From NCBI GenBank assembly GCA_963748825.1, contig CAVVKN010000022.1, positions 146,056 through 210,055 on the forward strand: a stretch of 64,000 bases of DNA. The letters are read 5' to 3'. Every line of letters starts with the position of its first letter. The stretch's first letter is position 1. This stretch comes from Methanotrichaceae archaeon. Lineage in GTDB: Archaea > Halobacteriota > Methanosarcinia > Methanotrichales > Methanotrichaceae. The translations under genes were made by a program, and so were the position numbers. The notes under the pieces were generated by a model. The model was given only the letters and a program-made list of their open reading frames with translations. It was not told the DNA's origin and searched no databases. Positions 1-64,000 of the stretch are shown here, piece by piece.

Positions 1-1257
1 TGCTATATAAAGAACATAATGGATAAGAAAAAGCTCACCGAGGACCAGATCCGCACCATCGTACAGGATATTGTGGACAATAACCTTAGTGATATTGAGC
101 TTTCAGCTTATGTTACTGCTTCTTACATCCATAATATGGACAGTCAGGAGGTTGAGTGGCTCACCCGCGCCATGATTGATACCGGAGAACGAATTCACTT
201 CGACACTCATCCCGTCATGGACAAGCACAGCATTGGAGGCGTTCCCGGCAACAAGGTCTCTTTGCTGGTAGTGCCGATAGTCGCGGCCGCTGGTCTTCTC
301 ATTCCCAAGACCAGTTCACGCGCCATTACCGGCGCCGGTGGTACGGCGGACCTCATGGAAGTTCTGGCGCCGGTAGAGTTTAGTGCCGACGAGATCAAGG
401 AACTGACCGAGAAGGTGGGCGGGGTCATCGTCTGGGGCGGAGCCACCAATATTGCTCCAGCCGACGACAAGCTGATCAAAGCTGAATATGCTCTTTCCAT
501 CGATCCCTACAGCCAAATGCTCGCCTCCATCATGGCTAAGAAGGGAGCTGTAGGCGCAGATGCAGTTGTGGTGGACATGCCTGTAGGTCCAGGCACAAAG
601 CTTGCCACTTCTGAGGCGGGCCGCACTTTAGCCAAGGATCTCATCGACCTGGGAAGACGTCTGGGCATTCGTGTGGAGTGCGCCATGACCTTCGGTGGAT
701 CGCCAGTAGGCCGAACCATAGGCCCAGCCCTGGAGGTACGGGAAGCCCTCACTGTCCTGGAGAATAAAGGCGGACCGAACAGCTTGAAGGAGAAGAGCCT
801 CTCTTTGGCCGGCATCTTGCTGGAGATGGGAGGAATCACCGGGCGAGGAGACGGCTACAAAGCGGCGGAGGAAATTCTCACCAGCGGAAAGGCCCATAAA
901 AAACTCATGGAGATCATCGAGGTTCAGGGCGGCAATCCCCTGGTGAAGAGCGAAGAGATCGTTACCGGTGAGAACTGTGCGGATATTCTTGCTCCGGCGG
1001 GAGGCTACATCGTGGCCTTCTACAATAAACGACTGGTGGAGCTGGCCCGTATGGCAGGGGCACCCGCGGACAAGAAGGCAGGAGTTATAATCCACAGGAA
1101 GATGGGAGAACTGGTAAAGAAGGGTGAGCCTTTGATCACCATCTGCTCCTCTTCGGATTGGCAACTGGATAGTGCAGTAAAGGATGCCAATAGGCAGATG
1201 CCAATCGTAGTCGAGGGAATGCTGCTGGAGAGATACCCCAGGATCACCGAGCTATAG
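1..1257 (+). CDS. AMP phosphorylase (thymidine phosphorylase family), 5' end outside the window
   Basis: Frame is open from base 1; motifs [27 protein letters not shown] and GAPADKKAG are typical of archaeal AMP phosphorylase. Confidence 0.93.
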
Positions 1258-1281
1258 AAATCACGTTAGAGGGCACAAAAA

Positions 1282-2127
1282 ATGTTGGTAGCAATTACTT
1301 ATCACGAGGATTTCGGAAAGCGGGGATTTAGCGTACTGAAAGAGCGAATCCGGCCATCATTCGAGAAGCTGATGGAGTCGGGACTGGTGGATGGCACAGA
1401 TGTGCAGGTCTTCAAGGCAAGGCCCGCTCCTCTGGAGCTGGTGGCGCAGGCTCACACGATAGCTCACATGGCTAATATGGAGAATGATCCATACCGTGAG
1501 GTGGCAATGCTTTCCGCAGGCAGCGTGATGATGGCGGCAGAGATGGTGGCCATGGGCCAAGCCAGGAGGGCCTTCGCATATACCGGCACGGCCGGACACC
1601 ATGCCTCGCGGGGCAGTTGCTGGGGATTCTGCTACTTCAACGATGTGGCTATCACCATACTGCGTCTGCGGCAGATGGGGCTGCAGCGCTTCCTTATAGT
1701 GGATGTAGATCCTCATTTTGGAGACGGTACGCGTGACTTCTTCAAAGACGATGCCGATGTATTTCATATTAACATGCACAGCGGCACTGGTGAAGAGCAT
1801 GATCCAATAAAAAACAACTACGACATCGGCCTCACCTTTGGAGGCAACAATGAACGGTTCCTTGCCGCTCTCCAGAGCGCCCTTGAATTGGCCAGGGATT
1901 TTGACTTTCAGATGGCTTTTGTCATCTTCGGCCATGACTCTCACCAGGACGATTATGGTGGCTTCAATCTCACATTTGAAGCCTATCCCAGGATGACGCA
2001 ATTGATAATGGACGCGGTGGGCGATAGGGGGCTGGTCTTTGTGCTGAGCGGCGGCTCATGTGCGCATGTTGCACAGCGCGTTATCCCCGATGTGATCTCC
2101 GTCTTGGCAGGAAGGTGGCAGGTTTGA
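1282..2127 (+). CDS. Histone deacetylase-family (Zn-dependent amidohydrolase) protein
   Basis: GHHA, GFCYFND, DVDPHFGDGT and GHDSH motifs. Confidence 0.9.
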   Translation: MLVAITYHEDFGKRGFSVLKERIRPSFEKLMESGLVDGTDVQVFKARPAPLELVAQAHTIAHMANMENDPYREVAMLSAGSVMMAAEMVAMGQARRAFAYTGTAGHHASRGSCWGFCYFNDVAITILRLRQMGLQRFLIVDVDPHFGDGTRDFFKDDADVFHINMHSGTGEEHDPIKNNYDIGLTFGGNNERFLAALQSALELARDFDFQMAFVIFGHDSHQDDYGGFNLTFEAYPRMTQLIMDAVGDRGLVFVLSGGSCAHVAQRVIPDVISVLAGRWQV

Positions 2128-2981
2128 GGATGGCTTCTAATTGCTATCCCTGTATCCTGGACCGGGCCAAATTCGAATGCGATCTGGTTTTTTCCAAAGA
2201 GGAGGAGAAGAAGGCGGCTATGGAGGAGCTGCTGGACTACTTAGCCTGCCACAAGGATGGAGTGTCGGCTCTGGTGGGAACGGAGCGGGAGAATATCGTC
2301 AAGAGACGCAGCGGATTATCCGATCCGTACCAAAGCTTCAAAGAGGAGAGCAACCGTGTGGCTGCGGATATTTTGCCCCTGGCCGAAGAGTTCTACGAAA
2401 AAGCTGATGACAAGATTGAGGCATTAGTTCGCATTGCTGCAGTCGCCAATTCCATGGAGTTTGGCGTCAAGGGCCATGACTTCGATAATTCAACCTTTTC
2501 CGGCGTTTTTCTAGATACGCTTCGCGAAAAGCTGCATGGCGATATTGCCGAAGTAAAGAGGCGTCTAGGCAGCTTTAGCAATATCTTCTATCTTACAGAC
2601 AATTGCGGTGAAGCTGTATTTGATCTCTTCGTAATTGGAAAGCTTGAGGAGATGGGAAAGTGTGTGGTAATAGGATCAAAGTCTGAGCCCGTCCTCAATG
2701 ATGTTACCGCGAAAGAGCTTTCGGCCATGACGGAAACAAAGGTTATTCCAACCGGAAATGTAGTGGGAACGGCCCTGGAGCACCTGGAGCCTGAGGCTTG
2801 CTCTCTCTTGTTCGATCCCAGCTGGCTGATATTGTCCAAAGGCATGGGCAATTTTGAGACCATCTCCGAGTTCGAAGAGAAGCTGATTGGCCGGCTTATC
2901 TACATCATGAGGGCTAAGTGCGAGCCTGTGTCCATGGTGATTGGCGTGCCCAAGGGAACTCTGGTAGCAAAATCGATTTAG
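2124..2981 (+). CDS. DUF89/ARMT1-like damage-control phosphatase
   Basis: N-terminal CYPC, DNCGE, KGMGNFETI and KC motifs; TTG start overlaps the upstream TGA (alternative ATG at 2130). Confidence 0.88.
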   Translation: MRMASNCYPCILDRAKFECDLVFSKEEEKKAAMEELLDYLACHKDGVSALVGTERENIVKRRSGLSDPYQSFKEESNRVAADILPLAEEFYEKADDKIEALVRIAAVANSMEFGVKGHDFDNSTFSGVFLDTLREKLHGDIAEVKRRLGSFSNIFYLTDNCGEAVFDLFVIGKLEEMGKCVVIGSKSEPVLNDVTAKELSAMTETKVIPTGNVVGTALEHLEPEACSLLFDPSWLILSKGMGNFETISEFEEKLIGRLIYIMRAKCEPVSMVIGVPKGTLVAKSI

Positions 2982-3046
2982 TGCCTTCGAATAATATTCA
3001 AAATCATGGGATGATGAAGCATATGAATTGGATCATCATCCTTATT

Positions 3047-3709
3047 TTATCTATAATTCATATCCACTTCTTGAGCAGCCACCTCTTCCGGTTCCTCTAT
3101 AAAAGGCTCCATGAGAGTGATGTCAATGTCGAGGTGGAGAAGCTCTTTTATTGCACTCAGCAGGTTAGTTGCCGCCAGGATGTCCACAGGGTCGGCTCCC
3201 GAGCTGGCTCCAAGCAGGCAAAAGCCGCGCAGACCATATAGAGGCGCAAGCCCTGCCAGAAGGCCGTTTAGTCCGCCGATAGCGCCGCTTCGCAGCAAAG
3301 GGATTTTGCACTCACAGAGAGCCGTGGCTGAATCAAGATCTGTAGCAGTGCCCAGTATCGTCTCGTTTGTTTCTCCCACATATGCAGCGAGAGTGATCAC
3401 ATCCGTGACCCCTTGCTCTTTAAGGGCCTGCAGAATGTTTCCCGCCAGTTCATACATGCCTACTACATCCAGGGGCTGAGCATCACCTGAGAGAATGAGC
3501 AGGTCCTTTTTTTCCTTGGGACGCATCAGTCCTGCATGCATCAACTCAGCTAACCCGTCACAGACCGTAACCTGGGGCGGAAAGCTGTGCGAAAAAAAGG
3601 GCATTATGGTACTGCATTCCAGGGCAGTAGCCAGGTAATCGGCAGCCACTTTGCCAACGCTTCCAATTCCCGGAAGACCGCAAATGCAGATGAAACGAGA
3701 CTCAAACAT
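3047..3709 (-). CDS. PAC2-family proteasome assembly chaperone
   Basis: GLPGIGSVGKVAADYL, GDAQP and IGGLNGLL motifs. Confidence 0.88.
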   Translation of the reverse strand: MFESRFICICGLPGIGSVGKVAADYLATALECSTIMPFFSHSFPPQVTVCDGLAELMHAGLMRPKEKKDLLILSGDAQPLDVVGMYELAGNILQALKEQGVTDVITLAAYVGETNETILGTATDLDSATALCECKIPLLRSGAIGGLNGLLAGLAPLYGLRGFCLLGASSGADPVDILAATNLLSAIKELLHLDIDITLMEPFIEEPEEVAAQEVDMNYR

Positions 3710-3807
3710 CGGAATAAAGTTGGCGTGCAGCTATAACATACTTTCGCCAACCTAATTTCCGATATTTGATGCTGTGGCATTATTTATGCTAGCTTGAGGT
3801 ATCTCTC

Positions 3808-4410
3808 TTATTTGCCGGCTGCCTCGATCAGCCAGTTGATCTTGATGGTCTCATTAGTCTCCTGGATGGTGCGATCTGCAGGCAGAATCTGGCCGTTGAA
3901 GAAGATGAATGAGTTGCCTGTTCCATCGCTATTCTCCATGCCGATGGGAGCGGCCCCGCGATCGTAGAAGACCACATAAAAGTCTCCAGTTACCGGTACA
4001 GCCGGTATCTCGATCTCACCGAATAACGGCCCGGTATCAGACAGGAAGTAATTGTTCTGCGCATCAGCAAATTTATATAGAAGATTGAGATCTTTGTCTC
4101 TTATCTCAAGCATTATATTTCTGTCTGCCGGGAATGTTTGTGTGGACTTATTAAATCCGCTCCACGCCAAAACCCGCACCTTTTGCAGCTTCCAGCCTGC
4201 GTTTGGGGCAGTGAACTTTGCTGCCTCTCCGAAATCCAAAGAGCCAAATTCAACCAATGAAGAGAATAATGTAACGTTCATCTCCGAATAATTCTTTCCG
4301 CTATCTCCCCTCAGTGTAGTTAATTGTGATGTTGCGGTCTCCGCGGCGATAGCGTTTATGCATAGTGCTGCGCAACATAGGCAAGCAAGCAATAATATAG
4401 TCTTCTTCAA
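3808..4410 (-). CDS. Secreted hypothetical protein, paralog 1 of 3
   Basis: Signal peptide MKKTILLL; TTG start preceded by GGTGAT; shares EAxKFTAP-GWKL, EIRDKDLNLLY and FYDRG with the two neighbours. Confidence 0.8.
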   Translation of the reverse strand: MKKTILLLACLCCAALCINAIAAETATSQLTTLRGDSGKNYSEMNVTLFSSLVEFGSLDFGEAAKFTAPNAGWKLQKVRVLAWSGFNKSTQTFPADRNIMLEIRDKDLNLLYKFADAQNNYFLSDTGPLFGEIEIPAVPVTGDFYVVFYDRGAAPIGMENSDGTGNSFIFFNGQILPADRTIQETNETIKINWLIEAAGK

Positions 4411-4442
4411 GTGATCACCCAAGGTCTATCAAATGATTTTTA

Positions 4443-4461
4443 TCCATATAAAGATTCTGAT
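4443..4461 (-). promoter_or_regulatory. Conserved promoter block (TATA-like TTTATATG on minus strand)
   Basis: 19-mer TCCATATAAAGATTCTGAT identical to 5297-5315, at the same distance from the start codon. Confidence 0.7.
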
Positions 4462-4634
4462 ATGTACTCGATACGATTTCATGATTTAAATAACAATTAA
4501 GTTATTAAATTTGCAGGATTCCTTTTAAAGATTGAATCGAACGGCAGTGGTAATAAATCCACGTATAGATATCTGAGACAGGTCGACATTGGGCTAAATT
4601 TCCATCCGTGCCGACCACCTCAGATCAAAGAGAT

Positions 4635-5264
4635 TTAATTTCCGCTCACAGTCATTATCCAATTCAAGGGCACCGATTCGTTCTCCTTGAATAATGGCAG
4701 ATTTGCAGGCAATAATGTATTTCCGTCTTCGATGTAGATGAACGAGTTCTCGCCGGTCTCATTGAGGATTTCACTGGCGATGGCAATTGCTCCACGGTCA
4801 TAGAAGCATACATAAAATTCATCGCTGACTGATATTGATGGTAAACGGACGGTAAGTGGATATGTCTCCGTAGCATTGCGGATAAAGTTGGAGTACGGGA
4901 GCTGAGAGTCAGCAAATCTATATAGTAAATTAAGGTCCTTATCCCTCACTTCAAGGGCAATTATCCGTTCTCTTGGAATAGATTCCATGGTGCCATTGAA
5001 GCCATCCCATCCCAATATTTGCACGGTATTCAGCTTCCAGCCAGGCTTTGGTGCCTTGAACTTGACAGCTTCCGCAATAAAATAAGCTGGAAGGCCCATT
5101 ATCGATAGTAAATCTATGGAAACGATTCTCTTCTGAGAGAGATTTCCTTCATATGAATTCATAGCTTGATTATCTGGTGATTTTGCATCCGCGGCAGCAG
5201 ATATGCCTGTCAAAGATAAAGCCAGTAAGCTTAATACAGTTATCAGCAAAACCATTTTCTTCAA
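4635..5264 (-). CDS. Secreted hypothetical protein, paralog 2 of 3
   Basis: Signal peptide plus shared family motifs. Confidence 0.8.
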   Translation of the reverse strand: MKKMVLLITVLSLLALSLTGISAAADAKSPDNQAMNSYEGNLSQKRIVSIDLLSIMGLPAYFIAEAVKFKAPKPGWKLNTVQILGWDGFNGTMESIPRERIIALEVRDKDLNLLYRFADSQLPYSNFIRNATETYPLTVRLPSISVSDEFYVCFYDRGAIAIASEILNETGENSFIYIEDGNTLLPANLPLFKENESVPLNWIMTVSGN

Positions 5265-5296
5265 ACGATCACCTGAGATAGTTCAGATGAATTTTG

Positions 5297-5315
5297 TCCA
5301 TATAAAGATTCTGAT
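5297..5315 (-). promoter_or_regulatory. Conserved promoter block (TATA-like)
   Basis: Identical to 4443-4461. Confidence 0.7.
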
Positions 5316-5373
5316 GGCAGGGAAGAATTTGATAAATTCAGAAAAAGGAAAAATATGAAGAGATGAATCTCTT

Positions 5374-5985
5374 CTACTCGCCGACTGCTCTGATGACCCA
5401 GTTAACTTTGGCCGTCGCGTTATTTTCAATTTTAAAATCAGCAGGAATCAGCTGACTATTCAGGTCATTGTATTGATAGGAATTTCCTGTTCCATTTTCC
5501 AATTCTACCCCGATCCTCATGGTGCTTCGATCATAGAAGATGATGTAGAAATCGCCTGTTAATGAAAGAGCCGGAATATCTATGGTTCTGAGAATGGGCA
5601 TTGGGTTTGTAAAATAGGCGTTTTGTGTATCTGCAAGTCGGTAAAGAAGGTTCAGATCGTTATCTCTTATCTCAATGAGAAAATTACCCGAGGCAGGAAC
5701 CGTCCTGGTGGTTTCATTGAAACCGTTCCAGCCCAACACCTGTATCTGCTTCAATTTCCATCCAGACTTTGGTGCCGTGAATTTGACTGCTTCGCCTATG
5801 CTAAATGCATAAACGCCCCAGTCCTGGGCGGCAGAATACAAGCTTATATTCGTGTTGTTTGATGCAGTATCCTGCTGGAGGACCATCATACCTGGGTTGG
5901 CACTAGTTGCACCATTTTGAGCTACTGCCATGCCTATTAGAGCTAAGAAACAGAAGGCTGAAATCAATAAAATCATCTTTTTCAT
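5374..5985 (-). CDS. Secreted hypothetical protein, paralog 3 of 3
   Basis: Signal peptide plus shared family motifs; GGTGAT RBS. Confidence 0.8.
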   Translation of the reverse strand: MKKMILLISAFCFLALIGMAVAQNGATSANPGMMVLQQDTASNNTNISLYSAAQDWGVYAFSIGEAVKFTAPKSGWKLKQIQVLGWNGFNETTRTVPASGNFLIEIRDNDLNLLYRLADTQNAYFTNPMPILRTIDIPALSLTGDFYIIFYDRSTMRIGVELENGTGNSYQYNDLNSQLIPADFKIENNATAKVNWVIRAVGE

Positions 5986-6068
5986 GCTATCACCCGTGTA
6001 AGGGAATTAATTTGATCTTTATATAGATGATGCTAGATTGCATAGGCTGAGATCGACGCAAGAAATAA

Positions 6069-7034
6069 TTATAAAAATTTAAAGCACGTGCAGTCAAATA
6101 CACCCTGCACGCTTCTTCCCGTCTTATCTCCAGCATTCATATCTGAAAAGCCGCCGTTGCAGCAGGGCAGCCATGCATCTTCCTTCTCTTCTTCGTCCTC
6201 GTAGCTGTACATAGTTAGATTCTGTTTTATGTGATACGTTCCAAAGTAGTCTTCATCCAGCACAAAGATGGGATTATGCCACGATTTCATAGCCGGGCCA
6301 AGGACGGAAGCTTCCTCAGGCTCTTCTGCTCCCAAGTGTTCATCTTCTGATCCACCATCTGATTCCTCGCCTGATTCCTCATCTCGCGGAATTCCGACCG
6401 TCTGCAAGGCTGCAAAATGGGCTTTGCCTTGAGTCATGTCTTCATCCAATTTCATAGTGGTATTGAAGCCATCTGACGACGCATCTAGAATTAAATTCAG
6501 GCCCTTTGCACCCTCAATCCTGTTATTAATAAAATTCAGGCCATTGCGGTTCTTTATCCAGGTATTCTCAAAAAGCCGGGAATTGAAAACAATGGCATGG
6601 GTGGCATAGTATCGCGATCCTATGGGCAATTCCAAAGAGCCATAGGTCATTTTATGATCTTCATCTATCTCGATTATGCTGGTCGTCTCTTCATCATCTT
6701 CTATTATCTCTCCATCTTTATCATAGGCGCCATTGACCCAGGTCCTGTTATTGTATGAACTCTCGGCATACATCAGGGAATTTGCATCAATCTCGCCGCT
6801 TCCGTGAGCATTATTTTTTGCCTCGACGCCGTTGTAGAGCAGCCCCTCCTCTCCAATTGCATCCGGCATAGATGAATGCCTGTAGGTAGCAAAGAAGCCT
6901 GTTCCGCTCACGCGTTGCTGCATGTCGAATGTAAGATTTTTCTCTTCGATGGTGCTTGGATCTTCGTATGGTACCTTGTCGCTTTCGCTGCCCGCAGAGC
7001 TCATTCCTACAAGAATAAAAAGCATCAACAACAC
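6069..7034 (-). CDS. Secreted acidic hypothetical protein with Cys-rich C-terminus
   Basis: Hydrophobic N-terminus, acidic tracts, C-terminal WLPCC...FDCTC. Confidence 0.75.
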   Translation of the reverse strand: MLLMLFILVGMSSAGSESDKVPYEDPSTIEEKNLTFDMQQRVSGTGFFATYRHSSMPDAIGEEGLLYNGVEAKNNAHGSGEIDANSLMYAESSYNNRTWVNGAYDKDGEIIEDDEETTSIIEIDEDHKMTYGSLELPIGSRYYATHAIVFNSRLFENTWIKNRNGLNFINNRIEGAKGLNLILDASSDGFNTTMKLDEDMTQGKAHFAALQTVGIPRDEESGEESDGGSEDEHLGAEEPEEASVLGPAMKSWHNPIFVLDEDYFGTYHIKQNLTMYSYEDEEEKEDAWLPCCNGGFSDMNAGDKTGRSVQGVFDCTCFKFL

Positions 7035-7091
7035 AATCCCCCTTCTCAGATTAACCCCTCCCCTTTAGAACAAACTTCTTTATTTAGTATG

Positions 7092-7145
7092 TAATGTAAT
7101 ATTATTTTAAGATATCTGAGCATATCTTAAATAAGGATGACATTA
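7092..7145. promoter_or_regulatory. Palindromic operator candidate between divergent genes
   Basis: Perfect 10-bp inverted repeat TTTAAGATAT-N6-ATATCTTAAA (7106-7131) with an outer imperfect repeat TAATGTAAT/ATGACATTA. Confidence 0.45.
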
Positions 7146-7403
7146 ACAAATAATTTTTGTAATCTAATATTAACAAAGTGAACAGAAATTTAATTTATTA
7201 TAAATTATAATTCGTTTTCATTTACAAAACCAGGGAGAAATGCACATCCCCTTCAAACGATGAATTATTATGCATCCAATAAGATCTTAATTATATTCAT
7301 TCTTAACACGTCTATTACATAAAAATGATACATTCTTCATACTTGGTATGTATGTCCGACATCCTTTTATAATTAACGGATATTTCTATGATTTGGTGAG
7401 ATA

Positions 7404-8123
7404 ATGCATATTCCTGATGGCTACCTGGGGCCATATACCTATATCGCAATGTGGATCATCATGATCCCCATCTGGTATTATGCGGGAAAAAGACTCGGCA
7501 GAGAGCTGAGGTCAAAGCAAGTTCCCCTGCTGGCTATGTCGGCCGCCTTTTCCTTTGTAATTATGATGTTCAACATCCCTATCCCTGGGGGCAGCACCGG
7601 CCACGCTGTGGGCGGAGCGATAATCGGTATCGTCCTGGGGCCCTGGGCAGGAGTAATTGCCATATCCGTTGCCCTTGTCCTCCAGGCGCTCATGTTCGGA
7701 GACGGAGGGATTACAGCTATTGCAGCCAACTGCTTTAATATGGCTGTAATAATGCCTTTCAGCGCCTACTATGTCTACAAATATATCAGCGGCAATACAG
7801 GGTTCACCTCTTCTCGACGGGTCATCGGCGCAGCCATAGCCGGTTATATCTCTCTTATCCTTGCAGCAGGTTTCACCGGTCTCATGTTCGGTATTCAACC
7901 CTTGCTGCACCAAAGTGCCGAAGGAGTGCCGTTATACATGCCCTATGGCCTGAATGTGGCACTTCCGGCCATGCTCCTGGAACATGTCCTGGGATTCGGC
8001 ATCCTTGAGGCTGTGATCACAGCTTTAATCTTCGTCTATATCCAGAAAACCGATACTTCTCTGCTTTACGGAGCGAAAACCAGACTGCAGGATAGCAGGA
8101 GCAAGAAAGCTGCCGCTCCCTGA
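7404..8123 (+). CDS. cbiM: ECF-type Ni/Co transporter substrate-binding component CbiM/NikM
   Basis: N-terminal MHIPDG metal-binding motif, GHAVGG, FGDGGITA. Confidence 0.93.
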   Translation: MHIPDGYLGPYTYIAMWIIMIPIWYYAGKRLGRELRSKQVPLLAMSAAFSFVIMMFNIPIPGGSTGHAVGGAIIGIVLGPWAGVIAISVALVLQALMFGDGGITAIAANCFNMAVIMPFSAYYVYKYISGNTGFTSSRRVIGAAIAGYISLILAAGFTGLMFGIQPLLHQSAEGVPLYMPYGLNVALPAMLLEHVLGFGILEAVITALIFVYIQKTDTSLLYGAKTRLQDSRSKKAAAP

Positions 8124-8132
8124 GGAAAGACT

Positions 8133-8447
8133 ATGGATAAGACTACAAAAAAATTAGCCATCGGCCTGATGTTGTTGATAATTCTAACCCCACTCGGCCT
8201 TTTAGCCGTAGGCGAGACATTCGGTGAGTGGGGGCCGGAGGAGGTCAAGGAGAAGCTGGGATTTGTGCCTCCCGGCCTGGAAAGGCTCTCCGGTCTTTGG
8301 AGTGCCCCGTTGCCTGGTTATGCCTTTTCCGGAGGCGACGAGTCCATGACCGTAGCCGCAGCAGTGTACATTCTATCGGCAGTTATCGGTGTAGTCGTAT
8401 GCGGTGGCCTGCTTTACTTCATAGGAAAGAAGGTCGCCAAAGACTAA
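8133..8447 (+). CDS. NikN-like (PDGLE domain) small membrane component
   Basis: Two TM helices flanking GEWG...WSAPLPGY; position in the operon. Confidence 0.8.
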   Translation: MDKTTKKLAIGLMLLIILTPLGLLAVGETFGEWGPEEVKEKLGFVPPGLERLSGLWSAPLPGYAFSGGDESMTVAAAVYILSAVIGVVVCGGLLYFIGKKVAKD

Positions 8448-8455
8448 GGAGAACG

Positions 8456-9394
8456 ATGATACCGGACTGGATGAAAGAAGTGGATGCGGATCAATGCAAA
8501 TGCTCTGCGGTACATCATGGCAAAAAGGGATTTGTAGGAAAGACCATTGATGGAATTTTCGGCTTTCTGGAGGAGGCTTTTATTTCAGAGAGCTTCTCTA
8601 AGCGCCGCGGCCTTCTGCAGAGCCTGGACCCAAGAGTTAAGCTGGTTTCCATCCTGGCCGTTATATTCGCCACCAGCCTGATTGGCGACCTGAGGGTGCT
8701 GATCTTCATCTATGCATTGACCCTGTTGTTTTCCTATCTCAGCAAGATTGAAGTGGGATTTTTCATCAAGCGTGTCTGGCTCTTCATACCCATCTTTGCC
8801 GGCATTATCGCCGTGCCCATGATATTCAATGTCTTTTTACCCGGCGATCCTCTCTACCAGGTGGCGTACCTTGGCCCAGGGGCACACCTGGGGCCTTTTT
8901 CCCTGCCGGAGAGCATCTTCATCACCAAACAGGGCGCGAATGCCGCGGTGATCTTCACTATGCGCGTGGCAACCTGCGTCTCTGCCGTGGTGCTGCTATT
9001 TCTCACCACACCGCAGCTTATCCTCTTCAAGTCCCTTCGCACGGTGGGCGTTCCCAAGCTCTATGTCCTCACGCTGCAGATGGCCTATCGATACATCTTC
9101 CTGCTCATGGACCTGATACGAGAGATGTATGTTGCCAAGAAAGCCCGGACCATCAAAGCCAGAGGAATGGTTGATGAGCAGAAGTGGGTAGGAGGACGCA
9201 TAGGATATACACTCATAAGGTCTCTCTCCATGAGCGAAAAGGTACATATGGCCATGATGTCCAGGGGCTTTAACGGCGAAGTTCATATCATGCAGGAATT
9301 CAAAATGGCAAATCGCGACTATCTGGCAGGAATAGTGGCTATATCCTTGAGTGTGGTGCTGGTGTTGATCTCCCAAAATGTGATCCGGGTATAA
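8456..9394 (+). CDS. cbiQ: ECF transporter T component CbiQ/NikQ
   Basis: LQSLDPRVKL, YRYIFLL, AMMSRGF; ATG at 8456 follows AGGAG. Confidence 0.92.
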   Translation: MIPDWMKEVDADQCKCSAVHHGKKGFVGKTIDGIFGFLEEAFISESFSKRRGLLQSLDPRVKLVSILAVIFATSLIGDLRVLIFIYALTLLFSYLSKIEVGFFIKRVWLFIPIFAGIIAVPMIFNVFLPGDPLYQVAYLGPGAHLGPFSLPESIFITKQGANAAVIFTMRVATCVSAVVLLFLTTPQLILFKSLRTVGVPKLYVLTLQMAYRYIFLLMDLIREMYVAKKARTIKARGMVDEQKWVGGRIGYTLIRSLSMSEKVHMAMMSRGFNGEVHIMQEFKMANRDYLAGIVAISLSVVLVLISQNVIRV

Positions 9395-9396
9395 AA

Positions 9397-10239
9397 ATGG
9401 AATCTACAATGCAAGCTATATTTGATTTGAGGAATGTCTCTTACTCCTACGTGGGAAAGATCGATGCACTAAAGGATGTAACCCTGAAGATAAATCGGGG
9501 TGAGCAGGTCACCATTATCGGATCCAATGGCTGCGGCAAATCGACATTATTGGCCATTTTGGATGGACTTGTTTATCCCACCTCAGGCGAATTCTATGCC
9601 TTTGATAATCTGATAAGCGAAGAGGTCTTTGATGCCATTAAAGACAACGAATTCCGGTCTTATTTCCGGACGAAGGTGGGATTCGTCTTTCAAAACTCGG
9701 ATGTTCAGCTCTTCTCTTCTACGGTCTATGAGGAGATTGCCTTCGGACCACTGCAGCTTAGCCTGCCGCTTGAGGAGGTCAAAGCCAGGGTGGAGGATGT
9801 CATGGAGATGATGCAGATCGGCAAGCTGCGCGATCGCTCGCCTCATACTCTCTCCGGGGGAGAAAAGAAGAAGGTGTGCATAGCAACAGTCCTGGTCAAC
9901 AACCCCGATGTGCTCTTGCTGGATGAGCCCTCCGCTGGCCTGGATCCCAGAACTCAGCTCTGGCTGGTCGAGCTTCTCCAGGAATTAGGCCATGCGGGCA
10001 AGACGGTGATAACGGCGACCCATGACCTGGAGATCATCGATCAGATCAGCAAGAGAGCCATCGTCATGGGCGAGGACCACAGCGTTAAGATGGACAGGGA
10101 TTCCGAGAGTGTGCTGAGCGACTACGAACTGCTGCTATCTTCCAATCTGGTGCACGAGCATACCCATCTGCACGGCAAGCTGGTACATGAGCATCTGCAT
10201 GTGCATGGAGTTGAGCACAAGCATCATGACAAAGAGTAA
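9397..10239 (+). CDS. cbiO: ECF transporter ATPase CbiO/NikO with His-rich tail
   Basis: Walker A GSNGCGKS, LSGGEKK, LLLDEP; C-terminal HEHTHLH...HKHH. Confidence 0.93.
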   Translation: MESTMQAIFDLRNVSYSYVGKIDALKDVTLKINRGEQVTIIGSNGCGKSTLLAILDGLVYPTSGEFYAFDNLISEEVFDAIKDNEFRSYFRTKVGFVFQNSDVQLFSSTVYEEIAFGPLQLSLPLEEVKARVEDVMEMMQIGKLRDRSPHTLSGGEKKKVCIATVLVNNPDVLLLDEPSAGLDPRTQLWLVELLQELGHAGKTVITATHDLEIIDQISKRAIVMGEDHSVKMDRDSESVLSDYELLLSSNLVHEHTHLHGKLVHEHLHVHGVEHKHHDKE

Positions 10240-10245
10240 GGCTAT

Positions 10246-10671
10246 TTAATATTTTCCTAATAATTTTGCCAGGCTCCCGTGCATTGTGTGGATATTGAAG
10301 CCGTGGCTTAGATACATCATGGGGCATTTTCCTGCAATGCATGGCATTTGGAGCTCTGCGCATTTCTGTTTAGCTTGATCTGTCTCCGTCCTCCAGTGGA
10401 TCCAGCATTTTTTGATGCCTTTCTTATTGAGCTCAACAATTGCATTTTCCGTGTTTTCTTTTTTCAGCCCGATAATGGCACAATCGATATCTTGCGGGAG
10501 ATCAGAGATGCTTTGTATCATCTCCTTGTCGGGGCTATCCGACAAATCAACAACATGAACCTTCTTTCCTCTCCGGGCCAATTCGTCTATCGTCAGTTTC
10601 ATGGCCGGTTTGGTCTTATCTGTGACAATCGCATAGCTACTATTTTCCCAGAACGACTCTTGCTCCAGCAT
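10246..10671 (-). CDS. CoA-binding domain (YccU-like) protein
   Basis: Rossmann-like pattern, GIKKCWIH, CPMMYL. Confidence 0.65.
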   Translation of the reverse strand: MLEQESFWENSSYAIVTDKTKPAMKLTIDELARRGKKVHVVDLSDSPDKEMIQSISDLPQDIDCAIIGLKKENTENAIVELNKKGIKKCWIHWRTETDQAKQKCAELQMPCIAGKCPMMYLSHGFNIHTMHGSLAKLLGKY

Positions 10672-10735
10672 ATCGCAACACTCCGTTCATAGAAATTGGA
10701 ACTCAAAGTATAAAAATAAGGCCGCAGATGATGCT

Positions 10736-11107
10736 GTGGTGAGAAGTATTCCGCGAGGAAAAACAGGAGAAGACAGCAGCTTGCCTGAAATGCAGGGCGC
10801 CTGGATTATCTTGCAGCCGATTGTTGCAGATATGCAATTGGTGCAGTCAGGTCATCTCGTTAGTGGGACTTATTGCAACGCAGAAGTAAAAGGCACTATC
10901 GAAGGAACTCTTTTTAAGGAGGGAGAGGAAATTATGCTTATAGGAAAATGGGCCGACCAGGTAGGCAGAGGTGGTTTTAGAGTATCCATCGACAATACCA
11001 GTCACAATCATGAAAAAGCCGGGGTTTGCAAAACCATTTTCCAGGGAAATTGGAAGCATTCTAAAAGCCAAAGCTGGGACGGATTGTTTATGGGTGAAAA
11101 GAGATGA
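10736..11107 (+). CDS. Hypothetical protein (Gly/Trp beta-rich; start uncertain)
   Basis: Open frame with a periodic G-x-W pattern. Confidence 0.5.
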   Translation: MVRSIPRGKTGEDSSLPEMQGAWIILQPIVADMQLVQSGHLVSGTYCNAEVKGTIEGTLFKEGEEIMLIGKWADQVGRGGFRVSIDNTSHNHEKAGVCKTIFQGNWKHSKSQSWDGLFMGEKR

Positions 11108-11670
11108 ACCGTCAGGTGCAAGAGAGAGTGAAATAGGGGATCTCTGGGCCCAAATTTTTGATCATGATTGAATTCTGAAGGCATATATTGGCTCAGACAA
11201 GCCTCTTTTCGAACTTTTACGGTCGTAGCTTTGAAAAGACAGCGGGGACTGAGACTCTCAACTTGCCATTGAACTTGCTACGCGAAGGCAGATTGATGAC
11301 TGATTAGCCTGCAGTGTGTTTGGCAGGATATTCATGACTTTCAGACGGCAAATATTTAGGATATGAATTACATACATGTACATAATTTTTAATACATGAC
11401 CGATTCCTTTTGCCAATTCTTATGCCAATTCCCTGCGTGCTTAAAGGCTAACAACAAGCTAAATCGGGACTTGACCAATCATTACTTAAATGTCATTACT
11501 TATTGTCAGTATTTATCTATAGAATGCTAACTACCAAAAGCTTTTTCGTTAAGTCTTCAAATATAATGATATGATCTAACAATGGGAGGGATAAGATCGA
11601 GGCAATTGATCATGCGGAAGGCGGCAAGAGCCCATCTTTTCGCACTGCAGTCATCCTGGCCGTCACAATT

Positions 11671-14607
11671 TTGACGGTCTTTTTGGCAGTGCTGGCCTTT
11701 GTTAAGGACAGAGATGTGCTGCTTCCGATTTTGGATGCAATTACGATTGTGAGCAGTGGACTGGCTGCGGCTAGCATGCTGCTTACAGCGCAGCATTCTC
11801 AGGGAAGATCCAAAAAGGCCTGGACGCTATTAGCTGCAGCTCTGGTCTTCAATGCCTTTGGGGAAGCTTCCTGGGCTGTAATCGAGGTCGTCCTCCATCA
11901 AAATCCATTCCCTTCAGTAGCTGACATTGGCTACCTTGCGTTCTATCCTCTTTTTGCTATAGGCATCCTCCTCTTGCCTGAGGGACCTCTTTCTCCCCGG
12001 GATAAGCAAAAAAATCTTCTGGATGCGGCAATCGTTATCGTATCAGCAGCTCTGGTATTCTGGGTCTTCCTTATCGACCCGATTGTTGCTTCCACCAAAG
12101 GGATTACTATTAAATTGCTTTTCGCGGCAGCCTATACGATCATGGATCTGATTCTGTTCTTTGCTCTAATGGGGCTTCTCTTCAGAAAGCTCAATTCACT
12201 TGGACGTGATCCTGCCCTCATTCTGGCCCTTAGCTTGATCATCTTTTTAACGACCGATGCCATCTTCACCATTCAGACAAATCAGGGAACTTTTATCTCT
12301 GGCAGCTTCCTCGATACAGGCTGGCTGATAACCTATTTGTTGATAGGATTGGCAGGAGTGCTGCAGACAAACTCTCTTCCTTTTGAACCGCTGGGTGTAT
12401 TGGGCCCCATTCAGAGCAAAAGAGATGAATGGGTTCATTTCTTGCCTTACCTGGGAATTGGGGCAGCATTTTCCCTTCTCATCTGGGGTTATGAATACTC
12501 GCACTTAATCAATTATTCCGGCCTGGCTGCGTCGGTCGGGCTCATCATTGTGTTGATGTTCATCCGCCAGAAGGTGGCCTTTGATGAGCGAAATCAATTG
12601 CTCACCATGACCCTCTCGGAGATTGGGGAGCGAAAGCACGTTGAAGAGTCATTACGTAAATCAGAACAGGAGAAAGCGGCTATCTTGGGAGGCTTAAAAA
12701 ATGTTTCTGTCGAATACCTTGATCCCCTGATGCACATCATCTGGGTTAATACTCTCGTTCAAAGGTCTCTCGGCCTTTCAGAGGATGAAATTAAAGAGAA
12801 GCAATGCTTTAAGGCCATCTACGGCCTCGAAGTGCCCTGTGCAGGTTGCACTGCAGTCAAAGCCCTCCAGAGAGGTGAGTCCCAGGAGGGGGAATTAGTT
12901 ACTCCTGACGGCAAGACCTGGCTGTCTCGAAGTAGCCCCCTCAGGGATGCCGATGAAAAGATCACGGGAGCGGTTCATGTCGCTCTAGACATCAGCGAAC
13001 GCAAAAGTGCAGAGAGCGCCTTAAAAGAGTCAGAACGCCGGCTAGCGAACATCATAAACTTTCTGCCCGATGCTACCTTTGTTATCAACAAAGAGGGCAG
13101 AGTGATAGCCTGGAACCGGGCCATCGAGAAGCTGACCGGCACCAAGGCCGAGCAGATGCTGGGCAAGGGAGACTATGAATATGCACTGCCTTTTTACGGT
13201 GAGCGTAGGCCGATCCTCATAGATATGACTGTAAAGTACGATCCAGCTTTTGATGAGAAATATGAAATTATAAAAAGGCAAGAAGACGGCTCCATCGTTG
13301 GAGAATCCTACATGCCCAGGCTGAAAGATGGGGAAGCATACCTCCTGGGAAGCGCATCGGCGCTTTACGACTCTGACGGAAATTACTGGGGAGCGATCGA
13401 ATCGATACGCGATATAACCGATCGACGGCATGCTGAGGAAGAGCTGAAAAGGTCCAAGGAGGAAGCTGAATTCGCCACGCGTGCCAAGTCCGAATTCCTG
13501 GCCAACATGAGTCATGAGATTCGCACGCCTATGAATGCCGTTATAGGCTTGACAGGTCTTCTATTGGATGAGAATCTCACAGCGAGGCAGAGGGAGTACA
13601 TTGAAATTATTCACAGCAGCGGGGACACACTGCTCGCTATCATAAATAACATCCTTGATCTCACAAAAATCGAAGCTAATATGGTTGAGCTGGAGTGCCA
13701 GCCGATCGACCTGCAAAGCTGCATTGAGGCGGCCATGGATCTTGTGGCGGCTGCAGCCGCTGATAAGGGGCTAAACACAACTTGCACGATACAAGACGGC
13801 ACTCCAAAGTTGATTTTGGGCGATCCTACCAGGCTCAGCCAGATCATAATAAATTTACTCCATAATGCCGTGAAGTTCACGAAAAAAGGTGGAGTTGCAA
13901 TCACGGTCTCCAGCATAAAGCTTGAAGGAGATAACCATGAAATCCATTTTGCCGTAAAAGATACGGGAATTGGAATTCCTGAAGAGAAGATAGGCCGCCT
14001 GTTCCAGTCCTTCAGTCAAATCGATGCCTCGACTGCGCGCAGATACGGCGGCACTGGTCTCGGACTGGCCATAAGCAAAAAACTCGTGGAGATGATGGGC
14101 GGAAAAATATGGGCAGAAAGTGAGGCCGGCAAAGGTTCCACATTTCATTTCACCATCCCGGCAAAAACAACCCTTTGTGAGCCAATCGATATCTTTAAGC
14201 CTGCTTCTTTAGCGGTCAGTGATCAGCAAGGTCAACTGGACCACGACCTGAGCATACTGCTTGCAGAAGATAATACAGTCAACCAGATTGTGGCTAAGAA
14301 GATGCTTAAAAAGCTGGGGTATCGGGCGGATGTGGCCGCCAATGGCATAGAGGTTTTGCAGGCCCTGGAGCGCCAGCATTACGATGTTGTTTTCATGGAT
14401 GTACAGATGCCGGAGATGGACGGCCTGGATGCCACAAAGGCAATACGACAAAGATGGCAAAAAGGGCCTAAGATCATCGCTATGACGGCATCAGCTCTCA
14501 AAGGCGATCGAGAGATGTGTTTGGCGGCAGGAATGGATGGATACATAAGCAAGCCCACAAAGATGGAAGCGCTAAGGGCTGCTCTGGTGGCTTGCAGCAA
14601 AGGATGA
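11671..14607 (+). CDS. Membrane-bound hybrid histidine kinase (multi-TM, 2 PAS, HisKA, HATPase, REC)
   Basis: [13 protein letters not shown]-box, [26 protein letters not shown]; frame is open back to about 11575, so the start is uncertain. Confidence 0.93.
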
Positions 14608-14627
14608 TGGATATCATGAGGCTTAAG

Positions 14628-15500
14628 ATGCAGATAACTGATCACGTTCATGCCCTGAAAATCCCATTTCAGATAACCGATCCGTCCGGCCAGGAAATTG
14701 CCAGATTCGTTTATGCCTTTCTTATCTACGGCCAGAAGATCTACCTTATCGACAGCGGAGTTGCCTCTTCAGAGAAGATTATTCTGGACTATCTGAAAAC
14801 AACCGGCCGAAGCCCGCAGGAAATCTCCCGGCTCATACTCACCCACGCTCACCCCGATCATATTGGCGCAGCCCGGGCCATAAAGAGCATATGCGGCTGC
14901 ACCGTGGCCGCCCATGCTGCAGAAAAGGCATGGATAGAGGATGTGGACCTGCAGGCGAAAGAGCGCCCCGTTCCCGGCTTCTTCTCCCTTGTGGGCGGAT
15001 CGGTCAAGGTTGACCAAACATTGCAGGAAGGAGACATCCTGCATCTGGAGGGCGATCTCACATTGCAGGTGCTGCACACTCCCGGCCACTCTCCCGGTTC
15101 TATCTCCTTATGGCTGGCTGAAGATGGCGCTCTCTTCTCTGCCGATGCGATTCCTATTGCCGGAGATATGCCCATCTATCAGGACATCCTGGCATCCGTC
15201 CGCTCCATTGAGAAGCTTGCCTCCATCCCGAAAATCAAGCTCCTCTTAGCGGCCTGGGATGAACCAAGATCGGGAAGCGAAGCTTATCGCATTATGGATG
15301 AAGGGCTGCAATATCTTCAGAGAATTCATAGTGCAGCCCTTTTGCTGGCTGGGGCAAATCCAGGCATCAGTCCCATGGAGCTAAGTCGGCGCACTCTTGA
15401 ACAGTTGGGCCTGCCCCAGATCATGGCCAATCCTCTGGTGGCCGCATCTTTTCAGGCCAGCTTAAAAGCAGGAGATAAGCAGGACCTCCTCAGTATCTGA
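14628..15500 (+). CDS. MBL-fold metallo-hydrolase
   Basis: THAHPDHIG and HTPGHSPG motifs; start could be 14604. Confidence 0.9.
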   Translation: MQITDHVHALKIPFQITDPSGQEIARFVYAFLIYGQKIYLIDSGVASSEKIILDYLKTTGRSPQEISRLILTHAHPDHIGAARAIKSICGCTVAAHAAEKAWIEDVDLQAKERPVPGFFSLVGGSVKVDQTLQEGDILHLEGDLTLQVLHTPGHSPGSISLWLAEDGALFSADAIPIAGDMPIYQDILASVRSIEKLASIPKIKLLLAAWDEPRSGSEAYRIMDEGLQYLQRIHSAALLLAGANPGISPMELSRRTLEQLGLPQIMANPLVAASFQASLKAGDKQDLLSI

Positions 15501-15517
15501 GCCAGGAAAGATGCAGC

Positions 15518-15868
15518 ATGAATCCAACATATGAAGACGAGGAGAAAATAATCTGGCTAAAAGATCATGATGCTCTGACCAGGATGGGCTACGTGCGGGA
15601 GAGATGGTTGCTCTGCCCCATTCGCACCGGCCCGGTCAAAACTCCACAGGGCGAGATGCTCATAGGCTATTCTGTCTTGAAGAAGACTGCCGCCAAAATC
15701 GATGAAAGGGGCTTTTGCAGAAGGATCTTCACTCTGCTACCCGAGGATCGATTCTGCGATACCAATGGAATCTTCAAGGATTATGCGCCGCTTGATGCCG
15801 TCGATCCGCTCTTGGTAGTGGCAGAAAAGCCCAGCCGAAGGCTTATGGGTGCAAATAAAAATGAATAG
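15518..15868 (+). CDS. DUF6009-like protein
   Basis: Pattern E-x-I-I-W-L...YVRE...IGYSVL...RRIF-x-LLPEDR...AP-x-DAVDP resembles the actinobacterial DUF6009 family (recalled, not searched). Confidence 0.65.
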   Translation: MNPTYEDEEKIIWLKDHDALTRMGYVRERWLLCPIRTGPVKTPQGEMLIGYSVLKKTAAKIDERGFCRRIFTLLPEDRFCDTNGIFKDYAPLDAVDPLLVVAEKPSRRLMGANKNE

Positions 15869-15955
15869 GCGACATAGCTCAATTGGTGTCCCTTCAACCG
15901 CAAAGATAAAAGCTCGCAGCACTATGATAAAAGCAAGACCGTAGGGAGAGACGAG

Positions 15956-17029
15956 ATGCCCATTAAGCTACGCATTGCCACCTTCAACCTTATGAACCTG
16001 GACGACCGGCGCGACCAATATCCAAGCCTTGAGGAACGTATACCCATCCTGCGACCCCAGTTGGTTCGCCTGGATGCAGACATTCTCTGTTTGCAGGAGG
16101 TCTGCGGACAGCATGAGCGCGGCAGAAAGAAGCGTCTGGATGCCATGAACCGCCTCCTGGAATGCACGCCTTACGAGGGCTACAAGAGAGTCAACACCAT
16201 CGATCCGGATACAAAAGAGGTCTTTGAGCATCACAACCTGGTCATACTCAGCCGCTATGATATTGTGGAGCACGACCAGTATCTGCACGAGTATGCCCCC
16301 TCGCCGCGCTACAAGAAGGTTACGGCGATTCCGGAGGAGAGCGAGGCGAAAGAAATCTCCTGGGAGAGGCCCATTTTGCACGCGAAAGTGCAATTGCCCA
16401 ACAACATGGTGGTGGATGTGATCAACCTGCATCTCAAGAGCCGCCGGCCCACCAACATCCAGGGGCACAAACTGAGCGATCGCACCTGGAAGACGGCCTC
16501 GGGCTGGGCGGAGGGTGTTTTTATCTCAAGCATGAAGCGCATCGGCCAGAGTCTGGAGACGCGCATTCTCATCGACAATCTCTTCGATGAAGACCCGTGT
16601 GCTCTGATCGCCGTCTGCGGTGATTTCAATGAGGAGTTTGATGAGGTTTCCATCGAAGCCATCCGGGGCGACGTGGAAAATACAGGCAACATGGACCTGG
16701 CCATGCGGGTCATGGTGCCCACGGAGAGGAACATCCCAGAACCGGCTCGCTACTCGCTGCTGCATAACGGCAAGGGGAAGATGCTGGACCACATCCTGGT
16801 ATCAAGGACCATGCTGGCCTACTTCAAGGGTTCCGAAGTGCACAACGAGCTATTGCATGACGAATCCATAGTCTTCGCCTCCAGGATCTTCTATCCCGAG
16901 TCGGACCACGCTCCGGTGATCGCCCGCTTCGAGATGCCGGAGACGAAGATCAATTGGTCCAGGGAGGCGGTGGACTCAGGGCAGAAGGGCACCAGTTGCA
17001 TCAAGAGTGGGAAAGGGAAGTGCCAATAG
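15956..17029 (+). CDS. Endonuclease/exonuclease/phosphatase (EEP) family protein
   Basis: ATFNL, LQEV, HLKS, GDFN, LDHILVS and SDHAP motifs. Confidence 0.92.
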   Translation: MPIKLRIATFNLMNLDDRRDQYPSLEERIPILRPQLVRLDADILCLQEVCGQHERGRKKRLDAMNRLLECTPYEGYKRVNTIDPDTKEVFEHHNLVILSRYDIVEHDQYLHEYAPSPRYKKVTAIPEESEAKEISWERPILHAKVQLPNNMVVDVINLHLKSRRPTNIQGHKLSDRTWKTASGWAEGVFISSMKRIGQSLETRILIDNLFDEDPCALIAVCGDFNEEFDEVSIEAIRGDVENTGNMDLAMRVMVPTERNIPEPARYSLLHNGKGKMLDHILVSRTMLAYFKGSEVHNELLHDESIVFASRIFYPESDHAPVIARFEMPETKINWSREAVDSGQKGTSCIKSGKGKCQ

Positions 17030-17418
17030 CGGTCATACTCTCATCCGCTCTAATTTTTTAAAATGGGCAATTGAATAGAAATTTCGGTATTTGCTAATTA
17101 GTCCGCACCTTTATCGACAATTTGAATCGGAAGCTCTGATAGAGGACTTCGAATATCTTTGCATTGGCAGTCTCTGAAGAAAACTGCGTCAATATTTGCG
17201 ATCTAAACACTCATCTTTTTGCGCACCCCTCCAAAATGCCAGATCTGGAGGTTGCACCTGCGGGATATGAGTTATATTTTGTCTGTTCTATAATGTCAAT
17301 TCTCTCATGCGAATATAAATCTTATCCAACGCATTTTAGGGGAAAATTATTTATCACTAATAGTCATAACCGCTGAAGGTTAGAATAAAAATTCCGATTC
17401 ACAGAACTACTAAAACAC

Positions 17419-20400
17419 ATGTCGTCTTTTCCGGGACAAGAAATGCAATTCAATGACGCACTACAGAAACTCAGCCAACTTCGCGCTCAATTAGATGATC
17501 TCAGAACCAAAAGCCAACTAGACCCAGCTTGCCTATCAGGGAAGCTATCCGATGCTTCCTTAGAGCTGCAAGCTATCGAAAGATTGCTTGAAGAGAAACG
17601 CGGCGCAGAAAGCTTGAAGATATCTATTCCTGAGAAAATGCTCATCACCCAGGATTTTCTGGAAAAGATAATCAATTCCATTGGAGATCCAATATTTGTC
17701 AGCGACGGGCAGCACAGATATTTATTTGTCAATGCTGCCAAGTACAGGTTCACCAATCTCGAGCCGGAGGATATAATCGGCAAGACATGTTACGATTTTT
17801 TCCCCAAAGAGCAGGCAGACATTTTCTGGGAAAAGGATGAAGAGGTCTTTTCCACAGGAAGAGAGAACGTAAATGAAGAATCTGTGACAGATGGTCAGGG
17901 CAATGTTCGAACCCTGATCACCAAGAAGACTGTTTACAAAGATAGGGCCGGCAATGAGTTTCTGGTAGGCATTGCCAGGGACATCACAGAGCGCAAAAAG
18001 ATGGAGGAGCAGCTAAAAAGGGCCCATGATGAAATGGAGAAGAGAGTCCTTGAGAGAACCGCAGAATTAGAAAAAGCCAACCAGGCCTTAACTGATACCA
18101 GAGACTCCCTGGAAAAAATAGTTAATTCTATTGGCGATCCGATTCATGTCAAGGACAGGAAGCACAGGGTAATTCTGGTCAACGATGCAGCTTGCAAGCT
18201 CTTCGGCCGCTCAAGAGATGAAATTTTGGGCAGGACCGCTTATGAACTGTTCCCCTCTCGAGAGATGGCAGAAATCTCCTGGCATAAAGACGAAGAGGTA
18301 TTTGCCACGGGAGAAGAGAACGTAAACGAGGAAACGAATACCTACGCTCCCGGCGTGACTTGCACCGTCCTGGTTAAAAAGACGCTCTATAAAGACAAAG
18401 CAGGAAATGAGTTTCTAGTGGGAGTGACCAGAGATATCACCGACCGCAAGCGGGCCGAGGAGGTGCTTCGGGAGAGCGAGGAGGGCTACCGGCAGCTATC
18501 CGAGGACATGCCGGCGTTCGTTTCGGCGTTTCTTCCCGACGGCACTTTGACCTATCTAAATAAGCCTCTGGCGGCATGGGACGACCGAGATCCCGCCGAG
18601 ATGATCGGGAGGAACTTCTACGATTTCCTGTCCCCCGCCGACCAGGAAATGGTCAGAGCAATTCTTGGCGCGCTTACACCAAAGCAGCCCCTTGAGACCC
18701 ACGTGCAACGATATCTGATGCCGGACGGCAGAGTGCTCTACCACGAGTGGACCAACCGGGCCTTTTTTAATGAGGCAGGCCAGCCCACCCGCTATCAAGC
18801 CGTCGGGTTGGACATCACTGAGCGCAAGCAGGCCGAGGAGGCGCTGATTGAGAGCGAGAAAAAGTATAGCCTGCTGATAAACAATGCTAACGAATCAATC
18901 CTCGTCGCGCAAGATGGCCTGTTCAAGTTTGTCAATCCCGCGACGCTTGGCCTGTTGGGGGTGCATTCGGAGCATGAACTCATTGACAGACCATTTCCCA
19001 AATTCATCCACCCGGATGATCGGAGCATGGTGGTTGAAAATTACCGTCGACGGATCACAAGCGAGGCCACACCGCCCCGGTACGCCTTCAGAGTGGTTAC
19101 TCCGGAAGGCATTGTCAAGTGGGTTGAAATCAATGCGACCTTGATTGAATGGCAAGGCAAACCAGCCACGTTGAATTTCCTCATCGACATGACTGAGCGC
19201 AAGCAGACGGAGGAAGCTCTTTTAGAATCGGAACAGCGCTTAATGGACATTATTGATTTTCTGCCCGATGCGACCTTCGTCATCGACAGAGAGGGAAAGG
19301 TGGTAGCCTGGAACAGGGCCATCGAGGCCATGACCGGCATCCCGTCCGAGGATATGATCGGAAAAGGCGATTATGAGTACGCATTGCCCTTTTATGGAAC
19401 CCGCAGGCCTATACTGATCGATCTGGTTTTAAAAGCCGACCGAGAGGCCGAGAGCAAGTATGATCATATTGAGAAGAAAGGAAGAGCTCTCATGGGAGAA
19501 GCCTACATGCCCAACATGAGGGGCAGAATTGTCTATCTCGTAGGCAGCGCCACGGTTCTCTACGATCCGCAGGGAGATGTCTTTGGTGCCATAGAGTCCA
19601 TCCGCGACATCACAGAGAGCAAGCAGGCCGAAGACAGACTGATTGAGGCAAAAGAGGCAGCAGAAGCAGCAGTCAGGTCCAAATCCGAATTCTTGGCCAA
19701 CATGAGCCACGAGATCAGAACGCCCCTCAATGCCGTAGTGGGTCTGACCGGATTGCTCCTGGAAGCGGACTTGACTGCGCAAGAGAGGGATTATGTAGAG
19801 ACGGTGAGAAGCTCCGGCAACTCCTTGCTCTCGGTTATAAATGACATACTGGACTTTTCCAAGATTGAGGGAGACAAGATGGAGCTTGAGAGTCACCCCT
19901 TCAATCTGCAGGAATGCATTTTTGTGGCGGTAGATCTGGTAAAAGCAGAAGCAGAGAAAAAAGGGCTGGCAATAAAATACTGCCTGGATGAAGCGATTCC
20001 GGCATACTTCAAAGGAGATGTCACCAGGCTTCGTCAGGTATTGGTCAACCTGCTGAGCAATGCTGTCAAATTCACGCAAGCTGGAACAATAGAGATCTCT
20101 GTGACAGCAAAGCCGATACAGACCACAAATAGCCGACAATATGAGCTTCATTTTTCCGTTATAGATACCGGTATTGGAATTCCTGAGGAAAAGACGGACC
20201 GGCTATTTCAATCGTTCTCCCAGATAGATTCCACCATCACACGCAAGTACGGCGGAACCGGCCTGGGCCTGGCCATCAGCCGCAGGCTGGTGGAGCTGAT
20301 GGGCGGTGAGATTTGGGTGGTCAGCCAGCCGGGATTGGGCTCCACCTTCCATTTTACAATTATAGCCGAGGAGGCGGAGGAAATATCGATTCCCGTCGAT

Positions 20401-20811
20401 TCTTGCGCTAAGAAAGCAAAAACGGACGCCAGCCGGAAGAACGCCAGACCGCTGCGCATTTTGCTGGCGGAGGACAATGCCGTCAACCAGAAGGTCGCCA
20501 TTCAGATGCTAAAGCGGCTCGGCTACAGCGCGGATGTGGCCGGCAATGGTCTCGAGGTCTTGCAGGCAATAGAACGCCAGCCCTACGATGTCGTTCTCAT
20601 GGATGTGCAGATGCCGGAGATGGACGGCCTGGTGGCCACGCAAGAGATCCGCAAGCTGTGGCCCAAGGGGCCCAGGATCATAGCCATTACCGCCTACGCC
20701 CTGAAAGGCGACCGGGAACGTTGCCTGGCTGCCGGCATGGACGATTACATCAGCAAGCCCATTGTAATCGAGGATCTGAGAAGGGTTTTAGAGATGGCGA
20801 CTAGAGATTAA
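17419..20811 (+). CDS. Cytoplasmic multi-PAS hybrid histidine kinase
   Basis: Five PAS/PAC units ending in DIT(E/D)RK-like motifs, H-box SHEIRTP, G boxes, REC domain. Confidence 0.94.
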
Positions 20812-21155
20812 GTAAGAAACCATTTTTTTTAGCTTGAACGCCAAAATCGTAACCTGAAAAACAGTTGCTGGAGACTCATTATTATGATTATCATCAACTA
20901 TTTGGGATTCTGGGCAGTCGGATACCCCCTTTCCCGTTCCTTCTGCCCACGCGGTAAGGACAAGTCCCCACTCTCCTACCCCGCCGAATAGTCGATTATC
21001 GCCGAAGTAAATAACCCTTTTTTTCATGTAGAGGTTATGTAGATATGATCTAGGTCATTTGTGATTGAGATGAATTGACGCAAATTGGCCAAAGCCAAAT
21101 TTCAGGCATTTGTCGAGCGAATCCTATTTCAACAGTTACTAAAATACGTGTATGT

Positions 21156-22692
21156 ATGGGCAAGCCATTGCATTACAATCGATCACTTAATTTTATAATT
21201 AATTATTATTATATTTTCTCAGATAGGAATATTTAGTTCTACCTGTCTCACTGATCTGGATTATCATCTCAGCAAGCTAAAATATGCTGATTCTTCCGTC
21301 TCTGCCAGACAGAGCTTTCATGGCGGCAGCAGTGCAGAGCTATCCGTAGACAGCAAAGGAAATTATGCCCGGATCTATATCTATCTGGACCCTCCGCTAC
21401 CACTTGAGGATCTTGATCAGCTCAGCATGTGGATATATCCCCAATCAGGCGATGGAACTGTCCAAGTTGAGCTCTATTTTGATGGCGATGAAGACGACGG
21501 CTACGACAGCAAGAATCTCCAGGATGCAAGGCTTCTTTCGCAAAAGAAATCATGCTCGGAGGTGGGAATGTCCAATCATACCTGGAATGAACTGGATGGA
21601 TTTGATCTGGAATATGAGAAGTATAAAGACAAAGACTTCCTCCCAGGAAGCCTTGATGACTGCAAGAGCAGACTGGATGGCAAGAGAATTGTGAAAATTT
21701 ACATCACGATTTATAAGGATAGCAAGGTATCCGATACATCTGCTTTCATCGATTACATTAAGATTGGCGATGAGATAATAAGTTTCGAGCCCCTGGAGGA
21801 GGAGGATGTAAAGGACGGCCCCTCTTCCGCGACCCCGGGAGGCCTGATGACCTACACCATAACTTATGGAAATAATGAACTAGAGCCTGCCGATCTAATC
21901 GTCAAAGAGGATTACGATCCGCTAACGGTATTCATCGAGTCTTATCCGCCACCCGATCCCGGCACCACCAACACCTGGACCTTTCCCAATCTTGCGCCGG
22001 GCGCACACGGTCAGATCGTGATCAAGATGAGGAGCCGCAAGCCCGCCGCCAGGGCCAGCATCGATGGCCACGTTTCCGGCAAGGGATTAGCCTCTACTGA
22101 AGGCATGCTCTCCACAGAGTTTGATAGCTACCTTGTCACAAACAATGTGCATATCATCGCGGGAGAGTTCAACTTCTCGGCATCAGCCACTACCAGAATC
22201 AGGCCTATAATCGGATCGGTCCTGCAATACGGCGAGCATGGAGCAGGCGACTATCAGGCAGAGGAGCAACTGACATACAATTCTGTCAGCATCAACGCAG
22301 AGCGCAACGTCCTTACCGGATTCTCTCCTGCCTTTGTCAACCTCTCTCGAAATTGCATTCCCCTGAGGAGCGAGTGGTCTGCAAAGCTGCGGGCCGAGAA
22401 CGACTACAGAGACATTCGCTGGAGCGATAGATACTACGAGGCTAAGAGCCTCAACCTCAGCTATCGCGCTCAGCTGGGCAAGACCCTCTCCTATCTGGAA
22501 ACAACTGCCCATGTCGAGGGCCTGGCCGACAGAAATGCCCAGTGGCCGGGCGGCTTCAAGGATACGCATCTGGCCGGAAACTTCACATTGGCAGGCAAAG
22601 CCAGATGGAAGTGGGCCAACAGGACCGTAAGCCCGGAGAAGGAGTGGCTGGAGTGCAGCAGCCCGATGGGGCAAGATGGGGAGATGTCTTGA
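21156..22692 (+). CDS. Secreted DUF11-like domain protein; apparent frameshift near 21198 in the signal peptide
   Basis: Main frame is open from 21199 (LIIIIFSQIGIFSS...); ATG 21156 lies in the adjacent frame; TYTITYGN motif. The ORF track starts at 21427. Confidence 0.65.
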
Positions 22693-22875
22693 TCCATGAA
22701 TATTAAAAATGCGAGAGCCGGAAATAACAAGAGCGGCACAGCAAATACAGAAAGCGCACAGCGCACCGCATTACTGGCCAAGAGAGATGAGGGCAAATGT
22801 GGTGAGTGCGAAGGCGGAAAATGTATACGCCCTCACTCTCAAATATCTCCAAGACATCTTGTGCAAAGAGGCCGT

Positions 22876-23571
22876 TTACCTTGGGGCCTGGGAGAACACA
22901 TCCACAATGACCACATTGCTTGGTTGGTTGTTCACCACAATGTAGAGCATGTGTCTTCCCATCTGGTCGGCTTTGTAGTTCATGGTGTTATAACCTGGAT
23001 TGAACTGATAGGTCTTGTACTTGGTACTGGCCGTATCGGTTTGAACCACCTCATAAAAGCCTCCCATTCCTCCTGTGGGCACATTGGCCACGAGTTGCAG
23101 AGAGGCTCCCACTGGGCTTACTGCATACTGTGTCCAATTCGTGGCCCCCGAAATCCAGAGATCATTTGTCTTGGAAGGCACTGTGGATTCGTATTGAGAG
23201 TATGGCAATCCCTGGCCGTTGCCGTAGTATATGCCGTAAGGCGTATCCTGGGTAATATCGAATTTGACGGGATTGCTTACTATGCCGCTCATCACGGGCG
23301 TCCCTGTGGTTGTATAGTATTCTCTATAGGGAGTGAATGTGCTGCTGGAAACCGCTTGTCGGTAGAAAGCAAGATTGGAGCTGTACCAGGGGAAACTGGG
23401 GACAGGCGCATCCAGCCACTGCACCATGCCAGCTATTCCCGGGTCCATCGTCATGGACCGATCGTAACTCCTGACATACCCGCCTTCCAGATAGTCTTCT
23501 CCCCATGCAATGCCAATCATCAGACACGCAGCCAGCGCGGTCATACACAGCAAAATTCTGCAATATTTCAT
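22876..23571 (-). CDS. Secreted hypothetical protein (Tyr/Thr-rich)
   Basis: Signal peptide MKYCRILLCMTALAACLMIGIAWG; C-terminal Ig-like SNVVIVDV. Confidence 0.75.
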   Translation of the reverse strand: MKYCRILLCMTALAACLMIGIAWGEDYLEGGYVRSYDRSMTMDPGIAGMVQWLDAPVPSFPWYSSNLAFYRQAVSSSTFTPYREYYTTTGTPVMSGIVSNPVKFDITQDTPYGIYYGNGQGLPYSQYESTVPSKTNDLWISGATNWTQYAVSPVGASLQLVANVPTGGMGGFYEVVQTDTASTKYKTYQFNPGYNTMNYKADQMGRHMLYIVVNNQPSNVVIVDVFSQAPR

Positions 23572-24010
23572 TTTCCTGGCCTCAGAAATCTTCGCAATGT
23601 CCTTCATCTTCTCTTCCATTACTTCCTTCATTTGCATGCAACTTTGCGATTGCTTTTGCCATCGCTTATCTTAATACGACGTCTTAAAATAAGGCGCTTT
23701 GGGTAGCATTAAAAGCGTTATCAGTCCCAGTAAGGAAACAGGAAACCTGAGAGAATGGGGTGGCTGCAAATGCTTTATTAGGTTGGGAGGGCTGGAGGAA
23801 AGCCCACCCGAGGAGGTCTTAATGGCGAGCCCCACTCTCAAATCTCGCCGGTAAATTCTTCTCTTTCATAATTTATAGCCTTATTTTTCATGTACATCTC
23901 ATATTAATATCATCTAGTAAAGCAGCAGCAAGCCTATATTCATGATGGCGGGCGAGAATAATCATAACCGCAAGCCTATTATTCTCAAAGCAGGGCATGC
24001 TATTATGGCC

Positions 24011-24919
24011 ATGAATGTGCAACGTTTCATAGAGGACGCCATCGAGGAGATCAAGCGCGATGTTAAGGGACGCGCCATCATAGGTTTGTCGGGAGGCGTG
24101 GACAGCTCGGTATGCGCCATGCTGGCCCATCGCGCCATTGGAGACCGCCTGGTTCCGGTTTATGTGGACTCGGGGCTCATGAGGCAGTTCGAGTCGGACC
24201 GAATCGAGCAGCTCTTCCAGGACATCGGCCTGGTGCGCGTGAATGCTCACGACCGGTTCCTCGATGCCTTGAAAGGGGTCACAGACCCGGAAGAGAAGAG
24301 GATGATCGTAGGCGAGACCTTCATTCGTGTCTTTGAAGAGGAGTCACGTAAGATCGGCGGCGACTGCCTCATGCAGGGCACCATCTACCCGGACAGAATC
24401 GAGTCCGATGGAGGCATCAAGGCTCACCACAATGTGGGGGGCTTACCCAGTTGCATGGAATTCAAGACCATAGTCGAGCCTCTGCGTGACCTGTACAAAG
24501 ACGAGGTTCGCGAAGTAGCGCGGGCTCTGGGCCTTCCTCAAGAGATCAGCGAGAGGATGCCTTATCCGGGGCCTGGTTTGGCTGTGCGCATCGTGGGCGA
24601 GGTCACAGCCGAAAAGCTGGATATTGTCCGCAAAGCCAATGCCATTGTGGAGGAAGAGGTCGAAAAATTCAGTCCCTGGCAGGCCTTTGCTGCCTTGCTC
24701 GGCAAAGCCACGGGCGTTAAAGGCGATGTCCGGGTCTACGGCTGGGTGGTAGCTGTTCGTTCCGTATCCTCCCGAGATGCCATGACGGCGGAAGCGATGG
24801 AGCTTCCCTGGGAGACACTCAAGCGCATATCCAGCCGCATAACGGGCGAGATTCCAACCGTGTCCAGGGTGGTCTATGACCTGACACCCAAGCCACCGGG
24901 GACGATCGAGTTCGAGTAG
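24011..24919 (+). CDS. guaAB: GMP synthase subunit B (ATP pyrophosphatase)
   Basis: [43 protein letters not shown]. Confidence 0.97.
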
Positions 24920-25177
24920 AGTCTCTGTGCGCTCTGTGAGCTATCAACCACAAAATTATTTTTGCAGGTGCTCCTTCCGGCGGGGCGACTCAAGGTGGCC
25001 GGAAAGCTCAAGCTGAGGGCGGTCCTTTCGTAGGAAAATGCTGAACTTCAAGGCGAGGATCGATCCCTGGACCCACAGACTGTGTACGGTCCTGCAATGG
25101 GGCCTGCAGAGAAGTATTTCAGATCGGTGCTGGGGATGGAGGCACCCGAGGACCTGCGCGGCCTGACCTGGAATTAG

Positions 25178-25270
25178 TCATGAACGATTGCTCTCAAGCA
25201 AGAGACGCCCCTTTTGCGTAAGCCGGTATCTCTGTATGCTGCTATGCGGTTTATCGGGCAGCGTCACAAC
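25178..25270 (-). pseudogene. C-terminal remnant of a Fic/RecG-C-type winged-helix protein
   Basis: TLPDKPHSSIQRYRLTQKG matches the TIPDKPxSxxQKYRLTxKG tail; no N-terminal part present. Confidence 0.55.
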
Positions 25271-25352
25271 GCATAATGGGGAGACTACCAGAAATTTAAT
25301 AATCAAAAAAAGGTGATTTGGTTTTGAATGACCGCAGCTTCTGATCAAGATC

Positions 25353-25742
25353 CTAGAACTGGGGCCACTTCGGCATATTGATATCTGTGTACCAGAAAGT
25401 GCCATACCAGGCGTCGACTCCCAGATGCATATCATCCCATGGACGGGCTTCCTGCTCATTATCGCATTCAGGACATATAGATTCAGGACATGTGCATTCA
25501 GGACTTATGCATCCAGGGCAAATTACTAGATTCCCGGCAGGCGGAGAAATATTTGTATTATTTGCCTCGCTTCCAATGATTTCCAGCTCCACTTTTTCCA
25601 TGCCGGAAGATGCGATCCTTGTATTATCGGTTACGCTTCCTACGATATCCACAACTACGGATCCTGGGCCGCCAAATGCAGAGGCACTGCAAGCCGATAG
25701 CATCAGCGTTAAAGCCAATATGATTGATTTCCTCAACACCAT
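25353..25742 (-). CDS. Secreted Cys-rich hypothetical protein, paralog A
   Basis: Signal peptide; repeated (D/E)I(V/I)GSxxxNT; Cys cluster; PWDD. Confidence 0.75.
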   Translation of the reverse strand: MVLRKSIILALTLMLSACSASAFGGPGSVVVDIVGSVTDNTRIASSGMEKVELEIIGSEANNTNISPPAGNLVICPGCISPECTCPESICPECDNEQEARPWDDMHLGVDAWYGTFWYTDINMPKWPQF

Positions 25743-25998
25743 TCCCCTCCAGCGAATTTCACATTTAAGCTAAACATATTTAACCTATGTTTTATATATA
25801 CTGGAAGTAGAAAAATCTTTCGGGCCGACAAGGTCGGATTTCTTAGAGCATTATTAGAAATAAATAGATCAAAGATGGCCATTGCCTGGAATAAATCCGC
25901 AAAGGAATTAGTATACAAAGAATATAAAAAAATATTTTTTAAACTTATGTTGCTTTTTTTCGGTTATTCAAAAACACTTCTCCCAACCGAAGCTTTGG

Positions 25999-26424
25999 CT
26001 AAGGATTTGTGGTCACTCTCCCCAAAGTGAGGATCTTTGGTGCAGTGCTTACGTATATCGGATCTCTTTTAATAAGTGGCCGGTTATATCTAGTGGGAAT
26101 ATACGAACTCCATGGGTAGCATAGCGGCCTCTTGAAGTCGTCCCATGGGGTTCTATAGCATTTTTCCTCGCCACATGGAGCGCAGCCCCAACAATCTTTT
26201 CCACATGTCTTTTTAACCACTTCAGTCGGGTAGCCGATCTGGATGTTGCTTGCAGTGCTGCCGACTATATTTACTTCGACCGGCATGCCGTCAGGTGCTA
26301 TGATCGTGGTATTGTTCGCCCGGCTTCCTAGAATGTCAAGGCCGGTCGCTGGCCCGCTGATGGCACCCTGTGCGACAGATGCCCATAGGATAAGTATGCT
26401 GATCAGAACAATTTGCTCTCTCAA
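25999..26424 (-). CDS. Secreted Cys-rich hypothetical protein, paralog B
   Basis: Signal peptide; DILGSRANNT and NIVGSTASN; Cys cluster; PWDD. Confidence 0.75.
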   Translation of the reverse strand: MREQIVLISILILWASVAQGAISGPATGLDILGSRANNTTIIAPDGMPVEVNIVGSTASNIQIGYPTEVVKKTCGKDCWGCAPCGEEKCYRTPWDDFKRPLCYPWSSYIPTRYNRPLIKRDPIYVSTAPKILTLGRVTTNP

Positions 26425-26530
26425 ACCTTTCGCCCCCTTTTATAATTAAGTCTATTAAAATGTCCTGGAAGTAGAAAAACCTTTTGTTGCAGCGCAAACC
26501 ATTAAATCCCATCCGGGAAGATTGGGACCT

Positions 26531-27433
26531 GTGAAACTGATTTATGTGGCTGGCAAAGGAGGCGTGGGCAAAAGCGTCTGCTCGGCAGCTTCCGGCATCT
26601 GGAAAGCGCATCAAGGAAAGGATACCCTGGTCTTCTCCATGGACCCGGCCCACTCGCTCTCAGACATCTTTGACATCGATCTGGGAAGCCAGCCCCGGAA
26701 GATCCGCGAGCACCTCTATGCCTATGAGCCCGATCTGGCAGAGGAGGCGCGAGGCTTCTTTCGCAGATACAAGAACATATTTACCGCCCTCTTCGGCCTC
26801 TTCGAGGTGGAGGTGAAGCCCGAGGACTTCGGGAACATGCCCGGTGTCTCCGAGCTCATCTTCATGGATAAATTAAACGACATTTACGTCGAGAAGAAGT
26901 ACGACTTTGTGATCATAGACTCGGCACCAACAGCCATGGTCCTGCCTTTGCTGCAACTGCCCTCCATTACCACCGGATTTGTCACAAAAGTGCTGGGCAT
27001 GAGAAATAGATGGATGGGTGTTCTCGACCTTTTGCAGCCCGGTTTTGGCGATCGCATACTCTCTGAGGTTCGGACCATGCGCCTGAAAGCCGAGAACATG
27101 CGAAGCGCCCTGCTCGACCCGGAGACGGCCAGCATCACCGTGGTTACCATCCCCGAGAAAGCTGCTGTGGAGGAGAGCCGTCGCCTGATTGAGACGGTAG
27201 AGTCGCACGGAGTTGCTGTCTCGTCCATTGTCATCAACCACGTGATCCGGGACTGCGACTGTCGCTTTTGCCAGGAGAAGAAGGCATCTCAGATCTCTTA
27301 CATCCGGGAGCTAAGGGACCGCTACCAGGAAAAGCGCATTGCTGTTTTGCCCGACTACGGGGGAGAGATAAAGGGAGATGGTCTCTTGAAGGTGGCAGAG
27401 GACCTCTACGCAAAGGAGCAGCTCAAAATCTGA
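26531..27433 (+). CDS. ArsA/GET3-family ATPase
   Basis: GKGGVGKS, DPAHSLSD, DSAPT, CxxC; GTG start. Confidence 0.92.
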   Translation: MKLIYVAGKGGVGKSVCSAASGIWKAHQGKDTLVFSMDPAHSLSDIFDIDLGSQPRKIREHLYAYEPDLAEEARGFFRRYKNIFTALFGLFEVEVKPEDFGNMPGVSELIFMDKLNDIYVEKKYDFVIIDSAPTAMVLPLLQLPSITTGFVTKVLGMRNRWMGVLDLLQPGFGDRILSEVRTMRLKAENMRSALLDPETASITVVTIPEKAAVEESRRLIETVESHGVAVSSIVINHVIRDCDCRFCQEKKASQISYIRELRDRYQEKRIAVLPDYGGEIKGDGLLKVAEDLYAKEQLKI

Positions 27434-27487
27434 AAACATCACCAAATTGATATATTTTGTAGTTGAAGATAGGAGAGAGGAAAGACC

Positions 27488-28423
27488 ATGTTCAAAAAAG
27501 TTCTCGTTCCCACCGACTTCTCCAGCTATGCCCACAAGATGCAAGAGTGCCTGGCGGACATACCGGGCATAGAAGAGATCGTGCTCCTTAACGTCGTGGA
27601 CGGCGGCAATCCCATGAACCTGGAGAGGAAAGGATGGAGCTATGACTCTCTTATCGATGAAGCTGAAACAAGGCTCGCAGAGCAGGCCGATCACCTTGCC
27701 CATCTGGGCGAGAAAGGCCCCTCGGTCCGGCCGCTTTTGAAGGTCATCGTGGAGCCGATGAGCGGTGCGGACGGGGTCGATATGAAGAGGCTGCAGCCCA
27801 GATCGGGTCTGGGGCTGATAGAGGGAGGCAGTGTGGGCGAGGCCATTGTCAAGGCGGCAGAGGAGGAGAATGCCTCTCTCATCTGTATGGGCGCGCAGGG
27901 CAGAGGGCTGGTTGAGGGCATGCTCCTGGGATCAGTCTCGACCGAGGTGCTCAGGCAGGGCCAAACGGATCTGCTCATCATCCGCCACATGATCCTGGAT
28001 GGCGGCAAAGACGGAGAATATGAGAGGTTCTGCCGGGATATATTTTCTAAAGTTATGCTCACCACAGACTTCTCCGAGGCGGCTCTTGAGACAGTATCCA
28101 AGGCCAAGGATCTGATGGGCGTCAGGGAGATCTTGCTGGTGCATGTGATCGCCAGAGAGTTGGATTTCGATGAGGCGGCAAAGAGGCTGAACCTGCTGCG
28201 TGAGGAGCTGGCAGGCCCGGGCAGAAAGATCACTGTGCATGTCCTGGAGGGCCATCCTGCAGAAGAGATCCTGGCTTTAGCCGAGAAGCAAGATGTTTCC
28301 TTGATAATGATGGGCTCTCAGGGAAAGAGCTGGAGCCGACAGATTCGCGTAGGAAGCACGACCTTTGATGTGGCCCGCCAGGCAAAAAGCCCCGTGATGG
28401 TGATCCGGCCCAAGAAGAGCTGA
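27488..28423 (+). CDS. Tandem universal stress protein
   Basis: KKVLVPTDFS and two MG-x2-G-x9-GS motifs. Confidence 0.92.
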   Translation: MFKKVLVPTDFSSYAHKMQECLADIPGIEEIVLLNVVDGGNPMNLERKGWSYDSLIDEAETRLAEQADHLAHLGEKGPSVRPLLKVIVEPMSGADGVDMKRLQPRSGLGLIEGGSVGEAIVKAAEEENASLICMGAQGRGLVEGMLLGSVSTEVLRQGQTDLLIIRHMILDGGKDGEYERFCRDIFSKVMLTTDFSEAALETVSKAKDLMGVREILLVHVIARELDFDEAAKRLNLLREELAGPGRKITVHVLEGHPAEEILALAEKQDVSLIMMGSQGKSWSRQIRVGSTTFDVARQAKSPVMVIRPKKS

Positions 28424-28425
28424 AG

Positions 28426-28463
28426 AGGGAAAGCCGGGGTCCGGCCATTCCCCGTCCCTTTTT
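28426..28463 (+). terminator. Hairpin plus T-tract between convergent genes
   Basis: AGGGA..CGGGG...CCCCG-TCCCT followed by TTTT. Confidence 0.4.
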
Positions 28464-28506
28464 GCATCAGGTTTGATTCACATCGAATTTCCGCAAAATG
28501 AATTCG

Positions 28507-29202
28507 CTATTTTTCCGCGGCTTTTCGGATCTGCTCCATCATCATTTCGGCAGCCTTGTAGTACGCATCTCGGGGCATCAGCGCTCGGCTAACCCGGGCT
28601 TCCAGCTCCTCGGAGATCGTGCCCTCTTTCACGAGCTGGCGGCCTGCTTCTCTGGCAGCCTGGAAGATGTCCTCCACCAATTTCGTCTCTCCTGCCTTTA
28701 CCATATCTTTCATGCCATCTGCCATGGGACGCAGCAATGCTCCGGCGAAGTCAGAGCTTTCGTTCGGCCTGGTGTAGATGGCCCTCATCTGCAGGAGCAG
28801 AGGATCGAACATTGACAGCTCCCAGGCACCGCAGGTGGAGACAAGAACGGCCTTCGGGTGCTTCGCCTGGCCACCCTGCAAATTGAGGGGCAGTTGCCTA
28901 TCCATCAGATTTTTAAGAGGTCCTGTCACGCCTGCATAGTAAACCGGGCTGGCCCAGACTATGACATCCGCTTCTTTTATCTTGGGCAAAAGCATCTGCA
29001 TGTCATCCTTCTGGCCGCAAATTCCAGGATTTTTAAACCAGCAGCTCAAGTCTCCATTGCAGGCACCTATCTTCAGTTTCCTGGTGTAAAATACTTCCAC
29101 ATCGCTGCCTGCTTCCCTCATGCCCTCAAGGAAGGGATTGAGGATCATGGCTGTATTTCCCTCATCCATGTGAGGGCTGCCGTTTATAGCAAGAACCTTC
29201 AT
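28507..29202 (-). CDS. Flavodoxin-family / iron-sulfur flavoprotein (FMN reductase-like)
   Basis: INGSP..GNT, CNGDLSC...C, ASPVYY, KNLMDR. Confidence 0.9.
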   Translation of the reverse strand: MKVLAINGSPHMDEGNTAMILNPFLEGMREAGSDVEVFYTRKLKIGACNGDLSCWFKNPGICGQKDDMQMLLPKIKEADVIVWASPVYYAGVTGPLKNLMDRQLPLNLQGGQAKHPKAVLVSTCGAWELSMFDPLLLQMRAIYTRPNESSDFAGALLRPMADGMKDMVKAGETKLVEDIFQAAREAGRQLVKEGTISEELEARVSRALMPRDAYYKAAEMMMEQIRKAAEK

Positions 29203-29292
29203 AGAAATTGTTCTTTAACTCAACCAATAAATAATGATCGTAATCGAATAGCAAGTTATATCGACCAGTAGAATTCAAGGAATGACCTGGAA

Positions 29293-30072
29293 ATGTCCTC
29301 ATATTCGGCGTATAGCGGAAATGGCCTCGACCAGATAGATCCATTTGATGCCGGCGACAACAACCTCTGGCGCAAAGCAGAGTACCTGGGTCGCTACCTC
29401 TTTGCTTCTGATTTTTTAAGACCCTATAAACCCGATCTCGTGGCTGATATCTCCTGCGGCATGGGATACGGAGCTGCAGAGCTATGCAGTGTGGCCGGGA
29501 GGGTTATCGGAATTGACGCCAATCGCGCTCTGATGGAATCAGCCAGCCAGAGGTGCAAAATGCCAAACCTGCATTTTCTCTTTAAAGACCTGGATGAAGA
29601 GGATCTCTATCCCAATATTGCAGAGGGCAGCGTTGCGGCTGTCATCAGCTTCGAGACCCTGGAGCATCTGCTCGATCCATTTCGGGCTGTGGCCCAGTTC
29701 TCCAAAATCCTGCAGCCGGGCGGTTTTCTTATTTGTTCAGTCCCCAATGTCCTTTCCGAGTCCGGTGATAGTAGCGGTCTTCCCAGGAACAAGGCCCACA
29801 AACAATGGTTTAATTTTGCATCGCTCTCCCGGATGGTGCAGCGGCATGAGATGCGAGTGATCTACCGGCTGGGCCAGTCCTGGTCCAAGGCGCTCTTTCG
29901 AAGAGAGCAGCAGCTTTCCAATGCCAAGCGACTTACGCGAAAGCTTGGCGATGAGCCGGTCATGCACTCGCCGGAAATGATGCGATGGCTCTCTTATGTC
30001 GCGGCATATCCCACCGTCGAGGATGTGGACGGCTCTTACTCCATTATCATTGTTGCCCAAAAGAACAAATGA
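29293..30072 (+). CDS. Class I SAM-dependent methyltransferase
   Basis: DISCGMGYG, SFETLEH, LQPGG..SVPN. Confidence 0.88.
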   Translation: MSSYSAYSGNGLDQIDPFDAGDNNLWRKAEYLGRYLFASDFLRPYKPDLVADISCGMGYGAAELCSVAGRVIGIDANRALMESASQRCKMPNLHFLFKDLDEEDLYPNIAEGSVAAVISFETLEHLLDPFRAVAQFSKILQPGGFLICSVPNVLSESGDSSGLPRNKAHKQWFNFASLSRMVQRHEMRVIYRLGQSWSKALFRREQQLSNAKRLTRKLGDEPVMHSPEMMRWLSYVAAYPTVEDVDGSYSIIIVAQKNK

Positions 30073-30104
30073 TGATCGGATATTCCGAAATGGCGTTTCT
30101 GGAC

Positions 30105-31322
30105 CTAAACTCCCAGGGCGTTTATGGCTTCAATAAGTTCCCCGAAGGCCTCCATTTCCAGATCCAAGACCTCTTCCGTTGTCATGGAGATGCTCATCTC
30201 TCCATCCACGGTGAGCCTGTCCGGGCCCCGAGCCACAATCCTGTCCCGGCCGTCGCGGCCAAGCGCCTTTTTGATATCTTTCTCATGGGCCAGAGTGCGA
30301 CCGGGAATGATGACCGTGTCTTTTACCTCATCAAGATCCAGGTTCATGAAATCCTCTATGGTTATCAGGCAGCCTACATCTTTGTTGACTCCGACCACAT
30401 TCACTTTTTCTCTCATTTGCTGGAAGATAGCTGTCAGCAATGGCAGGGCTACACTGCTGGTGATGACGGTTGCGCTTCTGCGTAAGTGTGGAAGGGAAGC
30501 GATCCTTTCCGGATGGCGGGCCAGAGCAAAGGGCGCTCCCGTGAGCGGATCCCAGAGAGGAGTTCCGGTTACCCGCAAGCGATGCCCCGCTGCAGTTTGC
30601 GTGACGATGTTTTGAAACTCTTCTATGGAGTGTGGCGTTATGCCCGGCATGATAGGAGCATTGCCCAGGATCAGGCCCTGCTCGCGAGAGTTGGCAAATC
30701 TCATCAGGATCAATCCCTTCGCCCCCATATCATCCAGGTCGCTGCAGGTCTTCTCCAGCTCTTCGCCATCGTTTACGCCGGGGATGAGAACGCAGGCACA
30801 GTAAACCTCACAGCTCTTGCAGAATATCTTGAGGCATTCGAGGGCAATCTCCGCATTTTTGTCGCCCATATACTTCCTTCTTAGCTGTGGATTTGTGGAA
30901 AAGACGGTAAAGGAGACCTCAGTTACGCCTGCCTCTACCAGGGCGGCGGCATCATTCGCGCTCTTGAAGCCTTTTCCGGAGGTGTAGCCTAAAGCGATAG
31001 GGACCATGCCCTGAGAGAGCATCTTCGTGAGAGGCAGAAGGTCTGGGTAACAACTCAGATCCCCGCCGCCGCTGATGGTGACTTTATCAGGGATGCTGCC
31101 CATGCACTTTCCTGCTACATCGAAAACGACGGCGTCCATGGGCTTGAAACCTGGATAACCTTCCACAATGGCGCGGGAGCAGTAGTCGCAGCCCTTCTGG
31201 AAGGGCATGCAATACTTGCAGCCGAAGGGTGAAACGCTTTTTACTCCTTTGAAATAACAGTAGCTACAAAAGCCCTTGCAATCCAGGCCCGGTCTTCCTC
31301 CGACATCGGCAAGTATCTCCAT
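30105..31322 (-). CDS. mmp10: Methanogenesis marker protein 10, radical-SAM MCR arginine methyltransferase
   Basis: DVGGRPGLDCKGFCSYCYFK, GCKYC..GCDYC, LMRFANSREQGLILGN, GPDRLTVDGEMS. Confidence 0.93.
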   Translation of the reverse strand: MEILADVGGRPGLDCKGFCSYCYFKGVKSVSPFGCKYCMPFQKGCDYCSRAIVEGYPGFKPMDAVVFDVAGKCMGSIPDKVTISGGGDLSCYPDLLPLTKMLSQGMVPIALGYTSGKGFKSANDAAALVEAGVTEVSFTVFSTNPQLRRKYMGDKNAEIALECLKIFCKSCEVYCACVLIPGVNDGEELEKTCSDLDDMGAKGLILMRFANSREQGLILGNAPIMPGITPHSIEEFQNIVTQTAAGHRLRVTGTPLWDPLTGAPFALARHPERIASLPHLRRSATVITSSVALPLLTAIFQQMREKVNVVGVNKDVGCLITIEDFMNLDLDEVKDTVIIPGRTLAHEKDIKKALGRDGRDRIVARGPDRLTVDGEMSISMTTEEVLDLEMEAFGELIEAINALGV

Positions 31323-31416
31323 GCCAAAAGCAACTTTGCGAGAGGGTAAATAAGTTTTGGGCTTTCAGATCTGTTTCTGTAGAGATTAGGTTTCCTATAA
31401 CCAAACAGATGCGTTT

Positions 31417-32331
31417 TTAGATAATGTTGATGGCCAGCAAACAATAAATCAGAAACAGAAGAATACCCTCCAGGCGAGTGATAGTATTATTGAGGGACAT
31501 GAAGCCCAGGAGGAAGCTTAGCAAGATCATGGCTGGAAGTGTGGAAAAAAGAAAGCCGCTCTCCACAGTGACTGTTGCAAAGAGGGAGCTTGTGCCCAGG
31601 ATTATCAGTGAATTAAATGCATTGGATCCCAGAACGTTGCCCATAGCAATCTCATATCTTCCGCTTCTAGCGGCCATCACGGAAGTAGCAATCTCGGGCA
31701 GAGATGTTCCCAAAGCCACTAAAAGGAATGCAATCAGCGATTCACTTATGTTCATATCTTGCGAGATGGCCAGTGCTGAAGAGACAAGATACCTGGCGCC
31801 AACGTAGAGAAGCGCCATTCCCAGAAAAAAACCTGCAACCTGCTTGAGGTCAAGTTTTTCCCTTTTTGTTCTCTCAGAATTACGATGCTGGCCGAGTTCG
31901 TGATTGATAAAAGCCAGATACATGAGGATGAGAGCAATCCCCTCCACCCACGTTACCTGCAGATCTATGAAGACTACCAGGGTGGATATGGCAGAAGCTA
32001 AAAGAAGGGGTATATCGGTGTCTGTTATCCGCCTGCTTACGTAGATGGGAAAAAGCAGGCTTGCCAATCCCAAAGCCAGACCGATGTTGGCGACATTGGA
32101 GCCTATGACGTTGCCCACTACCAGGCCCGGGTGGCCGGAGAGCATGGCAAATATGGATGAGGCCAGCTCAGGCATGGACGTCCCAAAGGCTACAACGGTT
32201 GCCCCAATAACGAATTCAGATACACCGGCAACTTTTGCTATGTGCCTGGCGCTATTTGTCAGCAGCTTTGCCCCCAGGAGAAGGGCCGAGAGGCTGAAGA
32301 CAAAAATTAGAAATTGCTGCATTTCCAACAT
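31417..32331 (-). CDS. Calcium/sodium antiporter (YrbG/CaCA)
   Basis: Two alpha repeats GTSMPE...GSN and GTSLPE...GSN. Confidence 0.92.
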   Translation of the reverse strand: MLEMQQFLIFVFSLSALLLGAKLLTNSARHIAKVAGVSEFVIGATVVAFGTSMPELASSIFAMLSGHPGLVVGNVIGSNVANIGLALGLASLLFPIYVSRRITDTDIPLLLASAISTLVVFIDLQVTWVEGIALILMYLAFINHELGQHRNSERTKREKLDLKQVAGFFLGMALLYVGARYLVSSALAISQDMNISESLIAFLLVALGTSLPEIATSVMAARSGRYEIAMGNVLGSNAFNSLIILGTSSLFATVTVESGFLFSTLPAMILLSFLLGFMSLNNTITRLEGILLFLIYCLLAINII

Positions 32332-32726
32332 ACATCTCGGCGCATGAGATAATAATCTATCGAGAGATATTGGCCCTTCTGGATGATCGAATGGTACCCA
32401 AGAACATGTCATAAATGGGAAAACAATATATACATCCACGAATACATGCTTAAGTTAAAGTATTAGATGAATGCTTTAATGGTAGCAGAGGGAGAAGATG
32501 GCTCATAAATCAGCAGGGCGCCGGATATAAAGGTCTGCAAGCAGGATCTCCAAGCAAAATCTGCGGGCAAGATCTTTGCTCAAGAAAGTGATCGCAATGG
32601 AGCGAAACTTTCAACACCCTTTAGAAAACAGATCGCAAAGAAGCAGCGGACTCATGAGGATGATAAGAGAAAATGGCCGGCAAGGGAAGAAGAAATCTGA
32701 GGCAGTGATGCGAGCGGAGGTAACCT

Positions 32727-35700
32727 TTGTATATTAAAGAGGTCGAACTCAAGAACTTCAAGTCCTTCGGCAAGAGCGTCCGGGTTCCTCTGAAGAACGA
32801 TTTCGTGACTGTTACCGGGCCCAACGGTAGCGGCAAGTCCAATATCGTTGATGCTCTGCTCTTCGCTCTCTGCCTGTCCAGTTCGCGAGCCATGCGTGCC
32901 GAGAGGCTGCCCGACCTCATCTACCGAGGCGATAATGGTAAGAATCCGGACTTTGCCCAGGTTACCGTCAAGCTGGACAATACCAGTCGCCTCTTTCCCC
33001 TGGATTTGGATATCATTGAAGTGTCCCGGAAGATAAAGGTCAAAGGCGACAAATATGCGTCTTCTTATTATTTCAATGGAAAGTCCTGCGGCCAGGCTGA
33101 ACTACTGGATTTGCTGGCCAAGGCAGGCATAACCCCGGAGAGCTACAACATCGTCATGCAGGGCGATGTGACGCGCATCATCGAGATGACTCCAGTAGAT
33201 CGCAGAAAGATCATAGATGAGATTGCAGGCGTCGCCGAGTTTGATGAAAAGAAAAAGAAGGCCATGGAGGAGCTGGATGTAGTGCGAGAGCGCATCGGTC
33301 GCGTGGATGTGATTTTAGAGGAAGTTGCCACCCAGCTCGCCCGGCTTAAGGCAGAGCGGGACCGTGCCCATTCCTACCAGGCGCACCGGGAGGAGCTCAA
33401 GAGACAGGAGGCTTTTCTGCTCTTGGCCAGGCTAAAAGAAGCATCATTAGAGCTGGCCGGCCTGGATGAAGAGATCAAATCTCTGGATGTCAAGAATCAG
33501 ACGCTTCTGGAAAGATCGGAGAGCAAGAAAACAGAGCTCTCTGCACTGGATGAGAAGCTGCAATCCATAAGCTCGGAGATCACCCACAAAGGAGAAGATG
33601 AGCAGATCTCTGTTAAACGAAGGATCGAGGAACTGAAAGGGGAGCTATCTCGTGAGGCCGCTCGCATCGAGATGACGGAAAAGGCCATCTCCGAAATGGA
33701 TGGGCAGCAGAAGACCTGCTTCATTCAGATGGGCAGTCTTCGTGCGGAAACGGAGTCTTTAGCCGAAAAGATAAGGGACGCAGGTCTACGCGGCGCTAGT
33801 CTGCGAGGGGAACTGGATGATCAGATAGAGCTTCAAAGAGATGCCAAGTCCAGCCTGTCCCAGGCGGATGCAAAGTTCTCCTTGTTGCGGGATGAATTGG
33901 CCGGAGCCAGGCAGATTCGAGAGGAATCCAAATCAAAGCTGGGCGACCTGGTACGGGAGAGGGACCGGCTGCTGGATGCCACGAGGCGGGGCGGCCTGGA
34001 AAGGGAGGAGCTTTCCTCCGGCATCAAAGAGGCGCTGGACACACTGGCAGGTCTCGATCATGAGGCGGAGAAGCTGAAGGCAGAGCTGTCTGCCCTGAAC
34101 AGTCAGGCCATGGGCATGGAGCGGGACCGCGACGACCTGGAGAGCGGGCGCCTGCGACTGCGCCGGGAAATCTCCGAGGCAGAAAGAGAGTTGCAAAGGC
34201 TGCAGGGAGAGTTTGCCAAGAGCGACGGGCGCATGAGGGCCGCGGAGGACAAGGCTGGATACAGCCGGGCGGTGGAGGCGATTCGCTCTGCTATCAAGAG
34301 GCAGATGCTGCAGGGCCTTTACGGAACCATTGCAGAGCTTGGCAACGTGGCATCGCGCTACTCTTCGGCTCTTGAGGTGGCGGCAGGAGCGCGCCTGCAG
34401 AGCATTGTGGCCGACAATGATATGGATGCCTCGGCTGCCATTGAGTATCTGAAGAGGTCGCAGATCGGGCGGGCCACCTTTTTGCCTTTGAACAAGCTGG
34501 ACAAAGGCAGCCTCTCTTCCCGGCCCAATCATGCGGGTGTGGTGGACTACGCTCTAAATTTGGTTGACTTCGATCCCAAGTACCTGGCCGCTTTCTGGTA
34601 CGTCTTCCGGGATACTCTGGTGGTAGAAAGCCTCGTTTTTGCCCGTCCGCTCATGGGCCGGTATCGTATGGTCACCTTGGAAGGGGACTTGGTGGAGAAG
34701 TCGGGAGCCATGACCGGCGGCCACTACCGCTCCAAGATGAAGTTTGCTGCAGAAGAGAAGACGAAGCTTTTGGAGCTGTCTGAAAAGATCGCCAATGCGG
34801 AAGCGGAGCGGTCTACTCTATTGGATAAGCAGGATAGAATCGAAGAGCAGATCTCCCGCCTCTCTCGTGAGGTGGAGGAGCTGAACCGGGTCATATCCAA
34901 GAAGACCTTCCAGATAGACGAGATCGGCACGTCAAGGCCGCGCCTGGATAAGTCCATTTCGGAGAAGCGAGAGCGTTTGCTGGCAATGGAGGGCGAGTCT
35001 CTAAGCTTCAAGGAGCAGCTTGGTCTTTTGGAAGGCGAGATCAGGGTCTCGGAAGAGACATTAGCCGATGTGCAGCATAAGATCGACAAATTGGATGACG
35101 AGCTGAAGGGCTCGGAAATTCCCGGACTGAACAAAAAGGCGGATGCTGCGAGTTTGGAGATCAAGCGTCTGCAAGATAGGCTGACCGGCATTGATGCCGA
35201 GATTCTCAAGGACAAAATCAGAGAGGAGAGCGGCAGAGAGAAGCTGGCGGAGCTTGCGGCAAAAAGAGAGTCACTGGACGGCCAAAAAGCAGAGGCAATA
35301 ACCAAAAAAGAATCGGCCGTCGCGCTGATCGTGGGCCTGAATGAAAAGCTCGCTGCCGCAAAGGCGCGTGAGGCGGAGATCGAGGGAGAGCTGCACGGCC
35401 TGAAGGGAGTGCGTGGAGAGCTCTTAGAAAAGACGCTGGCTCTGCAAAGGGAGATAGACCAGGCGGAGAGGGAAAGGGACCGAATTGAGGCCCGCAAGAA
35501 TGCCACGGCCTACGCCAGAGAATCAATCTCGTCCAAAGTCAATGATCTGCGCTCGCAGATTGAGGGCTCTGGCGTTGACTCCTCTCAGGAGCCGCCCAAC
35601 AGCGAAACCGTAGCTGAGAAGATCAAAGCTCTTGAGCAGGCCATGCGGGATCTGGAGCCGGTGAACATGCTGGCCATCCAGGAGTATGACCATGTAAAGA

Positions 35701-36242
35701 CCCGCTACGACTTCCTGGCAGAGAGGAGGACCACTCTCTCCTCCGAGAGGGAAGCGATCATCGATAAGCTGGAAAAGTACGATCTGATGAAGAGGGAGGC
35801 CTTCCTGGCCAGCTTCACAGAGATCAACAGGAACTTCAATCAGATTTTCCAGGAGCTTTCCAAGGGCGAGGGTGATCTGATACTGGAAAACCCGGAAGAT
35901 CCCTTGGCAGCAGGCATGACCATCAAGGCCCGGCCTGCCGGAAAGTCCTTCCACCGCCTGGAGGCCATGTCCGGCGGGGAGAAGAGCCTGACTGCCCTTT
36001 CTTTCATATTCTCCATTCAAATGTACCGGCCTGCTCCCTTCTATGCCATGGATGAGATCGATATGTTCCTGGATGGGGCCAATGTGGAAAGAGTAGCCAA
36101 GCTGATCAAGAAGATCTCTTCCAAGGCCCAGTTCATCGTGGTATCCTTGCGTAAGCCCATGATACTGCAGTCCAAGTACACCCTGGGAGTGACCATGCAG
36201 GAGAACAACATCACCACTGTGACCGGCATCTGCACAAGCTGA
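32727..36242 (+). CDS. smc: Chromosome segregation protein SMC
   Basis: NFKSF, GPNGSGKSN, hinge GRATFLPL, MSGGEKS, MDEID; GGAGGT RBS and TTG start. Confidence 0.98.
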   Translation: MYIKEVELKNFKSFGKSVRVPLKNDFVTVTGPNGSGKSNIVDALLFALCLSSSRAMRAERLPDLIYRGDNGKNPDFAQVTVKLDNTSRLFPLDLDIIEVSRKIKVKGDKYASSYYFNGKSCGQAELLDLLAKAGITPESYNIVMQGDVTRIIEMTPVDRRKIIDEIAGVAEFDEKKKKAMEELDVVRERIGRVDVILEEVATQLARLKAERDRAHSYQAHREELKRQEAFLLLARLKEASLELAGLDEEIKSLDVKNQTLLERSESKKTELSALDEKLQSISSEITHKGEDEQISVKRRIEELKGELSREAARIEMTEKAISEMDGQQKTCFIQMGSLRAETESLAEKIRDAGLRGASLRGELDDQIELQRDAKSSLSQADAKFSLLRDELAGARQIREESKSKLGDLVRERDRLLDATRRGGLEREELSSGIKEALDTLAGLDHEAEKLKAELSALNSQAMGMERDRDDLESGRLRLRREISEAERELQRLQGEFAKSDGRMRAAEDKAGYSRAVEAIRSAIKRQMLQGLYGTIAELGNVASRYSSALEVAAGARLQSIVADNDMDASAAIEYLKRSQIGRATFLPLNKLDKGSLSSRPNHAGVVDYALNLVDFDPKYLAAFWYVFRDTLVVESLVFARPLMGRYRMVTLEGDLVEKSGAMTGGHYRSKMKFAAEEKTKLLELSEKIANAEAERSTLLDKQDRIEEQISRLSREVEELNRVISKKTFQIDEIGTSRPRLDKSISEKRERLLAMEGESLSFKEQLGLLEGEIRVSEETLADVQHKIDKLDDELKGSEIPGLNKKADAASLEIKRLQDRLTGIDAEILKDKIREESGREKLAELAAKRESLDGQKAEAITKKESAVALIVGLNEKLAAAKAREAEIEGELHGLKGVRGELLEKTLALQREIDQAERERDRIEARKNATAYARESISSKVNDLRSQIEGSGVDSSQEPPNSETVAEKIKALEQAMRDLEPVNMLAIQEYDHVKTRYDFLAERRTTLSSEREAIIDKLEKYDLMKREAFLASFTEINRNFNQIFQELSKGEGDLILENPEDPLAAGMTIKARPAGKSFHRLEAMSGGEKSLTALSFIFSIQMYRPAPFYAMDEIDMFLDGANVERVAKLIKKISSKAQFIVVSLRKPMILQSKYTLGVTMQENNITTVTGICTS

Positions 36243-36249
36243 GGCGAAA

Positions 36250-37056
36250 ATGAGCGACGATCCATCTATCCCGGATATGCAGGAAAATCCCCAATCCAGT
36301 TCCAACCCCAGCACCGATTCCAGTTCTGATTCAAGCTCCAATCCAAAATCCGAAAGTATCCCGGCTGCCAAGGATGCTGCTGATGAGGGAGGAGAGCGGC
36401 CGGAATTCGACTTCGGAGAGCCGGCGGAGGTTTTGGTGGAGCTGGCCAAGAGAGGAGAGATCGATCCCTGGGATATCGACATCGCCATGGCCACAGAGAA
36501 GTTCCTGCAGTACATCGATTCTCTGGAAAAGAGGGACCTGAGAATTCCCGCCCGAACTCTGCTTTACGCCAGTATCCTTTTGCGCATGAAGTCCGACTCC
36601 ATGGAAGGGCAGAAGGAGGAGGAGCCCGAGCCGGAGATGGAGGAGACCGCCGAGGAGCAGGAAGAGGAGATAGAAGAGAATCTGCCTCGCCCTCCCGTGA
36701 GAAGGCTCACCAAGAGGCCAGTGACCTTGGACGAGCTGATCTCCGAGCTGAAGAAGGCGGAGATGGTGGGCAGAAGGAAGGCCATGCGGGAGAGGTGGCC
36801 CAGCATTGAGGAAGTAGCCCTGGATGTGTCCCACGATGAGGGAATCGAGGACAGAATCAAGGCGCTGGGGCCCATCCTGGATGACATGTTCATGGAGACG
36901 AAGACCATCACCTTCCAGGATATAAACAGCAAAAACAGCAAGACTGAGGATGGGGTCACCAACTACGTCTCACTGCTCTTCATGGCCCAGAGAAAGCAGG
37001 TTTGGCTGGAGCAAGAGGAGATCTTCGGGGACCTGTTTGTGAGCAGGCATGCGTAG
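36250..37056 (+). CDS. scpA: Segregation/condensation protein A (kleisin)
   Basis: GEIDPWDIDI, ASILLRMKS, LEQEEIFGDL; directly after smc. Confidence 0.94.
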   Translation: MSDDPSIPDMQENPQSSSNPSTDSSSDSSSNPKSESIPAAKDAADEGGERPEFDFGEPAEVLVELAKRGEIDPWDIDIAMATEKFLQYIDSLEKRDLRIPARTLLYASILLRMKSDSMEGQKEEEPEPEMEETAEEQEEEIEENLPRPPVRRLTKRPVTLDELISELKKAEMVGRRKAMRERWPSIEEVALDVSHDEGIEDRIKALGPILDDMFMETKTITFQDINSKNSKTEDGVTNYVSLLFMAQRKQVWLEQEEIFGDLFVSRHA

Positions 37057-37483
37057 AGGGCTATTTTGAGGGAGCAACTATGTTTGTCTTTACTCCTGCG
37101 CGTGGGCATTTAACCAGTTATGTTTTTCTTTCTTCTGTCCGTGCTTCTCACGACAGTAGGCGCTAAATGTGGTATGCGAAATCCAATTAGATCTACTGAG
37201 GATGAGAAATGCCTCTCTTCGCAGGTGCTATCCAAATACGTAGATCATGAGCCCGACATTTAATCCGTGCCCATTTTCCTGAAAGCCAGCCATATCCGTT
37301 AACCGTTTCCATCTCCCTGTTCCCAAGCCTGCCCGGCGTTGAAAGCGCCCGAGCTCCCCCCGCGCGTTTCACAGCGTGCGGCCTCCCGGCTGATCTGGCA
37401 GCAGGAGCGAATTAGATATCATTTTTATTTGGGTCTATTCACCCCAAATTACTATTACAAAAAAAAGAGAATCCAACTTGATC

Positions 37484-37981
37484 TTATTTCTTCTTAAGCT
37501 CAACTATGCTCTCGCAATACGGCGCGCCCTGGCACATGGCGCTCTCGAATCTCTGGGTGTATTTTGGATTGAGGCTTTCCACCGCCGACCTGCTGTAGGC
37601 CTGGCAGCCATCAAAGAGACCCTCATTTCCTGCGCCCATTTCCCTGTGTCTGTTGAGAAAGGGACAGCCTGTTATCCTGTCTACTACCCTGTCTTCGCCC
37701 TCTTCCTGGGTCTCCCAGGTGATCTCCGGCCCGTAGAGAATCTGGGAGAGCACTCCCCAGGTCTCATCAACCTCTTTGGCATTTCCCATAGGCAAAGCCA
37801 GCTTTTCTGCCAGAGCCTTTGCTTCTTTTCCGCCTTCGATCCATATCTGCTTAATGATTTCATCGGACTTATCGCCAAATACCCTCTCAAAGGAGGCTGC
37901 GTAGGCGAAGCTCATCGCCGTAGCAGACCTGGCGGCGATCTCCCAGCGCACCTCTGCGGGAATGTCTTTTATGCGGACCAT
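37484..37981 (-). CDS. ATC-hydrolase/V4R-like conserved methanogen protein
   Basis: ITGCPF...C...LNP...MCQGAPYCE pattern. Confidence 0.7.
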   Translation of the reverse strand: MVRIKDIPAEVRWEIAARSATAMSFAYAASFERVFGDKSDEIIKQIWIEGGKEAKALAEKLALPMGNAKEVDETWGVLSQILYGPEITWETQEEGEDRVVDRITGCPFLNRHREMGAGNEGLFDGCQAYSRSAVESLNPKYTQRFESAMCQGAPYCESIVELKKK

Positions 37982-38134
37982 ATTTTCTTGACCCCCGTAT
38001 GTATGTAATGCTTAATAATTTAAAATACTTTCCCATTGAGTATGATATCGATCAATTTGGTTCCCCGCTGCAATAGGTAGGTTATGGAATACTTGAGTTC
38101 TAAAATAATTGTAAATTGATAACTAAATCCTGGT

Positions 38135-38289
38135 GGTTTACGGAATAAAACCACAGAGGCACAGAGCGCACAGAGAACGAACGCGGAGATTATTATGTGC
38201 CCAGAAGCTATTTAATATCATATTTTCAATGGTCTCGCATTGGAAAAGCTGCACGTCTCTGTGAACACTGTATCTCTATGGTTAATAAT
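38135..38289 (+). repeat. MITE-like element, copy 1 (CACAGAG-rich ends)
   Basis: Starts GGTTTACGGAATAAAACCACAGAGGCACAGAGCGCACAGAG and ends TCTCTATGGTTAATAAT; both ends recur inverted at 46482-46627. Confidence 0.7.
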
Positions 38290-38302
38290 CGTAGCTTAAT
38301 AA

Positions 38303-38362
38303 TAAATCCTGGTGGCACGGAATAAAATCGCAGAGTCAGGGGGCGCACAGAGGATGCACAGA
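38303..38362 (+). repeat. Degenerate tandem partial copy of the MITE-like left end
   Basis: TAAATCCTGGTGG..CGGAATAAAA..GCAGAG repeats 38124-38170. Confidence 0.6.
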
Positions 38363-38585
38363 TATTCAATTGCATCTCGAAAGTCAAATAGTAACCTCTG
38401 ATTAGCCAATGGAAAGAACGAGGAACCTTAATTTTGATTTTATCCCTCTTTCAGTCCAGCTCCCCTATGCGACAGACCCGCGCGTGCGTAACCCCGTACC
38501 AGCGCGGGCGAATCGCTTGGTTGGGTCTTCAAGAGCAATTGCATTCATGGCCGTGCTCATCCAGGTCCCAACAGAAAGATACAGT

Positions 38586-38870
38586 CTAAGGTTCTTTCAT
38601 GATCTCTTTCAACTCTTCTTCGACCCCTTCCAGCTCGCATTTCAGCGATTCCCTGTACCCTTCCAGCATCTCGATTTTTTCCTTTTTGCTCAAGAACTTG
38701 CGCTCTCCACAGCCGCATGTTCCATGAGCATGGGAATGATGGATTGTGGGACGCATGGGCATAGCATGTTGACTATGTTTTTCTTCGCAGCCGCACGTTT
38801 CACGCGCGCCGGATTGACAGACGTCTTGTGTCACCACAGATTGATGACCTTGTTTTTCTCCGCAGCACAT
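38586..38870 (-). CDS. Cys/His-rich DUF5320-like small protein
   Basis: CC/CGC/HHSHAH N-terminus and RKFLSKKEKIEMLE...LE coiled coil. Confidence 0.7.
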   Translation of the reverse strand: MCCGEKQGHQSVVTQDVCQSGARETCGCEEKHSQHAMPMRPTIHHSHAHGTCGCGERKFLSKKEKIEMLEGYRESLKCELEGVEEELKEIMKEP

Positions 38871-39194
38871 TTATTCCACCTCGTTTTCTTCCAATAAATC
38901 AATCACAATTCTACGGGTCTTTAGCTTCCACACCTTCTCCGGCGTGCCGCCCTTGACCTCTTTGTAAGAGGCCAACTCGATGATTTCAGCACTCTTGAGG
39001 GCAGAAAGATGATAGTAAAGCCCGGCCAAGGTCAGACCTGCCTCCTCGAACTTGAGTTCTTCATAGATCTCTTTCGAGCTTTTCTGGCCCATGCCTACAC
39101 AATCGATGATAGCCCAGCGTGTCGGGCAATGCAGAGCCTGAATGTACTTTCGAATGCTCTTCATCCGTTCGGGGATATTCTGACCTTTGCACAT
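38871..39194 (-). CDS. ArsR-family transcriptional regulator
   Basis: ALHCPTRWAII...LYYHLSALKSAEII winged HTH. Confidence 0.88.
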   Translation of the reverse strand: MCKGQNIPERMKSIRKYIQALHCPTRWAIIDCVGMGQKSSKEIYEELKFEEAGLTLAGLYYHLSALKSAEIIELASYKEVKGGTPEKVWKLKTRRIVIDLLEENEVE

Positions 39195-39209
39195 TATCTT
39201 TGCCTTGAA

Positions 39210-39232
39210 TAGTTAAGTATTCTACTTGAGTA
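39210..39232. promoter_or_regulatory. Candidate ArsR autoregulatory operator
   Basis: Imperfect palindrome TAGTTAAGTA-TTC-TACTTGAGTA between a minus-strand TATA-like TTTATAGT (39245-39252) and the start codon. Confidence 0.5.
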
Positions 39233-39429
39233 TACTAGTCTTCTACTATAAAGCATTTTGGCTGGGGCTTGTTGGGCATCCACTATTTGCATCAGGCTAA
39301 GTGTCAGAAGGAGCACGATCAGGATGAGCCCGAGGTGATGGTCTTCTCTTGAACTTGGAGTAGATGAAATGAAACATTTCGACTCCATATTATCGGGTTG
39401 CAGCCTTATGTTTTGGATAATTTTTGGAT

Positions 39430-40967
39430 CCTTAACTCCGCGATTTAGGGCTTAAATTTGATATTATTTTAAATTTTTAACCGCTTGTAAATTATTTCAA
39501 TGGAAATCTATAAATATATGTATTCCCTAATATACCATACATGGACGAATGGGCAAAATTATGGCTGATTGAACAAAGAAAAATGGGAAAGAAAGGACTA
39601 GAAATTAAATATATAAGTAACCATCATTATGTCTATCATTCAACGACACACTGGGATAAGCAACTCAAAAAACGAATAAAAGATTCCGATTATATCGGCA
39701 AGCTGGATCGCACTAAAGGGCTTATTGAGGGAGTTAAGCGATCGGTAACCGCGAAAAATCTTCGAGGCATAAAAGAGTATGGTAACGCAATGCTATTTGA
39801 CCGTATTCTTACCGATATGAGGTCATGCCTTGAGGATGCTTTCAAAGATGAGTGGGAAGAAATCTATGCTCTAGCGATAACGCGAGCATCTGGCTATATG
39901 CCATTGAAACGAGTTCATTCTGCCTGGGATAAAATATATAATGTTCAAAAGATAAATCCAAATTTGGATGCAAAGAACTTAAGCCATGTGTTGAAAGCTG
40001 TTGGAATAGACAGTCAAGCACAGGATTCCGTTTTTAGAGCCCTATCTGAAAAGGACAAAGATCTCGTGTATGATTTGAGCACTGTGTTGACCAAGTCATC
40101 AATAAATTTTGCAGAGTTTGGCTATAACAAGAACAAGATCCACATTCCTCAAATAAATATCGCGCTGTTTTGCTCTCTGGAGACAGGCTTGCCCACTTTG
40201 ATTAGAACGATACCAGGAAGCGTTCGCGACATAAAGAGTCTCTATAACAGCATCGTTGAAGCCAATAAAGAAGGATCGACGATCATATTGGATAGAGGTT
40301 TCTTTTCGAAGGATGCCATTAAATTCCTGCTAGAAAAGAAAATGAGCTTCATTTTGCCTGCCAGAAGAAACAGTCTACTTTATGGGACAGATATAGGTCT
40401 GAATAATCACCTATTTTATCAGGATAGATTGATAAAATGCGGAAAAGGAAAAATTGAGGACATTTTTCTTTATTTATACGAAGACCAACAATTAATGCTT
40501 GAAGAAAACATCACGCTCTATCAAAAACTAGACGAGGGAAAAATCGACGCCAATAAACTTAGTGAGGCGCAGAAGCGTGCTGGAAAGATCCTGATAGTGT
40601 CTAATCTCGATTTAGACGCGAATACTATATTTATGCAATATAAAAGTAGAGACCGAATCGAGAAGCTTTTCGATACCTACAAAAATGCTCTTCAAGCAGA
40701 CATTCTCTATTTGCAGGATAATGAAAGTGTCTTCGGGCATATTTTTATCTCGTTTTTATCATTATATGCATACACAAAGATTGAGGTGGCTCTGAAAAAA
40801 GCTGACCTTTTAAGAAAGCAATCTCCAAAAGACATCCTGCTTGATCTGAGCAAGGTGTACTTAGTAGAATTAAATGACTGCAATATAATTTCAGAGATAC
40901 CTAGAAAATTAGAGACGCTTGACGCAAAATTAGGATTTAATTTATTCCCTAAAAACCGGAGTTAAGG
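39430..40967 (+). mobile_element. IS1634-family insertion sequence, intact
   Basis: TIRs CCTTAACTCCGCGATTTAGGG (39430-39450) and CCCTAAAAACCGGAGTTAAGG (40947-40967), 18/21 match; 6-bp TSD TTGGAT at 39424-39429 and 40968-40973. Confidence 0.92.
39541..40965 (+). CDS. DDE transposase (IS1634-type)
   Basis: YDLS, FGYNK, PGSVRD, LDRGFFS, YKSRDRIEKLF motifs. Confidence 0.93.
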   Translation: MDEWAKLWLIEQRKMGKKGLEIKYISNHHYVYHSTTHWDKQLKKRIKDSDYIGKLDRTKGLIEGVKRSVTAKNLRGIKEYGNAMLFDRILTDMRSCLEDAFKDEWEEIYALAITRASGYMPLKRVHSAWDKIYNVQKINPNLDAKNLSHVLKAVGIDSQAQDSVFRALSEKDKDLVYDLSTVLTKSSINFAEFGYNKNKIHIPQINIALFCSLETGLPTLIRTIPGSVRDIKSLYNSIVEANKEGSTIILDRGFFSKDAIKFLLEKKMSFILPARRNSLLYGTDIGLNNHLFYQDRLIKCGKGKIEDIFLYLYEDQQLMLEENITLYQKLDEGKIDANKLSEAQKRAGKILIVSNLDLDANTIFMQYKSRDRIEKLFDTYKNALQADILYLQDNESVFGHIFISFLSLYAYTKIEVALKKADLLRKQSPKDILLDLSKVYLVELNDCNIISEIPRKLETLDAKLGFNLFPKNRS

Positions 40968-41208
40968 TTGGATAATAGATGGAGCGGTACTCTTTGTGAA
41001 TAACTTTTGGCGGCAACGTCTCATGGAATTTGTCTTTAGTATGACAACTATGTCAATCCTTATCTTGGGATCATTCGAGTCTTTTGATCACTTTTTAGGC
41101 TTCTCTGAGAGCGGGATTTTTGGCTCGCGTGGAGGAATTCTCAGTTCCATTTTCTTCTCCCCCTCCCTTCTAGCTTAAGCTCAAACACTTCTGATGAGGA
41201 CAGCTTCC

Positions 41209-41490
41209 ATGATCATCTTGACCGCAGATTCCTATGCCAAAGCCATCATCGAAGCCGCTCTCTTCGCCTAGAGTAGAACTCTCTCTCCACGAGAGCTGGC
41301 CGATATCTCCAGCTTCTCCGAGGAGTGGCTCGGGCTCTGACGAACGGCCTGGCAGCAGAGGATGCCGCCCGCGGCTCGGGCATCGAGATCAAGAACATTG
41401 GCGAGGGCTATTCCATGCAGGTTCGCTTCGGCCTGGCCTGGCGTGTTCTCTCTTTTGCCCAAAGAGATCGAGGCCCCCATCAGTACGCCA
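41209..41490 (+). pseudogene. scpB: Truncated scpB pseudogene
   Basis: AKAIIEAALFA*SRTLSPRELA...GSGIEIKNIGEGYSMQVR...KEIEAP; TAG at 41269-41271, two frameshifts, C-terminal half missing. Confidence 0.8.
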
Positions 41491-41503
41491 AAATCTATTT
41501 TAA

Positions 41504-41908
41504 TCAATCTTCTCCGAAAATCCTGACCAACTCCTGATCAGCATCAACCTCGATCAAAGTGCCACTCTTTATCAGCATAATCTCCTCCGTCACTCTGTCC
41601 ACCAGGGGAATGCCGCTGATGATGGCCCCTACCGCCACAATGGGCTCGGAGCGGATGTTGATCATGGCCACGGGCGCAAGCCCCCTCTTTTTGAGCTGGT
41701 AGATAACGTAGGAGCCGACTGTCGAGCCCTTGCCTCCCGGAAAGATGAGCACCTTTCCGGCGATGCACTGGCCATAGAGCTCGTGCGCCGGATCGACCAC
41801 TATGCCGGTCTTGGCATCGACATTGCCCAAAAATGAGATGGCATCCTTTGTCACCAGAGCCTGGCCGCTGGCCTGACCGGAGGCAACCTTGTGGCATTTT
41901 ATTTCCAT
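41504..41908 (-). CDS. Aconitase X swivel subunit (DUF126), phosphomevalonate dehydratase small subunit
   Basis: ISFLGNVD..TG, GKGSTVGSY, EPIVAVGAII. Confidence 0.92.
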   Translation of the reverse strand: MEIKCHKVASGQASGQALVTKDAISFLGNVDAKTGIVVDPAHELYGQCIAGKVLIFPGGKGSTVGSYVIYQLKKRGLAPVAMINIRSEPIVAVGAIISGIPLVDRVTEEIMLIKSGTLIEVDADQELVRIFGED

Positions 41909-43083
41909 CAATACCTCCTCCCCAGAGCTACATCGATGCACTCTTCCAGACTTCCCAGACCGGCCTGAACGCCCCCAAGTCCTGGTAGGTAGACCAATGC
42001 CTTGCCGGAATTGACCATCATTTTATCAAAGCGTTCCGTGGCCGGGGAGACGACCATGCAGGTGTCGCAAAATACCCTCGCCCCGCTCTCCTCAATGGCA
42101 GCGACCAGTTGGGGGTGCGCATCGGCGATCTTGCGGGCGGTGCAGACCCACAGCTCCTTTTGCACCTTCTGGCCTTGCAGCAGCCCTGCAATCTTCTCCA
42201 GCTCCTCAAGAGAGCAATGGGGGCAGCCCAGAGCCACTACATCTGCCCCGCTTCCCGGATATTTCAGATAGACCTCATCGATCTCCTTTCTGCCGAGACT
42301 GATCTTCTCCTCCGGCTCTGAGGCGGCAGGCGGCGCAGGCGTGACATCCTCTACGTAGTAAAGGGCGACGGAGCCGCTGGCAGCCATGGCCGCTCCCAGA
42401 GCCTTGAGCTCATCCGGGACGGGCCGGCAGCCCGGCAGCCGGAAAAAGGGGATGCCGTCCTTGACTATCTTGCCCACCAAAAATCCCAGAGCCCCATAGT
42501 CCGAGCCCCGCAGATCCGCCAGAACCTCCACAAGGTGCGTGGGCATTCGATTCTCATCCAGATGGTAACCAAAAAGAGCCGTTTTTCCCACCAGTGCCGC
42601 CGCCAGGGCAGACGGCCCCCCCTCGCGATTGGTGCGGGCACCGATCACTGAATTGGCGTAGGAGACGGCGGAGGACTCGCTCCAGGCCAGGTGATCGCCC
42701 CGACTGGCCAGGCCTTCGTAGATCTGATAAGGTGTGCAGGTGCAGTCGATGGTAACGCCCAGGCGGCGGTAGGCTTCAATGGTCTGCTGCTGCTTGAGGG
42801 CGAATTCTTCCCCGATGCCCATCTCCTTCCAGCGGCAAAGATCCATACCGGCCGGATTCAAGATACTGGGCACCACCACCTGGCCCTGCAGGTCGGAGAT
42901 CCACTCCAGGCCCGCTTCGCCGATGTTCTTGTAGGACACTCCCGCGATCTGCACCGATCTCACGGGCACGAGCTTCTCTGCGCCGTAGATGTCGCCTAAC
43001 GCCACCAGGATCTCCATCATGCGGCGCAGGGTTTCGCCTTGCTCGCCCTGATAAATGCCTTCTTCCTCACGGGACAGGTACAT
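41908..43083 (-). CDS. Aconitase X catalytic subunit (DUF521), phosphomevalonate dehydratase large subunit
   Basis: GVSYKNIG, CTCTPY, WSESSAV, GARTNREG, GCPHCS, DTCMVVSP. Confidence 0.93.
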   Translation of the reverse strand: MYLSREEEGIYQGEQGETLRRMMEILVALGDIYGAEKLVPVRSVQIAGVSYKNIGEAGLEWISDLQGQVVVPSILNPAGMDLCRWKEMGIGEEFALKQQQTIEAYRRLGVTIDCTCTPYQIYEGLASRGDHLAWSESSAVSYANSVIGARTNREGGPSALAAALVGKTALFGYHLDENRMPTHLVEVLADLRGSDYGALGFLVGKIVKDGIPFFRLPGCRPVPDELKALGAAMAASGSVALYYVEDVTPAPPAASEPEEKISLGRKEIDEVYLKYPGSGADVVALGCPHCSLEELEKIAGLLQGQKVQKELWVCTARKIADAHPQLVAAIEESGARVFCDTCMVVSPATERFDKMMVNSGKALVYLPGLGGVQAGLGSLEECIDVALGRRY

Positions 43084-43786
43084 GGCTATTGGCTCTCGGG
43101 CTCTTTGCAATAAACTCTTTTCCTGCAATTGCATTCCAGAATTTCGTTCAAGAGATGTCATCTCTCATCGTGACTTCGCGTCTTCGCGTGAGATGCTGCA
43201 GCCCTGATCAGCCCGGACGGTGGCCAAGCACACGCGCCTCGCGAGCAGAGGATGGACGAAGATGCCTGGCCTGGGGTCAAGACCGGGGAAATGTGGTGAA
43301 AGCGCCCTGCGGGTTTTGCGGCTTCTTATCCCAACGCTCCCTCTGGATTACTGGCGGCATCGATCTTCGGCCGCCTGGTGTGATGACCTCTTACGAGTAT
43401 GTATAACCTGCAAAGGTTTCATCATTTTCCATCCTTTTCCAGACAAGATCTAAATCACCTTTGTCTATTTGACCATTCCAGACTTTATGGAATGAATTTT
43501 CGACAATTGCCTGCTATCGATTAAACCCGCATCGGCAAAACAAAAAAAATGCTGCAGAATCCGCCGCGCAACATCAGACCTTTCGATGTCGAAAGCATAT
43601 TTATACCGGAGTTTATAAGATGTCAACCCATTTAGGTTCCTGCATCCTGCTTTTTTGTAGGGTCTAACCAAAAATTATTTATAGTTTTGATAATTTTTTA
43701 TAAAAATTTTGTTCAAAATACACTAATAGCTATTTATTTTTTGAACATATATTTGATTGAAATAGTAGGAAGATTTATCTACTATT

Positions 43787-44270
43787 ATGGGTCTAACTAG
43801 TATTATGCATTTCAAGGTCAAAAATATCAAAGGCCACAAATATTTGTATCTCATTAAAAATGATCGCATTGATGGGAAGGTCGTGCAAACAATCCAAAAA
43901 TATGTTGGAACCGCAGATAGCCTGTATGAAATGCTTACCTCTAACAAGTCTATTCGTATTGCCTCATATAGTCTCGGGAAACCTGCCGCTTTGATTAAGG
44001 CAGCTGAAGAAGTTGGTCTGATTGAGAGCATCAATAAGCACTTCAATCGGAAGAAAATTGATGGTCTGACGGCGGCTCAATACCTCCTCCTAATTATCAT
44101 TGGCAGATCTGAGCATGAACTTAGCCGAAATGTTCTCGGTGGCTATTTTAATAAGAGTGTCCTAAAATTCATTTGGAACCCCAAATATAAACTTTCAAGC
44201 CAAAATTTTCTTAATTATATGGCTCACCTTGATGAGGAGACTATCCAGAACATCGAACTGGATGTGTCGC
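43787..44270 (+). pseudogene. N-terminal fragment of a second IS1634-type transposase
   Basis: KNIKGHKYLY...RIDGKVVQ...YVG N-terminus; ends before the DDE core. Confidence 0.7.
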
Positions 44271-44376
44271 CATGCGTCATCGGTTAAGGCGCAAATCAAT
44301 TATAACAAGGCAAGAATTGTTCTTCTCACTTGACACTAGAATAGTGGCGTGGCCTAGAAGGCTCTCGATTATTTTT

Positions 44377-45363
44377 GCTGTGTCGATTAAATTTAAATAG
44401 CTAAAATATACATATAATGCCATGAAACATGTTGATACCAGAGACTGGCCAGAATATAATGCCAAACTTGTTCGAAGAGGCGAATTCTATCTCGATTTGA
44501 GTTGCGTGAAGAACTGGAGTTGGGAATTAAGAGAAATGAACAGAAAGAAAACAGGCGCTCCAAACAAATACCCGAATACTTTTATAACTTTTGCATCAAT
44601 AATATACTCTTTCTTTCGAATGCCATATCGTCAACTTGAAGGATTCATTGGACGACTTTCAACCTATGAACCAGGATTAGTGGCGGCAGATTATACCACA
44701 CTCCATAAGCGAATCTCTAAGCAATCTCTTGAGATCCAGATACCTGAGAATGATGCTGTTGTTGCAGTTGATTCAACTGGGATAAGGTAACAAATAGGGA
44801 GGATTGGATGCGCGAGAAACACGGAAAGCAGCGGCGAGGATGGCTTAAAGTTCATGTGGCAGTCGACGTTGAATCAAAGAGATTATTGTCAATGGAAGTT
44901 ACAGAAGAAGATACATCGGATTGCGAGGTTTTGCGCCCTTTGTTGAAAGACGTCAATATTAAGAGGGGTTAATGGATGGCGCATATGACACAAACGACGC
45001 ATTTAGATTTATGAAATCGAAAGGTGTGGATTGTCCAGGGATTAAGATCAGAGGGAACGCGATAGTAGGCAAAGATGCATCAGCCAGGTCAACAGCTGTT
45101 CCGGAATTTAAAAAAATGGGCCACAAGGGCTGGAAGCAAACGCATCAGTACGAAAGAAGGTGGGCAGTTGAAGGCTTCTTCTCATCGATCAAGCGTATCT
45201 TTGGAGAGACGGTTCGGGCATCTTCATCCGAAGGAATGGTCGCCGAGATTAAAAGAGCATTCATTTTGTATAATATACTTATGAACATATAGATAATTAT
45301 CTTAAACTGAATTATAAATTTTAAAGTTGAAAATATTAATAATATACAATTAAGCGACACAGC
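44377..45363 (+). mobile_element. IS5-family (IS903-like) element with frameshifted transposase
   Basis: TIRs GCTGTGTCGATTAA (44377-44390) and TTAAGCGACACAGC (45350-45363), 13/14 match; no TSD seen. Confidence 0.85.
44422..45292 (+). pseudogene. IS5-family transposase with two frameshifts (about 44787 and 44965)
   Basis: WPEYNAKLVRRG, DSTG, WLKVHVAVD, DGAYD, RWAVEGFFSSIKRIFG distributed across frames. Confidence 0.85.
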
Positions 45364-45558
45364 AGACACAGCAGTCTACTATGCAATATAGCTCAAAATT
45401 TTAAAATATATGCCTATACCTTAGCTCTCTTGAGAGAAATTTTGTCAGGGAATCAAAGTGGATTTTGGCCTTGGCCATTCTTTTAATTGTTGGCCTATGT
45501 TCAGCAAACAACATCTGTGATACTACAGGGCAGTGTTACGAATTCGCTGTAAAATAGT

Positions 45559-45926
45559 AGTAGCATATCTCCTGAACCTTTCCGGTAGACCCAGGCGTGC
45601 CGTCTTATATGGCAATCCTCTCATAAGTCCATATAAGACGGGAGCGTGACGATAAGGCCGCCTCGTTAACCTCGGCCTTTGCCTCGGGTGGGTGCGTTCG
45701 GCCCTCAAGCATGCCCTCCAGGTCAGCCAGGACGTTTCGCGGGCTAACCGCTATTCAGCCGGTAAAGGTGTAGAATGCTCTTATCTCCAACGGTCCTGGG
45801 AAAAGTTACTCGTAAACACGGGCGGGGTTCCCGTCCCCCGCACGCAATTGGCCCTTGATAAATCCGTTAGCTTACTCCCTTTCCAGCCATTCCCCAGCCG
45901 CCTGAGCACCCATCATCTTGGCGCAC
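45559..45926 (-). mobile_element. Group II intron 5' fragment (domain I only), IIB/chloroplast-like type
   Basis: Begins GTGCGCC; perfect 12-bp hairpin CGTCTTATATGG..CCATATAAGACG (EBS1-type stem) followed by CTGGGTCTACCGGAAAGG..GATATGCTACT; no RT ORF or domain V adjacent. Confidence 0.72.
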
Positions 45927-45988
45927 CTCAGATGGACAATGCTCGCCCAATGGTATTGGACATTCAACCACAAAATAGCCTGCCAAAA

Positions 45989-46402
45989 CTAAGCCTCCGC
46001 CGAAAACAGGTAGAACATCGCCTCCCCGCTATTAACCAGCCGCCGGACAAAGCCTGGCAGCTCTGCCACCTCGTCCATCAGCGGCCGGACCAGGACGTCC
46101 GCGCCCAGCTTCAAGGCCAGCAGGCCCATGGCCAGTTGCAGCTCCAGAGGCGGGCGGATGGAGTAGAGCAGGCTTGCCCCCCGGTACAGCTCCAGGCGGG
46201 GCGAAAATATGTCATCCTTCTCCACGCGCAGACTGCCCAAGATCCGCTCCTCTTTATCGGTGAGCACCACATCCAGGCCCCGTGCTTTCAGGCCCAGGGC
46301 CACATCGGCAAAGTAGCCCACCCCCACCTCGACCACGCGCCCTCTGTAATTTTCGGCGATGAACTCTGCCAGATCATCTGCTCCCCGTAATAATGACGTC
46401 AT
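45989..46402 (-). CDS. UPF0146-family protein
   Basis: RVVEVGVG, DDIFSPRLELY, YSIRPPLELQ. Confidence 0.88.
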   Translation of the reverse strand: MTSLLRGADDLAEFIAENYRGRVVEVGVGYFADVALGLKARGLDVVLTDKEERILGSLRVEKDDIFSPRLELYRGASLLYSIRPPLELQLAMGLLALKLGADVLVRPLMDEVAELPGFVRRLVNSGEAMFYLFSAEA

Positions 46403-46481
46403 ACACCCAATTACAGCTTAATTTCTGGCTTTACTTCCTGATTTTAGAGATCGGACTTCAAGCAATTATCGGCTCTTCGCA

Positions 46482-46627
46482 ATTATTAACCACAGAGACT
46501 CGCAAACTTCGTTGTCTCCAGTCCAACAAACTTGAAAAGCCTAGAAAATTGACTCCGTGATAATCGTAGTTCTCCGTTTGTTCGTCCTCTGTGCGCTCTG
46601 CGCCTCTGTGGTTTTATTCCGTAAACC
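46482..46627 (-). repeat. MITE-like element, copy 2
   Basis: Reverse complement starts GGTTTACGGAATAAAACCACAGAGGCGCAGAGCGCACAGAG and ends TCTCTGTGGTTAATAAT. Confidence 0.7.
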
Positions 46628-46684
46628 CTGGTTAAAAAGGTAATGGCGAAGACCATGACTTAAAATATCTCGCGACGCACCTGC

Positions 46685-46831
46685 TCATCTAAATCGAATA
46701 ATCATATCAGGAAGGTGGCATGTATCTGGTTCTCCATCAATGAGGTCCGAGATGAGCTTGGCTGAGAGCGCAGTGAAATCTTCTTGATCATCAAGCATCG
46801 CTTGATTCTCAGTTCGAGTGCGTTCATCCAT
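46685..46831 (-). CDS. 48-aa orphan antitoxin-like peptide
   Basis: MDERTRTENQAMLDDQEDFTALSAKLISDLIDGEPDTCHLPDMIIRFR resembles the EPDIYS..DLKVRY-type small antitoxins of methanogens; below the ORF-track cutoff. Confidence 0.4.
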   Translation of the reverse strand: MDERTRTENQAMLDDQEDFTALSAKLISDLIDGEPDTCHLPDMIIRFR

Positions 46832-47009
46832 TAGTTTTATTTTCTCTTTAATAATAGTTATATTCCTCGCTGCACCCTCATCTTCATTAGGTCAAACTGA
46901 AAGCAACACTAAATTCTTTTCGCTAAGATTTAGCTTTTGTGTAGTCCAGAAACCTTTGATTTATGTACCCATCAATTTAGCATGGGAAATGAGAATGAAG
47001 TTGCAAAGA

Positions 47010-47154
47010 TATCGGTGAGCACCACATCCAGGCCGCGCGCTTGCAGGCCCAGGGCCACCTCCGGGAAATAGCCCACCCCCACTTCCACCACGCGGCCTTT
47101 GTAATTTTCGGCGATGAACTGCGCCAGATCATCTGCGCCCCGTAGTAACGACAT
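47010..47154 (-). pseudogene. Duplicated 5' third of the UPF0146 gene
   Basis: Aligns to 46255-46399 with mostly synonymous differences, then diverges abruptly after VVLTD. Confidence 0.85.
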
Positions 47155-47187
47155 CAGACACCTCGTGCAAAAAATATTTTACTATTC

Positions 47188-47424
47188 TTATGCAGCAGAA
47201 AGCCATTCTTCGCGACTGACCTCTGCCTGTTTCAGTATCTTCATGAGGAGACCAATGCCGATATCTTGCTTGTGCGGATTTGGTAGATCAACGGTAAGAT
47301 CCCCTCGTTTCATAAAGTAAGGATGCGGGCCGCTGCTGAGATATGGTCCTTCAAAGCCAAGATCCCGTAGTCGCCTGGCCAGCTCGTTCCAGGATACATT
47401 TGTAATCCTAGACAACTGCCTCAA
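47188..47424 (-). CDS. hicA: HicA-family toxin (start may be TTG 47415)
   Basis: LGFEGP..G.HP.FM..G...V.LPNPH..DIGIGLL..IL. Confidence 0.88.
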   Translation of the reverse strand: MRQLSRITNVSWNELARRLRDLGFEGPYLSSGPHPYFMKRGDLTVDLPNPHKQDIGIGLLMKILKQAEVSREEWLSAA

Positions 47425-47662
47425 CCCTGCTGGGTGTTTCTATGGTATGCCCGCCGACAGGAGGAATTGCCAGCCCCAACCTCAACCTCAAAGCGATCCA
47501 GCCTTCGACAACGCCTTTTAAATTTTCGCGGCATTCTTCCAGGTTTTTTCCGATTGCCCAGACACCTCGCAGTTCTGTAATCTCTCCATAAAATGGTTCT
47601 TCGTCATCAATGATCTCATAGGTTGCTTTGGACAGCGCCGCATGAATGTATTCACAGAACAT
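47408..47662 (-). CDS. hicB: HicB-family antitoxin
   Basis: FYGEI.ELRGVWA.G.NLEECRENL..VVEGWI. Confidence 0.88.
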   Translation of the reverse strand: MFCEYIHAALSKATYEIIDDEEPFYGEITELRGVWAIGKNLEECRENLKGVVEGWIALRLRLGLAIPPVGGHTIETPSRVEAVV

Positions 47663-47852
47663 GTCGATATGTATTGAATCTTCAAAAGATTTAAACCTAG
47701 GGATTGAAGAAGCAATTGGAGTGCTGAGGGGCGTAGATGGGTCGTTGTCTCAATTGTCTACAAACGACTTTAAAGCGTTCAAGCACTTGTCCGCAATAAT
47801 TATTAACATATATCACTATTTAGTTATGCTAGCAATGAGGGGGAAATAGGTA

Positions 47853-48890
47853 TTGCAGTCAGATTTACGTGAGTCTAGCGAATACGAAGACGGTTTTGGC
47901 ATTCCTAAGATCCTGGTCGTCGGCTGTGGTGGGGCAGGCAATAACACAGTGAGCCGGCTGGCCAGGATGGGCCTTGCCGGGGCAAAGACCGTGGCCGTCA
48001 ACACGGACAACCAGCACCTGAAAACAGCCCAGGCGGATGAGAAGATTCTGATTGGGCAAAAGCTCACCAGGGGCATGGGTGCGGGCGGCGATCCCGAGGT
48101 GGGCCGAAAGGCAGCGGAGCTGGCCGCGCCTGAGCTGGAGAGCATGCTGCGAGGAGCCGACCTGGTCTTCGTGATCGCGGGCTTAGGCGGCGGCACGGGC
48201 ACGGGATCGGCCCCGGTCGTGGCCCGCCTGGCCAAAGAGCGAGGCGCAATTGTGGTGGCCATGGTGACCACGCCCTTTCACCTGGAGAGGGCACGCATCT
48301 TTGTGGCCGAGGAGGGGCTGGAGGCGCTGCGCGGCTATGCAGACACTGCAATCGTCATGGATAACAACCGCCTTTTAGAATGCGCGCCCCATCTGCCATT
48401 CCAGCACGCCTTTTCCGTCGTCGATCAGATCATAGCCGAGACCGTGCAGGGTATCTGCGACACCATAACCTGTCCCTCTCTCATCAATCTGGACTTCGCC
48501 GACGTTTGCACCACCATGAGCTGCGGTGGAGCCTCTTTCATGTTTGTGGGCGAGGGCAAAATGAAAAGCAGCCCGGAGAAGATCGTGCGCGCAGCTCTGA
48601 AAAATCCACTGCTCGACGTGGACTATCGCGGAGCCGGGGCATGCCTTCTGCACATGACCGGCGGGCCGGATATGACCATGAAAGAGGCAGCCGCCATCGC
48701 CGGGGCCCTCACCCAGGAGCTTGACCCCAAGGCCAATGTCATCTGGGGAGCGAGGATCCGGCCCGAATTTACTGGAAAAGTGAGGCTGATGGCCATAATC
48801 ACGGGTGTGAAATCGGCGCAGGTTCTCGCGCCTTCCCAGTCCCGGCGATTGAGGCCGCAAAGAGAAAAGCAGATAGATGTGATAAAATGA
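47853..48890 (+). CDS. ftsZ: Cell division protein FtsZ (FtsZ2-like)
   Basis: [27 protein letters not shown]7 loop, NVIWGARI. Confidence 0.95.
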
Positions 48891-48982
48891 GCGAGATAAT
48901 GCTTCAGATCGTAGCCCTCATGCTATCAGTAGTCCTGGCAGTGGGCACCATCTTTGGTATACGCCTCTACCTGGAAATTTGA
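48887..48982 (+). CDS. 31-aa single-TM small protein coupled to ftsZ
   Basis: ATGA overlap with the ftsZ stop; [31 protein letters not shown]. Confidence 0.55.
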
Positions 48983-49003
48983 AAAGCAAAGGGATTTGCT
49001 TTT

Positions 49004-50263
49004 CTAGCCCTGACCCTTAGGAGTCACCCTCTGAAACTTCCAGAGCCGATCCAGCCTGGCTGTTGCGTCTACTCCCACCTTTGTGGTGATGCCCTCCTTA
49101 CTTCGTGGGTCAAGGGTGCTGCCCCGCACGTTCGGGTGAATCACAACGTCCTCGTCTGCTCGCATGCGCGTGGCAATGGCAAATTCCAGATCGTGCGGAT
49201 CGTAGATGTCTATGTCTGTGTCAACTACCAGGACGTGCTTAAGCGAGCCGTGCGCCTGAATAGCAGCCTCAATTACTCTTCTCGCATCCTCTTCCGTCTC
49301 CTTCTCTATCTGCACTACGGCATGGAAGTAATTGCATCCGCCATCCGTCAGGATGACGTTCTTGACATTTGCTACCTTAGAGGCGGCTTTGTAAATCAGG
49401 GGCTCGTAGGGCACTCCCATGAGCATCTTGTGCTCGCCGCCTGCGGGAAGCAGGCCGTGGTAGATGGGATCCTCTCGCGTCATCATCCTGGTGAGCCGGA
49501 TGACAGGCTCCTGCCGGACGAGATCGCAGGTGCCGGTGATGTCCACGAAGGGGCCCTCGCTGGCCCGCTCGCCAGTGATGTAGCCCTCCAGCACGATCTC
49601 GGCATGAGGAGAGAGAACGCCGTTATCCAGGCGCACCAGCTCCACGGGAGCGCCCCGAAGGGCAGCGGCATATGAAAACTCCTTCTCCGGGGGAACGCGA
49701 GTGGAGGCAGCCATGAGCAGCAGCGGGTCCACGCCTATGGCGATAGCCACAGGCACTTCTTCTCCTTTAGCAAAAGCCGCCTGGTAGAACTGATGAGTAT
49801 GCCTTCCGGGAACGAGACGCACTGCCAGCCGGTCTTTTCCCAGGACCATGAGCCGGTGCACGCAGGCATTGATTTTTCCCTCAAACTGGCTTACCACCAC
49901 TGCCGAGGTGATGTAAGGGCCGCCGTCCCCTTTAAAATGGGTGAGAATGGGCAACCGGAAGAGATCGGGCATACTGGCGCACTCCATAAAAGGAGAAGAG
50001 TCCACCTCGCGAACGGGACCCTCGTAGCCGATGCCCGCGAGATGAGAGACCATATCTTTGCCAGAAATTCCCAGAGCCCTGGCCAGCAGACTGCGCGTTC
50101 CCAGGATGTTCAGGCAGCACTTATGGCCATCCACGTTGTTAAACAATATGGGGCCCTTTCCCCAGGCACGATCCGTGACCTCAAGCAGGGGAGATACGGA
50201 TTCATGCACCTCTTTTAGCAGTCCGTCATTCTTCAAATCAGCGAGGAAACCCCTAAAGTTCAT
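49004..50263 (-). CDS. UbiD-family decarboxylase (probable anhydromevalonate phosphate decarboxylase)
   Basis: DGGPYIT, HRLMV, EGPFVD.TG, GSTLDP; AcnX genes nearby. Confidence 0.9.
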   Translation of the reverse strand: MNFRGFLADLKNDGLLKEVHESVSPLLEVTDRAWGKGPILFNNVDGHKCCLNILGTRSLLARALGISGKDMVSHLAGIGYEGPVREVDSSPFMECASMPDLFRLPILTHFKGDGGPYITSAVVVSQFEGKINACVHRLMVLGKDRLAVRLVPGRHTHQFYQAAFAKGEEVPVAIAIGVDPLLLMAASTRVPPEKEFSYAAALRGAPVELVRLDNGVLSPHAEIVLEGYITGERASEGPFVDITGTCDLVRQEPVIRLTRMMTREDPIYHGLLPAGGEHKMLMGVPYEPLIYKAASKVANVKNVILTDGGCNYFHAVVQIEKETEEDARRVIEAAIQAHGSLKHVLVVDTDIDIYDPHDLEFAIATRMRADEDVVIHPNVRGSTLDPRSKEGITTKVGVDATARLDRLWKFQRVTPKGQG

Positions 50264-50554
50264 GCTTAAGACTCTTTACGCTTATCTTAAAGCTCTTTTC
50301 CATTCGTTCCTTTCCACTCATGCCTTTTCGCTCATACCCAGGAGCACGGCAATCAGGCCGGACAGAAAGACGCCGCCAAAGGTTCCGGTTCTGCCGATGC
50401 CGGGCCACCGGCGCTCCCAATCCCGGGCTCTTTTGGCGCACCAAAAGTATAAGCGATCTTCTTTGGGTCTGCTATTAACTCACCGCGAAAGATACCGTCT
50501 GCATACATAGAAAATTCACATGGGTTTTTTCACCATCATTTTTAACTACTCCAG

Positions 50555-52534
50555 ATGCACCACGAATGCCGGATGCCGGCTGATGATATGAATGGCATAA
50601 CCGGGAAGATATCGGCGCTCGCGGGACTGCTCGCGGGAATAGTAGCCGTCGCCGTAGGATGCATATTTCTCATCTTCGCTTTGCCATCGTTGGGACGGCC
50701 TGGGGAGTTTGATTATTTCTTCTCCCAGGCAGCGGGCGGCTTTCTCATCATTCTGCTGGGGCTGCAAGGAATTTTTGCCGCGGCTTTGGCTTGGCCAAGT
50801 CGCAAAGCAGAGCGGGCGCTTCTCCTCCTGAACAGCCTGTTTTCCCTTTGTATCTTTGCAACGCTGGCCTTTTATCGGGAGTGGACAGCCTGCGCCATTA
50901 TCATCATAATTGTAGCCATAACCTGGGCTGCTTTGCACCGCCGCAAGGATGCGGCTCCGATTCTTTTTCTCTTTGCCGGACTATTCGGCTTTCCCCTCAC
51001 CCAGGCGGCCATAACCCTGCTTCCTTACGGCTGGAAGACCTGGTCCATCTCGGGGGTTTTATTCCTCTTTTGCGCCATGTTCCTATCCTTTTCGGGGCAT
51101 TTCAGCCGGTTGCCTCTGCTTTCCAGTGGAGGGAGCCGGAGGTGGGGCCATCTTCTCTATGCCCTGCTCTGCCTGGCATTGATCGTCCTCGCCATATCAG
51201 CGCTCGTTTACCTTCCCGGACCGGCCGGTCCCGGAACTACAGGTACGTTGGCTAAATCTGTGCAAAGCGAAAACGGCACAGCAAATCAGACAGAGCTGAA
51301 AGACTGCGGGTGCAACGGCAGATCTTCGCAAAATTTGCAAGAATCGTTTCCTCAGAATAGTAGCGACCAGTATGACAATTCTGACAAGATCAGGGCGAAA
51401 ATTCTCTCACCCGGAGATGTGCGCACCTTCCCACGTGGCGAGACCGTGCTCTTTTCGGCGGCAGCTTGCGGCAACGGGCCACTACGCTACGTATGGCAAT
51501 CGAGCAGGGATGGCATCATAGGCAAGAGCGCGTCCTTCCGAAAGGATAATTTAAGCAATGGATGGCATAATATCTCCCTTACTATTACTAACAGCAGCGG
51601 CATTTCCTCCTCTGCCTTCATAGAAATCGGCATAGCCGAGCCCTGGGTTTGTGGTCAGGTTGATCCCAGGCCGAAGTATTATCCACTGGACACCCCCTGC
51701 CAGGACATCTGGCCAGATGCGCCGGAGCGGTGCCAAGAGATAGAGGTCTGCCATCCCAGCCTGGACTGGATAGTGGCAGAGTCCATCGATTGTTGCGACG
51801 GGACTCCTCTTCCCAACACCGCCTGCTCCGATGCCTGCAACCGATCAGGAGGCGACCGGAAAAAGTGCCGCGGCATTTTTATCATCAACTCCTTTGGGCC
51901 AGATGCCCGGTATATGCAGGGCTATGCGCTCTTCAAAACTTGCTGCTCCGGCTATCCAGAGTGCACACGTATGTGTGGCTCCAGCCTGGCTGGAACTTGC
52001 ACTTTTATGGATGGCTATAATGAAAATGTATCCAAACTCTCCTGCCGGCCGGAGGAGAGTGGCGTCTCTGCCTGGCATTCGGACACGAACATGAGCGAAA
52101 ACAGCGCCGTGCTGGGCATATTTCCCACCCACGCCACGGTGAACATCCTGCAAACAGGCGTTTGCAGTGATTACTCGGCGGCCTTAACCACAATGCTCCG
52201 GAAAGCCGGCTATAACAAGAGCGAGGCCTTCAGCACTTCCAGCTCGGCCTTTGATCTTCCACTTGTGGGTGATCATCCTGGCCATGCCTTCAATCTGGTG
52301 CTTCTGCCCGGCGACACAAAGTACCACATCGTGGATACAACTGGAAATGGCGACGGGATAAATCTGGGTGGAGTGCCCGGATATTTCCAATTTACAGGCT
52401 GCTTCCTGGGAATGCCCTCACACACCCGGATAATGGACTGGTGGATGGGCTATTGCAAAATGATCTCGCCCCAGAGCTACAATGATGCCGGTGATGCGAG
52501 GACTCCGGAAAAAGAGAAAATTTTTGGATGCTAA
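50555..52534 (+). CDS. Multi-TM protein with PKD-like, Cys-rich and transglutaminase-like domains
   Basis: N-terminal TM helices; YVWQSSRDG..LSNGWHNISL; GVCSDYS..HAFN..IVDTT triad. Confidence 0.75.
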   Translation: MHHECRMPADDMNGITGKISALAGLLAGIVAVAVGCIFLIFALPSLGRPGEFDYFFSQAAGGFLIILLGLQGIFAAALAWPSRKAERALLLLNSLFSLCIFATLAFYREWTACAIIIIIVAITWAALHRRKDAAPILFLFAGLFGFPLTQAAITLLPYGWKTWSISGVLFLFCAMFLSFSGHFSRLPLLSSGGSRRWGHLLYALLCLALIVLAISALVYLPGPAGPGTTGTLAKSVQSENGTANQTELKDCGCNGRSSQNLQESFPQNSSDQYDNSDKIRAKILSPGDVRTFPRGETVLFSAAACGNGPLRYVWQSSRDGIIGKSASFRKDNLSNGWHNISLTITNSSGISSSAFIEIGIAEPWVCGQVDPRPKYYPLDTPCQDIWPDAPERCQEIEVCHPSLDWIVAESIDCCDGTPLPNTACSDACNRSGGDRKKCRGIFIINSFGPDARYMQGYALFKTCCSGYPECTRMCGSSLAGTCTFMDGYNENVSKLSCRPEESGVSAWHSDTNMSENSAVLGIFPTHATVNILQTGVCSDYSAALTTMLRKAGYNKSEAFSTSSSAFDLPLVGDHPGHAFNLVLLPGDTKYHIVDTTGNGDGINLGGVPGYFQFTGCFLGMPSHTRIMDWWMGYCKMISPQSYNDAGDARTPEKEKIFGC

Positions 52535-53379
52535 GCTTTCCACTTAATCGTATTGCCCTTCATCTTTAGCATCCCTTTCTTCTCCAGGGATCGAGCAATC
52601 TCTTCCGCAACCAGGCTGGCATCAATGCTAAATACATTCCAGTTTCCTAAATCGACAACGCACTTATCTGCAAATTCCTCAATGTCCATCTTTCCCTTTG
52701 CCGGTTGTTCTACCAGATATTGTATCACCTTAGCCAGTCCCATTATCGTCATAAATTCTTGCTGGTATTCATGTCGAAACTCATCATCAATATCATGATA
52801 AAATGGGGCTGAAGCTTCATCTATGGTGATCTCATAAACCTTTTCCATATCAACATCTATTCTCTCCCTTTGCATTGGATCATCGGGATCGAAATCATTG
52901 CGTTTAATCGGAATGCTGACGACGGGATCATCAAGCCTGCTGCCTATCGGCACTGCTAGAGGTATTTTGTTAAGATTTAGAACATCCTCTGCAAAACTCA
53001 ATGCTAAAATAAATTCAGCCATGGATCTGCCGACTTCTTCTGGGGTCTTTTCATCCATATCCTCAGACAAATCCTTTTGCAGGCTGAAACTGTCCCTTAT
53101 CTCTCTCCAGTTAGGGTCTAGCTCACTCAGGAAAAGATCTCTGAATTCATCTTGCGTAGATGCCTTTTCCACAGCTGCTTTGATGGCAGCCAGGAAGCGT
53201 TCATATTTTAGAGAGAACTCATCGCGTTCTTTCATCTCGCTTAGCTTGCCCTGCAAGGAAGTTGTGACATCCATCTTAGCCACGACCAGGCCCTTAACAT
53301 CCACTTTGAACCCGGCATCCTTCAGATAGGCTGCGATGGGCTTTGCCACATCCTCGCTATATTCTCCTACCTTGAACAT
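52531..53379 (-). CDS. Hypothetical acidic protein
   Basis: 282-aa ORF with protein-like composition. Confidence 0.75.
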   Translation of the reverse strand: MFKVGEYSEDVAKPIAAYLKDAGFKVDVKGLVVAKMDVTTSLQGKLSEMKERDEFSLKYERFLAAIKAAVEKASTQDEFRDLFLSELDPNWREIRDSFSLQKDLSEDMDEKTPEEVGRSMAEFILALSFAEDVLNLNKIPLAVPIGSRLDDPVVSIPIKRNDFDPDDPMQRERIDVDMEKVYEITIDEASAPFYHDIDDEFRHEYQQEFMTIMGLAKVIQYLVEQPAKGKMDIEEFADKCVVDLGNWNVFSIDASLVAEEIARSLEKKGMLKMKGNTIKWKA

Positions 53380-53482
53380 AATTATTAGATCTCGATCTTT
53401 GCATATGAGGCTTGCCGGTGACTTGTTCGTATTCTAAAATACCTTTCGTCCTTTCGTGATGTACATGCCCTCCCGGTTTTGC

Positions 53483-53947
53483 TCAGGCCGGGACAGGCGT
53501 TGCCTCGGATCGATGCATGCTCTTTTCCATAGTTGCATCCAGGGCGGTGCGCATCTCCAGCTTTTGCGCCTCCTCGAAGCTGCCGTTTTCCAGGAGGTCT
53601 TCCATCATGCCGCTGAGGATGTCGTCCATGACCTCCGTCTTGAAGTAAAGCCGCTGCCTTTGCGCATAGTAGTAACTCATCTGCAGTTGCAGAACGGGAT
53701 TTGCAGCAGCCTGCTCATTATTGGCCAGGAGAGTGAGTTCATCGTCTGCCTTTCTGGCTTTGTCCTTGACCTTATTGTACTGGCCAAACCAGTTGAGAAT
53801 CGCTGAGGAGTCCAGCTTGGAGAGCTTGGGCATCATGCGCCCGAACCTCTGAGAGAGCTTGATCAGATCCTCGTTGGCAGAGCGAATGTCATCCTGATGG
53901 CGGGCAAGATCGGAAGCATACTTTGCAAATTCTGGGTTCTTGGACAT
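53483..53947 (-). CDS. Hypothetical alpha-helical protein
   Basis: ATG 53947 (MSKNPEF...); helical composition. Confidence 0.7.
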   Translation of the reverse strand: MSKNPEFAKYASDLARHQDDIRSANEDLIKLSQRFGRMMPKLSKLDSSAILNWFGQYNKVKDKARKADDELTLLANNEQAAANPVLQLQMSYYYAQRQRLYFKTEVMDDILSGMMEDLLENGSFEEAQKLEMRTALDATMEKSMHRSEATPVPA

Positions 53948-54055
53948 AGAACAACAAAGTACAGGGCAAATGATAAGGACTAGCCGCGCGGGGCGAAAGT
54001 GATCGGGCAAGAGGGAGTGCATTAATATCGAAGAAGATTTGCAGGAGAATATGAT

Positions 54056-54718
54056 ATGAGTAGCAGTAGTGATAAGATCTCACAGGTACGCCGTCTCTGC
54101 CATCAGCTCTGCTTCTCCTCTTGCGTCGAAGACAAGCGGCAGGGCCGCCATGTTGAGCTTCTGCGCCTGCGGCCTCACTGGTCCGTTTTAAAAAAGGAGG
54201 AGCAGATTGTCAAGATCGACCAGGGTGAGAAGGTCCCCTTCGACATCTCCCTGCCTCTGCCCGCCCGAGACGAGCGGGAGGGCTCCGACGCGGGGGTGGG
54301 TCTCTTTTGGGAGCGTTTCCAATGCCAGCAATGCGGCAGGTGCTGCTACACACCTGGAGCAGGCCTATACCTCGATAAAGAGGATTTTGAAAGGATCGCA
54401 GGGCACGTGGGAAAGAAGAAGCTAAAAGCCCTCTGCCGGTACAAAAAGGCCCTGCAGGCCTGGGTGCTGAGGCAGCCCTGTCCGTTTTATGACAAAGATA
54501 GAAAAGGCTGCTCCATCTACGAGATCAGGCCCCTTACCTGCACCAAGTACCCACTTCATCCGCCACTGCAAGAGATGCCCTACAACCTGGCCGTCGATGC
54601 CTTCTGCCCGGCAGCGCGCGTTCTGGCCAAGGATACCTTAGGCTGGTGGATCATCTGCGAGAACAACTGGGCAGCAATACTTCAAAAATTGGCACGCGAT
54701 CAGAACAGAAAGCCCTGA
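54056..54718 (+). CDS. YkgJ-family CxxCxxCC cysteine-cluster protein
   Basis: CQQCGRCC, PCPF, CSIYEIRPLTCTKYP. Confidence 0.88.
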   Translation: MSSSSDKISQVRRLCHQLCFSSCVEDKRQGRHVELLRLRPHWSVLKKEEQIVKIDQGEKVPFDISLPLPARDEREGSDAGVGLFWERFQCQQCGRCCYTPGAGLYLDKEDFERIAGHVGKKKLKALCRYKKALQAWVLRQPCPFYDKDRKGCSIYEIRPLTCTKYPLHPPLQEMPYNLAVDAFCPAARVLAKDTLGWWIICENNWAAILQKLARDQNRKP

Positions 54719-54760
54719 TGATTTCAATGCATTTTTGTTTAATGCATTCTGTTCACTGCA

Positions 54761-55582
54761 TCAGTTTTTGTTTAGGCCAAGTTCCTCTTTAAGCCATTCT
54801 ATTCGATCGGACCGTCCTTCTTCGTTGAGACTATAATGGTCCGCATTATACCATCGAATGGATTTCGGGACGCTACCCGCGTCATAATAATCCAGGAATT
54901 TCTGCTTGGGAAAAAAGACATCCTGAAGGCCATACTGAAAGAAGAGGGCCGTAGGTGCGGCACTTCTTATGTAGCGCATGGGGTCGATCGGTTCCATGAT
55001 CTTTTTATATTTTTCCAGCTCGCCTCCGGCAAGGTTGGGCATGTTCAGTTGGGCTACATCGGTGAAGCTTCCTACGCCCGCCATTAGCACGCTGGCTTTC
55101 ATCCTCTTGTCCACACCAGAAAGTATCCCTGCAAAAAGAGCGCCCAAACTGTGACCGACGAATGCTACCCGGTTAAAATCCACGCTTGGCAGCGAAGAGA
55201 TCAGATCAACGGCACGGCGCAGATCGATGGCAATCTCGATGAACCAGTCACGCACATCTTCCGGCCGTCCGCTGGCTCGTTTGCCAAACTCAGGTCCGTT
55301 GGCCCATGGTGCATCAATAAGCAGGCAGGTCACGTTTGCCTTTGCCAGAGTGAAAGCCTCATCCAAGAAAGAAGATCTGCTTCCTGGGCCCGGGTGCAGG
55401 AAGATGACTGCCCCAAATGGGCCTTTTCCAGGAGGGGCAACCAGATAAGCTCTGATTCGTCCGCCTTTTACGCCAGCATAACTGATATCGTGCACAGAGA
55501 CGCCGTTTAGATATTCAATGCCAGCTTCTTCTTGGTTTAGCGGGGCCTTCTGGTTGTAGGAAAATATCTCATCCATCAGCAT
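54761..55582 (-). CDS. Alpha/beta hydrolase
   Basis: GHSLG nucleophile elbow; D and H of the triad near the C-terminus. Confidence 0.88.
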   Translation of the reverse strand: MLMDEIFSYNQKAPLNQEEAGIEYLNGVSVHDISYAGVKGGRIRAYLVAPPGKGPFGAVIFLHPGPGSRSSFLDEAFTLAKANVTCLLIDAPWANGPEFGKRASGRPEDVRDWFIEIAIDLRRAVDLISSLPSVDFNRVAFVGHSLGALFAGILSGVDKRMKASVLMAGVGSFTDVAQLNMPNLAGGELEKYKKIMEPIDPMRYIRSAAPTALFFQYGLQDVFFPKQKFLDYYDAGSVPKSIRWYNADHYSLNEEGRSDRIEWLKEELGLNKN

Positions 55583-55587
55583 TAAAA

Positions 55588-56271
55588 TTAAAACATCTCC
55601 TTTTCATTCATGTAATTTATGATTTCAGCAAATCCGTTCCCGTATTCGGCCTTGGCTATGTAGTCGGAGATCTGCTTCAACTCTGGGCTGGCGTTGCCCA
55701 CAGAGGCCCGAAAGCCGGCCAACTGGTACATGGGCAGGTCGCTGTTGCTGTCGCCGATGGCGGCAAACTCGGACAGCTCGATTTGCATGCGCTCGGCAAT
55801 GCGGCGCAGGCCCGTGCCCTTATCGACCCGCTTGTCTTTGATATGCACCGCAAAGGTGGTATCTATGATATGCACGGGCAGGCCCAGCTCCTGGGCCCGC
55901 CTGGCGGCGGCTTTTACATCGAAGTTTCGTTTCAGGGCAATATCGGTAAATCTGTAGCGAGAGGAGCTGTATCTCTGCAGGGGAAATTCTGCTGCCAGCT
56001 TTTGGAAGGCATCCTCACAGACTTTCAGGTCCGCCAGGACCTCAATCTCATCATCGGAGTAGGATAGCACGCCACCGTTCTCGGCTATGAAGATGCGAGG
56101 CGTGCCCAGGAGAACACAAACCGTTCTGGTGAAGCAGTGGGAGTTGCCCGTGCTCAGCACCACCGGAACCTCAAGACTGCGCAGCGTCTGCAGGGCAGCG
56201 GGACAGAGCACTCGATTTTGGTCGCTCAAGGTGCCGTCGATGTCCACAGCTAGAGCGCGGATCATGGCCAT
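55588..56271 (-). CDS. Phosphoglycolate phosphatase (HAD IIB, SPP-like)
   Basis: DIDGTL, AENGG, DKGTG, GDSNSD. Confidence 0.92.
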   Translation of the reverse strand: MAMIRALAVDIDGTLSDQNRVLCPAALQTLRSLEVPVVLSTGNSHCFTRTVCVLLGTPRIFIAENGGVLSYSDDEIEVLADLKVCEDAFQKLAAEFPLQRYSSSRYRFTDIALKRNFDVKAAARRAQELGLPVHIIDTTFAVHIKDKRVDKGTGLRRIAERMQIELSEFAAIGDSNSDLPMYQLAGFRASVGNASPELKQISDYIAKAEYGNGFAEIINYMNEKEMF

Positions 56272-56519
56272 TGCCCTGAGCCTCTTGGCGGTTGGGAAAT
56301 CGTTCCGCTCTCTGCTCTTTCTACTACTTTCTCATCGATCTTCTCTTTCCAACGGATGTAATTGAGTGTAAAGTCTGACGCCTCCAAAGTATGACCATAG
56401 CCATTTCGGCACTAAAAAAAGTTTTCGTTATTTTGAAAATTATGTAGTGGCTTTGGGATCGGCTGTCCGAAAAAAAGTTAAGCGATTAATATATACCAAT
56501 AGATCTGGAGTTGGCAAAT

Positions 56520-58109
56520 ATGAAGAATGGAACGGTTCGCTCAATATTTCTATTGTCATTCTTGCTCATCATTTTATCTAGTACAGGTGTTCTTGCCGCG
56601 CCTGTGGAAAATATCAAGGACCAGGCAACTGTCGCCCTAGACGATAGCGGAACGAACTACAGAGCCGTGACCTATCCGTGCTATTTCGAGGGAATTGTGC
56701 GAGATACGGCGACAGGGACGCCCATCAAAGGAGCCAGCGTGACCTTTGTCAAAGAAGATAAGAGCAAATCCTGGACGGCGACTACATCCGATAGTGGGCG
56801 ATACCGCCGGGATCTTCCCGAGGGCAGGTACACCTACATCGCCACCCATTCCAATTTTATCATGCAATCCAGCTCTTCCCCAGTCGAGGTGCGGGCCCCT
56901 TACACCAAGAGAGTGCGAGGCGCTGGGGGCATTGTTCGTGAGATCACCATCAGTAACGAGAAATCCAAAGTTGTAGATATTAATATGAAAGCCCGGCCAA
57001 CTACTGTTCTTCTCGTTACCACTTCTCTCTTGAGCACGACTGCAGAACTTGATGAAGCCGTTTCTAGCTATACTGAAGTTGTCAGCCGCAAGGATGGGCT
57101 TTCTGCCCGCTACATTGTGCTCGACTCGGAAGATTGCCGGGCCGCGTACGGGGTGCGGCTGAGCAATCCAGGCAGTTGGGAAGAGATTAGAAATGCGCTG
57201 CACACAATCACAGATGAAACCGGGCCGTGCTACATCATCCTCCTGGGAGGGCCATCGGTGCTGCCCATGCCTCAAGTGGTCAATATAGATGGCAGTCCCT
57301 GGTACCTGCCGGCTGATGGCTGGTACATCGATTTTGACGGTAATGGTATCGTGGATGAGGGATTTGCCGTCAGCCGCATGCCGGACATCGCTACCGACTC
57401 TTCTGCCATTGTCAGTGCTCTGGAAACCGCCAGCGATATTCACGTGGCAGGGGGCTTTGGCATGATACCCGAGATGCTTCTGTCCACGCGGTGCTGGTAT
57501 GCCCCGCCTGTGGGGCTGGGTGACGCCTGCCGGGATGATGCACCCACATGCGGGCGGTGCTTCGCTACTCCGCCTTACGGAGTGTGCGATGAATGCGAGC
57601 GGAGTGATGAGCTGTTCAATTTGATGTCAGATAGTGATTACATCTTTATCATGGGGCACGGCAGCCCGGTGTCCTTCTCCACCAATGAACATCTCCCCAT
57701 TTTCAACCTGGAAAATGTGGCAGATGTAGATTTGCAGAGCAATCATCCTCTCATCTCCGGCTGGGTCTCCTGCAACACCGGCCAGCTCTACAATGACCGC
57801 CCCTCCTTTGCCACGGAGTTTCTCAGAGCCGGGGCGGCAGCCTTCCTGGCCCGAACTACGGATCGGGGAACGCCCAGTTATTTCGCCGAGAAATTCGAGC
57901 CCTACCTGAAGGGTGATAGCCCCTCGGGCCGCTACCGATTGGGCGATGCCCTGAGCGAGCTGATGAGAGAGGTCGTTCTCAGGAAAGGAGACGGCGAGAG
58001 GAGAGATACCATGCAGCTATGCATGTATGGAGATCCCACACTCAAGCGAGTCAGGTATGAACTTCCCGCCATGGGCGCTGTGGCTGCAGTAAGCCTGACC
58101 CCCAGGTGA
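56520..58109 (+). CDS. Secreted C25 (gingipain-like) cysteine peptidase with carboxypeptidase-regulatory-like domain
   Basis: Signal peptide, YIILLGG, VSRMP, GHGS, SCNTG, YGDPTL. Confidence 0.78.
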   Translation: MKNGTVRSIFLLSFLLIILSSTGVLAAPVENIKDQATVALDDSGTNYRAVTYPCYFEGIVRDTATGTPIKGASVTFVKEDKSKSWTATTSDSGRYRRDLPEGRYTYIATHSNFIMQSSSSPVEVRAPYTKRVRGAGGIVREITISNEKSKVVDINMKARPTTVLLVTTSLLSTTAELDEAVSSYTEVVSRKDGLSARYIVLDSEDCRAAYGVRLSNPGSWEEIRNALHTITDETGPCYIILLGGPSVLPMPQVVNIDGSPWYLPADGWYIDFDGNGIVDEGFAVSRMPDIATDSSAIVSALETASDIHVAGGFGMIPEMLLSTRCWYAPPVGLGDACRDDAPTCGRCFATPPYGVCDECERSDELFNLMSDSDYIFIMGHGSPVSFSTNEHLPIFNLENVADVDLQSNHPLISGWVSCNTGQLYNDRPSFATEFLRAGAAAFLARTTDRGTPSYFAEKFEPYLKGDSPSGRYRLGDALSELMREVVLRKGDGERRDTMQLCMYGDPTLKRVRYELPAMGAVAAVSLTPR

Positions 58110-58115
58110 ACTCTA

Positions 58116-58412
58116 ATGTTAATGGGAAAGAAAGCCAAGCCCGAGTCGCCGGAGGAGATGGCTCTGGTGCATCACGCCCTGGAAAGTCCCATTCGGAGGA
58201 ATATGATCATCCTCATGAATCAGGGGGTTTTGAGCGTGCCGGAGATTGCGGCAGCGGTGGGCGAGAAGATGCTCGACTACCATCTGCACCGCCTGGAGCT
58301 GGCCGGGCTGATCGAGCTATCGGAGGGGAAAATTGTGCTCACCGAGGCGGGAGTGGCCTACGGCGGGCTGGTGGCAAAGCAGAAAGATATGGGTGGGGCG
58401 GACAAGATCTGA
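58116..58412 (+). CDS. Winged-helix (ArsR-like) protein
   Basis: ALESPIRRNMI...LDYHLHRLELAGLI. Confidence 0.85.
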   Translation: MLMGKKAKPESPEEMALVHHALESPIRRNMIILMNQGVLSVPEIAAAVGEKMLDYHLHRLELAGLIELSEGKIVLTEAGVAYGGLVAKQKDMGGADKI

Positions 58413-58674
58413 AATCTCCTTTTTCCGGACGGCATCTTTGGGGATGCGACGACGCTTTTGCTTTCCAGGGCGGGAGCAGATAGGGCGGAGACAGGTGTTG
58501 GTTTGAGGGAATATTAGTATTATTTTGCGGCTTTGCTAGCAAGTCTTAAATTCAGGGCAACCATCTTTACAATCAATGCATTAACAATCCCAAAGTTAAT
58601 ATTATAAAATTTTTAACATATGATGATAAATTGAATACATAGTGAATTGACCCTGAATATTGCACGAGGAACAA

Positions 58675-61600
58675 ATGACTGGATTGACCTGGCTTCATCT
58701 TTCGGATTGGCACCAAGCAGAACAGAAATTCAATCGCAAAGTGGTTTGCGATGCCCTTATTAAGGATATAAAAACGAGAGGAGAAATAAATCCTCATTTG
58801 AGTAAAATAGATTTCGTTGTCTTTAGCGGGGATGCAGCCAACACCGGACAGCCAGATGAGTACAAGAAGGCAACCGAGGATTTATTTAAGCCTCTTTTAG
58901 AAGCCTGCCAATTGGGACAAGACAGACTTTTTATTGTCCCGGGCAATCACGACTTAGATCGAGATTTAATTCCTGCTGCGCTTTTGAAGCTTTTGAACTC
59001 CAATGAAGAAGTTGAGGCATGTTGGAGCGACGAAAGAAATAGAAGGCTGTTATCGCAACCGTTCCAGGCTTTTAATCGCTTTCTGACTGATTGCACCGGC
59101 CAAAAACCACCGGAATATTGCAGCGTTGCCTCATTCGTGATCGACGGCAGAAAAATAGACTTGCTAGGTATCAATTCCGCATGGATGTGTGCACGCCATA
59201 AAGACGAGGATGGGAAAATTAGCGATCAAGGATATCTCTGCATTGGTGAACCGCAGATCTATGAGTCTCTTGAGAATATCTCGGACTCTGATATCAAAAT
59301 TGCCGTACTTCACCATCCACTCGACTGGTTGACTCCATTCGATTCAAGCCGAAATGAGGTTCATTTAAAACGAAAATGCAATTTCATACTGCATGGTCAT
59401 GCCCATAAGCCTGGAGCATCAGCAATTAGAGATAATTTTGGCTATTATATCACAATTCCAGCAGGTGCTTGCTATGACAGAAGCATGCCCTCAAATTCAG
59501 ACTACACCTATTCGTACAATTATGTCCATTTGGATTTTGATACAGACAAAGGCTTTGTCTTTCTGCGTCGGTGGAGCGATTTAAACAGGGTTTGGCGGAA
59601 AGACGACGAGACATTTCCTCCAAATGGACAATTTCACTTTTCAATTTCGGGATCGGACAAACCTCCCATTCCCAGCCAAATCCCACCGCCCCCGCGTGAC
59701 TTCAAAGGCCGCGAAGAAGAGATCACGGACATCCTCTCCAACTTCGAAAAAGGAGCTACCATCACCGGCCTGCGTGGCATGGGCGGCGTGGGCAAGACCG
59801 CCCTGGCCCTGGTCCTGGCAGATAAAATCAAGAGCCAATTTCCCGATGGCCAGATCTTCGTAGATATGCGGGGAACAAGCAATAATCCGGAATTGCCTCC
59901 CCTGACACCCGCTGAGGCCATGGCTCAGGTCATCCGGGCCTACAATCCTGCTGATCGCCTGCCGGAAAACTCAAATGAACTGCGTGGTTTGTATCTCTCA
60001 ATTCTGGCTGGCAAACGTGCTCTCTTGCTGCTGGACAATGCCGCCGGCGGCGAGCAAGTGGAGCCTCTGCTGCCGCCCGCAGGCTGCGCCGTTCTAATCA
60101 CATCGAGAATTAAATTTGCCTTGCCCGGTTTGGCGGAAAAAGATCTGGACATTTTGCCTAAAGATAAAGCGTGCGAGCTTCTTCTTGAAATTGCCCCACG
60201 TATTGGCGATCGGGCCGAAGAGCTGGCAAAACGATGTGGCTACCTTCCTATTGCGCTACGCAATGCAGCCAGCGCTCTAGCTGAAAAACGGGATTTAAGC
60301 GTTCCCGAGTATGAAAGACTTCTGAAGGATAAGGTAGCACTGCTTAAATTAGTAGAAGGGTCCTTCAGCCTCAGCTATGACTCTGCTCACTCCCGGAAGA
60401 AAAAAGCAATGGCGGCGTTTATCGGTCTTTCCAGAAGATTTCGATCGCAATGCTGCGACTGCAGTTCTAAAGATGGCTCCAGATCCATCGGCAGAGGCTC
60501 TAAGCGATTTGGTGCGATGGAGCCTGGTGGACTTTGCTGCAATACCGGATTCTGAGGATGGTCGATACAAACTTCATGATTTGGCTCGTCTTTTCGCAGA
60601 ATCGTGTCTCGAACAAGATGAACTTGCCGATGCCCAGCAGAAACATGCCAAGTATTACTCGAAGGTGCTTTCTCAAGCTGAAAATCTCTATGAAAAAGGT
60701 GGGACGAATGTCTTAGCAGGACTCAAGCTTTTCGATCGTGAATGGGCCAATATCAAAGTTGGACAAGCCTGGGTTAAGAACATAATTCCAGTACTCCAGC
60801 AAATTGAAAAAGAGTGATTTGAAATCAGTCCTGCAATTGGCCAGCTCTTACGCGAACGATGGCGTCAACGTTTTGTCTTTGCGCCTGCATCCAAGGGATA
60901 AAATTGGCTGGCTTGAAACGGGCTTAAAAGCAGCAAAGATGATGGGGGATCGAAGCGCTGAAAGCGCCCATTTGGGCAACCTGGGGCTGGCCTACGCCGA
61001 TCTGGGCGAGACGCGCAAGGCCATCGGGTACTATGAGCGGGCCCTGAAGATCATCCGCAAGATTGGTGACAGAAGGGGCGAAGGAGCCTGCCTGGGCAAC
61101 CTGGGCAACGCCTACGCCGACCTGGGCGAGACACGCAAGGCCATCGAATACTACGAGCAGGCCCTGGCCATCTCACGCGAGATCGGGGACCGAAGGGGCG
61201 AAGGAGCTCACCTGGGCAACCTGGGCGGCGCCTACGCTGACCTGGGCGAGACTCGCAAGGCCATCGAGTACTACGAGCAGGCCCTGGCCATATCACGCGA
61301 GATCGGAGACAGAAGGGGCGAAGGAAATCACCTGGGCAACCTGGGCAATAGCCTACTCCGATCTGGGCGAGACGCGCAAGGCCATCGAGTACCACGAGCA
61401 AGCCTTGGCCATCTCCCGCGAGATCGGCGACCGAAGGGGCGAAGGGAGTCGCGCTGGGCAACCTGGGCGGCGCCTACGCCGATCTGGGCGAGACTCGCAA
61501 GGCCATCGAGTACCATCGAGCAGGCCCTGGCCATATCTCGCGAGATCGGCGACAGAAGGGGCGAAGGAGATCACCTGGGCAACCTGGGCCTGGCCTACGC

Positions 61601-62218
61601 CGACTTGGGCGAGACACGCAAGGCCATCGATTACCACGAGCAGGCCCTGGCCATCTCTCGTGAGATCGGCGACAGAAGGGGCGAAGGAATCCAGCCTGGG
61701 CAACCTGGGCCTGGCCTACGCCGCACTGGGCGAGACGCGCAAGGCCATCGAGTACCACGAGCAGGCCCTGGCCATCGCTCGCGAGATCGAGGACAAACGG
61801 AACGAAGGAGAATTACTCTGCAATTTAGGCAAAGCCTACCTGGACCTGAATGAAACCGACAAAGCCATCGAATACTGCACGCAGTCGCTGGACATCGTTC
61901 GCAAGATCGAATATCGGAAAATTGAGGGCGAAGCGCTCTGCATTTTGGGCAAAGCCTATTCTGATCTTGGCCAGATCGACAAGGCGATCGATCATTGCGA
62001 TCAAGCGCTGAAGATCTTCAAAAAGATGGAATATCGCCGGGGAGAGGGCGAGGCCCTCTTCACCAAGAGCCAGGCTCTGGACAAGCTCGGCCAGCGAACG
62101 GAAGCAGCATCCCTCGCAAATGAAGCCCTCCAGATCTTCCTGCAGATCGAAAGCCCCCACGCCGAAAAGGTCCGCCAGCAAGCTGGCCGAGTGGGGCGCG
62201 AGCCCGGAGGAGAATTAG
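58675..62218 (+). CDS. Metallophosphoesterase-NB-ARC-TPR (NLR/Avs-like STAND) protein, frameshifted in this assembly
   Basis: LSDWH, GD, PGNHD, HHP, HGHAH; Walker A GMGGVGKT, LLLLDNA, ITSR, GYLPIAL, LHDL; TPR array. Frame breaks near 60380, 60795, 61350, 61450, 61513, 61692 and 62180; stop TAG 62216-62218. Confidence 0.85.
60972..61815 (+). repeat. Seven tandem 120-bp TPR-coding repeats
   Basis: Units start at 60972, 61092, 61212, 61332, 61454, 61575 and 61696 with (C/T)TGGGCAACCTGGG; degenerate units follow. Confidence 0.95.
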
Positions 62219-62219
62219 C

Positions 62220-62957
62220 ATGCAAGTCATCTTTCTCGGCACCAACGGCTGGTACGACAGCCCCACCGGCAACACCATCTGCACCCTCATCAACTCCGAC
62301 AAGTACCACATCATCCTGGACGCCGGAAACGGCCTTTACAAAGCGGACCGCTACATCAAGGACGACCTGCCCGTCTTTCTCTTCTTAAGCCACTTCCACC
62401 TGGACCACATCGAGGGGCTGCACGTCCTCAGCAAGTTCCGCTTCAAAAGCCTCACCATCTTCGGCCAGAAGGGCACCAAAGCGGCCCTCAATACTATTAT
62501 CAACGAGCCCTTCACCGTCCCCCTGGACAAGCTGCCCTACCCGGTGGAGGTGCGCGAGCTGTCTCCGGGGCCCTACAAGCTGCCCTTCGCCCTGGACTGC
62601 CGCTTCCTGGTGCACGCCTCGCCCTGCCTGGGCTATCGCTTCGATCTGGACGGCAAGATCATCACCTACTGCCCGGACACGGGAGTATGCGAGAACGCCG
62701 TGCTCCTGGCTGCGGATGCCGACCTGCTCATTGCGGAATGCGCCCACCTGCCCGGCGAAGAGAACCCGGCGTGGCCGCACCTCAATCCGGAAGATGCCGC
62801 AGACATCGCCCGGCAGGCGAAAGCCAAACGGCTGGCCCTCACCCACTTCGATGCAGGACGGTACACGAGCCTGCAAATGAGGCGTGAGGCTGTGGCGACG
62901 GTAGGGGACTTTCCAGGAATTGTGGTGGGAGAGGACGAGCTGGTGCTGCAGCTTTAG
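62220..62957 (+). CDS. MBL-fold hydrolase (RNase Z/BN-like)
   Basis: FLGTNGW, DAGNG, SHFHLDH, PDT, LTHF. Confidence 0.9.
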   Translation: MQVIFLGTNGWYDSPTGNTICTLINSDKYHIILDAGNGLYKADRYIKDDLPVFLFLSHFHLDHIEGLHVLSKFRFKSLTIFGQKGTKAALNTIINEPFTVPLDKLPYPVEVRELSPGPYKLPFALDCRFLVHASPCLGYRFDLDGKIITYCPDTGVCENAVLLAADADLLIAECAHLPGEENPAWPHLNPEDAADIARQAKAKRLALTHFDAGRYTSLQMRREAVATVGDFPGIVVGEDELVLQL

Positions 62958-63237
62958 GTTGGTAGGGAGTGAAGGGAACTGGGCAAAGATCACCTTTTTG
63001 CATCCTTTGCGCTTTGGTGTCTTTGTGATGGTGATAATATAAAATTCAGGTCCAACCATCACACTGTAATTATTTGTTTGTTAATAACGTATTCTACCAA
63101 TTTTAATTGTAAGCAAAGTTATAAATATCATTGAAAGATATTATCTAATAAGTACAGATTTATCTGGAAAATCCAAAAATATGAAGAGCACCAGCTAAAC
63201 GAGAATGGGAATTATAAGTTATTGGAAGTAGGCGTTA

Positions 63238-63744
63238 ATGTCAGAAAAAGCCTTTAGTTCTGCGAGCATCTTGATTGCGGAAGATGACGAATCAAACCGG
63301 AAAGTAACCTCTGCCATACTCAAACATTTGGGCTACCGAGCCGATGCCGTATCTAATGGCAGAGAGGCGCTACTGGCCTTGAAACGTCAGCATTATGATA
63401 TAATTTTGATGAACTTGAGGATGCCGGAGATGGACGGCTTACAGGCAACTCGACTGATTCGGGAGCTCTGTCCTCCCTCGGTCCAGCCAAAGATCATAGC
63501 ACTTACTGCTTTTATTCTTCCTAACAGCAGAGAAACATGTCTTGAAGCGGGAATGAATGACTTCATACCAAAGCCCGTGAAGATGAATGATCTGGCCAAA
63601 ATATTGAGCAAACATGTACGAATCCTTGAGAGGCAAACTGCATTTATGCGATCGCATGCAGAGGCGTTTAAGACCCTTGACTCTCTGCCGAAGAGAGGAA
63701 AACCTATTTTGCCTTTTAAGCAAAACCATTACTTAAAAAATTAG
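63238..63744 (+). CDS. Stand-alone receiver-domain protein with Asn at the phospho-acceptor site
   Basis: ILIAEDD, YDIILMNLRMPEMDG, IIALTA, FIPKP. Confidence 0.88.
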   Translation: MSEKAFSSASILIAEDDESNRKVTSAILKHLGYRADAVSNGREALLALKRQHYDIILMNLRMPEMDGLQATRLIRELCPPSVQPKIIALTAFILPNSRETCLEAGMNDFIPKPVKMNDLAKILSKHVRILERQTAFMRSHAEAFKTLDSLPKRGKPILPFKQNHYLKN

Positions 63745-63944
63745 ATATGTCTGCATCAAGAACCTCTTTTTGTTTGCCAATATTTGGGAATTGTAAATTC
63801 TAGCAGAACTTCTTTAATAAGCAGCCATTTCTTAGCCCTGTCCGAGAGAATTATATACATAATAATCATATCCTTTCTCAGCAATTATGGGAGCGAGAAT
63901 GAAAAGTGGGCCTGACCTCAGGAACGAATGGTGTGAGGGGCACC

Positions 63945-64000
63945 ATGGCTGAAAAGAATGCATCCGACGAGCCAAACGGTAAGCTGGAGAAAAACGAGGA
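63945..64000 (+). CDS. Start of a gene running out of the window
   Basis: GAGGGG RBS then ATG; frame open to the end. Confidence 0.45.
   Translation, partial: MAEKNASDEPNGKLEKNE

Follow-up and report, generated by a model that had tools for sequence, protein, structure and literature searches.

Does a stretch of archaeal DNA whose reading frame is broken seven times within one apparent gene encode a working immune receptor, or is it what has been left of such a receptor after its decay? This question is raised by a locus near the end of the window (the whole stretch of DNA that was analysed, 64,000 nucleotides long). The best explanation that we can offer is that the locus is one gene of a Methanothrix archaeon encoding an NLR-like STAND protein, composed of an effector head, an NB-ARC/AP-ATPase switch and a TPR sensor. 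Taken as a whole, the account in which this gene is intact, its breaks are assembly errors and an immune mechanism is the most likely one seems to us somewhat better than an even bet, and its parts differ considerably in strength.

An open reading frame at 58660-60555 matches the Pfam families Metallophos and NB-ARC, while the frames downstream of it match TPR_12 (E 2.8e-36 and 1.3e-28). The frames succeed each other in the order 1, 2, 0, 1, 2, 0, 1, 2, with shifts near 60382, 60793, 61350, 61453, 61517, 61695 and 62179, and each of these shifts corresponds to one extra base relative to the orthologues or to the repeat consensus. When the seven bases were deleted computationally, a read-through of 3537 nt was obtained, starting with the ATG at 58675 and containing no other stop codon than the terminal one (62216-62218); the frame that follows the seventh break ends ...KLAEWGASPEEN before this stop. 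An earlier note on this DNA had claimed that calcineurin-like motifs, NB-ARC motifs and a TPR array are collinear once the indels are repaired, and the Pfam matches, the intact motifs and the open read-through bear this out. The limits which it had given for the gene proved exact on both sides, and the tripartite effector-STAND-repeat architecture is real; the same order of domains is found in intact orthologues from four related genomes. Such an architecture is far beyond what chance could produce. Coordinates of all features are collected in the table below.

Features of the locus (positions in the window)
Feature	Position	Strand	Remark
ArsR-like HTH gene, 98 aa, upstream	58116-58412	+	Pfam HTH_5 E 0.0026, below cut-off
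Whole STAND gene (metallophosphoesterase, NB-ARC, TPR)	58675-62218	+	1178 codons once seven extra bases are skipped
Calcineurin-like metallophosphoesterase core	58693-59412	+	Pfam PF00149, E 6.3e-14
Metal-binding motifs	SDWH 58702-58713; GNHD 58942-58953; GHAH 59395-59406	+	read from the sequence
NB-ARC/AP-ATPase NOD with winged helix	59716-60640	+	Pfam PF00931, E 1e-8
ATPase motifs	Walker A 59776-59799; Walker B 60022-60042; LHD within 60569-60583	+	
TPR array, 40-residue (120-nt) units	60973-62140	+	TRF, TPR_12, 40-aa unit spacing
Break 1, extra T in SYD/LLTPGRKK	60381-60383	+	absent in relatives' contigs, four of four runs
Break 2, extra A	60792-60794	+	absent in relatives' contigs, four of four runs
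Break 3, extra base in TPR unit (GGCAAT-A-GCC)	61349-61351	+	C19 copy two bases shorter here
Break 4, one extra base	61449-61454	+	C19 copy without insertion, in frame here
Break 5, extra base (TACCAT-C-GAG)	61515-61518	+	C19 copy without insertion; left out in one run
Break 6, one extra base	61690-61696	+	C19 copy without insertion; left out in two runs
Break 7, extra base (CAG-C-AAG)	62178-62180	+	common to C19 copy; left out in relatives, four runs
MBL-fold hydrolase, 245 aa, downstream	62220-62957	+	Pfam Lactamase_B_2 E 1.4e-20
Stretch present twice in the assembly	61121-64000		dovetails with C19 end 26858-23980 (reverse), 97.4% identity

The head exceeds the Metallophos cut-off by a wide distance (53.3 bits in ORF 58660-60555, cut-off 21.5). 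All five motifs of the superfamily, DxH, GD, GNH[DE], H and GHxH, are present in it, the sequence reading SDWH, SGD, GNHD, LHHP and GHAH. Residues D11, H13, D53, N91, H92, H213, H242 and H244 are the same in all 35 aligned homologues, and the catalytic motifs are intact. An AF2 model of the head (58675-59679; mean pLDDT 89.1, pTM 0.90) has the predicted fold of a beta-sandwich phosphoesterase, and a Foldseek search of the PDB with this model returned 332 matches at E<=0.001, the top ones listed being all metallophosphoesterases. Among the matches listed, the closest structure is YydB of B. subtilis (PDB 9a6c chain B, E 1.5e-23, TM 0.76 on the query, 19% identity), and the cyclic-nucleotide phosphodiesterase Rv0805 and SMPDL3A/B also belong to the structural neighbours. 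A nuclease output had been suggested previously; the fold is that of a generic metallophosphoesterase with YydB as its closest structure, and it does not single out a nuclease.

Profile comparisons show the kin of the head. It matches the NCBIfam models NF053861 DS8_antiphage (E 2.3e-33) and NF053862 DS9_1 (E 9e-16), as well as the PADLOC models PDC-S60 (E 1.6e-36) and PDLC00736, the latter labelled 'Effector endonuclease' (E 1.5e-31), which indicates that it is homologous to the heads of DS-8, DS-9A and PDC-S60. A head of about 50% identity is fused elsewhere to NACHT+HEAT, NACHT+FGE-sulfatase, TIR, AAA_15/21, AAA_35 and nSTAND1, and these fusions point to its reuse on other immune-type chassis. 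OLD-like ATPases are among the chassis that carry it.

The second part of the protein scores 35.2 bits with NB-ARC (gathering cut-off 23.5) and retains the motifs GMGGVGKT (Walker A), LLLLDNA (Walker B), VLITSR, GYLPIAL and KLHDL. Walker A and B read identically in all four orthologues; KLHDL, residues 632-636 of the read-through, is conserved in G015, G001 and G020 and is the MHD-like histidine motif of the winged helix. The ATPase motifs are therefore intact, and by its sequence the NOD can be assigned to the NB-ARC/AP-ATPase clade of STAND NTPases. Chain 8k60_I of AfsR is the best PDB sequence match of the orthologue's NOD plus TPR region (E 4.1e-50, residues 338-655), and the NCBIfam models AfsR and HaaT both match the NOD-TPR region; the AfsR model, though, reaches 255.6 bits over residues 310-662 only, well below the equivalog cut-off of 1430.

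Nine TPR units were recognised by motif in the read-through, with a near-identical core at 60973-61789 in which TRF found 6.8 copies of a 120/121-nt unit (87% matches). The number of these units varies between homologues, whose lengths form a ladder of 1018, 1058, 1098, 1138, 1179 and 1259 aa, and this ladder suggests that the array may be retuned in single 40-residue steps.

Intact orthologues are found in syntenic positions within the genus and have the order of domains unchanged: a 1023-aa ORF in G015 (1018 aa from the conserved Met), 1100 aa in G020, 1227 aa in G001 and a 1045-aa ORF in G019 (1023 aa from the conserved Met). They are 86-91% identical over residues 1-574. Within the genus, six of 24 other genomes contain a full-length match; outside it, none of 16 does. 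The gene occupies a conserved chromosomal site, flanked by genes for an ArsR-like regulator and an MBL protein, at which it is present in some genomes and absent from others; in G017, ArsR is followed by MBL directly. The ArsR-like gene, 89-92% conserved in G015, G001 and G020, forms the left border of this presence/absence cassette. No obvious mobile island was seen around the STAND gene.

Are the seven breaks then real? We consider that they are probably consensus errors of a noisy assembly rather than signs of a dead gene. A comparison of 534 genes with those of a relative revealed 31 frame changes (21 extra-base and 10 missing-base) in 25 other genes, and the genes affected include Ribosomal_L3, SecY, Rad51/RadA, ATP-synt_ab, DNA_pol_B, IF-2B and Chorismate_synt; the chorismate synthase has three frame changes within 400 nt. 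Part of the locus is, moreover, present twice, at overlapping ends of contigs C22 and C19, and their alignment of 2886 columns contains 61 mismatches as well as indels at 11 places. Five of the insertions are covered by the C19 copy, and three of them are absent there, while a fourth site is different; the downstream MBL gene is broken in this copy and intact in C22. Given its indel errors in essential genes and its overlapping contig ends, caution is needed with apparent pseudogenes of this assembly. Within the TPR array the two copies show 5% mismatch, which might stem from two strains instead of from error. In relatives' contigs from four metagenome runs, the extra base is missing at five of the seven sites, these contigs being from relatives of roughly 90% and hence uninformative on this strain's own alleles. 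Among public runs, none contained half or more of the sampled words (the best share was 0.15), which leaves the case for an artefact an indirect one, and no RNA run containing them was listed. As the breaks are most likely consensus errors, the true gene of the organism is probably intact, with about 1178 codons.

The opposite interpretation, namely that we deal with a real pseudogene in which this strain has fixed the seven insertions and so lost a working receptor, appears rather improbable to us, yet several observations speak for it. This gene has seven breaks, whereas no other gene scanned has more than three, and a density of seven in 3.5 kb is about 35-fold that of the genome as a whole. 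Both assembly copies have the break at 62179, although the C19 copy, while keeping this insertion, is without a G at about 62200. The gene is dispensable in the genus, judging from its patchy occurrence there, and a CHAT + nSTAND gene of the same genome (C21:21546-23727) also has three frame changes. On the other hand, indels of the same type occur in essential genes of the same assembly, the C19 copy fails to reproduce four of the five sites that it spans, and not a single nonsense codon is found in 1178 codons. The gene is under purifying selection, with a pairwise dN/dS of 0.18-0.25 and a value of about 0.27 on the branch leading to this genome (hand arithmetic from the same distances), a measure of low power for pseudogene status because a very recent inactivation would look alike. 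It needs to be mentioned that all seven breaks are insertions. Together with the shared break at 62179 this counts against an artefact, and it also counts against decay, as decaying prokaryotic genes usually show a deletion bias. The single-base indels proposed in the earlier note were confirmed, as extra bases, whereas gene death, which it had named as an outcome that would overturn its reading, has less support than assembly error in view of the essential-gene indels and the C19 copy.

One could also imagine that programmed ribosomal frameshifting, or slippage at the transcript level, carries expression across the seven sites, and the fact that all the shifts are +1 would agree with it. We find this scarcely credible, since the seven sites have neither a common sequence context nor a slippery run, a stop codon coincides with only one of them, the frames of the orthologues are plainly open, and neither the poor reproduction of the sites in the second assembly copy nor the same defects in essential genes would be expected from it.

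With the gene taken as probably intact, the question becomes what it resembles. The nearest precedent is DS-8 of E. coli (DefensePredictor, Science 2026), which that report (PMC13092281) describes as an anti-phage protein composed of a metallophosphatase and a NACHT domain; defence was lost when catalytic residues of the former or an ATPase residue of the latter were mutated. Both proteins begin with homologous metallophosphatase domains (positions 1-281 of the NF053861 profile) followed by a STAND-type P-loop NTPase. They differ in that the NTPase of DS-8 is a NACHT, while ours matches NB-ARC and AfsR; in that a regular TPR array serves here as the putative sensor; and in that ours has an archaeal host and is known from sequence alone. 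Accordingly, only the head matches the DS-8 model (115 bits, cut-off 790, positions 1-281 of 994). The gene is an archaeal member of a kind of protein for which phage defence has been demonstrated in E. coli. PDC-S60 and PDLC00736 share the N-terminal phosphoesterase domain with our protein, and as they are matched over 4-254 of 1027 and 4-294 of 561 positions, respectively, their remainders are unrelated; a literature search found no paper using the name PDC-S60.

AfsR and the SARP-type AP-ATPase regulators (PDB 8k60, 8jke) resemble the protein in their NB-ARC NOD and TPR region and differ in their N-terminal DNA-binding (SARP) domain, where ours has an enzyme head, and in that AfsR activates transcription. 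Avs1-Avs21 (Lee et al., Nature 2026, PMC13581612) and the NACHT proteins of bacteria follow the same scheme, in which an effector and a STAND NTPase are combined with a sensor of helical repeats, and calcineurin-like phosphoesterases are among the NACHT effector domains in a preprint by Kibby et al. (2022). However, the NOD falls here into the AP-ATPase/NB-ARC clade, and neither the pieces in the window nor the intact orthologue matched the PADLOC Avs models, which weakens the label 'Avs-like' given previously. Lee et al. (2026, PMC13581612) distinguish 198 defence-associated clades; the supplementary texts searched contained no metallophosphoesterase or methanogen entries, and other tables may list the clade. 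YydB pairs with a separate protein (9a6c is an integrative model with YydD) and has no STAND fusion; the literature search yielded no functional paper on YydB/YydD. Literature searches found no characterised archaeal example of a phosphoesterase-armed STAND protein, in line with the earlier claim of novelty, which has nevertheless to be narrowed, as DS-8 and the NACHT effector lists provide a precedent for the architecture.

Homologues had been expected near defence genes, and this expectation failed for the gene itself and for homologues with its NOD. PADLOC matches (E<=1e-5) were found in none of the 20 neighbouring ORFs of the window, and in one of 52 ORFs at four loci with the same NOD; among 140 ORFs drawn at random from a related genome there were 11. 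For the wider family sharing this head, 38 of 278 neighbour ORFs matched against the same 11 of 140, an unmatched control (odds ratio 1.86, p 0.11). This count comes from 29 loci picked from 79 for their full flanks, with L153, L160 and L156 left out, and its matches include generic AAA, RtcR-like, GlgB and TnpB-like proteins; the enrichment of defence neighbours across the family is weak. Individual members lie beside Shango (L110), Menshen and a GajB-like helicase (L112), PtuB (L115), HmaABC (L130) and an LmuA-like MBL with a caspase (L147).

The most likely mechanism would be the following. The TPR array would bind a ligand, for which a protein from an archaeal virus or another mobile element is the most plausible candidate; the NOD would then exchange ADP for ATP and oligomerise; the clustered phosphoesterase heads would become active and cleave a phosphodiester substrate (nucleic acid, nucleotide or cyclic nucleotide), the hydrolysis of which would arrest the infected cell. 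The same model has been put forward for the Avs proteins and for DS-8 of E. coli, from which we infer trigger, oligomerisation, substrate and antiviral outcome alike. An antiviral role of the protein is plausible. Its full form, i.e., a Methanothrix antiviral pattern-recognition receptor that is the NB-ARC/TPR counterpart of DS-8, with a head destroying a nucleotide or nucleic-acid substrate and a TPR array retuned stepwise, is a tentative proposal to which we would give slightly less than an even chance.

A protein that is intact and yet not antiviral would belong with AfsR and MalT to the signal-transducing STANDs, one in which a cellular or environmental ligand acts via the TPRs to switch on the phosphodiesterase; its output could be degradation of a second-messenger nucleotide or regulated cell death in sheathed filaments. 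We regard this as the less likely reading, though not as a remote one. Its NOD-TPR region is closest to AfsR, the gene keeps its position between a regulator and an MBL phosphodiesterase-like gene, its own subfamily has no defence neighbourhood, and Rv0805 and SMPDL3A/B stand among the structural neighbours of its head. Among proteins of solved structure AfsR is the nearest relative of the NOD-TPR part, and it is a transcription regulator, which counts against the antiviral reading. What tips us away from a purely regulatory protein is that the head is homologous to those of two validated anti-phage systems, DS-8 and DS-9A, that it has been shuffled among TIR, NACHT and OLD-like chassis, that other members of the family adjoin Shango, Menshen, Septu-like and Hma genes, and that the gene has a presence/absence polymorphism and a rapidly varying number of TPR units.

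If the antiviral reading holds, the recently validated bacterial design of a phosphoesterase-armed STAND would extend to archaea, and to an NB-ARC/TPR chassis which plant NLRs also use. No archaeal STAND immune sensor with a phosphoesterase effector would have been characterised before it, and its homologues would form a natural series of sensor alleles, the 40-residue length ladder offering ready-made variants for experiments. Methanothrix is an acetate-using methanogen important to methane production worldwide, and its viruses and immunity are barely known.

The MBL gene deserves a final remark. An Avs2-trypsin-MBL system provided the analogy for regarding it as a partner of the STAND protein; an obligate partnership is ruled out, as the MBL gene occurs without the STAND gene in G005, G023 and G017. 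Its product is probably RNase Z-like or cyclic-nucleotide phosphodiesterase-like, judging from matches to the NCBIfam models RNase_Z (8.4e-28) and cyc_nuc_deg_phdiest (7.6e-20), both below their cut-offs. It starts 1 nt after the stop of the STAND gene and adjoins this gene in five of the five loci that carry it (the window and four further ones).

The STAND gene, in which a phosphoesterase head is joined to an NB-ARC NOD and a TPR array, is a real archaeal representative of the phosphoesterase-armed STAND kind and is probably intact. Its three modules are spread over four overlapping ORFs that occupy three frames, and Tandem Repeats Finder reports a 120/121-nt unit in 6.8 copies at 60973-61789. 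Three-frame translation combined with orthologue alignment placed seven forward frame steps of one at about 60382, 60793, 61350, 61453, 61517, 61695 and 62179, with one extra base behind each of them. When these seven bases are left out, the remaining 3537 nt read through 1178 codons without any internal stop, ending in ...KLAEWGASPEEN at 62218. The phosphoesterase has all five of its motifs, and the ATPase has Walker A, Walker B, a GxP-like motif and LHD. The earlier note had described three collinear modules with complete motifs at 58675-62218, and both this observation and its coordinates proved correct.

Modules of the STAND gene, and examples of single-base indels in its source assembly (G000, GCA_963748825.1)
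Feature	Position	Strand	Match
Calcineurin-like metallophosphoesterase	within 58675-62218	+	Pfam Metallophos, E 6.3e-14
NB-ARC ATPase	within 58675-62218	+	E 1e-8, exceeds gathering score
TPR array	within 58675-62218	+	TPR_12, E 2.8e-36
Example single-base indel places (contig:position)	C21:26063, C21:38107, C6:71956, C9:171312, C23:205001, C4:125100-125500		

The frame breaks might reflect either an assembly error or a dead gene. No source reads of the assembly turned up in public runs, the best of which contained 0.15 of the words sampled. At 5 of the 7 sites the extra base is missing from contigs of four runs, these contigs being roughly 90% relatives, that is, other strains. Three indirect lines of evidence favour an assembly error. 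A comparison of 534 genes of G000 with the ORFs in 1.2 Mb of a complete congeneric genome showed, beyond the STAND gene, 31 frame changes in about 25 of 533 genes; 21 are cases of one base too many and 10 of one too few, so that insertions outnumber deletions about two to one. One place enters this count twice, once on each strand, and for a few changes, at divergent gene ends, alignment noise may be the cause. Among the genes hit are those for ribosomal protein L3, SecY, RadA, A-type ATP synthase B, family B DNA polymerase, an aIF-2B family protein and chorismate synthase, the last with three extra-base shifts within 400 nt. A living cell could not have all these genes broken. Moreover, the final 2.9 kb of the window (61121-64000) recur at the end of another contig (C19:23980-26858) as a dovetail overlap of 97.4% identity, which makes C19 and C22, the contig of the window, neighbours whose ends are low-quality consensus. 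Between the two copies there are 11 indel places and 61 substitutions, with 53 of the latter inside the TPR array. The C19 copy does not have the extra base at about 61450, 61516 and 61693, has two fewer bases at 61349, misses the G at 62200, and carries the MBL-fold hydrolase gene broken at 62482, which is intact in the window. Finally, comparison of the STAND gene with its orthologues gave pairwise dN/dS of 0.18-0.25 and no nonsense codons.

On the other hand, a true pseudogene would agree with a break density about 35 times the genome average, with all seven breaks being insertions, and with the presence of one of them (62179) in both assembly copies. Taken against the three lines described here, we regard such a dead gene as quite improbable and hold it very likely that all seven breaks are assembly artefacts. 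A second STAND-type gene of the same assembly (C21:21546-23727), whose counterpart in the related genome G020 is a CHAT protease with AAA_16/nSTAND1, has three frame changes.

Of 24 further genomes of the genus, 6 contain a full-length match, the three closest at 86-91% identity; the 16 genomes compared from other genera of the class contain none. Close homologues bear the database name 'tetratricopeptide repeat protein [Methanothrix sp.]'. Intact orthologues, counted from the conserved Met, have 1018, 1100, 1227 and 1023 aa, and database homologues form a ladder of 1018, 1058, 1098/1099, 1138/1139, 1179 and 1259 aa, the step being a whole 40-residue TPR unit. This ladder indicates that whole TPR units are gained and lost; the 1178-aa read-through fits it.

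The STAND gene does not represent a new kind of protein. DS-8 is one E. coli protein combining a metallophosphatase with NACHT, in which mutation of catalytic or ATPase residues abolishes defence (PMC13092281). The STAND head matches several models related to defence, namely NCBIfam DS8_antiphage (E 2.3e-33, confined to the head), DS9_1 (E 9e-16), PADLOC PDC-S60 (E 1.6e-36) and a PADLOC 'Effector endonuclease' model (E 1.5e-31). The AF2 model of the head (pLDDT 89.1) has B. subtilis YydB as its nearest structure (E 1.5e-23, TM 0.76) and shows a generic likeness to Rv0805, purple acid phosphatases, SMPDL3A/B and Mre11, and thus the 'nuclease' output suggested earlier is not established. Heads about 50% identical occur in other organisms fused to NACHT and HEAT or to NACHT and FGE-sulfatase, and also on TIR, OLD-like ABC ATPase, AAA_35 and nSTAND1 plus PAS chassis, across Methanotrichaceae, cyanobacteria, Chloroflexota, Myxococcota, Aminicenantes and others. 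Domain shuffling of this sort is typical for conflict-system effectors. Calcineurin-like phosphoesterases are among the effector domains listed for NACHT and TRADD-N proteins. A head paralogue in G000 (L002:1474-3987, equal to C21:93799-96312) is 49% identical and continues for at least 570 residues without a Pfam match, its ORF continuing past the end of the locus compared. At four cyanobacterial loci (L105, L109, L119, L146) a 718-736-aa head protein is followed by a 1185-1312-aa protein matching PADLOC HEAT-ARM_XIII (E 1.4e-33 to 2.3e-50), which looks like a conserved two-gene form.

Synteny with G020 extends across 50631-62956. An ArsR-like gene lies upstream of the STAND gene, and at each of the five loci with flanks the MBL-fold hydrolase gene (RNase Z / cyclic-nucleotide phosphodiesterase-like) begins 1-2 nt past the STAND stop codon. 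The MBL gene is also found elsewhere without the STAND gene, so it is ruled out as an obligate partner; in G017 (L079:7836-8910) it follows the ArsR-like gene within a few tens of bases, the empty form of the site. The STAND gene thus behaves as a 3.8-kb presence/absence cassette. Between the ArsR-like and STAND genes, G015 (L074:6206-7261) and G001 (L075:11898-13202) carry ORFs of 351 and 434 aa that look like a transposase, perhaps of an IS110-like type. Upstream of the locus, the window holds a DDE transposase at 39541-40965 (DDE_Tnp_1, E 1.2e-16) and a DDE_Tnp_1_5 fragment at 44422-44790 (E 4.8e-22). At the syntenic place, G020 lacks the roughly 3.9 kb seen at 10732-14627, which interrupt the match to a 342-aa protein and may represent a mobile element; the part 13465-14555 resembles 19639-20759 and a distant place in G020.

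Evidence for a defence role comes only from architecture and homology, and we give an antiviral role about an even chance. A non-immune signalling role seems rather unlikely; the NOD-TPR part is nearest to AfsR, an AP-ATPase-type regulator (PDB 8k60, E 4.1e-50). None of the 20 ORFs neighbouring the STAND gene matches PADLOC, and the four loci that share its NB-ARC NOD gave one match in 52 ORFs. Measured by the yardstick that the earlier note had set, this subfamily shows no enrichment near defence genes. Across 26 family loci, 38 of 278 neighbouring ORFs match at E<=1e-10, as against 11 of 140 random ORFs of one related genome (odds ratio 1.86, p 0.11). Validated defence systems outside islands do exist, according to the abstract of the DS-8 paper (PMC13092281). 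Clear defence systems (Shango, Menshen, PtuB, HmaABC, LmuA-like) adjoin some family members: a 1091-aa member precedes a PtuB-like HNH gene (L115:7248-11380, E 4.5e-44), a 2522-aa member has HmaA/HmaB on one side and HmaC on the other (L130:440-16964), and a 1435-aa member adjoins SngA/B/C of Shango (L110:737-12305).

Follow-up and report, generated by a model that had tools for sequence, protein, structure and literature searches.

Does the frameshifted gene at positions 58675–62218 of this Methanotrichaceae contig (CAVVKN010000022.1) encode a broken protein, or is it the consensus sequence that is broken? The gene was analyzed within a window of 64,000 nucleotides (the whole stretch of DNA considered here), and all features and coordinates given below refer to its forward strand. 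As assembled, the reading frame is interrupted by seven +1 insertions, four inside a tandem array of TPR units and three outside it (at about 60381, 60793, and 62179).

When the seven extra bases are ignored, the gene encodes an NLR-like STAND protein of 1178 aa with a metallophosphoesterase domain, an NB-ARC domain, and TPR units. In Pfam, matches were obtained to PF00149 (53.3 bits), PF00931 (35.2 bits, above the cut-off of 23.5), and TPR_12, which matched two in-frame pieces (91.2 and 84.6 bits). The start was assigned to M6 (ATG at 58675), in agreement with the MTGLTW start of the orthologues, and the true stop was placed at TAG 62216–62218 by orthologue alignment. The calcineurin-like metallophosphoesterase domain (58693–59412, residues 12–251) is the putative effector. 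Its metal-binding motifs (D16xH18, G57D58, G95N96H97D98, H218H219, and G246H247xH249) were invariant in 28 of 28 aligned sequences, and its PDB matches to Rv0805/Icc phosphodiesterases were weak (E ~1e-3). The NB-ARC nucleotide-binding switch domain (59716–60321, residues 353–554) contained the Walker A motif G373-MGGVGKT380 (GMGGVGKT) and D459 (taken as Walker B), also invariant in all 28 sequences, and matched AfsR (E 7e-33) and the plant NLRs Roq1 and Sr35 (E 1e-4) in the PDB. NB-ARC regions 71–95% identical to that of the window were found behind SIR2_2, caspase, and MinD-like domains (P0089–P0112). The gene thus has the layout of the NB-ARC clade of STAND/NLR-like proteins: a central NB-ARC, a C-terminal repeat sensor, and an N-terminal effector that is swapped between paralogues. 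The array region forms the sensor domain of this one NLR-like STAND gene, which belongs to a Methanothrix archaeon.

The sensor is a solenoid: behind an N-cap come seven LGN-type units of 40 residues, highly similar to one another, and then two degenerate units and a C-cap. The N-cap (60795–60971, in-frame reading SSKLKKSDLKSVLQLASSYANDG...SAESAH) is helical in the orthologous region of an AlphaFold2 model. The core array of units u1–u7 occupies 60972–61815, and the first-pass annotation was right in reporting a real tandem array of 40-aa (120-nt) TPR units there. Repeat detection gave a period of 120 nt, 6.8 copies, and 87% matches at 60973–61789. The LGNLG anchors start at 60973, 61093, 61213, 61333, 61455, 61576, and 61697, and their spacings (120, 120, 120, 122, 121, and 121 nt) reveal the four extra bases of the array. 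A 23-nt unit motif was matched seven times (0.01 expected), each time inside the array. Pairwise DNA identity between units ranged from 78 to 96% (mean 85.5% for u1–u7 and 89.7% for u2–u6), so the earlier wording "near-identical at DNA level" was correct as to the repeats and overstated as to their likeness. At the amino-acid level, the mean identity was 85.1% for u1–u7 and 92.2% for u2–u6 (minimum 89.5%). Variation within the array of the window falls on unit positions 6, 39/40, and 21, and the lists of variable residues compiled previously agree with ours: the residue after LGNLG is L, N, G, broken, G, L, and L in u1–u7; the residues preceding LGNLG are AH (N-cap), AC, AH, NH, broken, DH, and I plus a broken codon; and position 21 is Y, Y, Y, H, broken, H, and H. 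The degenerate units u8 and u9, together with the C-terminal cap (61816–62178), end the solenoid; u8 and u9 were 55–66% identical to the other units, but reached 91–93% identity with the final units of arrays in other genomes.

The three insertions outside the array can be aligned unambiguously to orthologues. Insertion 1 (GA[C]T CTG, 60381–60382) is in the NB-ARC/winged-helix region and shifts frame 1 to 2, insertion 2 (GT[A]C TCC, 60793–60794) is in the linker preceding the TPR domain and shifts frame 2 to 3, and insertion 7 (CAG[C]AAG, 62179–62180) is in the C-terminal tail and shifts frame 1 to 2, after which the orthologous ...KLAEWG...EEN stop is regained. One base fewer was present in five of five orthologues at the first site, five of five at the second, and four of four at the third. 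The adjoining columns read T/C/C/T/T, C/C/C/A/A, and A/A/A/C, respectively, and in all three cases the extra base is the alternative found among the orthologues in that column. The chance of such a match is about 0.17 per site and 0.005 for the three sites, by a test devised post hoc. The indels of the array had been described as landing on hypervariable repeat codons. Such codons do not account for all seven insertions, since three are outside the array, where they had been missed.

The four insertions inside the array are all in u4–u6. Insertion 3 (AATA, 61347–61350; frame 3 to 1) is in codon 6 of unit 4, insertion 5 (CATC, 61514–61517; frame 2 to 3) in codon 21 of unit 5, which reads TAT, TAC, or CAC in the other units, and insertion 6 (CAGC, 61692–61695; frame 3 to 1) in codon 40 of unit 6. 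The placement of insertion 4 (61444–61453, unit 4, codons 38–40; frame 1 to 2) is ambiguous: it can be parsed as GG[G]A, in a GGG run of the conserved Gly38 codon, or as CGC[G] after Ser-Arg, past codon 40. Among 506 family repeats, the pair at positions 39–40 was SR three times and VA never. The previous count of four +1 indels in the array was confirmed, whereas their assignment to variable codons was so only in part, as the second is not uniquely placeable and position 21 is moderately variable. None of the seven insertions is in a run of four or more identical bases, in keeping with what had been noted for the array; one parse of insertion 4 puts it in the GGG. With regard to a doubled-allele pattern, the four array insertions are ambiguous. 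For the insertions at 60381, 60793, unit-4 codons 38–40, and unit-5 codon 21, the alignments also permit a reading in which a synonymous wobble base was doubled; the pattern alone is weak evidence, because about two thirds of random insertions would show it.

All seven lesions are thus +1 insertions. No stops were found in the restored frames of the four translated segments (the one before the first shift and three non-core segments after shifts). Constraint beyond the first frameshift (dN/dS 0.18–0.22 in the winged-helix segment and the C-terminal units) was the same as before it (0.14–0.17). Three syntenic orthologues (L003, L004, and L005) are intact: each is read in one frame from end to end and has 1018–1100 aa. 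No split genes were found among the other 50 window ORFs scanned, which include proteins of 1171, 1130, and 978 aa.

These observations bear on whether the gene is a genuine recent pseudogene, with all seven insertions real in the genome and the receptor dead in this lineage. Immune-type genes are frequently lost, and lesions do occur among relatives (an in-frame stop at codon 59 in L025 and two frameshifts in L022), although the latter may also be errors, because the record is from a different assembly. Homologue searches retrieved no intact protein near the allele of the window (best identity 92%). Decay would, however, have to have produced +1 insertions only, with no deletion, stop, or larger lesion, all seven within 1.8 kb of a window where no other scanned ORF is split, and to have left constraint past the first frameshift unaltered. 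At least two of the insertions are not duplications of a neighboring base (ACTCT at 60381, and the A between T and C at 60793), and all three alignable inserted bases match orthologue alternatives. A real pseudogene is unlikely on this evidence.

The open and conserved restored frames, and the exchange of units between diverged genes, could also be taken as signs that the frameshifts are used by the cell, by programmed +1 ribosomal frameshifting, by transcriptional slippage, or by keeping the gene as a silent donor cassette of units for gene conversion. No slippery or stimulatory motif is common to the insertion sites (GACTCTG, GTACTCC, AATAGCC, GGGAGTC, CATCGAG, CAGCCTG, and CAGCAAG). The orthologues need only one frame for the same protein, and, in contrast to a donor cassette, the gene has its effector and NB-ARC complete. 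We know of no precedent for seven consecutive programmed shifts in one gene. Biological use of any of these kinds is considered extremely improbable. The programmed ribosomal frameshift was rejected as a candidate, with no motif and with the extra base absent from orthologues at the three non-array sites. A diversity-generating retroelement target was likewise rejected as far as the window goes: no reverse-transcriptase family was detected among the 52 window ORFs scanned, the unit motif is confined to the array, and the variation consists of whole codons at fixed positions, where adenine-specific changes would be expected.

Judged from the sequence, the frameshifts are likely to be consensus artefacts, in which both variant bases were written in tandem. 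At sites with two variants in the sequenced material, the consensus would have placed the bases one after another, and the seven +1 frameshifts would most likely be absent from the cells. The data agree with the original suggestion of a consensus in which different variants were merged, given the +1 insertions in seven of seven cases, the lack of long homopolymers and of stops in the restored frames, and the alternative-base matches at three of three sites. The merged variants could be co-assembled alleles of a fast-evolving gene, or reads from paralogous genes or neighboring units.

In the latter case, the genome would be clonal and the added bases a polishing artefact, derived from mis-mapped reads of neighboring units or of paralogous NB-ARC-TPR genes, with no population diversity behind them. 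At three array sites out of four, in codons 38, 21, and 40, one of the paired bases is also the one that prevails in the other units (GGA, CAC, and CAC, respectively), all four array lesions are in the inner units that are most alike, and the family paralogues with SIR2, caspase, or MinD-like domains carry an NB-ARC-TPR module at 71–95% identity. Mis-mapping between units cannot account for the three outside insertions, because the sequence there is single-copy, and at 61347–61350 neither of the two bases, T or A, is found at that column in the other six units. Paralogous reads would require a sufficiently similar gene, of which none was found in the window, and the region 59680–60380, also common to paralogues, has no insertions. 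A purely technical origin in a clonal genome appears somewhat unlikely, and the tandem writing of two variant bases remains the preferred reading whichever source supplied them.

The receptor sits at a conserved Methanothrix locus. An upstream ORF of 98 aa (58116–58412), with no Pfam match, was found in 18 of 80 loci examined at 73–94% identity. Downstream, a gene for an MBL-fold hydrolase (62220–62957; PF12706, 74.2 bits) has its ATG 1 nt past the receptor stop and was found in 11 of the 80 loci; it starts a few bases from the receptor stop in the loci where that stop was mapped, and has similarity below cut-offs to NCBIfam RNase Z-like and cyclic-nucleotide phosphodiesterase families. Where the flanking genes were 92–94% identical, the N-terminal half of the receptor was only 62–67% identical, i.e., at this conserved locus the receptor has diverged much more than its neighbors.

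Full-length intact relatives (P0001–P0020) were 73–92% identical over the N-terminal 573 aa. All of the best 20 homologues had lengths within 4 aa of 1018+40k, that is, they differ by steps of one 40-aa repeat, and three to seven core units were counted in L003, L004, L005, and L025; this variation in repeat number was observed between species-level genomes. The inner units u3–u6 were nearest to one another (0.90–0.96), and the edge units u1, u7, u8, and u9 were nearest to position-matched units in other genomes. Unit u2 shares 93% DNA identity with units of L039, and the N-terminal halves of the two genes only 63%. The array may thus evolve by duplication, loss, and exchange of inner units, together with substitutions at specificity positions.

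Position entropy was calculated from 491 core repeats of 92 proteins. The highest values were obtained for positions 40 (3.68), 39 (2.99), 10 (2.92), and 6 (2.71), compared with 1.83 at position 21, and these most variable positions are on the helix-A face that bears the conserved LGN Asn. With the limits of helix A taken from an AlphaFold2 model of the TPR domain of the closest orthologue (an all-helical solenoid; pLDDT 89.2, pTM 0.83), helix-A positions within 60 degrees of Asn3 had a mean entropy of 2.59 vs 0.92 elsewhere on the helix (permutation p 0.0018). The expectation that the variable sites line the concave TPR surface was borne out in this way, by helical periodicity and homology to LGN rather than by measured geometry. 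The candidate specificity residues of each unit would be positions 36, 39, 40, 6, 7, and 10, predicted to lie on the inner helix-A face with the LGN Asn, and an explicit map of specificity positions beside that asparagine is thereby supplied. The per-site dN/dS comparison proposed in the first-pass annotation, across repeats and related arrays, gave no values above 1: in the window, dN/dS was 0.54 at positions 6, 9, 10, 39, and 40 vs 0.21 at the remaining unit positions, and 176 unit pairs from 16 related arrays gave 0.72 vs 0.18. The test is weak, because the synonymous sites of those few codons are near saturation, and the values of 0.54–0.72 are compatible with relaxed constraint rather than diversifying selection.

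Among known systems, the receptor belongs, as an archaeal representative, to the NLRs with highly internally conserved repeats. In fungi, this class was delimited by a stretch of at least 100 aa in which repeats are more than 85% identical (Dyrka et al. 2014); u2–u6 averaged 92.2% identity over 200 aa. In that paper (PMC4986451), the fungal class includes Podospora NB-ARC/TPR genes, e.g., Pa_2_10340, and the NACHT-WD40 genes HET-E/HET-D. As described there, the fungal proteins resemble the receptor in having an effector, NB-ARC, and TPR, units more than 85% identical, repeat numbers that vary between alleles or orthologues, variable positions mostly on helices lining the concave TPR surface, and related nucleotide-binding and repeat modules behind differing N-terminal domains. 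The receptor differs in being archaeal, with 40-residue LGN-type units and a metallophosphoesterase effector; for the fungal repeats, modelling used a kinesin-light-chain template. Three TPR sites of the fungal genes are reported to be under positive selection (PMC4986451), in contrast to dN/dS of at most 1 here. Unlike in fungal alleles, repeat-number polymorphism of the receptor was seen between species-level genomes only. The likeness to fungal HET/NLR repeats that had been drawn initially holds at the family level, in the 40-aa steps, the alike inner units, the units common to diverged genes, and the hypervariability of the Asn face.

In prokaryotes, NLR-like NB-ARC/TPR and NACHT/WD proteins occur in multicellular bacteria and aggregate-forming archaea, and share with the receptor the architecture and the high internal repeat conservation (Dyrka et al. 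2020, 10.1101/2020.01.06.895854). A Methanothrix soehngenii Bell-domain protein is shown there, and repeats 80–90% identical are mentioned with reference to Marold 2015 and Hu 2017; in the portions of that paper available, no description of the metallophosphoesterase-headed family, the hypervariable positions, or this locus was found.

The best PDB matches of the receptor TPR were the TPR domains of LGN/GPSM2/Pins (3SF4, 4WNG, 6HC2, 3RO2, and 4A1S; phmmer E 4e-49, ~30% identity; Foldseek E 2.6e-15, TM 0.57–0.59). LGN has the same 40-residue period and a Leu-Gly-Asn triplet opening helix A; in LGN, helix A faces the inner groove (PMC6525239) and the Asn residues of the triplet bind the ligand backbone (PMC3438535). 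LGN is, however, an animal spindle-orientation adaptor with GoLoco motifs, without NB-ARC or effector, and with eight mutually diverged repeats, and the two are alike in fold and binding mode without belonging to one family. The nearest solved NB-ARC is that of the AfsR-type SARP-NB-ARC-TPR regulators (PDB 8K60, 8JKE; E 7e-33), and the AfsR-type family NF053617 of NCBIfam was matched (E 1.6e-40, 138.9 bits) far under its cut-off of 1430; AfsR is a transcription factor, whereas the receptor is headed by an enzyme and has no SARP DNA-binding domain.

Avs and bNACHT are anti-phage STAND/NLR systems, in which a STAND ATPase carries an enzymatic effector at the N terminus and a repeat sensor at the C terminus, and the receptor is like them in this layout. 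Its phosphoesterase domain matched PADLOC PDC-S60 (E 1.3e-36, profile positions 4–254 of 1027; the label "Effector endonuclease" was also matched) and the NCBIfam anti-phage phosphoesterases DS8 (E 1.7e-35, 122 bits vs a cut-off of 790) and DS9_1 (63 vs 420). Full-length membership in a defence family was not found in PADLOC-DB 2.0 or NCBIfam DS8/DS9, the matches covering approximately the first 250–300 residues.

By analogy with other STAND/NLR proteins, and from the architecture, we infer that a ligand bound in the concave TPR groove would release the NB-ARC switch, leading to oligomerization and to activation of the phosphoesterase. The gene has the look of a pseudogene with seven frameshifts, but it probably encodes an intact receptor of the immune type. 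The signature of two base states written in tandem, always +1 and never in homopolymers, can be used to flag collapsed variants in assemblies, and can also indicate loci with unusually high population diversity. NLR sensors whose repeats are highly conserved internally are well documented for fungi and have been noted in bacteria, and the present case extends them to a methanogenic archaeon. More tentatively, filamentous Methanothrix may keep co-existing receptor alleles at one locus, two or more of them here collapsed into a frameshifted consensus, with shuffling of inner units within and between genes, substitutions on the groove face, and deep allele classes across species. If so, the locus would correspond, in archaea, to the HET/NLR loci by which fungi recognize non-self, and would serve in virus defence or allorecognition. 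Should sequencing reads confirm co-existing alleles, Methanothrix would be a tractable organism for asking whether receptor repeat shuffling is of pre-eukaryotic origin or arose convergently in multicellular prokaryotes.

The repeat array at 60972-61815 forms the C-terminal part of a single gene on the + strand (58675-62218). Pfam searches assigned a calcineurin-like phosphoesterase domain (PF00149, residues 12-251) and an NB-ARC domain (PF00931, residues 353-554), and TPR families matched the in-frame pieces of the gene, all on the + strand. Metal-binding motifs and the Walker A and B residues were invariant in an alignment of 28 sequences. The NB-ARC part matched the solved AfsR (E 7e-33) and plant NLRs, and the phosphoesterase part had a weak match to Rv0805/Icc-type phosphodiesterases. 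In the defence-family libraries, the phosphoesterase domain alone was matched, and NCBIfam scores were far under the cut-offs. The ORF as called mechanically opens at TTG 58660. The start is more likely ATG 58675, because the orthologues open at the Met equivalent to it (MTGLTW...) and, in some of them, a stop lies shortly before that Met.

Relatives were searched for in the protein collection, where 525 of the 7999 candidates scored had E <= 0.001. The best 20 of these 525 were 73-92% identical over the N-terminal 573 aa, and those with a named source were all labelled Methanothrix. All 20 had lengths within 4 aa of 1018+40k, and relatives thus differ by whole units; without its extra bases, the window gene encodes 1178 aa and fits the same series. 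In a further group of homologous proteins (P0089-P0112), SIR2-like, caspase or MinD-like N-terminal domains precede an NB-ARC domain 71-95% identical to that of the window, an exchange of effectors that is characteristic of NLR-like families. A 57%-identical relative of the Methanothrix-type protein was found on a 2.4-kb contig (L019) filed under a Muribaculaceae genome bin, probably by a binning error.

Tandem Repeats Finder reported one array at 60973-61789 (period 120 nt, 6.8 copies, 87% matches). A 23-nt unit motif had 7 matches, all confined to the array, vs 0.01 expected. The first-pass annotation had called the units near-identical at the DNA level. The array is real, and identity is lower than that wording implies: 78-96% between units, with means of 85.5% for the seven core units (u1-u7) and 89.7% for u2-u6, and 96% between u3 and u5. 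Amino-acid identity was 85.1% (u1-u7) and 92.2% (u2-u6). The residues listed earlier for the variable codons agreed with the unit translations: from u1 to u7, the residues are L, N, G, x, G, L, L at position 6; AC, AH, NH, VA or SR, DH, Ix, EL at positions 39-40; and Y, Y, Y, H, x, H, H at position 21.

The LGNLG-coding anchors start at 60973, 61093, 61213, 61333, 61455, 61576 and 61697, and their spacings of 120, 120, 120, 122, 121 and 121 nt leave four extra bases in the array. The unit alignment placed two of these + strand insertions in unit 4, one at codon 6 (61347-61350, AATA) and one within codons 38-40 (61444-61453, read as GG[G]A or as CGC[G]), a third at codon 21 in unit 5 (61514-61517, CATC) and a fourth at codon 40 in unit 6 (61692-61695, CAGC). 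The four +1 indels described earlier are present in the sequence and the count was incomplete, as frame tracking and alignments to syntenic orthologues gave seven +1 shifts in the gene, with three outside the array on the same strand. These lie at about 60381 (GA[C]T CTG) and about 60793 (GT[A]C TCC), where the base is absent in 5/5 orthologues (L025, L002, L003, L004 and L005 at the former), and at about 62179 (CAG[C]AAG), where it is absent in 4/4. After the last shift, the tail again reads as in the orthologues up to the stop at 62216-62218, and the ATG of the following gene comes 1 nt later. As had been noted for the array, homopolymers are not involved: none of the seven sites is in a run of >= 4. 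Programmed frameshifting was ruled out, since the sites have no motif in common and the orthologues are single-frame.

The frameshifts are probably artefactual, with both of two variant bases having been entered in the consensus. All seven lesions were +1 insertions, with no deletion and no larger lesion, and the translated restored-frame segments contained no stops. The context ACTCT at 60381 excludes duplication of a neighbouring base, and at 60793 the orthologue alignment places the inserted A between T and C. At all three sites with an unambiguous orthologue alignment, the inserted base was the other state found in the column next to it (C by T/C/C/T/T, A by C/C/C/A/A and C by A/A/A/C). 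The chance of a random inserted base matching in this way is about 0.17 per site and 0.005 for three sites, in a test that was devised after the data were seen and covers three sites. Within the array, three of the four stacks included the base that most other units have (GGA, CAC, CAC). The wobble-stacking pattern is weak on its own, since two of the three possible insertion offsets mimic it.

A true pseudogene, with real insertions, appears unlikely, and two related loci speak for it. In the closest orthologue whose TPR domain is complete (L025:6016-6300), codon 59, in the phosphoesterase domain, is an in-frame stop. A locus of another assembly (L022:8020-8230) has two compensating frameshifts ahead of the TPR domain, and one of these is near the second insertion of the window. 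On the other side, dN/dS against L025, L003 and L004 was 0.14-0.17 before the first shift; after it, the winged-helix segment gave 0.18-0.19 and the C-terminal units 0.18-0.31, and dN/dS was higher (0.24-1.33) in the small N-cap segment (59 codons) that precedes u1. Same-locus orthologues were intact (L003, 1018 aa; L004, 1100 aa; L005, 1099 aa). No split genes were found among the other 50 window ORFs scanned, and those encoding 1171, 1130 and 978 aa are intact.

Strong matches to the 631-aa frameshifted ORF in the protein collection ended at ~91% of the query, which is the first frameshift; no independent record of the out-of-frame tail was present among them, which speaks neither for nor against a real frameshift. 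The in-frame N-cap with u1-u3, used as the query for a near-identical intact allele, gave 5702 matches at E < 1e-40 (best identity 79%), a result swamped by repeat-rich TPR proteins and thus uninformative on such an allele. The 40-residue LGN-type TPR unit is accordingly very widespread; among these 5702 proteins it follows CHAT, kinase, TIR, NACHT/AAA and NB-ARC domains, and the named sources are cyanobacteria, Anaerolineae, Acidobacteriia and Brocadia.

Under the artefact reading, mis-mapping from unit to unit is insufficient alone, because three sites lie in single-copy sequence, and no paralogous array that could supply mis-mapped reads was found within the window. The variants may come from co-assembled alleles or from a close paralogue elsewhere in the genome. 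The earlier proposal that the consensus merges alleles is thus the best reading of the frameshifts, with a paralogous origin of the variants as the alternative. Assembly trouble at this gene is general: the contig ends inside the gene in 7 of the 24 Methanothrix-type loci (L001, L002, L010, L020, L038, L039, L041), four of these ends lie within the array, and assemblies systematically break there.

The inner units u3-u6 had their best matches inside the window (0.90-0.96), whereas u1, u7 and the degenerate units u8 and u9 were closer to same-position units of other genomes (0.89-0.93) than to window units (0.66-0.86). This contrast is the pattern expected if unequal exchange turns over the array interior. 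Unit u2 shared 93% DNA identity with units of L039, a locus whose N-terminal half is 63% identical in protein; units therefore either pass from one diverged gene to another or undergo homogenisation among such genes. The window array was the most homogeneous (0.855), compared with mean internal identities of 0.66-0.84 in 16 related arrays (77 units, 176 pairs); homogeneous arrays are probably under-represented in short-read assemblies. A diversity-generating retroelement was ruled out for the window, as no reverse transcriptase was present among the 52 ORFs scanned.

To describe variability across the family, 871 forty-residue repeats were collected from 114 of 120 homologues, and entropy was calculated for 491 core repeats (score >= 55) from 92 proteins with >= 3 such repeats. 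The highest values were at positions 40 (3.68), 39 (2.99), 10 (2.92), 6 (2.71) and 9 (2.39), and the same positions ranked top in within-protein differences; position 21 had 1.83. At these five top positions, pN in the window was 0.45 vs 0.057 elsewhere, and dN/dS was 0.54 vs 0.21 in the window and 0.72 vs 0.18 in the 16 arrays. It never exceeded 1 at the hypervariable codons in either set, which comprise few codons with synonymous sites near saturation. By these rates, constraint at the hypervariable positions appears strongly relaxed or selection diversifying, and dN/dS falls short of positive selection.

The TPR domain of L025 (378 aa, 18-row alignment) was modelled with AlphaFold2 (pLDDT 89.2, pTM 0.83). 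By DSSP limits, helix A comprises unit positions 34-40 plus 1-10, and helix B positions 14-31. The TPR domains of LGN/GPSM2/Pins were the best matches in structure and in sequence, with the 40-residue period and the Leu-Gly-Asn triplet in common. Helix A of LGN points towards the inner groove (PMC6525239), and the Asn residues of the triplets form hydrogen bonds with the main chain of the ligand (PMC3438535). Helical periodicity puts positions 36, 39, 40, 6, 7 and 10 no more than 60 degrees from Asn3, and mean entropy at these six was 2.59 vs 0.92 at the other ten helix-A positions (permutation p 0.0018). Periodicity and homology together suggest that the variable residues surround a backbone-binding Asn ladder in the predicted groove.

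The receptor gene is flanked by a 98-aa ORF upstream (58116-58412) and an MBL-fold hydrolase gene (62220-62957), both recurring in related genomes. The hydrolase gene begins 1 nt past the receptor stop and has RNase Z-like and cyclic-nucleotide phosphodiesterase similarity, under family cut-offs. Of 80 fetched loci, 11 have this gene after the receptor (L003, L004, L005, L006, L008, L017, L024, L025, L035; partial in L016 and L050), and it may be a functional partner. In L006, L008 and L024, the hydrolase was 94, 94 and 93% identical to that of the window and the receptor N-terminal half 67, 63 and 62%; the upstream ORF was 92% identical in L006 and not in the locus in the other two. Flanks of 92-94% thus contrast with receptors of 62-67%, whereas both were about 90% in other genomes (L003; L025, with hydrolase 91%, upstream ORF 87%, receptor 92%). 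One conserved locus thus seems to be home to at least two deep receptor classes, which could reflect trans-species polymorphism or allele replacement. Elsewhere in the window, DDE transposase genes at 39541-40965 and 43787-44790 (PF01609; PF13737, on a 122-aa ORF adjoining a 166-aa ORF without a family) are insertion-sequence copies or fragments in an otherwise housekeeping region, and genes for two large hybrid histidine kinases, with PAS and receiver domains, are close neighbours (11671-14607, 17419-20811).

No description of the metallophosphoesterase-headed family, the position map or the locus was found in the literature searched, which does not prove its absence. The accessible text of Kaur et al. 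2020 (PMC7159879) contains no mention of Methanothrix or of the metallophosphoesterase/NB-ARC/TPR architecture, and calcineurin-type phosphodiesterase effectors appear there in other systems only. Dyrka et al. 2020 (bioRxiv 10.1101/2020.01.06.895854) figure a Methanothrix soehngenii Bell-domain protein. In fungal NLRs, TPR, ANK and WD repeats are > 85% identical and polymorphic in number, with positively selected sites on the concave surface (PMC4986451). For the window gene, the first-pass suggestion of a recognition code diversified by repeat shuffling agrees with the comparative evidence and is not yet borne out by dN/dS. Prokaryotic NLRs, among them those of aggregate-forming archaea, also have internally conserved repeats of this kind and may diversify as fungal ones do (Dyrka et al. 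2020).
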